34,978 nt of DNA from Craspedostauros australis (GCA_030167865.1 JALAGF010003220.1:1-34978); one strand, 5' to 3'; counted from the first letter of the stretch, positions 1 to 34,978 are shown. The notes: generated from the sequence alone by a model not told the origin. Program-made: numbers and translations.

Positions 1-191
1 TTATGGGGTATGTCCTTAGGGTTCTGAATTCCTTATGTGGCCTTGTTTGCAGCGGAAATTGCCTGCGCCAGAAGGTTCCAGTTATACAATGAGAGAAGCC
101 ACCACACTGGAGGACCATGTTGGTCTGGCATGCGATCTCGCCACCTACACGTGGAGGCCATATAGTGCTGTTGATGCGAACCCAAAAGAAG

Positions 192-223
192 TGACAAATT
201 TGGCACATGTGCCAAATTTGTCA
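192..223. repeat. Perfect 32-bp palindrome
   Basis: TGACAAATTTGGCACA|TGTGCCAAATTTGTCA is its own reverse complement with no spacer. Confidence 0.95.
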
Positions 224-2726
224 GCAAAAAACTCATTAGGGATATTCAAGAAAATTGGTCGCGGTTGTGATCTTGAATGTCGTTGCGCTCGCTCCGAAAC
301 GAAACTGCACTGTTCTGGCATCGATCTGTCAACCATCCTACGGAACGCCCCATCATGCATCATGACGGAGGACAAGTTCGCGGGGAAGCAGCCAACCAGC
401 ACCATGGAAGTGAAGTCTATCACGGTCCTCGTAATCGTGCTTGTACACCGTGGCTCGTACGAGCACAAGCGCGCAAGATGATGACATCAGCATGCTGCTG
501 TGACTGGTATTGTTCAGAACATGGAGACAAAACCAGTTTGACCGAAAGGTCGAAAGCGTGGCAGAGTAGAGCAGAGCACATCGGAGAGACGAAGCTGTCC
601 TTTGTTGTTGGTTCTGACCATTTGGTCCAGTTTGGCGTTGTTGGTTGGTCGTAGCTCGCGCGAGTCCGAGCACGAGCACGAGCACGAGTATGTCTCTGTC
701 TCCAATTGAGGGGTCGGCAATTCGCACAGCTGAACCACGGCCTCACGACTCACGTCTTTGCTTTCGGCAGGCGGCCGCCAGAAGTTTGGCCTCTCGTGTC
801 TGATTTGCAATTCAGACGGTCATGGGTTTGCACAACCGCCGCGCAAGTCGGTCACTCTACCAAGTATTTGTATCGAATGTGTAGAGCAGAGTAGAGTGAG
901 TACCTCTCTCACTCTCTCTCTCTCTGCTGCTGCTACTCCACTATCCCGGCCTCGAAGGCGACGTGGTCACAGAGATGTCCAGTTTATAAGTTCGCTGCGA
1001 CGTTCGGTCCGGTGCTTGATGCTATTGAATGCGGAAGGTGCAGCGTCGATTGATAGACGACCACGGCGAATCTTTTGTGTTGGGAGTGATCGTGGTTGGG
1101 TGAGCTACGAGAGGTGCTGGCACAACTCATTCATGTTCGGGTCAATCCAATTGTAAAATAAGAGACGCAGACACACGAATAGAGAGAGACCGGCATCTGG
1201 GATCTGCGAGTACTGGTGGAATGATGAATTCGTGCCCGATGTCGGTCTCCTTGGCGCCTGCGACTTTTCCAACAGCCATGGGGGATTGATGGACAAACCA
1301 GACATGCGAGAACCAGCTGATGGATGCGGAGACGGACGGAGATGGTCAAGGCACGGAGGCACCGAACCTAGACACGTGCGGTAATGTTGGATGACGTTCA
1401 CGATCACACACTCTACTGACACTACACTATTGGACTGTCATACTGCAAAAATACACCCTCGGCGAGGACTCGTACGCTGACTTCCACAACCTCGATCAAT
1501 TTTTGTCGTCCTGTCACTGTTCGTCCGTGTATGGTGTAATTCGCAGAACACCCATGGCATCCTACGCACAAGCATTGGTACCACCGCCGCAACCTCGCAA
1601 TTCACAATAGAAAGAACATTGCAAACAGACATTCCACAGTTATTCCTGTCTCGCTACGTTTCTTGTCTGCGCTATCAATACGAGTTGACAGTAGATGGAA
1701 AACAGCGCAATGGCGGTGTTATCCACGCCAGCTTATTGGATTGCACAGAGTAAGTGTGTGTGCCATAGATCGTATTTTATGTCGTGCCATACATACTCAC
1801 AAGTTTGGATTGGTGATCACATCCAAGCACCCGAGCACCCGAGCACAGGATTCTCTCCGCAGACCCGCGGACGGAGGAAGCGAGCAAGAGAGGATGTTGG
1901 CATGCCCTTCATTTCTCCACCTTTTCGCGACGACGGTGAAGAGGAGCGTTTGTCGCCGAGCACACGATTCTGCCACAGGCGGCGCAATTGGATGGATTCC
2001 GCCACCAAGATCGGGCGATGGACTGTCCACGACGGTGCGACGCATCTGTGACCTGAAAAGCGCATCGTCGTTTACCTCTGAGCGATGGATGGTGTGCCGC
2101 TGCACGCAAGAAGTGTGTCGTTGCTGTTTGGCCACAAACTCGGCTCGTCGCTGTACACTTCGAGTACTATGTGCGCAGATCCGTCTCTTTCCCGCGGAAC
2201 CATTTCTTCAGCACGAGTACGACCGTGGGTGGTACGCAGGACCGCGCTACCTGCATTTCTATGCTCCTTGAAGTGCAGCGGATCACTTGGTCCATGAAGA
2301 ACGCTTGCAAATGCTTCGGATTGTGGTGCGTCAGGGGTTCGCCTTCATTGGACGCATTCGTATTCGTATTCGCTGGTCACGTCAGATGATCCCGGATTTC
2401 ATTGGTCTTGCTTCACGATCGTGACACTTCTGCGAGGTGACGACAAGTTCGACCACATGTGAAAGTCATGGTAGTCGAAAGATGCTTTCCAAACCCACAT
2501 GAAAACAACCCAGTCGTGAACAGTGACAGCAGCAACAACTTCCGCGCATGATCTCGATCCAAATCGCGTGATCGGACCCAACCTGTATCCGACGATGGTC
2601 GGTCTCCAAAGCTCATTGTGTTTGAGAGATGCTCACGAGTTATATTCCATTGGAGCACGAGCTACAGGACAGTAGTGGAAAGAACGATCGCAACATCAAG
2701 GCAAAGGGAACAAAAGCAGCAGCAGG

Positions 2727-5042
2727 ATGGACTCGAGCGAAGGCAACGATGAGTACTCCACAGCTCGCAAGCTCGTGATGCGCGCGGCAAAGCGAGAGCA
2801 GGCACTGACTTCGTTGAAGGGGAAAGGGATGGCCGACGGCTCGGGCGGTCTGGCCTCGGGCATCGGTGCGGACTTCTCCAACATGAGGCTGAAGCCCGAT
2901 CACATCCAGCGACCGTGCTGGGTGTGCCCCGATGGCAACATCTACTTGGAGGCCTTCCACGATCTGTACACCCAGGCCTACGACTTCCTCGTCGCCATCG
3001 CGGAGCCAGTGGCGAGACCCGAATTCCTGCACCAGTACAAGCTCACGCCGTACAGCCTGTACGCTGCCGTGGCAACCAACATCGCAACCGAGAGCATCAT
3101 CTCCGTTCTGGAGCGCTTGTCCAAGAACGCGCTGCCGAAGGATGTGAAGAAGTTCATCCGGGATTGCACCACCAAGTACGGAAAGGCCAAGCTCGTTCTG
3201 AAGCACAACAAGTTCTACGTCGAGTCCGAGTACCCCATGGTGCTGCGAGAATTGCTAAGAGATCCCACCATCGCACAGGCCAGGGTGCAGGAGGATATCG
3301 ACAACGTCGATGAGCATGGCTTCATCACGCAGACGAAGGCGGAAGAAATGAAGGAGAACTTGCACATCCTGCGCGAACCTGACGAGGATTCGGACGAGGA
3401 GGAGGGAGGTGACTCGCAGCAGGCCGCGAAGCCCGCCACCGTGGTCTCGTTCCAGGTGGACGGCAGCAAGGTGGAGAGCGTCAAGCGCCAGGCCATCGAA
3501 CTAGACTACCCGCTCATGGAGGAGTACGACTTTCGCAACGATCACACAAACCCAAACATCCCCATGATGGACCTCAAGCCGATCACCAGAATCCGCCGGT
3601 ACCAGGAGCGTTCCCTCGCGAAGATGTTTGGTAACGGCCGCGCGCGATCCGGAATCATCGTGCTGCCGTGCGGTGCAGGCAAGACGCTGACGGGCGTGAC
3701 CGCCGCCCAGACCATCAAAAAGTCCGTGGTGTGCTTGGCGACCAACGCCGTCTCGGTCCTTCAATGGAAGTATCAGTTCCAGAAGTGGACCAACATCCCG
3801 GATGACCGCATCGCAGTCTTCACCAGCGACCAGAAGGAGAATCTGCACCCAGAGGCGTGCGTGCTGGTCACGACCTACACCATGATCTCGTATTCCGGAA
3901 ACCGGTCCGATCAATCGCAAAAGGTCATGGACCAGATCACGGGCCGCGAGTGGGGCCTGCTCCTCATGGACGAGGTGCACGTCGTCCCAGCCAAGATGTT
4001 CCGCCGCGTCATCGGCAGCGTCAAGGCGCACTGCCGGCTGGGCCTCACGGCGACTCTCGTGCGTGAGGATGACCTCATCTCCGATCTCAACTTCCTCATC
4101 GGTCCGAAGCTCTACGAGGCCAACTGGATGGATCTCACCGCTCAGGGGTACCTGGCGAACGTGCAGTGTATCGAGGTGTGGTGCCCCATGACGGGACCCT
4201 TCATGAAGGAATACCTCATGGCGACCAACGCCCGGCTGAAGCAGTTGCTCTACGTCATGAACCCTTCCAAGCTCCGCGCCGTTGAGTACCTGGTGCGATT
4301 CCACGAAAGCCGCGGCGACAAGATCATCGTCTTTTCCGACCTCGTGTACTCGCTCAAGCTGTACGCCGAGATGCTCGTGAAGCCATTGATCTACGGTGAG
4401 ACACCCGAGAAGGAGCGTCAGGCCATCCTGGGTACGTTCCGTTCGACGGACGCCGTGCGCACCATCTGTATTTCGAAGGTCGGAGACACGTCCATCGATC
4501 TGCCCGAGGCCAACGTCATCATCCAGGTCTCCAGCCACTTCGGTAGTCGTCGACAGGAGGCGCAACGCCTGGGACGTATCCTGCGTCCCAAGTCGTATAC
4601 GCAGACGGACGGCAGCAACCGCAGCAACTTCAACGCCTTCTTCTACACCCTCGTCAGTTCCGACACGCAGGAGATGTTCTACTCCGCCAAACGCCAGCAG
4701 TATCTCATCGATCAAGGTTACACCTTCAAGATCGTCACGAACCTCTGCGACAAGGCCGCGGAAGAGGCCGTCAAGAACAACTATGCCTACAGCACCCCGG
4801 AAAAAGATCGCGAGCTTTTGCGCACCGTTCTGACCTCCGAGAGCGACCTCGAGAAGGAGCAGAAGGCGGAGGACACCGCCATCCGCAAGAGCAACCAAGA
4901 CGGTGCGGCCATGGCCGATGCCGGTGTGAAACGCTCCGTCGGATCCTCCATGGCACAGATGAGCGGAGGATCCGGCATGCGGTACCGCGAGGTTTCCAAG
5001 TCGAAGAAGCATCCGCTGTTCCGCAAACGTCAACGGCGGTAG
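2727..5042 (+). CDS. XPB: TFIIH XPB DNA helicase/translocase (ERCC3/SSL2 ortholog), single exon, 771 aa
   Basis: N-terminal RPCWVCPDGNIYLEAF...EPVARPEFLHQYKLTPYSLYAA; Walker A LPCGAGKT; DEVH box; LGLTATLVREDD; motif VI QEAQRLGRILR. An in-frame TAG at 2673-2675 fixes the start. Confidence 0.97.
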   Translation: MDSSEGNDEYSTARKLVMRAAKREQALTSLKGKGMADGSGGLASGIGADFSNMRLKPDHIQRPCWVCPDGNIYLEAFHDLYTQAYDFLVAIAEPVARPEFLHQYKLTPYSLYAAVATNIATESIISVLERLSKNALPKDVKKFIRDCTTKYGKAKLVLKHNKFYVESEYPMVLRELLRDPTIAQARVQEDIDNVDEHGFITQTKAEEMKENLHILREPDEDSDEEEGGDSQQAAKPATVVSFQVDGSKVESVKRQAIELDYPLMEEYDFRNDHTNPNIPMMDLKPITRIRRYQERSLAKMFGNGRARSGIIVLPCGAGKTLTGVTAAQTIKKSVVCLATNAVSVLQWKYQFQKWTNIPDDRIAVFTSDQKENLHPEACVLVTTYTMISYSGNRSDQSQKVMDQITGREWGLLLMDEVHVVPAKMFRRVIGSVKAHCRLGLTATLVREDDLISDLNFLIGPKLYEANWMDLTAQGYLANVQCIEVWCPMTGPFMKEYLMATNARLKQLLYVMNPSKLRAVEYLVRFHESRGDKIIVFSDLVYSLKLYAEMLVKPLIYGETPEKERQAILGTFRSTDAVRTICISKVGDTSIDLPEANVIIQVSSHFGSRRQEAQRLGRILRPKSYTQTDGSNRSNFNAFFYTLVSSDTQEMFYSAKRQQYLIDQGYTFKIVTNLCDKAAEEAVKNNYAYSTPEKDRELLRTVLTSESDLEKEQKAEDTAIRKSNQDGAAMADAGVKRSVGSSMAQMSGGSGMRYREVSKSKKHPLFRKRQRR

Positions 5043-6440
5043 GTTGGGCGCGCCATGCTTGCTGCGAAGCTCACATGCCATCCCACGCACGATACATACG
5101 AGTATGGCAACAAGCACAACGCATTGCATATGGCATAGTAGCACGATCAACGGAATTCTAAAAAAGAAAAAGAAACAATGAATATACTTGGATCAAACAA
5201 TGGAGAGACATGCGTCTACTTCCCATGCTCTCGTGATATCCTTGTGTGCACTTCTATACTCTCTATGCTCGCAGCGTATTCAATCCATCCTGTTTGCAGC
5301 ATCAGCAACGTCTGGACCATCGCGACCTGCCAAGAGCGACACAAGTGGTCCGCCAGGTTGCACGCTAAAATTATGGACGTGTACAGATGGGTTATGGGTC
5401 GCAGTTGCAACCGCAACCAACCACAATTTGGTTTCGGATCTTTGGCCATCCCGAACATGTTGAACATCAACACAATCGGGAACACAAAGCAGAACAAGAA
5501 CACACTCGACGATGGGGCCAACTACCACAAATCGATGATCGTCCACGAAAGTGTAGAGTATGGTATTATACTAGACGACACCATGACCAGGAGCAGGCAC
5601 AACACCTCACCAGATGGGACAGGCATCATTCTCTTCAAACCGTAGTCTTCATGGGCAGTCTGAGGGTCGAGCATGAAGTATCGCATGAAGTCAAGCTTCG
5701 TTGTGCAGCAGTTCCAGCATGGCACCAGGACATGGCAGGTACGTAATCGGACAACGCCCTATTGTTGCAGAGAAAGACACTGATTGAACAATGCAATGCA
5801 ATGCAACACAACGCACATTCGTATTCGGGATGACGAAGAACCATACTCTATGCACTTAGCGACAATGCGCAATTCGTTGTGTATTTCGGACGTCGTTTTG
5901 ATGTCGGCATGTGAGAGGAAGATACAAGTCTTAAGTTTTAATTTCTAACCGAAGAGATGTGTGCATGTGGAAAGGGAAGAACTGAGTTGCAACGTCTCAC
6001 TCATCGAAGATCCTGGAGTCTCACCTTGTGCTGTTGCCGTCGTTTTTGTTCACGCTCCCAAATTTCCAGTGCGCCCACCGTATGGGAACGCATTCTACAG
6101 GGATCTCATAGATCGTAGACATGGTGATGGCACCTGCGATTCCTACAGAAGAAGCAAGCTCCAGCACAAAACGTTGGTATGATGCAGAATACTGTTTGCA
6201 TACCGTGTTCAGAAATTGCATCCCGCGTCCTCCGCAGTGCTATGTTGAGATTTGAATGCACTGGCTCGGTCGCCTACCAACGAGTAATCCAGCACTCTGT
6301 AGCAATTGCCTGCCCTTTCGGGACAGTTTATTTTGTGAAATCAACGTTAAATTTGCTGAACCCGCTGAATGGTGAATGAATTGAGTTGAATTACGGGTGT
6401 ATGTTACCATGCTCCGTCGCAAAGTTGCATATCGCGGCGA

Positions 6441-6517
6441 AAGATTCCACTTCTTTTTCAGTCAAAGATCCCATGTTGAGCATCTTGCCTTTGACGTCAT
6501 TCCGATTCTTGAATCCT
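6441..6517 (-). promoter_or_regulatory. Candidate SECIS element in the MsrA 3' UTR
   Basis: Minus strand: AGGAUUC/GAAUCUU helix I; AUGAC (6500-6496)...UGAA (6460-6457) non-Watson-Crick core; GUCAAAGG/UCUUUGAC helix II; unpaired AA then an AUG/CAU mini-stem. About 250 nt past the stop. Core-to-AA spacing (9 nt) is shorter than typical. Confidence 0.65.
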
Positions 6518-6765
6518 TCCGATCGCAACCGCACCAATGATCGAGAACGACCGTGATCATCAGTTAACAACCAAACAAATGATTGCTTGGCTAATTGGGT
6601 ATGGGGGGACTCTTGTTTCCCTTGCCCCGCCCATCTCCCGTCTCTCCAATCTTTTTATCCATTGCAGAATGCATTATTTTGACATGCGAATGCTCACGAC
6701 GCCGCAATCGTATGGTAGAGTATGTATGGTGCAATACCTGCCTGCCTGTCTGCCTCCCTGCCTGT

Positions 6766-7410
6766 CTACATGAGCATCTTGTCCAAATACTTTTGATGGT
6801 ACTCCTCGGCACGGTAGAAGTCCGATCCATCCTCCACAGCAACCATCTCGGCCATGGCTTTGCCGCGCATGCGCAAGGCCCGCTCGGCAAGACGCCGCTG
6901 CTCCTCCGTATGCACGAAGATGGCGGAACGGTACTGCGTGCCGCACCAACGCGGATCGGCCGGCGTGTGGAACTGGAAGAACATGTGCAGGAGCTCGCTG
7001 TAGTCCACGACGTCGGGATCGAACTCAACGCGGATGGATTCTGCATAATCCAGGATGTTCTGGTAGGTGGGATTGGGAGTATCCTGCGGATTCTTGGAAC
7101 CGCTGTATCCGACCACCGTCGATTGCACGCCCTTGACGCGATCGTAATCACGCTGAGGGCCCCAAAATCATCCCATGGCGACCTCGAAGATCGTGGAGGG
7201 GTCCGTGACGGGCGGCAGGAGCGGGCAGATGCTGTTCGCGGCGGTCGCGGCGTTGCTGTTGCCACCGTTGTTGAAGAACGATGACATGCCCAATTGGGAC
7301 GCTGCGCCATTTCTGGCAACAGTGGTCTTGCCGTTTGGAAGGGAGGGGCTGAAGGCGGCTGCGGAGCACAGCGCCAGAAGCAACGTCAGCGTTCTCATTG
7401 TCACCATCAT
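6766..7410 (-). CDS. msrA: Selenoprotein methionine-S-sulfoxide reductase A, predicted plastid-targeted, 214 aa with Sec at TGA 7170-7168
   Basis: Reads ...AMG-TGA-FWGPQRDYDRVKGVQSTVVGYSG...PTYQNILDYAESIRVEFDP...GTQYRSAIF...FYRAEEYHQKY. TGA occupies the catalytic Cys position of GCFW, and the two track ORFs (7168-7509, 6766-7128) are in frame. N-terminal LLLALCSAAA-FSP signal/transit motif. Confidence 0.92.
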
Positions 7411-8073
7411 CTTGCACACGATCGTGGGTATGTGCGAGTACTCGTGTTCAAGCACTCCACAAACACGTCGCCGATGACCTTGCTGCTGTTGCTGCTGCTG
7501 CTGTATCAACTTGTATTGGTGGTTGTGTTTGTGGTTCCAACAACGAGCGCGATGGTGATCACGGTGGTGGTCGTTCCTTGGATGTCCTTGCTTGCCGATG
7601 ACGATTGTGTCTCTGGACGTGTTCGCGTGTCAATCGTTGCCAACGAAGAAAACAGAGTTTGTCGGAACTAGTGATTCACCATTCCCGCTCCAATCGGAAG
7701 GAGCCAATTCAATCCTGTTTCCGAGTGAATGAAATGGTTGTTCTCATTTGCTAGGGACTGAGAGTCATTGGGGACTGCGGTATCCAGAGACACCAAAATG
7801 ACCAAAACGCTGGCTTTGTGCGCGGTTTTCATGCAAAACAGTTCTTCGGCATTTCTGTCGCTCTGTTCCCTCCTTGGTTGTTGTGTGGTGCGGGCGCCAT
7901 TCCGCACATCAATGTCCAGACTGGTGCAAGGTATAACACCTCTCTGGAGAAGCCGCTGCTTGTACATACACCACAAGTCAGAACGGCGCGCAAGCAACCA
8001 CCAGACCACCAGATCACAAAGGCCTAAAGGAACAGACAAGTACGCGTGCATAAAGGCCAAGTATTCTATTCTA

Positions 8074-8113
8074 TTGTGTTGTGTTGTGTTGTGTTGTGTT
8101 GTGTTGTGTTGTG
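8074..8113 (+). repeat. (TTGTG)n microsatellite upstream of the RING gene, possibly in a 5' UTR intron
   Basis: About 8 tandem TTGTG units, followed by CACTACAG (acceptor-like). Confidence 0.8.
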
Positions 8114-8141
8114 CACTACAGCAGAAATAACGAAGACAATC

Positions 8142-9620
8142 ATGGGCTCGGACGAGAAGACGTCGAGCAAGAAGAAAAAGAAGGACGAGGAGGCCAAGAA
8201 GAAGAGCAAGAAGAAGAAGAGCAGCAGCGACGGCGACGCCAAGAAGAAGTCGGAGAAGAAGCCGTCGTCCAAATCGAAGAAGTCGAGCACCAAGAATGGC
8301 GCGAAGGACAGCAGCAAGGATGCCAAGAAGAGCAAGAAGAAGAGCAGCAGCGGCAAGTCCAAGAAGTCCAGCAGCAAGAGCAGCAGCAAGGATGCCAAGA
8401 AGGAGGTGAAGGAGGGCGTCTGCGTCATTTGCAAGGATGAGACCGTCCCGGCAACCCTCATCGTCGTCGGCAGCCACTGTCGCCACAACTTCTGCCTGGA
8501 TTGCCTGGAGCACCGGCTGGCGAGGCCCATCCCAGGTGAGCCCAAGCCGGAGGACAACCATCTGGGAGCTCCCACGCTGGGACGCTGTCCCGAATGCAAC
8601 GAGGAGCTGCGCAAGTTCGGCGTCAAGGAGTTGAAGAAATCCAAGCTCTACTACACCAAGGATTTCGACATCGCCGAGTCGCCTTTGGCCGGCAAGGTCT
8701 ACCATCGCAAGAAGACCGACAGCGAGCGTCCGCCGATCGGCTCCTTCCACTTCGATTCCGACGAGAAGGACGACAAGGGACGCATGCGACCTTTCATGGA
8801 CTTCTCGGAGGCCATCGACCATGATGAGAAGGAGGAGGTCTGGGTCCTCAACAACGGCGAGCCGGTCCCCGATCGAAAATTCTTCGACCCCGGCTGCCAT
8901 TACGACGCCTACACGCGCACCTTCCACGGATCCATATCGTGGAAGCCCTGCCGATTCCACGGCAGCCACCGATGGGACATCATCCTGGGCTTCGCCAAGG
9001 ACTTCTCCTTCTTGCGCGTCGGCCTCATCCACAAACGCAAGGAACGGTGCGGCGTCGTCACCATGTCCTCCGACAAGAACCGCCTGCTCTACCCCCTCGA
9101 CGGCAGGTGGAAGCTCACGTGGAACAACGCCGACGGCGAGGAGCAGACCGGCACGGTCAACGTCCGCAACAACGAGTTCCGCCAGGGTCCCTACACCTTC
9201 AATCTCATGCTCGACGATCCTTCAACGCCAGGATTCCGCTGGCCGTTGGATCCCATCTACGCTTCGTCCAAATCAGGATTGGATCTTGGTGAGAAGCCGA
9301 AGGGTCCCGGCATCGGCAAGAAGGTCGTGTGGGAGACCACGCATCCCAGCTTCCCCATCATGAAGTGGCATCGCGAGACGATCGGCGAGATGCCCATCCA
9401 GGCCACGGAGCATCTCGGTCCGCCGCCGTACGAGTACATCGAGCAGAGCAACATGGAAGGCGGTGCTGCGGGCAAGGGCGGTGGCGAGGATTCGGACTCG
9501 GATGAGGATTCCACCGGCTGGGATGACACGGTTTCGGATTCCGAATCGGAGTCGGAAGAGAGCAGCTTTGAAGGATCTTCGGATGACGACTCGGACGACG
9601 ACGATGATGATTCGGATTAG
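8142..9620 (+). CDS. C3HC4 RING-finger protein with Lys/Ser-rich N-terminus, uncharacterised central domain and acidic tail (492 aa)
   Basis: CVIC...CRHNFCLDC...CPEC RING pattern; strong GC3 codon bias; ATG 8142 (MGSDEK) chosen over the track start, which lies in microsatellite. Confidence 0.85.
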   Translation: MGSDEKTSSKKKKKDEEAKKKSKKKKSSSDGDAKKKSEKKPSSKSKKSSTKNGAKDSSKDAKKSKKKSSSGKSKKSSSKSSSKDAKKEVKEGVCVICKDETVPATLIVVGSHCRHNFCLDCLEHRLARPIPGEPKPEDNHLGAPTLGRCPECNEELRKFGVKELKKSKLYYTKDFDIAESPLAGKVYHRKKTDSERPPIGSFHFDSDEKDDKGRMRPFMDFSEAIDHDEKEEVWVLNNGEPVPDRKFFDPGCHYDAYTRTFHGSISWKPCRFHGSHRWDIILGFAKDFSFLRVGLIHKRKERCGVVTMSSDKNRLLYPLDGRWKLTWNNADGEEQTGTVNVRNNEFRQGPYTFNLMLDDPSTPGFRWPLDPIYASSKSGLDLGEKPKGPGIGKKVVWETTHPSFPIMKWHRETIGEMPIQATEHLGPPPYEYIEQSNMEGGAAGKGGGEDSDSDEDSTGWDDTVSDSESESEESSFEGSSDDDSDDDDDDSD

Positions 9621-10042
9621 AACAAAGTGAGCAAAGCGAGATTTGAGGAGTGGTCAGGCTGTTCCATGGTAAAATACTCTACGTATACTATTAGTGCTAT
9701 TCTTCAGTACAAATGGATTATTCTACTCATGCAAGTTCTAATGAGATCATGGATTGTTGATAATCATACTCTCTACTATATTCACAAGAATCATCCCTTT
9801 ACATGCATACGCACTCGTTGCGTGCCGGCCAGCATTGAAAGTCCTCATTTCAATACGAGGAGTAATGCTAAATTAATGGGGACTGAACCTTAAGATTTGG
9901 TTGCCATGACAATCCATGAAGCAAAACTCGTAGCGGTGTGCTTAGGGCGATTACCACGGGCTCCCATGGATGATGTCCTACTGGAGGATCCATCCAGCGA
10001 TCACATCCCATTCAAGCCATTCCAAAGCCATCCATCTCAACT

Positions 10043-10582
10043 TCACGACGATGCCGATTCGATGACCTCCGCCAACTGCGACATGGCCTTCTTTGCGAAT
10101 TCCTTGGGCTCCTTAATCTTGACCTTGCCATTGCCGGGCTGGAAGTAAACGAAGACGTTGTCGTACGTGATCTGATCGCACAGCTGCAGATTGTAGGCCA
10201 ATTCATCCTTTAGTTCGAACAGCTCGATGTTGCCCGTGGATTTGGCCAGCTGCAAGACGGGGTTCTGCGAATCGCCCAAGTTCCACAGCTTGTTGACGGG
10301 CGGCGTCTTGAGGATGCTGCGCACCTTGTCCCATTGCTGGTCTTCGAGAAGATCCGGGATGGGCTGCAGCTTGTCCTGGCTGTCGCGCAGATCCTGCAAC
10401 AAGGCGTCGGTGCTGGCCGCCACGGCCGGTGCGGGTGTGATGGACAATGCCGTCGTGAGGAAGGCGGCCGAGGTCGCGTCCTGCAGCAGAGATCGTCGCG
10501 ACGTCGGCTGTTGGTTGTTCGTCCATGCCATGCATGCGGCGCATGTGGCGACCAGTAGGAGGAAGGTGCGTTGCGGATTCAT
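10043..10582 (-). CDS. Thylakoid-lumen PsbQ-like protein with tripartite presequence (179 aa)
   Basis: Signal peptide ending CMA-W, twin-arginine SRRSLL, hydrophobic stretch and AVA cleavage; mature region LLEDQQWDKVRSIL resembles PsbQ-like helical bundles. Confidence 0.75.
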   Translation of the reverse strand: MNPQRTFLLLVATCAACMAWTNNQQPTSRRSLLQDATSAAFLTTALSITPAPAVAASTDALLQDLRDSQDKLQPIPDLLEDQQWDKVRSILKTPPVNKLWNLGDSQNPVLQLAKSTGNIELFELKDELAYNLQLCDQITYDNVFVYFQPGNGKVKIKEPKEFAKKAMSQLAEVIESASS

Positions 10583-10600
10583 GGCGTGTTTGTCGAGTAT

Positions 10601-10725
10601 GGAGTAATTCGATCGTGGAGCTTGGGGCTCGGAGTGTGGAGCACGGAGCGTGGAGCGCGGAGCAGTTCGACAGTGAAGCTTGGAGCGTGGAACACGGAAT
10701 GTGGAGCAGTTCGATTGTGGAGTAG
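10601..10725. repeat. Imperfect GGAG-based tandem repeats upstream of the PsbQ-like ATG
   Basis: Repeated GGAGYRY heptamers and three GGAGYARTTCGA..GTG(G/A)AG units. Confidence 0.7.
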
Positions 10726-10955
10726 TCCGATCGTATTTTGTGAGGGTTACGATGTTGCTTCGCCTTTGTCTGTTGTGGGCAACAAAATAGCGCTGAGACG
10801 AAATGAGATGAGATGAGGTGTGGTGGGATGTGATGCCGTGCTATTTTGTTCTGCGTTGGTGGAACCGTCAACAAAGAGAGTCATCTCTCGTTCGTCATCG
10901 GCATGATCGGTGTCACCACCAACGCAGCCAGGCCAAAATGTGGCGCTTGCAATTT

Positions 10956-10970
10956 CGAACCTTCTCGAAA
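10956..10970. promoter_or_regulatory. Candidate heat-shock element in a divergent promoter
   Basis: cGAAc-cTTCt-cGAAa, three alternating nGAAn pentamers. Confidence 0.45.
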
Positions 10971-11174
10971 TTCAAAAGTACTTCGGAAGTCTCGAAGGTG
11001 TTCGTTTGTTTTGACGAAAAATGACCACCAAGCAATCAATCGTCCATCTCGTTGACAACAACAAGGGTGGAACAGGAAGGAGATCATTCCGATGGTTGTC
11101 ATGCGGAAGATCATAATCTGTGCGATGAGATCAAGCGCAGACAACAAGAGAGAAGTATCAGCAGGTGGAGCAGT

Positions 11175-12182
11175 ATGCCATCCTTCACATCGATCGCATC
11201 ACGATGGGGCAGATCGCTGTACAGCACCAGCAAGGATAGCATGGTGCTGCTGCAGGCTCTTGGCAAGGGCATGATGGCCAAAACGCCACCCAAATCCGTG
11301 CTCTTGGATCAGGCTCGGTCGGGCGACAACCGCGCTGCGATTGGGTTGCTCAAGATGGAGCAGCAGCTTGGATTGATGCGGTACCATGGCATTGCCAATT
11401 ACACGAAAACCTATCTTCTGCCGCAGTCCTTTCAGCAAGGGGCCACGTTGGCTGCGTCCACGACAACGACAGATTCGACAACAGAAACCAGCACGACATC
11501 CACAAACACACTAGCAGCAGAAACAACAACACCAGCACCATCGCCGCAAAAGGCCAAGATCGCCTTCATGATCACGAGTGCGATGCGATCGGAGCTGCAG
11601 CAATCGTTGGGTTACACGGCGGACGACATCAAATCCATGACACCATTGCAGGCATCCCTCGTTCTGAATCATGCCATCACGCCCGACCAGCGTGCCGAAG
11701 CGCTGCCGAAAGCGATGCAACAACACGAAGAAGAAGCGGAGCGTCAACGAGCTGCCGCGCAAATGGAAGCCGAGAAGGAGGCACAGAACAACGCGCCGCA
11801 GTCGTCGATAGAAACCAGCGACCAACAATCGCCGACGTTACTGATTGGTAGCAGTCTGCCTTCGAAGGAAAGCGGTGACGCTGTCGCTGCTGCTGAGATG
11901 GCTGCTGTTCCCGACAATGATGCTCCTGCTGTTAAGAATGATGATGAGGATATTGCGACAAAGGAAAGGACATTCAACGACAGCGCAATGATGGCCGGTT
12001 TGGACAAAGAATGGTTGGAATTGGTGGAGATTGCGGAAGACACGAAAGAGGCGACGAGGATTGGTTTGTATTCGGAGCAAGCCGAGGCCGAATTGGGCCT
12101 TGAAACACGGCAGTTTATTGCAGATCGGGATGATCGCAAGTCAACCTACGAAATCCGCAAGGTGCCCAAAGTAGATTTTTAG
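11175..12182 (+). CDS. Hypothetical protein (~335 aa), possible mitochondrial presequence
   Basis: Long ORF with first ATG at 11175 (MPSFTSIASRWGRSL, Arg/Ser-rich); ordered-looking segment IAFMITSAMRSELQQSLGYTADDIKSMTPLQASLVL between low-complexity linkers. Confidence 0.7.
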   Translation: MPSFTSIASRWGRSLYSTSKDSMVLLQALGKGMMAKTPPKSVLLDQARSGDNRAAIGLLKMEQQLGLMRYHGIANYTKTYLLPQSFQQGATLAASTTTTDSTTETSTTSTNTLAAETTTPAPSPQKAKIAFMITSAMRSELQQSLGYTADDIKSMTPLQASLVLNHAITPDQRAEALPKAMQQHEEEAERQRAAAQMEAEKEAQNNAPQSSIETSDQQSPTLLIGSSLPSKESGDAVAAAEMAAVPDNDAPAVKNDDEDIATKERTFNDSAMMAGLDKEWLELVEIAEDTKEATRIGLYSEQAEAELGLETRQFIADRDDRKSTYEIRKVPKVDF

Positions 12183-12662
12183 AGTAAGTTACGTTATGGT
12201 ATGGATGATAAGATTCTACGACATACTATGAGAGAGTGTGTGTGAGAGAGAGAGTAATAATACAAGTGCGCCCTCAGAATGCTCTCTGTCTCTCTAGTTT
12301 CGGCCGATCGTAGCTCGCAGATCAAGATTCCAAAATTTCATTCTGTGTTCCTTGGTCGCAAGGCGAGAACCGTGATGATGGTTTTCGGTGTGGGTTAGTC
12401 GAGCGGAGCCTCCAAAGATGTTGACCCATCATCACCACACAAAACGTCACTCTCGTCACGCGCTCTTCTCTGTTCCGACAAGCCGCAAACCCACACAAAT
12501 ACCAGAGCTGAGATTGCTCTTGGGACGGTTATCAATCATCTTCTCTATCACATATTCCCGCACGCACCATACAAGTACAACAAGAGATCGACAAGAACTC
12601 AACCGGATTTTACATATTCTGCCATAGTCGTCCTGTGAACAAACGGCAACACAAAAGGAGCC

Positions 12663-13981
12663 ATGGCTTTCTCACCCAAGGTGCTCTCCTCCACCACGAT
12701 CCTCGCCGCCTTGCTGGGAACCGCAACTCTGGCTGCAGGCGGATTCATCGCCTCATCTCCAACATGGCATCGTGGCGCTACCGATCGCGCAGCATCGAAG
12801 GTCAGCGGAAATGAGGACTCCATCTCGGTGGGTTTCATCGGCTTTGGCACCATCGGATCGGCCATCGCCAGAGGCATCGCCACGCAGACAGCCGTCAAGG
12901 TGGGATCGATCGCCGTCTCGCGACGTTCCAAGGCCAAGTCTTCCGCCGTGGCAGCTGAATTTCCGGACTTGGTGACCGTCCACGATGATAACCAGGAGAT
13001 TCTGGACAAATCCGATGTGGTCTTCGTGTGCGTGCTTCCGAGCCAAGGAGAGGAAGTGCTGGGGAAGCTCAACTTTGACAAACAACGCCATCAGGTTGTT
13101 TCCCTTCTGGTGAGTTGATATTGTGCTTTGGCGATGTCTGATGCAGTCGCCGGCAAGCCAACGATCACAGCATCTGCGTTATTTCGCAGGTGCCAAAATA
13201 CGCAGCAGCATTTGCAAAGGCACTATGTGAATGCTGGTTTATGCTTCTTGGCAGAGACGGGCGCATGCTGGCAAAAAAGGAAGGTCATACCGCACCCGCC
13301 AAGTGCAACGTTGGCTCATTCATAGTTGATTGCCTCTCTCTCTCTCTCTCTCTTTCAATTGTGCCATTCCCTTCGTCTTCCACACGTAACGCAATGCACA
13401 ACACACGTGTATGCGAATACTGCCATATCATCCACACTCCATGCCCACATGCACAGTCCACGGCAAAGGTCCCCGAGATTGTGAAGTACTGCAAACTGGC
13501 TACGCCCAGCGTGTCGAAGATGATCTGTTTACCCTCCGTCGCCAACCACCAGGGCGTGTGCTTGCATTGCGCACCCGCCGGCACGCATCCCAAGATCACG
13601 GCGCTGTTCGGTGCCATGGGCGGCGTCGTGACATTGAAGGACGAGAAGCAGCTGGCCGTGTCCATGATGACGACGTGCGTCATGGGTCCCATGTACGGTC
13701 TCATGCGCAGCGGTCGCGAGTGGCTCGTCAAGAAGGGCGGTCTGTCTCGCGAGGATGCCTCCTACCTCATGACGAAGCAGTGTTTGGGCATGTTGCAGGA
13801 TGCCGACAACGGATGCGACAATGCGAGTCGTTTGGATGATCTGATCGCGGAACAAACGCCGGGTGGTATCAACGAGCAAGCCCTCGCCAATTTGGAGAAG
13901 CTGGGTGGTTTGGAAGGCTTCGACAAGATGATGGATGCCATCCTTGGTCGAATCGAGGGAAGCACGGACGGGTCCGTTTAG
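12663..13981 (+). CDS. Pyrroline-5-carboxylate reductase-like protein; exons 12663-13109 and 13457-13981 (323 aa)
   Basis: Rossmann GFIGFGTIGSAIARG; DNQEILDKSDVVFVCVLP; C-terminal EQTPGGINEQAL dimerisation motif. Phase-0 intron GTGAGT...GCACAG joins VVSLL|STAK. Confidence 0.88.
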
Positions 13982-14763
13982 AGCGAGTGCGACGGCGAGT
14001 GAGAGAGTATGCGCATGCAATACTATTTATTTTCGGTTAGAGAGGCTGACAGCTATGCATTCCTCGCAACTAGACTCCGTCATTTCAGCGGGAGATCAAC
14101 AGAGTGAGTTCTCTTCCTGTCGTGATACTTCAATGCAAGCAATTGGGGATACGCAGAGCACATGAAAAGCGGGTTACCAACCACACCTCCGTACCTATCT
14201 AGATTCGTGATGATAGACATGCTGAAACGTTCCTTGGAGTCGTACCGATCGAAAAACGATCAAAACTCCTTCGCTGCGAAGCAAGAGGTCGGCAGGCGGT
14301 GTCACCTTGGTCGATAAATTTCGCACACACGGAGTTTTTGCGTCTGCAATGCGTGGCTGCCGACCACGCAAAGTGCGCGAGGACAAGACACGACCAAGAG
14401 CACACAAACACGCACACACACCTCGTCCAAGTTTTGGCGTCCGAAGGCGCACTCTTGGCACACAACTGCAACCACCAAGAGGAACAACCTCCGTGAGTGG
14501 ATAGAGACAGCGAGCAAGGGCAAGGGCAAGGGCAAGGGCAAGAGCAGCGTGAGGAGTATTGGTAGAGTAGTGAGATCATTGACAAGTCAGAAAGAAGCAA
14601 GCAAGCAAGGAGCCAAGTTGATAGATCGATCTGCGAACAATCAATCGAAGGCAGCAAGAAAAGGAGAGACGCAGAGAATCCGGAGAAGCGCAACCCCGCT
14701 CAGTTCTGCCCAAGCAGGAGAATGCAGAGCCAACAAGCAAGCACCGCAGCAGCTCCATCCAGA

Positions 14764-17047
14764 ATGTCGCAGGACAAGTACGAGCGCTTCGAGGCGTGGC
14801 TGCTGGAAAATGGAGCGCAGTTCGAGACGGTGAGTTCCTTCGCAGCATGGTGGATGCGGAGCGGAGTCTGATTGGCAAGACTGAGTCTCTTTTGATCAGC
14901 CGCACTTATGGCATTTGCTGCCGTCTTTCAAGCCGTTCGTTCATTCCCATTGCGATGGGCCTTTGCCATGCGCATCCATGCATTACATGTGTGTGGGTGT
15001 GTGTGTGTGGGTGTGTTCAGATGGATCACATTCAACTTCCAGTCCACATTACATCACATCACATTGCTTTACCATGCTATTCTATTCTAGTCTATTCGTA
15101 CATGCTTGACGATGCAACAGACCCCTCTCACCATGTCCTCTTTTGCGTCTCGGATTTATCCATCGCGGTACTTCGCTGTTTGTCATTCATGCGGTGGGTG
15201 GCTGCATGGGTGCACTTCGCCTGTCTCAATGCAACGACGACCGCATCTACGACTGCAACAACAGCTGGAGCTGAAAGAGTATGACACACCGCAGACGGAC
15301 AACGAGGAGGAGGAAAAGAAGGAGCAGACGCAGGTAGCCGCCAGCACGGAAGAGTCGGAGATGAGAGGCGTGCATGCGAGGGCCAACATTCCACCCAACA
15401 CCGTCTGCATGAGCATCCCACGCCAGTGCCTCATCACTGTGGAGATGGGACAGGACACTCCCATCGGACAGGCGATATTACGCAGCGACTTGGACCTGGA
15501 TGCGCCAAAGCACATCTTCCTCATGATCTTCGTTCTGTGGGATCGCAAAATGAATGGCGATCAATCCTTCTTCCATCCCTACTACGAAATCCTGCCGCAG
15601 ACGCTGCGCAACATGCCCATCTTCTGGTCCAACGAGGAGCTCAAGCATTTGCGGGGCAGCTACCTCCTGCAGCAGATTCAGGACCGCAACGACGCCATCG
15701 CCGAGGACTATCACTCCATCTGCCGCATCGCGCCCTTGCATCAGGTCTGCACGCTGGAACAATTCAAATGGGCGCGCATGTGCGTGTGCTCCAGAAACTT
15801 CGGCTTGCAAATCGACGGCCACCGCACATCGGCGCTGGTGCCGCATGCCGACATGCTCAATCATTACAGGCCGAGGGAGACCAAATGGACCTTCGATGAG
15901 GAACGTCAGGCCTTCACCATCACAAGGTACGTGGCTGCACGAGTACGCAATCACGTTTTATTTCATGCTCCATGCACAGATGTCTGCAAATACCAATATG
16001 TCTATGTCACAACATGCAGCCAATCAACCAACCAACTCACCTCTCAATCTCAATCTCATCCATTCCGATACCATCTCCATACCTTTCATTAACCACATGT
16101 TCACCATGCACAGCCTCCAATCCATTCCGGCGGGGTCGCAGGTTTACGATTCCTACGGACAGAAATGCAACCACCGCTTCCTGCTGAATTACGGATTCGC
16201 CGTTGAGAACAACCGCGAGCTGGACGGCTTCTGTCCCAACGAGGTCCCGATCGAGCTCAGCCTCAGTTCCGGCGATCCCTTGTACGTGCAGAAGCTTGAT
16301 TTTTGGATGAGAGGCGAGACCAACCTCAGCAGGGCCACGGCGGCAAAGCGAGTCCGCATCTGCGTCTCCAACAATGAAAATACGCGCCTCCTCTTCAGCC
16401 TCCTGCGTGTCATGAACAGCAATTCGGACGAGCTGGAGACGCTGGCCACCCCCATGACCGGCTCCATGCGATCCCTGTTTGTTCCAGATCACAGGGGTGG
16501 GCTCTCCACCCTCTACCGAAGCTGCCGCGATGTGCGCCACCCCATCAGCATCCGCAACGAACGTGCGGCACTGAAGCATTTGCACCAGATAATAACCGTG
16601 ACGCTGTCGCGATATCCGACCAAACTGCAGCAGGATATCGCGGACCTGAGGGTCAGAGCGATGTACCCGCCCTTCTCCAACAAACGGCACGCGAAGATCC
16701 AGATCCGCGGCGAGAAGGAGGTGCTGCATCATTACCAGCAGTGGGCAACGACGGGCTTGGAGATCCTGGACCTGATGGAGAAGGAACTTCAGGAGGAGCA
16801 GGAGCGCGGCGGCGTCGAAGTGCAGCTGGGCACCGGTATCCTCCACGAGGACCTGGCGCGGCGCAGCAGATACGAGCACGTCATGAGCTGCATGGAGGAG
16901 GACGACTCCAACTTTCATTCCACCATCGTGCGGTACTGCGCCGACGTGCTTGGCAGCCTCAGACGGGAGGAGTTCAAGAACATCCGTCAGAGCAGGACAG
17001 TCGTCGCGCCGGGGGGTTCGATCCTCAGCAGCAGAAATTTCTACTGA
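14764..17047 (+). CDS. SET-domain methyltransferase, SETD3/Rubisco-LSMT-like; exons 14764-14829, 15265-15926, 16114-17047 (553 aa)
   Basis: FEAWLLENGA; RGVHA; WARMCVCSRNF; LVPHADMLNH; QVYDSYGQKCNHRFLLNYGF; LSMT substrate-binding-like YPTKLQQD and IRGEKEVL. Introns GTGAGT..CAG (phase 0) and GTACGT..CAG (phase 2) keep frame. Confidence 0.92.
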
Positions 17048-17186
17048 GTGGTGTGGAGCACCGCATTGTGGGTTGATTTAAATTCCCACACACACACACG
17101 GGTTCGCACCGGTCATGCAACGCACGATCCTAACACTATGGTAGAGAAAGACGCTTTACTGCAAATGCTTGTGGAGTGGAGTATTG

Positions 17187-17825
17187 TTATGGTTGCGCAC
17201 TGGGCTTCGTGTCTGGCTCCGCTGGAACGATCTGCGTCTCCTCCTCCCCAGCAGTGTTGTTGTCCGTCGCACGAGCCTTCCGCCGCTGCCTTCGTTTGGC
17301 CAATTCGCTGTCCCCACCATCCGCCGCCCAAATCAATTCGGCATCGTTGTCGACATCCTCATCCTCCATGTCCAAAAACAGAAGCCGCCCAAACTCGTTC
17401 CACGCCTCGTCCTCTTCCTCGCCTGCTTCCAGCAGCTTCCACGCATGCCGCAACGACCGCCGCCCCAAAAACTTGGACGGCTTCTGCTGCGACTCCACCA
17501 ACGCGTTCCACAGCTGCGACACGATCTGCCGTTCCTTCAATCTGTGCTGCTGCGCGTCGGAATGCTTCGCGGGACGGATCACGTCGACGGTGTAATGGAT
17601 GGGGAAGGTGTGCGCGTTGACGGCCTTCAGAATGCGGCGCCCCGTCGCCAGGATCTGCTGTTGCGGCGTTGCGGGTGTCGCCGTCGTCAAGGATTTGGCG
17701 CAGGAGAGGCTGATGAAGGACTTCACGGCGGCCTCGATGGTTGGTCGGTCTTGCGCCAGCATCTTGGTCAGTTCCACTTCTTCTGGTGTGGGCTGGTCTT
17801 GCGACGATTTGATGTTGATGGACAT
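17187..17825 (-). CDS. Hypothetical protein (212 aa)
   Basis: ATG in CAACCATG context, GC3-biased codons, natural-looking composition; no recognised domain. Confidence 0.7.
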   Translation of the reverse strand: MSINIKSSQDQPTPEEVELTKMLAQDRPTIEAAVKSFISLSCAKSLTTATPATPQQQILATGRRILKAVNAHTFPIHYTVDVIRPAKHSDAQQHRLKERQIVSQLWNALVESQQKPSKFLGRRSLRHAWKLLEAGEEEDEAWNEFGRLLFLDMEDEDVDNDAELIWAADGGDSELAKRRQRRKARATDNNTAGEEETQIVPAEPDTKPSAQP

Positions 17826-18300
17826 GGTTGCGGGTGCGAGTAGAGTGCGTGTTTTGTCAGAGATTGATTGTGATGAGATCGGATCGTCTTGTTATTGTGA
17901 TGAATGGAGAGGGACAACAGCAAAGGGTGGTGGTGCCATGATCGTGTTTCCATGCGCATCTTTCTTGGTCCATCACGTTCGCTTGCTTTCGCGCCATTTT
18001 CACGGTCTGTCTGCCGTCCGTATCACCCGAACGCAGATAGACTTCAATTGTCTACTCGCAACCCGACACGCCATGATTTCTGCCAACCTCTTCAACTTCT
18101 CAAAGTCAAGCATCAAGTAATATAGAATGCGAGAGTAGGAAAAAGAAATACACAAACACTACTATATCGATTTATCCTTGGCTCTGACTCTGCCAAGAAG
18201 CCACTCCCAATGTAATGGTGGAGCTCGAGTTGATCATTCCTTCGGCTCGCCGGTCCACATGCAGTTTGATTGTCTCTCTCGATACAACTTCCGCTGATGA

Positions 18301-21016
18301 TTACGCAGATGACATCTCCTTCTTTTCCTCGAAGGGCGCAGCAGTTGACCCTGCTTTGGTGTTGGCACCGCCGGCAGCGGAGTCGAGGAATGCAAAGCGT
18401 TCTTTGCGGATGTTTCGCCATGCCTTCTTCGATGCCTTGACCTCCTTGCGGACCTTCTCTTCCTCTTCTCGTTCCTTCTTGTTTGGATCCCTATGTTGGC
18501 GTGGCGAAGGGGACCATATAGGGTGATATAATGGAAACAGTGAACAGAGACGATGTGATGGAAGAAAACGCGTGTGAGATGGGATGACGACACAACACGA
18601 CGCAATACGACACAACACGACAGAGTCGAATTCGAAAGCAATCACCATCTCAACCACTCCTGACCACCCTTTCAATGCATGCAACTTACATGATCATATC
18701 GTATGCTTCGCCTGGAGCGTTGATCAGATAATCCCACAACGACTCCTCCGCATCCTCCTTCTCATTCTTCAGCCTCGACTCGAATTCGCGAATGACCACG
18801 GCAGCCTCATCGGCCTCCTCGTTCTTCTTGAGCTGTCGCAGGACCTGCTCCAGGTACCGGTGCAGCTGAATGGTCTCGTGATGGTCGAAGCCAATGTCGG
18901 GCGACTGCTGCCTCAGCCGGACGAGCTGCTTCAGCGTGATCTCTGCCCATACGTGCAGGCCGTGCTTCATGAACAGACCGACCTCGGCGAAGTAATCCAG
19001 GATGAACTTCTCCTGGTACCACTCGAGGCTGTCCAGCGGGCTGTCGGCGACGGCTTCTTCCGCCATCACGATCAGCTCGGCCATCGTCTTGCGGTCCAGT
19101 CCCTCGAGGGCGTCGTACGGGTTCTCGAAGGTGTCGGTGTTGTACTCCAGCGAGTGCCTGTAGTGACGGAATCCGTCGACGCCGCACACCACCCACATGG
19201 GCCACAGGTGCACCTGGATCTCGCAGATGTGCTCCTTCAGTTCCAGGTTGATGACGCAGTCCCTGTAACCACCCGGCTTGCTGGGGTGGTCGGATTTGAG
19301 GGTGGAGAGCTTGACACGACGGATCAATGGTCCGAAGGAATCACGCGCCAGCTCCAACAACGCCAGCAACGATGGGAAGTCCTTGACGACGAGCAGCGCT
19401 CGGCAGAAGTCAGTGACCTTGAGCAGATCTCCCTGGTACTTCCTCTCGGCCTTGCGCAGGGCCGACGATACTTCCTTGACGGGACCGACGCCGACCTCCT
19501 CCATTCCGAGGCTTCCGGCCAAGGCCTTGCAAATCTCCACAAGCGCCGGCGTGGCCTCCTCGGCCTGCTTGACGAGAGTCTCGGCAACTTGGGTGCGCGT
19601 CATGTGGTTGTACTCGGGCAGGTCACGCTGGATGACGATCTTGTCGACATTCTCTTCGGTCTTGTCACCTGGATCGTTGAGGCCCGTCATGGAGCGCAGG
19701 TAGGGGTAGACGGGGTTGAGCTGCAGCTTGCGGAAGACCTCGTCGTACTTGCGCTTGTCACGCAGCAAGGAGCAGATCATGCGGTAGAAGTCCCACGAGT
19801 CCTTGATGACGGCGCGGCGCTTGGCGATGCTCTCCAAGGCCTCCTCCTCGAACTGATCGGCAGGGTCCTTGGAGACCTCGATGGAGTAGTAGATGCCATC
19901 GGAGGTGTTCCTGGCCTTCTTGCCAGTCTTGCCGGATCGAATGAGCTTGTGCGAGTAGTTGGCGAGGTTGAGGTACTGCCCTTCGATCTGATCCAGCTCG
20001 CGCGTGCTGAGGTTGTTCTTGCGCCATTCTCTGGATTGCGATTGTAGTTTCTATTGGTGCGAAAGTGGAGAGAAGCGAGGTTAAGGGTGTGTGTGTGTGT
20101 GTGTGTGTTTGGGTGGAAAAGTTGAGCATTGAAATGAAAAAGTGCATGGCAATTGTGAGTTGTTTGTTTGTTTATTCCACACATATCAGTGGCATCGATA
20201 GTATCCTATGAACGAATGAATGAACGAATGAGCGCAGGAACACATCCATCCTCCAAACTATTATACAACAACAACAATAATAACAACAATAATAACATGA
20301 AATGACATTGAAAACAAACAGACAATGCACAAACTCACGTTGGATCCGAGACGGTTGCTGTTGGCAAGCATAAGGTCGATGCCCTCAAGCCAGGCAATCG
20401 CCGTGCGCTGCTCGCAAGCCACGAGGGTGTGCTGCTGGCCATCGGCATCGACGACAACCATACCACGGCGCGTTTTGTCGGAACTGGGGTGGGCCGAGAC
20501 GACCACGATCTCCGTCATGAGGTTGTCCATGTCGGTGTTGGAATGCGGCGGACTCATGAGGGTGATCGTCTGGTTGCCCGTGTCCAATCGGTAGACCAGA
20601 ACGCCCTCCGGCACGCGGCTGTACTTGTTCTTCTTGCGCATCTCCTTCTGACGCTGCTTCTTGGCCTCGAAGTGGGCCTTGCGCGCCTCGATGGCGTTCT
20701 TCTTGGCGATCTCGTAGTCGCGCAGATCGATGATGGCCTCGTCGGACTTGCAGCAGCCGAAGCATCCCCGCTTCTTCACCGTCGTGATGGTGGGCTTCTG
20801 CGGCATGCGCATGCGGTCCTTCTGCGACTGCGTCGTCCGGATGGAGTCCTCGTCGCTGCTCATCAGCATGGCCGATGCCTGCAGCTCGATGGCATTGCGG
20901 CCCTCGCCGTCGGCCGGTGGCCAATGGTAGGCGGGGTCGACGAAGGCCGCCTCCAGCACGGTTCCGTACGGGGCGTACTGCTCCTCGGGAGCCGACTCCC
21001 GCGCTGGTGAGTTCAT
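18301..21016 (-). CDS. PH-like + RelA/SpoT-like nucleotidyltransferase + TPR-like protein; exons 21016-20339, 20050-18690, 18490-18301 (742 aa)
   Basis: Splice sites AAC|GTGAGT...AATAG|AAA (phase 0) and AT|GTAAGT...CATAG|G (phase 2) give one open frame. NTase motifs GPVK..SALRK, TDFCRA, GGYRD, CEIQVH. Confidence 0.85.
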
Positions 21017-22139
21017 GGTGTTATCGTCTTCTATTGCCGTCTTCTATTGCCGTCCCTTTGCTTCCGTTAACTCAATCGGTGGGAAGCAGTTTGTGTTAGA
21101 GAGGAGTGGAGTGGAGTGCTCCGCTTGATGACTCTTTCGGAGGATGGAGGAGGAGGTGATTGATGCGTGAGTCTGTCTGTCTTGCTGCCACCGAACTGCG
21201 CTCCTGGCCTTTGTGTCTGTCTCTTCCTTTGCCTGGCGATCAGTGGGGATCTCCGTTTCTCTCGTTGTCCGTCATTCTCTCTCTCTCTCTCTGTCTGCGT
21301 GCGTCTCCCACATTGATGCCATCGGTCTTATTTCTCGCTTTGCCTCGCGCGGCGATTCGTCCACAGCAGCTTTGTTTCCCGATCCCCAAAAAACAAGATT
21401 GGACAAGAACGACACCATGAAGCCAAAAATATCTCTAGCCGTTGAATTCGCCAAGAACGGTTTGATGTGACACGGCCAATCGCTTCGTGGAGTTTCATGT
21501 GCATCAAGATCCAATGCTCTTCCAACGCACGCTGGCAACTCCGACCAATTCATGTGTTTCGCATCACCGAATTCAAATTACAGTTTTCTCCTCACATTTT
21601 CTGTTCCTTTTCTGAACATGCTGTTTGTGTACAACCAATGACATGATGGTGGAGGTAGCTCGTAGGTACTGTGGGCAACAATCAAGACAGACATCTTGTC
21701 CACCCCATTGCAGAGACATGTAGCAGACGCGAATGCAAAGTAGATAAGAGCAGAGAAGAGTGAAGCAGAACACACACACGCACTCCCTCTCTCTCTCGTG
21801 AGGGTGCTCCATGGACGAGCCACCATGCGAGAGAGAGAGGCTCGTACATCTCATAATGGTGTGAAACGACAGACGCGAGGCCCTCTAACTTTCAAAAGAG
21901 AATAGTAGTACCCAATAATCCGACTGGAAAGCCACAACTTAATAAAGCACAGGTCGTGATCGCAGTGTCAAGTTGCAGAATGAGAGACAATTGAGCTCGG
22001 TGGAACCATGAGGTGCTGTTGAATAGCGAGGACAGCAAATTCCAGAGAGGAGAGGGCGCAGAGTAGCACTCATTGTATTGTATTACTACGGTATGAATTG
22101 TGATATGCACGAATAACATGTATGAATCTAACGTCTCCC

Positions 22140-24860
22140 TCAAGATCGATCGACTTTCGCCCGCTTTCTTTGCCGCACGGCGGCGACCACGGCAGGTCTA
22201 GGTTGGCGTGAAACTTCTGACGGCGTGTTGCCATCATGGTTGCGGATGTTGCGATCGACCTTCGCGCTGCATTGGATCATCTCCATCACGATGTCACAGC
22301 TTCCCCGGGCGCTCGCGCAGTGCAACGCCGTATTTCCAAAACTGTTTTGCACGTTCGGATCGATGCCCTCCACCGTCAGCAAGTAGTCGACCAATTCGTG
22401 GGCATTCTGCTTGGCCGCGCAATGCAGCGGCGTGTCCCCGTTCCTGTTCCGAAGGTTCACATCGGTCTTGACGTTGGCGGAATTTAGCAGCAGCTTCACC
22501 ATATCCACGTCTTCACGGACCAAATGCAACGGAGTGTCGCCGTCTTTGTTGCGCCACGTGGCATCGATGGACTCCCTTGCGTACGCCGTCCCAATCAAAA
22601 CCTGCAACCTGGGCATGTCACCGTGACGGCATGCCAGATGAACGGGCGTGTCACCATCATGGTTTGGGATGCTGGCGAGTGCTTGGGCTCGGTCCATCAA
22701 TTGGGTGATCATGTCGTTGGCTTCTCCGTAGCAGACATCGTTCAGTTTTCGGCTCGGCACCACGTCTCTCTGGAGGAAGTTATACAGATGAGACAGCTTG
22801 GCCGTGTCGTTCACGTCGAGCACGAACCCGCTGCCATAGGCAAGGTGCAGCGACGTGTTGCCTTCGTTGTTTTGCACGTTCGTGTTGATGTCGGCATTGA
22901 TGGAGTCGCATGCCATCAAGAAGTCGGCCATGTCGCTGCTTTTCTTCTTGCAGGCAACTTGGAGCGGGGTGTTGCCTTCGTTGTTTTTGATGTTGAGATC
23001 GATGGCGGGTTGCGGACATCGGAACAGCCACTGTGCCAAAGCGACGTGGTTGCCCTCGCAAATGAGATGCAGAGGTGTGTCTCCCATGCTGTTTTGCAGG
23101 TTGATGTTGGCGCCGGCTGGGTCGTGATGTAGCAAGCATTCGACCACATCTCTGCGCCCATTCACGCAGGCGAGATGGATGGGTGCATCTCCGTCGTTGT
23201 TTCGAATGCTGGCGCTTGCGATGGTTGTCGCGGCGGCGGGACCAGCCTTCGCTCGCAACAGGCATCCGACCACCTCGTCGTGCCCAGCGGCGCAAGCAAG
23301 ATGAAGAGGCGTGTCGCCCATCGTGTTCTGAGCGTTGACATGAACTTTGGTGCCGTCGAGCTGCACCAGGTATCTCACCACGCCCTTGTGCTTGTTCACA
23401 GCTGCATGATGGAGCGGCGTGTGGCCGTGGAAATCTCCAATGTTCGCATCGGTGTTGATGCGATCGCATTCCAGCAGCATCTTCACGGTATGCATGTGCC
23501 CATTGCGACATGCGTAATGCAAAGGCGTGAGACCTTGCTTGCACTGGATGCTTGCGTCAATATCACCATCGATAAGCCGCAGCCAACATTCGATCAAATC
23601 GACGTGACCTTCCGAACAAATGTAGCGGAACGGAGATAATCCATCGCGATTGCAAGCGTGAAAGTCGACGTTGCGGATGCGGTTGGGATGCAAGAGAAGT
23701 TCGACCACGGCATGCTTACCACGCTGGCAGGCAAGGATCAAGGGCGTATTGCCTTTAATATCTTGAACGTTGACATCCACGGCGGCGCGATCCGAGTTGA
23801 TCATGAGCCGAACTAATTCTGCGGAGCCATTCCGGCAGGCGAAGTGGAATGGCGTCATCCACTTGCAGTTTCTGATGTTGGCGTTGATGTTGATGTGAAC
23901 GGTGCTGAGCAGCCATTGCACCACCCTCAGTTGGTTGTTCAAGCAAGCGAGATGGAGCGGCGTGTCACCCCAATTGTTCTTTGCTTGCATGTCTATGCCA
24001 GCTGGATCGCATCGTAGCAAACGTTCGGCGATGCTCACACGCCCAGTCCGACAGGCATGATGAAGCGGCGTATTGCCCACGTGGTTTTGGACGTTCAGAT
24101 TCTGGTTGAAGGTATCGGAGCCCAGCAACAGTTCAAGAATATCCAAGTAGCCCTGCTCACAGGCGATGTGTATCGGCAGGTTGCCGTCGCAGTTTGGAAT
24201 GTTGGGATCGATGCCATCAGTCTGCAACAGGAGTTCGACGATGCTGCGTGACCTGAGGTGACAGGCAACGTGAAGCGGCGTCTCGAGCATATCATCCTGC
24301 TCATTGACATCGATGGTCGTTCGCTGCGATTGCAGCAAGAGCTTCGCAACATCGGCATGCCCGTACCAGCAGGCTGAGAGAAATGGGGAGCATCCATTGC
24401 CATCCCTCGCGTTGACATCGACGTTAGCGTAATTGGACCGAATCATGAATTCCACAAGACTGGTGTGCCCCTTTGTACAAGCGGCCTGGAGTGGCATGTC
24501 ACCCTGGCTGTTCTGCAGGTTGGCATCGACGGCGGCCGTGAGATTGCTGGTGGCAGGATCGCAGCCCAGCATGTATTTCACCATATCCGTGTGCCCGCGG
24601 AAGCAAGCGCGAATCAGCGGTGTGTTGCCCACATGATTTTGCACGTTGGGATCGATGCCGATTTCGATGGAATCGGACTGGAAGATCCATGCAACCACAT
24701 GCGTGTGGCCGTTGCCGCTTGCGAGATGGAGTGGTGTGTTGCCCGAGGAGTTGCCGGCGTTCATGTTGACGGCAACCTCGCTGGACTCCACCAACGAAAT
24801 CAGCTTCGCCAAGTCACCCGACCCGCAGGCATGGTAGATCTGCGCATCGAGAGCAGCCAT
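22140..24860 (-). CDS. Ankyrin-repeat protein, ~23-24 repeats, single exon (906 aa)
   Basis: Repeated GNTPLHLAC..G...V..LL...D.N units across the ORF; likely start MAALDAQ at 24860; basic C-terminus RQRKRAK. Confidence 0.92.
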   Translation of the reverse strand: MAALDAQIYHACGSGDLAKLISLVESSEVAVNMNAGNSSGNTPLHLASGNGHTHVVAWIFQSDSIEIGIDPNVQNHVGNTPLIRACFRGHTDMVKYMLGCDPATSNLTAAVDANLQNSQGDMPLQAACTKGHTSLVEFMIRSNYANVDVNARDGNGCSPFLSACWYGHADVAKLLLQSQRTTIDVNEQDDMLETPLHVACHLRSRSIVELLLQTDGIDPNIPNCDGNLPIHIACEQGYLDILELLLGSDTFNQNLNVQNHVGNTPLHHACRTGRVSIAERLLRCDPAGIDMQAKNNWGDTPLHLACLNNQLRVVQWLLSTVHININANIRNCKWMTPFHFACRNGSAELVRLMINSDRAAVDVNVQDIKGNTPLILACQRGKHAVVELLLHPNRIRNVDFHACNRDGLSPFRYICSEGHVDLIECWLRLIDGDIDASIQCKQGLTPLHYACRNGHMHTVKMLLECDRINTDANIGDFHGHTPLHHAAVNKHKGVVRYLVQLDGTKVHVNAQNTMGDTPLHLACAAGHDEVVGCLLRAKAGPAAATTIASASIRNNDGDAPIHLACVNGRRDVVECLLHHDPAGANINLQNSMGDTPLHLICEGNHVALAQWLFRCPQPAIDLNIKNNEGNTPLQVACKKKSSDMADFLMACDSINADINTNVQNNEGNTSLHLAYGSGFVLDVNDTAKLSHLYNFLQRDVVPSRKLNDVCYGEANDMITQLMDRAQALASIPNHDGDTPVHLACRHGDMPRLQVLIGTAYARESIDATWRNKDGDTPLHLVREDVDMVKLLLNSANVKTDVNLRNRNGDTPLHCAAKQNAHELVDYLLTVEGIDPNVQNSFGNTALHCASARGSCDIVMEMIQCSAKVDRNIRNHDGNTPSEVSRQPRPAVVAAVRQRKRAKVDRS

Positions 24861-25954
24861 GGTTGTTGACTCAAGAGTGTCGGCAGTTCCCTGCTTGGAA
24901 AGAAGCGCGGTTGGATCCCGTCCAAAGCATGCGTGGCAGGCGTCAAATGTGTAGTGTGTGATGTAGTGTGTGATGTATTTTATTTCGCAACACATGCACA
25001 ATAGTGTGGGGACAAGACAACGGAGTGGTGTGAGTGTCAAGACGATGCACAACATCCCATCGAGCAGAGAGACAGACTCCTATTAGATAGCGATGACATC
25101 CTCGCATGGTACGAGTGTTGCCATCGATGCAACAAGAGCGTCACAGAGCAACACGAGACGAACAACGCCAACGGACTCACTTGTGCGGTGGCGAATGTGA
25201 GATGTTGATGTCTTGACAGCTTGATGGCACTTGGATCTGCTGATGTACTCGTATAAGTGGTATGAATCGATGAATGGGATGCGTTGCGTTGCGTTCGGGG
25301 TGATGTGCGATGACGGGATGGACACGAAAGTGGAGCGTTTGCAAGTGAGCACACTTGGTGATCTTCGGGGGCAGGACGTCGATGTTGTGCGGTTGGCAGT
25401 TGGTGTGTTGTTGGGGTTTTGCCTTTTCGGTGGGGTGTGGGCAGAACTGTGGCAGTTGTGTGCCGTAGGGTTTGTACTGGTGACACCACGCACGAAAAAG
25501 AACCAGAATTACGAATGTGCAACAACGCTGATGGGCAGGTCATCTGTTGTTGATGTTCTTTTCTGTCCTTGCCTCCAGAACAAGACGAAAATGTCCCCAC
25601 TCGTGACACCACGGAGGCGAACATTGGAAAGCCAAGCACGACTCGTGCGACTAAATCGCGAAATGAAAGTGCAACAAATAAAACATTATTGTCTATTTTG
25701 CCGCATCCAACAACAAGAAACCATGTAATTCGCTTGTCCGTCACCTGTTGAATCATCATGGACTCCAGCGCTTTAATACTTATTCTACCGTTACTCTTGT
25801 GTTTGCCTGTATGGACAATATTTGTTGGGTCAACAGTAATCAACAAAGGGTTGAAAGTTATTTGAACAGTCTCGTTTCTGCTTTGGTGAACGAGACCTTG
25901 ACAGAGGACTGGGGAGGGGATCGACATCGTTGGGCAACACAGGAGCGCCCTGTA

Positions 25955-28900
25955 ATTTGACCACACGCGAGTCAGATATCCACGGAGAATTTTGCGTCAG
26001 GGTGAAAACAAAATAAGCCTCAACATGTAGATTTAAGTTGGTGCGATTCCTGCATCGACTAGTTCGATTTCTTCTGTCTTTTCCTTTTGCGTTCTGATCT
26101 GCTGCTGTTGTGATTTTGCGCTGTCTCTCGCGTTGTCTCTCGCGTTGTCTCCCTTTCTTCTCCTCCCGACAACAACTACAGTATTGTTGCTGCACAATAC
26201 ACCTGTTCACATTGATGCTCCTTCCATGACCTCTCTCCAATCACCATTGGTCCTCCTTCCACTCAGGACTTCCCCCCAACTTCATGTTGACATCAGACTA
26301 TCTGCTCCTGCTCCTGCTTTCTCCGCAACTAACTTTCAACCATGGCATCTGTGAACAAGGGCAACCACCTCAACACAATCCAGGCCATCAAGAACGACTT
26401 TGCTGATGCTTGTGCCACCAACACCATTGATGCCCCACACCTTCTCCATGATGGTATCGGCGAACATGATCACCATCTCAACGACCACGTTCATGTTGCC
26501 TCCATCTGCAGCGATGACGAAAGTGTTGTCATGGATCCATCACCCCCTCCGCTTGTCGGTACGTTTGGTGTTCGACCTTCCACGAGTCATGGTTGCACCC
26601 ATTGCGTCATCCTTTCTCCGCCAAAGGACAGCAGAAGGGGTTTCATGGAGTGGCATGTAACTTGTCCTGCCGCTCATGGAACCACTGTCACTGCTAGCGG
26701 CACCCATATTTTGTCCTTGGCTCAGCTTTGAATGGAGGTCCAGACCACTTGTCAATGTGGGCTCCAACTGTTTCCAAAGCCTCTCCCAGGAAGGGGCCCT
26801 TTTGTGCCCACCTCGCACAACCTTGTGCGCCGCATGCTGGGAGCTTCGTCTTCCATCTTTGTTGATGCGTTTGGACCAGGGGGTCTGAGCATCCCCCTGT
26901 GGCAGCTATGCAAGATTTTTTGTATGAATTCTTGGCTCAGATGATGTTGGGGTGCATCACCAAATGCCTCTACGACTCTGATGTCATTGTCAAGCTTGAT
27001 GCATTTCCATCCAAGGAGTTGTACGTTGTCACCTGGAGCAACATCAGGGACAACGGGGACACTCCATCATCAGGAGGCCATCGGTTCCTTTGGACAGAGT
27101 TGGAGAAGGCATTCAACCAAAGCCTTCCATAGATCTGTCTGAATCATGGTAATGGTTGTCGAATCGTCACTCTTGATGACAACTTGGTCCATTGCCAGAG
27201 TCACACTGACAGAAGTTGCTTGCTTGTGATGCAACATGCTTATGCAAACCGTGATGGATAAGTTCTATCTTGCATGCTTGTGTTTGGCAATGATTGTCTC
27301 ACTTTTCTTACACCATCTCATTCCATTCTCCTTCCTTCCTCTCTCCTTGTTCACTTCTTCCATGTGTTAGCATACAATTGAATAACCTTGTGCAGCGTGT
27401 GTCAGGTCTTGTTGCTGGCCTTGCTGCATCTCATGACAGTCCTCATGACAACTACTTGGCCCTCCTTTCCCAACTGGGACAGGCTGATGGAAGTCTCCGC
27501 AATATCATGCTTATGGCGAACCGCGGCTTCAACACCGAATTGAGTTCGCGCGACCTCATCAGCAAGGACGCAGACTTTGAAGGAATGCACATGCGTCATG
27601 CCCACCTGCCCTTTATCTTCGACAGCTGGACCACACCAGGAAACCCACAGATGGACGTCGGAAAGCACGTCCCGCGCAAACTTCAGATAGCAGTGACAAA
27701 TAGCATGGGGAATAAACAATTCACTCTCTATTCTTACCACCACATTCTGAAAACCGTGTTGGCTGTTGGCACCAACGCTGCTTCATTTGAGTGGGACCTC
27801 AATCTAGAGAATCCTCGCGACCAACAAATGTACACCAACATGGTCAACAGGAAAGACAAACACAATCGTCAGTCCGAGCTGTGCCCACACTTCTTCCAAC
27901 ACTGAGTATCCAATACTAACCTATCGCCTGCAATGAGGGCAGCAAGGATGCTTGGCAACGATGAAACAGACCAACCCGACCAAACAGCCATCGACAATAA
28001 AACTGCAGCCTGGGCGGCACAGATTTGGGATCTCCAGGTGGAGGGTCTCACATGCGAGCAGAGCGGCCATCTATGGTTCATGCAGAGGAGGTTTGTTTTC
28101 ACAAGCACCTCCACGTCTACCATGATCAAGGCCATGCTTGACAATGGCGAGTGGTTGAACTCCAAAAAATCCTGGCGTATTCAACAAAGCCACTTGGGAA
28201 CATGTCAGCACATACATGGGGTTTGATATTTCTGGAAAGGCTGAGACATATGCCAAGGATTTGAGTGCCGAAAGGACAATGCTGAAGGCACTCACCACAT
28301 ACCAACAACTGACAAATCCAGTCCATGATTCAACTGAGTTGGAAGCTTGGCTCGAAACCAGTGACAACAACATCAACATCAATTCAGACTCCAATCTAGC
28401 TGCCCTTATGCAGCTCTTCTACATGAGCAAAGTCCATCATAGTGGAACAACAAACTACACCATGCTGCATCGGATTATGGCGCAGCACGAAAAGACCTGG
28501 CAGCACTTCGTTGCTCTTGCCAACATGTCCCTCAAGAAGGATGTCAAGGAACAGCTACCAAAGGCCAACTTGTCCCAAGACACAAGGATGACTCTGCTCA
28601 ATAGAATGGTGGCATTGACCCTCACCAATATGACAAGGCAGCTGGAGACACCATCTGTTGTCAAGGAAGACAATGACATGCCATGGATGGAATCATTGAA
28701 GCATAGGCTTACAATGACAATGCTACAATCATGGTTCATGAAAGGAGTGAAGGGGAAAGCCGCGAAGAACGCAAAGTTGGGCCATACATGTGAGATCCCA
28801 CTGATGAAGAAGGCCATGGAGTGCGTTGGAGTGGGAAGCTCTGGCAATTGTATCAACGCAGGGTACTGTGTTGGCCTTGTTGCAAAGAAAGCTGTTCCCT

Positions 28901-31900
28901 ACACTTGGGCATCCATTGATTTCCTGGCTATTGTGGGAGACCCTGACAATGACGACAACAACGAAGTCTTCGTCGTCAAGATGAAGACTCAGGCGACAAC
29001 CAAAACAGAGGAATTGGAGAAGACACATCTTTGTGAAGCAAGTAGGACTACCAGGACTGATGAGGATGCTCATGTGTTCCGAAAAGTGCAGGACAATGTG
29101 TGGCACGTGCAATATTGGAAGCAGTGGGAAATGGTACAACTGCTGCATTATTCATTTGTTTTCGGAGTGCCAGGCACGATGATTGTAATTGGCATTTTGT
29201 TTCCTGAGGCTGGCACGTATGTGTCGCTGAAAGCGTGTATTGCAAAGCGGCAGGCCCAACATGATGTGATCACGAACATCTCTGTTCCTTCATTGCTCTT
29301 GTCACCACCATTTGTGCACTTGGTGTGTTGGTAGGCGATTCAACCGGTAACGTTCTAAGATACATGTCCACGAGGTTCTCAGCTTCGTTGATGTTGTGTT
29401 TAGGAATGGTGCTTGGCAACTTGTATCGCTTGACATTGGACTTCGCGTACACCAACATTGATACCAATCCAACTTTGACATCCTCTGGAGCAATGCTCGA
29501 GAAGTATCTACTTTCGAAGAGATCTGGCAGCAAACAGTCTTCGGGTGGTCACCACATCACAGCACTGAAGAAGGATGATGTGTTCCATCAGTTGTTGATC
29601 TGGAAGGCATGCCAAGAACTGCCTACCCCAGTTCCAAGAGTGCATGTGTTCGTCCCTGCTGTAATATTGCGATAGAACGCCTTCAAAGGGGGGTCAGATG
29701 TTATCCAGGCAGTCCTCAAGAGTGGCGAGTGGAGCAACCCGGACAGCAGCGCCATGTCTTCAAACGAGAAGCATGGGAAGACGTCGAACAGTACATGGGA
29801 TTCGACGTCGCTGGGACGCCAGAAGCATACATGGTGAATGTAGCTCAGCAGAAACACGGATTTGTAGCGTCCTAGTTTCACACAACGCTGACCAATCCTA
29901 TGTATGACTCCCAAGATTTGGAACGATACATGCGTACCGTCGTCGACGAAACAGAAGATGACGATGAAGCGATGCCCATTGAAGTGCTCACTGCCATGAT
30001 GCGCTGATTCTATGCAAGTCGGATCAGGTGCAAACCCTCCACCCTGCAAGCGATGCTTGGAAACATCCTGGACGAACCAGACAAGCTGAGATGGAGGTTC
30101 ATGGCCATGAACGCGGCGACATTGAAGAAGCATATTAGTCTGCGCTTCCCAACACAAACGGAAACCGACACATTCAACAAATGAATGATTGACCGGCTGA
30201 TCGCAGCGACTATGAACAAGCCGAGCTCGAAGGAGGAGGGAACAACACCAGTTTCTGACGACAAGGCTGACACACCCTGGATGTCATCATTGACAACTTC
30301 ATTGGCGTCAACTATGCTACAAACCTGGTTCATGATGCCACTTCACGGGAAAGCAGCGAAAGATGCGAAAGCGGGCCACAAAACAAGGTTCTGTTGATAC
30401 GGAATGCAATGGAGACCAAGAGAGTGGATGGCAAGCATTTTCGAATCAAGGCAGCATATCGGTCAGGGCTGGTACGCAGGAAGGATGACAGGTATGCCTG
30501 TGCTTCAGTGAACTTCCTTGCTGTGGTGGGAGACCTAGGCAGCACCACCACAGATGGATTTTTTTGGTTGAGGTGAAAACTAGAACCAACACCACAACGC
30601 AAGACATGGAGACAGCACACCAGCAGGGCGCGCAGGTGCGTGGTGATCTTGGAGAAGGGAATTATGTGTTCGTGGAAAGGCAAGACCAATGCTGGCTGGA
30701 GGTGTTCCAAAGGCAGTCGGAAATGATTTAACTGTTGCATCATTCATATGTTTTCGGAGTTCCAGGGGCGCTGATGGTTATCAGTAAGCATTGGTGTTCG
30801 GTTCGTGCACCGGATGGTTGTTTGCAACCGCAGTCTGGACTCGATTCTCACCCCACTACTTCTGTTTTCTTCCCATCCTTGCATTCGTGGCACACCTGGG
30901 GCCTCTTTTGGAGCAGGTGATGCCATGGGGAACGTAATCCAGACTATGGCAACTAGGTTGAATCGCCTCTCATCCAATCCTATTGCACTGTGCTAAATGC
31001 CTCCACAAGCTCATGTTGATGTTTGCATGCACAGAGGCCGGAACAAAACCAACCACACCTCCATCCAGGAAGTTTCTGGAAGACTACCTCCAAACCAAAC
31101 GGAATCCGCACAAGAGGGGTTTGGGAGGGTCTAGCGTGGCTCATCTCACAAGAGAAGACGTCCTGCATGACTTGTTGATATATGCAGGGCCAGTCAAGAC
31201 TTGCCTTCTCCGGTTCCAAGAGTGCATACGTTCATCCCCGCAATCATTTCACGCTGGAACGAGTTCAAGGGTGGATAAAACGTGGTCACCCGCATGATAA
31301 GACAGAACCAGGCCCGCCCACTGCGCCCCATGTTCCAATGCAAGATTGTGTCGCGATTGATGAAAGTCATGATCATCACACTGCACAAACTCCTGCAGTA
31401 CTACTGTATGAAGGATATCCATACAAATGCAGATCTGGAGAAGACTCCAACTATTCATCACTTCCACTGCATGTTGAATGATTGCCAAGGGCTTGTTTCA
31501 TCAATTTGGCAAATCCAAGACACTCTTGGCAGCTGGGCCAGTTCTCTGAAGGACAGAGAACAAGACAATCGAAGCAGACTACAACGCAAAGCAGCTATTG
31601 CGGTACCAGCCATGGAGGCGCCAGTGGAAAGCGCAGATCGCGCCACTGAAGGGAGAAGGACAGATGTAAACAAAGTGACAGACTGTCGATCGGTATGGAG
31701 ACTGCTGTCGGAAGGTTTGGAGGTGACGACGGAGAAAGGTTCGGGCATGAACAGGCATGTTTGCGAAGGCAACCATGGTCCAGTGTATCTGGTGTCAAGA
31801 AGGTGCACATGTGTTGTCTGCAGTGTCTTGACTCCATGGATATGCATGGAGTGCCACCTCCATGCATGTGTTGCACCCACAGCACACCATGGAAGGTGGA

Positions 31901-32630
31901 TGCAGTACTGCGGTGTCGAAACAACAGTCACAATGTGCCAGCTTTGACACAACAACAAAGGGCTAGAGGCAAGCAACACTTGCTTCCGCCTTCTTCACGG
32001 AAAGGAGCGAACTTGGATTTGCAAGACGGCACAAACCTTTGTGAAGTAGAACAAGAAGAACAAGCCATCGAGAAGAAACAAAGCTGTAGAGGGCATGCCA
32101 GATGGAGGAGAGCCAGACTCCAACCGAAATACAAACGAACAGGGCGCAATGGAGGAAAGTCACAACATTAACAGAGTTTCAGCGAGGAACACAGTTTCGA
32201 GAAGGAAGCGAGCTGTGGCAAGCATATCGGACGAAGCAGAACTGGACAGCAGCCGAAAGGCAGGCAACTGTTGCACAATGAAGATACCACACCACATAAC
32301 AACAAGATTGAGAGCAACAGCCAAAGAGATGGCATCTCGGAAGCATGAAAGGACTCTGGAGGCTGCGAAGGCATCACCCCAGCGCTCCCTGCGCAATCAA
32401 CAAGGCATTTTTGAAGCGGCAATGAAACGGGAGGTGGAGCGGAAGGAAGATCTCTGAAGGGAAACGCCAGAGATGTAAAATCTGAACAGAATAGCAAATG
32501 TTGATGGAATGAAGTTTAGACCTTCGAAACTGCACGAGGATCGACAATGGACAGCGCATTGCAAACAAAAGACTGAGCAGAAAATCTTTAAATAAACCTA
32601 TTTAGATGACGACCATTCCATGTGGTCAAT
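25955..32630 (+). mobile_element. Decayed piggyBac-like DNA transposon with embedded YqaJ/lambda-exonuclease domain; ends uncertain
   Basis: Reconstructed motifs IVTLDD (27163-27180), NRDG|IQL..L...SG, MANRGF (ADRG-like), (W)NAFKGGSD (29673-29699), C-terminal CVVC..CMEC..C..CF..LH; YqaJ motifs lie between. Strong CpG depletion, many stops and frameshifts. Confidence 0.8.
26342..32457 (+). pseudogene. Transposase-YqaJ pseudogene with introns at 27258-27370, 29192-29334 and 30784-30916
   Basis: Colinear plus-strand ORF fragments joined across in-frame stops (27130 TAG, 27903 TGA, 29673 TAG, 31945 TGA) and frameshifts. Two intron donors appear decayed (ATAAGT, GCATTT). Confidence 0.75.
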
Positions 32631-32880
32631 CAGAAACAAGTCTCAGGACGCAAGGTTTTGGGAGCTGTTTGTGGCTGTTGCTTCCTGCACCGTCCGGCTC
32701 TTTTGTTACTCATGGATAAATACGACGGACATACCGCCAATAGAACGTCATTACGTTTCGAATCGAGTCCCGCGTAGTCTTGCTTTGTCTTCAAGCAATA
32801 ATTTGAATTTGAGTGGACGTTATATTAGCGTTACACATGTCGGTCTGATTCCATGTCAGACAGCACAGTTGGTGTGTCAC

Positions 32881-32997
32881 GGGTCGATTCAGAACGGATT
32901 CAGACTTTCAGAACGCATTCAGACTTTCAGAACCGATTCAGAAGGAAGTCAGTACTTCGAACTTCTGACTTTCTTCGTTCTGATTCTGAACCCATAG
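32881..32997. repeat. TTCAGA-rich repeat/hairpin block A
   Basis: Tandem 19-mer ATTCAGACTTTCAGAACNN x2 plus partial copies; hairpin GAAGGAAGTCAG...CTGACTTTCTTC. Confidence 0.85.
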
Positions 32998-33553
32998 CGG
33001 GCCTTGGCGTGATTGCCAAGGAACTTCGCCCGGTAACACACACAAGCCTCCTTCTGATTGGTGGCTTCTCCAGGCGCATCACTTCAAATCGTGTTGTTCG
33101 TCCATGCAGAAACAGGAATTCTCTTCTGTACACAAACGCGAACACAAAGAGTGACAGCCAAACACTGGCAGCAACATCAACAGCATGATCGGAGTCAAAG
33201 TAGCTTGGCGCCAGAAAAGATAGCGTGGGCGGTGTGGCGGTGGGTGCTAACATGTTGCTCTCCTCAGAATCCTTTTCTTGGTTGAATGTCATCACATCAG
33301 CCATCGAAAATCGAAGAGCATTTACTTGCGATATGATGTGTGAAATTAGCAAGCGTGCAGCAACAGCAACAGTAACAGTACCAGCGACGATGGAGTAGCT
33401 ATCAATGATGTGCATGTGGACGCTTGGCAGCAAACAACAAAGAAGTGGTTGTTGTGTTGCCAACTTGTTGTGTGTGGAAGGCGTTAATCGGCGTTAATCA
33501 CTATGTTTCAAATGATGACGATCTTGTGGAACACTGGACTTGTGTCCACAATA

Positions 33554-33633
33554 GCATTCAGGCTTTCAGAACCGAGTCAGAACTTCAGAAGTTCTGATTC
33601 TGAATTCAGAATGAGCGGTCGATTCAGAACGGG
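33554..33633. repeat. TTCAGA-rich repeat/palindrome block B, related to block A in direct orientation
   Basis: 33554-33582 matches 32915-32943 at 27/29; 33617-33632 equals 32882-32897; palindromes at 33577-33597 and 33597-33612. Confidence 0.85.
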
Positions 33634-34312
33634 CAGTTTGGTTCAGGACTGCGGGAGGAAGACGCCCAAGTGTTCCGTGTTGGTTGGCCTGTCTTGCTCT
33701 CAGACCGTTATAATATTGATCACAACGTTATTTTCAGTATCCAAGTTTGTCTCCACAGAATTGAAACGCGAACCCAGCAAACTGATGATAAAGTAGCTTA
33801 ATGGGTCGATCACTCGACAGTCTCATTTATCCACAACTAACAAAAGTACAGGATGGTGCTGACACAATTGTTCGGCGTTATCGTGACAAAAAACCTTGTG
33901 GATATTGCAGTGGTGTTACCGTCGTTCCGGCCTATTCAAACACGCCAGCCAGCCATCAAAGAGCAGTGACGTTAGCCAGAACGATTGAAGCGCGATCAGA
34001 TTGTTCACGATCTGACCTGCGTGTGGTCAAATCACCACGCACAAGCAATCGAAAGCAGACGCGAGAACAACGTTCCTGGACAGTGAGGACGCAGCAGGAC
34101 TGTTACTGTTGCATCGTCACCATTGAGACGATACTGCTGTTATCCATCCATAAAACCCATTTTATGTTGATCCATCCGTTCCAAGCGACAAGTCAAGAAG
34201 TCTCAAATCAAAAGGTCTTCGCTGTTGCCATTGACGCCGATCAGAAATACGGACACACCAGTTCGCGCCATCGTCATCGTTTTCGATACCGTCATTGCCT
34301 CCTCAGCGAACC

Positions 34313-34978
34313 ATGCCCGTCATCGGTTTGAAGGGAAAACGCCTGGGAGCCTCAGGCTCCATTTCACCCACCTCGATGGTGATGATCTCCATCCTCATCA
34401 GCATCGTCTTGCTGCAATTCTTTTCCCCCCTGCGGAATGATGACATCCAGTCCGTGGATAAGGCAGTCGCCAGTCAGGCGATGGTCGTCGGCCAGTCAGC
34501 TGTCGAGGTACCGTACGATCCTTTGGCGATCCCAGCAGGCCACGCGCAACCTTTGCCGTCCATTCGAACCACCAAGGAGGAAGAGCAACAAATAGTTCGC
34601 AAGCAATACGGAGGCAAAGGTACGACGAATTGGCGCGAGAGTTGTTGAATTGGAGACTGGAGGTTTGGATGGATGAGTGTATGAGTGTATGAATGCATGG
34701 ATGCACACGTGGGCGCTTGGGTGGATGCAGGGATGATTTTCGAATCGAAGTTGCTACTCTACGATTTTTGGTATGCTGGATGGAGCTTGCCTTTCCTCCT
34801 GAGTTCAGGACAGCAAATGTCGTGGTGTGCTACGTTGATGTGTCCTCTCTTGTTGTGCTCCGCCACCTAACTCTCCTTGATGCTTCGTGCAATCCACTTT
34901 CTGTTGCCTCGCCATGCCTCGCAATGCCTCACTGATGTCCATCATCTTTTTTCCGATCAGGCGACAAAGCACATCTCG
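34313..34978 (+). CDS. 5' part of a type-II membrane-anchored protein, possibly a SAM-methyltransferase-like family; exons 34313-34619 and 34961->34978
   Basis: TM segment MVMISILISIVLLQFF; phase-1 intron GTACGA...ATCAG joins RKQYGGK-G-DKAHL. The family guess is from memory of similar diatom proteins; any catalytic domain lies outside the window. Confidence 0.7.

Follow-up and report, generated by a model that had tools for sequence, protein, structure and literature searches.

A gene relic in Craspedostauros australis points to a family of probable piggyBac-like transposases with an embedded lambda-exonuclease-type nuclease

A stretch of 34,978 nucleotides from Craspedostauros australis (GCA_030167865.1, JALAGF010003220.1:1-34978; hereafter the window) carries on its plus strand, at about 26342-32049, what its sequence identifies as one gene relic, a dead and partly duplicated copy of a transposase gene. 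By profile matching, the relic belongs to a eukaryotic family of ~1,200-aa proteins without a Pfam name, in which a nuclease of the lambda-exonuclease/YqaJ type very probably lies inside a piggyBac-like DDD transposase, in one polypeptide. It is the relatives and a predicted structure that support this architecture, rather than the window copy, dead and internally duplicated as it is. As an overall explanation, we consider it likely that the relic is a dead copy from such a piggyBac-like transposase family, with an embedded exonuclease that would act through resection. A literature search found no paper describing this layout.

A profile HMM built from 49 relatives, with the window sequence excluded, was searched against six-frame fragments of the whole window. 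It matched colinearly on the plus strand from 26911 to 31893 (E-values in order along the window in Table 1), and outside the relic it reached fragments only at E >= 1.1. Because the colinear matches go down to E 7.2e-36, the series of motifs is not a product of chance. The preliminary description, which had read a piggyBac-like transposase interrupted by a YqaJ domain from motifs in the DNA, located all of these motifs correctly in three-frame translations, from IVTLDD through to CFRLLH (31981-31998). It had also suggested looking for Pfam DDE_Tnp_1_7 and YqaJ; at E <= 1, Pfam assigned no transposase or YqaJ family to any of the 17 ORF pieces of the window, and four of the 17 had unrelated matches below the cut-off. 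A word-index search with the 391-aa ORF of the window found no match, and an exhaustive search with the same ORF retrieved 51 proteins at E <= 1e-3. Further searches returned 29 proteins with residues 60-500 of the member P0030 and 36 with the family profile. For nuclease unit 1, an Atlas feature search led to YqaJ clusters (0.94).

The window copy cannot be functional, as it combines 11 in-frame stops (terminal stop not counted), several frameshifts and substituted catalytic residues (D to N at D2 and E to K in the E-x-K of nuclease unit 1) with a tandem duplication of the segment from the nuclease to D3. The ratio of observed to expected CpG falls to 0.57 in the relic; it amounts to 1.03 in 1-25000 and to 0.91 in 32050-34978. 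An 800-bp scan along the window mapped this depletion, which is consistent with long-term methylation of a silenced repeat. The CpG-depleted zone itself gives our best, approximate estimate of the extent of the element. Among 2 x 5 TTAA pairs around this old copy, none enclosed inverted termini, the score of the best pair being reached by 170 of 1000 shuffles.

Table 1. Features of the relic from 5' to 3', with window coordinates; profile positions refer to the HMM of the 49 relatives
Feature	Coordinates	Strand	Basis
CpG-depleted zone, coincides with the relic	26000-32400	none	CpG ratios and 800-bp scan
Probable coding start, ATG 26342, frame 1, to in-frame TGA 26729	26342-26730	+	matched by eye only
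N-terminal helical region	26911-27126	+	profile positions 112-180, E 1.3e-6
RNase H-like first strand, D1 block IVTLDD(N) 27163-27180	27139-27257	+	profile positions 185-226
Intron-like gap, 113 nt, NRDG to IQL	27258-27370	+	sequence and frames; putative intron
Rest of catalytic fold and beta-rich insertion domain	27371-27902	+	profile positions 248-388, E 4.3e-11
Nuclease module start, motif I	27996-28184	+	profile positions 400-459, E 2e-8
Nuclease unit 1	28294-29193	+	profile positions 516-791, E 7.2e-36
Intron-like gap, 131 nt, ...MIVIG to VLVGD...	29194-29324	+	flanking pieces overlap at profile positions 788-791; putative
Linker, nuclease core to D3, unit 1	29325-29663	+	profile positions 788-884, E 3.3e-9
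D3 motif, first copy, R(TAG)NAFKGGSDV	29670-29702	+	frames, repeat spacing, tblastx pairs
Nuclease unit 2, heavily decayed	29703-31170	+	four profile pieces and motifs
Linker 2 end and D3 second copy	31171-31284	+	profile positions 863-894, E 2.4e-6
Post-D3 helical region and C-terminal Cys-rich domain	31285-32049	+	profile positions 898-1090, E 4.5e-10

At the 5' end, a 'PP...EW' stretch resembles by eye the conserved P50/W55 of the family, and the family profile is not significant over 26342-26730. The N-terminal helical piece has its counterpart in helices that precede the RNase H fold of a modelled relative, and an in-frame TAG follows it at 27130. The first-strand piece has an E-value of 0.45 taken alone and is colinear with the remaining profile matches; in its D1 block the window reads DDNL against the invariant DDDK of the family. 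The 113-nt gap is pyrimidine-rich, ends in AG and begins with AT in place of GT, and the family reads NRKGI across this point. In the D2 block, MANRGF at 27513-27530, Asn (27519-27521) stands for the invariant Asp of the family (SDRGY), and an in-frame TGA at 27903 closes this piece. Motif I of the nuclease, WFMQRRFVFTST at 28074-28109, lies within a longer string quoted in the preliminary description (family pattern W...R.FS.TSS), and a frameshift comes after it, at about 28150-28190. Nuclease unit 1 sits inside the 391-aa open frame (28159-29334), with GHTCE at 28780-28794, ASIDF at 28909-28923, VKMKT at 28975-28989 and QLLH at 29137-29148; in VKMKT, Lys (28978-28980) takes the place of the invariant Glu of E-x-K. 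Towards the 3' end, the Cys-rich tail shows CTCVVC (31804-31821) and W.CMEC (31843; CMEC at 31843-31854) in addition to CFRLLH, with an in-frame TGA at 31945 and the terminal TAG at 32047.

Repeat families and tblastx pairs reveal that about 1585 bp of the relic (~28110-29695) are repeated in tandem at ~29695-31280, with a spacing of 1578-1594, so that the nuclease unit and the D3 motif are each present twice. The single nuclease of the preliminary description is thus present as unit 1, but a second, heavily decayed one had been overlooked. Similarly, its D3 at NAFKGGSDV exists but sits on the joint of the repeat, and the D3 at 31252 had been missed. It is this latter copy, not the one at 29670, that runs on into the C-terminal region; downstream of the first copy, the sequence is like that after motif I and unlike that after D3. 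The first copy has a TAG at 29673 in place of the invariant Trp, and the second, RWNEFKGG(TAA)N at 31252-31281, has a stop at 31276 for the Ser codon and Asn for the invariant Asp. Unit 2 is matched by profile positions 611-664 (E 1.1e-4), 654-718 (1.3e-7), 723-769 (8.8e-3) and 774-794 (0.6), with in-frame stops at 29873, 30005, 30182, 30729 and 30994 and at least 4 frame changes. Its motifs are AGHKT at 30371, ASVNF at 30502 (Asn for the invariant Asp), VEVKT at 30567 (E-x-K kept) and (TAA)LLHH at 30729 (a stop for the invariant Gln), and its equivalent of the 131-nt gap, at about 30784-30911, begins with GTAAGC and ends with CAG. The two units are identical in 78 of 158 shared profile columns, and in a global DNA alignment they score 0.64 against 0.625 for shuffled sequence. 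Having diverged to the level of shuffled sequence, they are not explained by a simple, recent duplication within the gene and subsequent neutral decay.

The preliminary description had proposed a single polypeptide, and for the family this holds: of the 108 fetched members, 18, each about 1150-1350 aa long, carry the whole layout in one ORF, defined as one match from profile positions <=33 to >=1112. The only organism named at source for a member is the diatom Chaetoceros tenuissimus. Intact members begin with a helical N-terminus, followed by an RNase H-like fold, whose first strand bears an invariant DDDK and whose fourth is followed by an invariant D (SDRGY), and by an all-beta insertion domain after the fifth strand. 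Then comes a module of ~500 aa with the lambda-exonuclease/YqaJ fold and invariant W...R....TS, GH..E, D, E-x-K and Q, in which ~220 aa of helices and acidic low-complexity sequence separate motif I from the nuclease core. After the module, a strand leads to a helix, which Gly-Gly connects to another helix opening with an invariant Asp (WN..KGGSD), and the C-terminal part has more helices and a Cys-rich, zinc-finger-like tail.

Conservation, counted in the numbering of the member P0056, extends to both sets of motifs. In D1, D229, D230 and K232 are found in 32/32 and D231 in 31/32, and in D2, D314 and R315 in 32/32. In the nuclease, W475, R479, T484 and S485 of motif I are present in 35/35, G719, E723, D767, E784 and K786 of the core in 41/41, H720 in 40/41 and Q828 in 40/40. 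In the D3 element, W949, K953 and D957 are kept in 40/40; past D314 and outside the nuclease, D957 is the sole invariant acidic residue, the runner-up being E410 (19/31). The C-terminal Cys and His are invariant or nearly so across the family, and the tail gives weak Pfam matches to B-box, Tc5_C and zf-UBP in 4-9 of 49 members. In one member, P0071 (719 aa), the profile match breaks off after positions 6-385 and resumes with 886-1128; aligned to the full-length P0068 (residues 70-438 and 935-1184), it misses exactly the 496-aa module, in frame. Since P0071 is nested among nuclease-bearing members in the tree, it is best read as a secondary loss or a splice form, not as the ancestral state.

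An AlphaFold2 model of P0056 (49-sequence alignment; pLDDT 86.7, pTM 0.74) has an order of strands and helices that fits the RNase H fold, with D229 on strand 224-234, D314 just after strand 309-313 and an all-beta insertion domain at 347-413. G954-G955 connects helix 944-952 to helix 955-965, which contains D957, and the nuclease module separates this helix-GG-x-D-helix element from the beta-rich insertion domain. In Foldseek, the piggyBac transposase of Trichoplusia ni tops the PDB matches of the model (6x67_C, E 4e-5, 333 columns), so that a piggyBac-type RNase H fold does flank the YqaJ region, and Tn5 (1muh, E 7.5e-5) and piggyBat (9c0f, E 4e-4) are also matched. Lambda-exonuclease folds are matched at probability 1.00 (3slp, 3sm4, 6m9k, 1avq and 3syy), 3slp with E 1.1e-2 and a TM of 0.51 on target. 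A fold search of BFVD gave an IS4-family transposase from a giant virus (E 2.5e-5) and phage COG5377 and YqaJ exonucleases (from E 3.4e-5). The C-terminal 269 residues modelled alone (pLDDT 84.8) had 0 PDB matches at E <= 0.001, the best having E 1.0.

Sequence methods place the family less readily. Pfam DDE_Tnp_1 appears in 5 of 49 members, weakly and once above the cut-off (P0058, E 2.8e-5, 24.4 bits against 23, residues 211-299, between D1 and D2), and YqaJ in 2 of 49 at E <= 10, the best being P0073 (E 0.017, 15.9 bits against a gathering threshold of 22). DDE_Tnp_1_7 was absent from 30 members at E <= 0.1, from 26 matches at E <= 0.01 and from the 25 families listed for the 49 members, a list standing apart from 17 single-member families. 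Thus, the family does not enter Pfam's piggyBac family by any sequence method. A profile search of all PDB sequences yielded no transposase or exonuclease, P0071 alone as a query found nothing, and an NCBIfam scan of the family gave noise only. At the fold level, the model suggests that piggyBac and Tn5/IS4 are about equally close to the family, and the term 'piggyBac-like' is therefore owed in part to the GG-x-D element and to the Cys-rich tail. With this reading of the term, the relatives and the predicted structure support what had been proposed from the relic, a piggyBac-like DDD transposase with a Cys-rich tail and an internal nuclease.

Several known systems share parts of this layout. 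The available description of the piggyBac cryo-EM structure reports an insertion domain after the fifth strand and two helices with G444 and G445 between them and D447 in the second (PMC7351741). As far as that description goes, piggyBac and the family both have helices ahead of the RNase H fold and, behind its fifth strand, an insertion domain made of beta strands. They also share a pair of helices connected by Gly-Gly, with the third Asp of a predicted all-Asp triad in the second helix, and the Cys-rich tail of the family may correspond to the C-terminal cross-brace zinc finger of piggyBac. In contrast to piggyBac, the family has its ~500-aa module between the insertion domain and the Gly-Gly helices, is ~1,200 aa long against 594, and lacks a Pfam DDE_Tnp_1_7 match. 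From the model, we infer that D957, the Asp after Gly-Gly, is the third catalytic residue, in which case the nuclease interrupts the catalytic domain, and its insertion point would be where piggyBac passes straight from the insertion domain to the D447 helix. IS4/Tn5 also have an all-beta insertion domain besides their fold and DDE_Tnp_1 matches, but their third acidic residue is Glu where the family has an invariant Asp, and the family is eukaryotic, with introns, a Cys-rich tail and an embedded nuclease. With lambda exonuclease and YqaJ (PF09588, COG5377), the family shares the fold, the invariant D...E-x-K and Q (D767, E784, K786, Q828) and the N-terminal Arg/Ser motif; in the family, however, the domain is embedded in another enzyme and scores below the Pfam YqaJ cut-off.

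Other transposons combine the same two activities in different arrangements. KolobokE, of a superfamily reported from diatoms, has a DDD/E transposase and a lambda-exonuclease-like PD-(D/E)xK nuclease in one protein, as the family does, but by its published description, as available, the nuclease is downstream of the transposase domain rather than embedded, and Kolobok has a C/DxxH and zinc fingers inside the catalytic region (PMC9587614). Neither is found in the family: from D314 to residue 470, no Cys reaches 50% anywhere and the only His to do so is H404 (18/32). On the missing C/DxxH signature and D2-to-third-residue zinc finger, membership in Kolobok was rejected. ISL2EU (PHIS superfamily) is likewise a cut-and-paste DDE transposon carrying a YqaJ exonuclease, yet in the accessible accounts YqaJ is a second, separate ORF beside a PIF/Harbinger-like transposase with THAP, and the element has been reported only in animals (PMC4482050, PMC4122938). 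Membership in ISL2EU was also rejected, as the family has one ORF, piggyBac/Tn5 folds and no Pfam THAP match in its members. Tn7 pairs a PD-(D/E)xK nuclease, TnsA (listed in PMC3424549), with a DDE transposase, TnsB. These are separate bacterial proteins, however, and TnsA is restriction-endonuclease-like, not lambda-exonuclease-like.

We infer that the family is, or was, a cut-and-paste transposon. Its DDD site would cut and join the 3' ends of the element, as in piggyBac/IS4, and the built-in 5'-3' exonuclease would then resect the 5' strands at the double-strand breaks made by transposition, at the donor gap, the excised ends, or both. This resection could steer repair to homology-directed copying, by which the donor copy would be preserved. 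Given the architecture, we hold this role of the nuclease to be nearly an even matter, leaning slightly against. It is doubtful, though conceivable, that the family is a new piggyBac/IS4-like transposon lineage whose built-in exonuclease makes transposition dependent on resection or replaces the hairpin step. In the former case, the element could, for example, excise and resect its own ends or the donor gap in the same complex, forcing homology-directed refilling of the donor, and a cut-and-paste enzyme would behave replicatively; in either case, the pathway would be one not known for any DDD/E transposase.

In Tn7, the 5' ends are cut by TnsA, and the cutting and joining of the 3' ends fall to the DDE protein. 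The nuclease of the family might similarly make the second-strand (5'-end) cut and replace the hairpin step of piggyBac/Tn5, which we regard as unlikely. The module lies inside the catalytic region, adjoining the D957 helix, a position that would bring the two active sites close; both sets of catalytic residues are invariant, and PD-(D/E)xK nucleases do serve in transposition, TnsA being listed in the accessible text (PMC3424549). However, by fold the module comes closest to exonucleases that work processively 5'-3' (lambda exonuclease, LHK-Exo, YqaJ and COG5377 phage proteins), not to restriction-like endonucleases. In lambda exonuclease, the Arg equivalent to that of W...R....TS holds the 5' phosphate of the DNA end, so the invariance of this motif suits an end-dependent exonuclease. 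Moreover, that ISL2EU and KolobokE, of unrelated superfamilies by their available descriptions, recruited a like nuclease in other arrangements better fits a generic role after cleavage. It is less likely still that the members are domesticated host genes, for example in repair or programmed rearrangement, with the window copy as a dead paralogue. Such genes would account for the missing terminal inverted repeats and target duplications (TTAA pairs of the relic), for the conservation of all catalytic residues down to 19-25% identity to P0056, which indicates long-term selection, and for a conserved phase-1 intron in one subgroup. An active transposase is also under selection, though, so conservation does not discriminate, and the window copy is decayed, CpG-depleted, rearranged and beside ordinary host genes, which is what a dead transposon should look like. 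Many of the clusters formed at 90% identity contain more than one member sequence (up to 27), the tree has many shallow, closely related lineages, and internally deleted or duplicated derivatives exist (P0071, and P0075 with a repeated profile stretch).

The embedding itself would disappear if the nuclease were a C-terminal add-on as in KolobokE, the catalytic domain being complete before it and WN..KGGSD forming a separate downstream domain. The insertion domain has, in its last strand, a conserved Trp followed by an acidic residue (E410, with D in some other members) that could then be catalytic, and the C-terminal fragment alone has no PDB match, but we find this improbable: E410 varies among members and is part of a beta strand instead of a helix following the insertion domain, whereas the invariant D957 is two residues past the Gly-Gly joining two helices, like D447 in the available description of piggyBac (PMC7351741). 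In P0071, without the module, the insertion domain is ~35 residues from WN..K.GSD, and the signatures that the available Kolobok description gives, a conserved C/DxxH and a zinc finger separating D2 from the third residue, are missing (PMC9587614). Finally, motifs arising by chance, or a piggyBac copy invaded by an unrelated YqaJ gene or element, would suit the silence of Pfam on the window pieces and the empty word-index search with the 391-aa ORF. This reading is almost certainly wrong, refuted by 18 independent full-length proteins with the same order of parts in one ORF and by the colinear profile matches to the window (E down to 7e-36); nor do the intact relatives carry YqaJ as a separate ORF. 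As for names in use, the preliminary description had named a piggyBacX lineage as a possible relative; the RepeatMasker label 'DNA/PiggyBac-X' occurs once in a preprint, in its accessible text.

The decayed transposase-like gene copy in the window (hereafter the relic) belongs to a family of ~1,200-aa proteins which, judging from a structural model, appear to be built, and probably to work, like a transposase of the piggyBac/IS4 type combined with a lambda-type exonuclease. The family has a defined domain order, two conserved sets of active-site residues and two folds. Conservation picks out one transposase-like and one nuclease-like set of catalytic-looking residues (Table), the former including three presumed catalytic Asp blocks, D1 to D3 (D229/D230, D314 and D957), and the tail's Cys and His residues show full or almost full conservation. 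The numbering is that of P0056 (1198 aa), hypothetical protein CTEN210_09822 of the diatom Chaetoceros tenuissimus, the only organism that a source names. An AlphaFold2 model of P0056, made from an alignment of 49 members, reached a pLDDT of 86.7 and a pTM of 0.74, and Foldseek matched it in the PDB, in this order, to the piggyBac strand-transfer complex (6x67_C, E 4e-5, 333 columns), Tn5 transposase (1muh, E 7.5e-5), piggyBat (9c0f, E 4e-4), lambda exonuclease (3slp, E 1.1e-2, probability 1.00, TM 0.51 on the target, rmsd 4.0 over 189 columns) and LHK-Exo (3syy). With piggyBac as the top PDB match and lambda exonuclease also matched, the fold search supports the two domains proposed from motifs in the preliminary description, a piggyBac-like DDD transposase and a YqaJ/lambda-exonuclease domain. 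Among predicted viral structures, the same model matched an IS4-family transposase (E 2.5e-5) and many COG5377, YqaJ and PD-(D/E)xK exonucleases (from E 3.4e-5). A model of just the C-terminal 269 residues matched no PDB entry (best E 1.0). A hAT-type DUF4371 assignment for a 203-aa ORF (an Atlas lead, 0.87) was rejected, because piggyBac and Tn5 rather than hAT came out of the fold search.

Sequence methods point only weakly to a transposase or nuclease identity. Pfam DDE_Tnp_1 was found in 5 of the 49 aligned members, above cut-off once (P0058, 24.4 bits, E 2.8e-5, residues 211-299), and YqaJ in 2 of the 49, below cut-off; NCBIfam gave noise only on the same 49. The family profile matched only low-complexity SEC31 and zinc-finger entries among PDB sequences, and P0071, a 719-aa member, matched none (0 matches). 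By sequence the family falls outside the Pfam piggyBac and YqaJ families, and by fold and motif it falls within them.

The preliminary description had also placed the nuclease inside the catalytic domain, and the model, the conservation of D957 and a nuclease-less member together support this reading. As described in the accessible text of PMC7351741, piggyBac has an insertion domain that follows its fifth strand, and a pair of helices joined through G444 and G445, with D447 on the second helix forming the triad together with D268 and D346; residues flanking the catalytic domain form a helical domain, and the Cys-rich domain is terminal. The family model has a corresponding insertion domain, and Gly-Gly helices predicted to carry the third Asp, with the nuclease module between them (Table). 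Outside the nuclease, no acidic residue past D314 other than D957 is invariant; E410 comes next, in 19 of 31 members, and lies on a strand. P0071 matches the profile over 6-385 and then 886-1128, and in the full-length P0068 (1208 aa) it is residues 70-438 and 935-1184 that align with it; therefore, exactly the 496-aa module is absent from P0071, in frame. In a FastTree phylogeny of the N-terminal domain (55 rows, 286 columns; 53 of the 108 fetched proteins excluded, with <80% of columns filled), P0071 and P0066 are sisters (support 88), both inside a clade with P0067 and P0068 (support 96). P0071 is thus nested among nuclease-bearing members, which makes it a splice form or a product of secondary loss rather than an ancestor.

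When the 391-aa ORF at 28159-29334, the longest piece of the relic, was searched exhaustively with HMMER, 51 proteins were returned at E <= 1e-3 (best 5.4e-34), and four matches of ~1150-1350 aa had a long N-terminal extension; in a Pfam scan of 26 of the 51, none had a transposase or nuclease family at E <= 0.01 (22 without any family, 4 with one unrelated sub-cut-off match). Residues 60-500 of P0030, one of the four long matches, as a query gave 29 proteins and a profile search 36, with no Pfam domain annotation listed for any of these 65 rows. In total 108 proteins were fetched, one family member being an MMETSP transcript, and the profile was built from 49 of them. One uninterrupted match from profile position <=33 to >=1112 was found in 18 of the 108, the remainder being fragments, and this full layout in a single match rules out a nested foreign gene as the source of the nuclease. 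Among the fragments, 20 fetched proteins end near profile position 423 and 7 begin near 420 (split models: P0084-P0108, P0005, P0019, P0032, P0044 and P0079-P0081). Of the 20 N-terminal fragments, 19 end in T(L/I)RQG plus a short junk tail starting with K, E or M, and the 7 C-terminal ones begin with junk followed by TADW. Such ends are as expected from ORF callers reading into a phase-1 GT...AG intron in a Gly codon, and therefore these are not two-gene forms. This putative conserved intron coincides with the 5' boundary of the nuclease module, and the window copy has no intron there.

As for the most likely mechanism, the DDD site would cut and join the 3' ends of the element in piggyBac/IS4 fashion, and the embedded nuclease may then resect the 5' strands at the resulting breaks. 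The accessible text of PMC7351741 gives piggyBac and IS4 one common reaction path with hairpin intermediates, and that of PMC3424549 describes lambda exonuclease as binding double-stranded ends and processively digesting the 5'-ended strand, leaving a long 3' overhang. Were the donor gap resected, its refilling by homology-directed repair from the sister or homologue would be favoured, and the donor copy kept. Mechanistically, the chief alternative is that the embedded nuclease makes a TnsA-like second-strand cut. A nuclease of the same kind has, according to the accessible sources, been recruited by ISL2EU as a second ORF and by KolobokE downstream of its transposase domain, and its recruitment in these other arrangements argues for a generic post-cleavage role. 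The family does not belong to ISL2EU, and Kolobok membership was likewise rejected.

A natural piggyBac relative whose catalytic domain incorporates a 5'-3' exonuclease would show how transposases recruit end-processing, and it would join ISL2EU and KolobokE as a third, independent case in which a cut-and-paste transposase is combined with a nuclease of the lambda-exonuclease type. Genome engineering makes major use of piggyBac, and the way it leaves donor sites undamaged is of central importance there. The family would provide a ready-made fusion for testing whether coupled resection affects the outcome of donor or target repair. It is common in marine protist data and yet lacks Pfam annotation. 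The accessible portions of the literature on piggyBac, YqaJ, lambda exonuclease and diatom transposable elements describe no piggyBac-like catalytic domain interrupted by a nuclease, and those of a 2025 survey with >13,000 mined piggyBac sequences mention no such fusion (PMC13461360). The name 'piggyBacX' was not found in the literature searched; 'DNA/PiggyBac-X' is a RepeatMasker class, found as a label only in the portions covered. If PiggyBac-X is this family, the name exists, and we found no published description.

In the window, the remains of one long gene occupy ~26342-32049 on the + strand, in eukaryotic nuclear DNA with ordinary host genes; Rfam and tRNA scans of the window gave no match. 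All the motifs in the preliminary description were found at their positions in the window translation. Pfam, which it had proposed as a check (DDE_Tnp_1_7, YqaJ), gave no relevant family for 17 translated ORF pieces of the window, and a word-index homologue search with the 391-aa ORF scored 0 of 2002 candidates. Because neither recognised anything, the motifs alone could be a wishful reading. A family profile built without any window sequence, run on six-frame fragments of the window, matched them colinearly (Table), and nothing in the rest of the window scored better than E 1.1. The match in the nuclease part is partly by construction, since the window's own ORF served to gather the nuclease relatives; the relatives for the N-terminal part were gathered with P0030, which makes its matches independent. 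The relic is closest to diatom-type sequences.

Features of the window (nucleotide positions) and of the family protein P0056 (residue positions)
Feature	Position	Strand	Detail
XPB/ERCC3 helicase ORF	2676-5042	+	Pfam; CpG content normal
Pyrroline-5-carboxylate reductase dimerisation domain	13142-13981	+	Pfam; CpG content normal
Rubisco LSMT substrate-binding domain	15554-17047	+	Pfam; CpG content normal
979-aa ankyrin-repeat ORF	22140-25079	-	Pfam; CpG content normal
Profile match	26911-27126	+	profile 112-180, E 1.3e-6
Profile match	27139-27258	+	profile 185-226, E 0.45
Profile match	27429-27854	+	profile 248-388, E 4.3e-11
Profile match	27996-28184	+	profile 400-459, E 2e-8
Profile match	28294-29193	+	profile 516-791, E 7.2e-36
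Profile match	29325-29663	+	profile 788-884, E 3.3e-9
Profile match, second, weaker pass	29906-31275	+	profile 494-894
Profile match	31285-31893	+	profile 898-1090, E 4.5e-10
Relic in-frame stops	TGA 26729, TAG 27130, TGA 27903, TAG 29673, TAG 29873, TGA 30005, TGA 30182, TAA 30729, TAA 30994, TAA 31276, TGA 31945	+	
D2 Asp to Asn	27519	+	family-invariant residue
Unit 1 Glu of E-x-K to Lys	28978	+	family-invariant residue
Unit 2 nuclease Asp to Asn	30511	+	family-invariant residue
Trp before D3 copy 1 to stop		+	family-invariant residue
D3 copy 2, stop and Asn		+	family-invariant residues replaced
Unit 2 Gln to stop		+	family-invariant residue
tblastx repeat pair	28177-28359 / 29756-29938		
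tblastx repeat pair	28648-28785 / 30242-30379		
tblastx repeat pair	28936-29190 / 30528-30782		
tblastx repeat pair	29598-29729 / 31180-31311		
P0056 transposase-like residues	D229, D230, K232		32/32 each; D231 31/32
P0056 transposase-like residues	D314, R315		32/32
P0056 transposase-like residues	W949, K953, D957		40/40
P0056 nuclease-like residues	W475, R479, T484, S485		35/35
P0056 nuclease-like residues	G719, E723, D767, E784, K786		41/41 each; H720 40/41
P0056 nuclease-like residue	Q828		40/40
P0056 model, first strand	224-234		carries D229
P0056 model, fourth strand	309-313		D314 directly after
P0056 model, fifth strand	333-337		then all-beta domain 347-413
P0056 model, nuclease module	475-486, 743-859		motif I, helices, core sheet
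P0056 model, strand and helices	938-943, 944-952, 955-965		strand, helix, G954-G955, helix with D957

The window copy of the family gene is dead, and matters only as a pointer to the family. Its reading path contains 11 in-frame stops plus the terminal TAG at 32047, and changes frame near 26880, 28170, 30385, 30545 and 31195. Several of the stops and catalytic-residue losses are reachable by a single G-to-A or C-to-T change. The CpG observed/expected ratio is 0.57 in the relic versus 1.03 in the 25 kb to its left and 0.91 to its right; the depleted zone covers ~26.0-32.4 kb of the window, with values of 0.33-0.62 over most of the relic, 0.83-0.87 around 29200-30400 and ~1.0 in the flanks, and TpG/CpA is raised in it (1.53 versus 1.27). 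This CpG loss would fit the deamination of a methylated, silenced repeat.

In addition, ~1585 bp of the relic is repeated in tandem, a feature absent from the preliminary description. The order is D1, D2, motif I (the W...R....TS start of the nuclease module), nuclease 1, linker, D3 copy 1 (29670-29702), nuclease 2, linker, D3 copy 2 (31252-31281) and C-terminal region, the joint falling directly after 'GGSDV'. Direct-repeat families in the relic have a spacing of 1578-1594, and identity across the four tblastx pairs is 38-54%. The two tandem nuclease segments, unit 1 and unit 2, agree in 78 of 158 shared profile columns, and either agrees with other family members in <=32%, except for P0001 (45% with unit 1, 38% with unit 2). 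A simple recent internal duplication is doubtful, as despite this protein-level agreement the units, aligned globally as DNA, are no more alike (identity 0.64) than shuffled sequence (0.625); blastn aligns only three short segments between them, at 70-81%. From these comparisons, the repeat would be of old origin, or else the junction of two copies from one sub-lineage that had already diverged. An intron-like gap lies at the same place in each unit (29194-29324 and ~30784-30911), and therefore the repeat arose at the DNA level. A repeat resembling that of the window copy was also seen in P0075 (1605 aa), upstream of the nuclease core, where the protein matches the profile twice over 505-644 (stretches 14-644 and 505-1144).

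No convincing TTAA-flanked termini were found around the relic. A 26-nt inverted repeat (25952-25977 / 34010-34035, 23/26 complementary, 8 kb apart) brackets it and, by a rough estimate, is unlikely to have arisen by chance. It was not counted as a terminal repeat, since its right arm lies 1.6 kb beyond the CpG-poor zone, it has no target duplication beside it, and it was judged from a single copy. Elsewhere, a 12-nt tandem repeat, GCGTTGTCTCTC, is present in 2.8 copies at 26118-26151, and the probable ATG (26342) lies ~200 bp downstream of it. A perfect 32-nt palindrome lies at 192-223 (a self-match on the opposite strand), and the 19-nt unit TTCAGAACGGATTCAGACT occurs in 2.9 tandem copies at 32888-32942, with a further 29-nt copy of this repeat at 33554-33582, 640 bp downstream.
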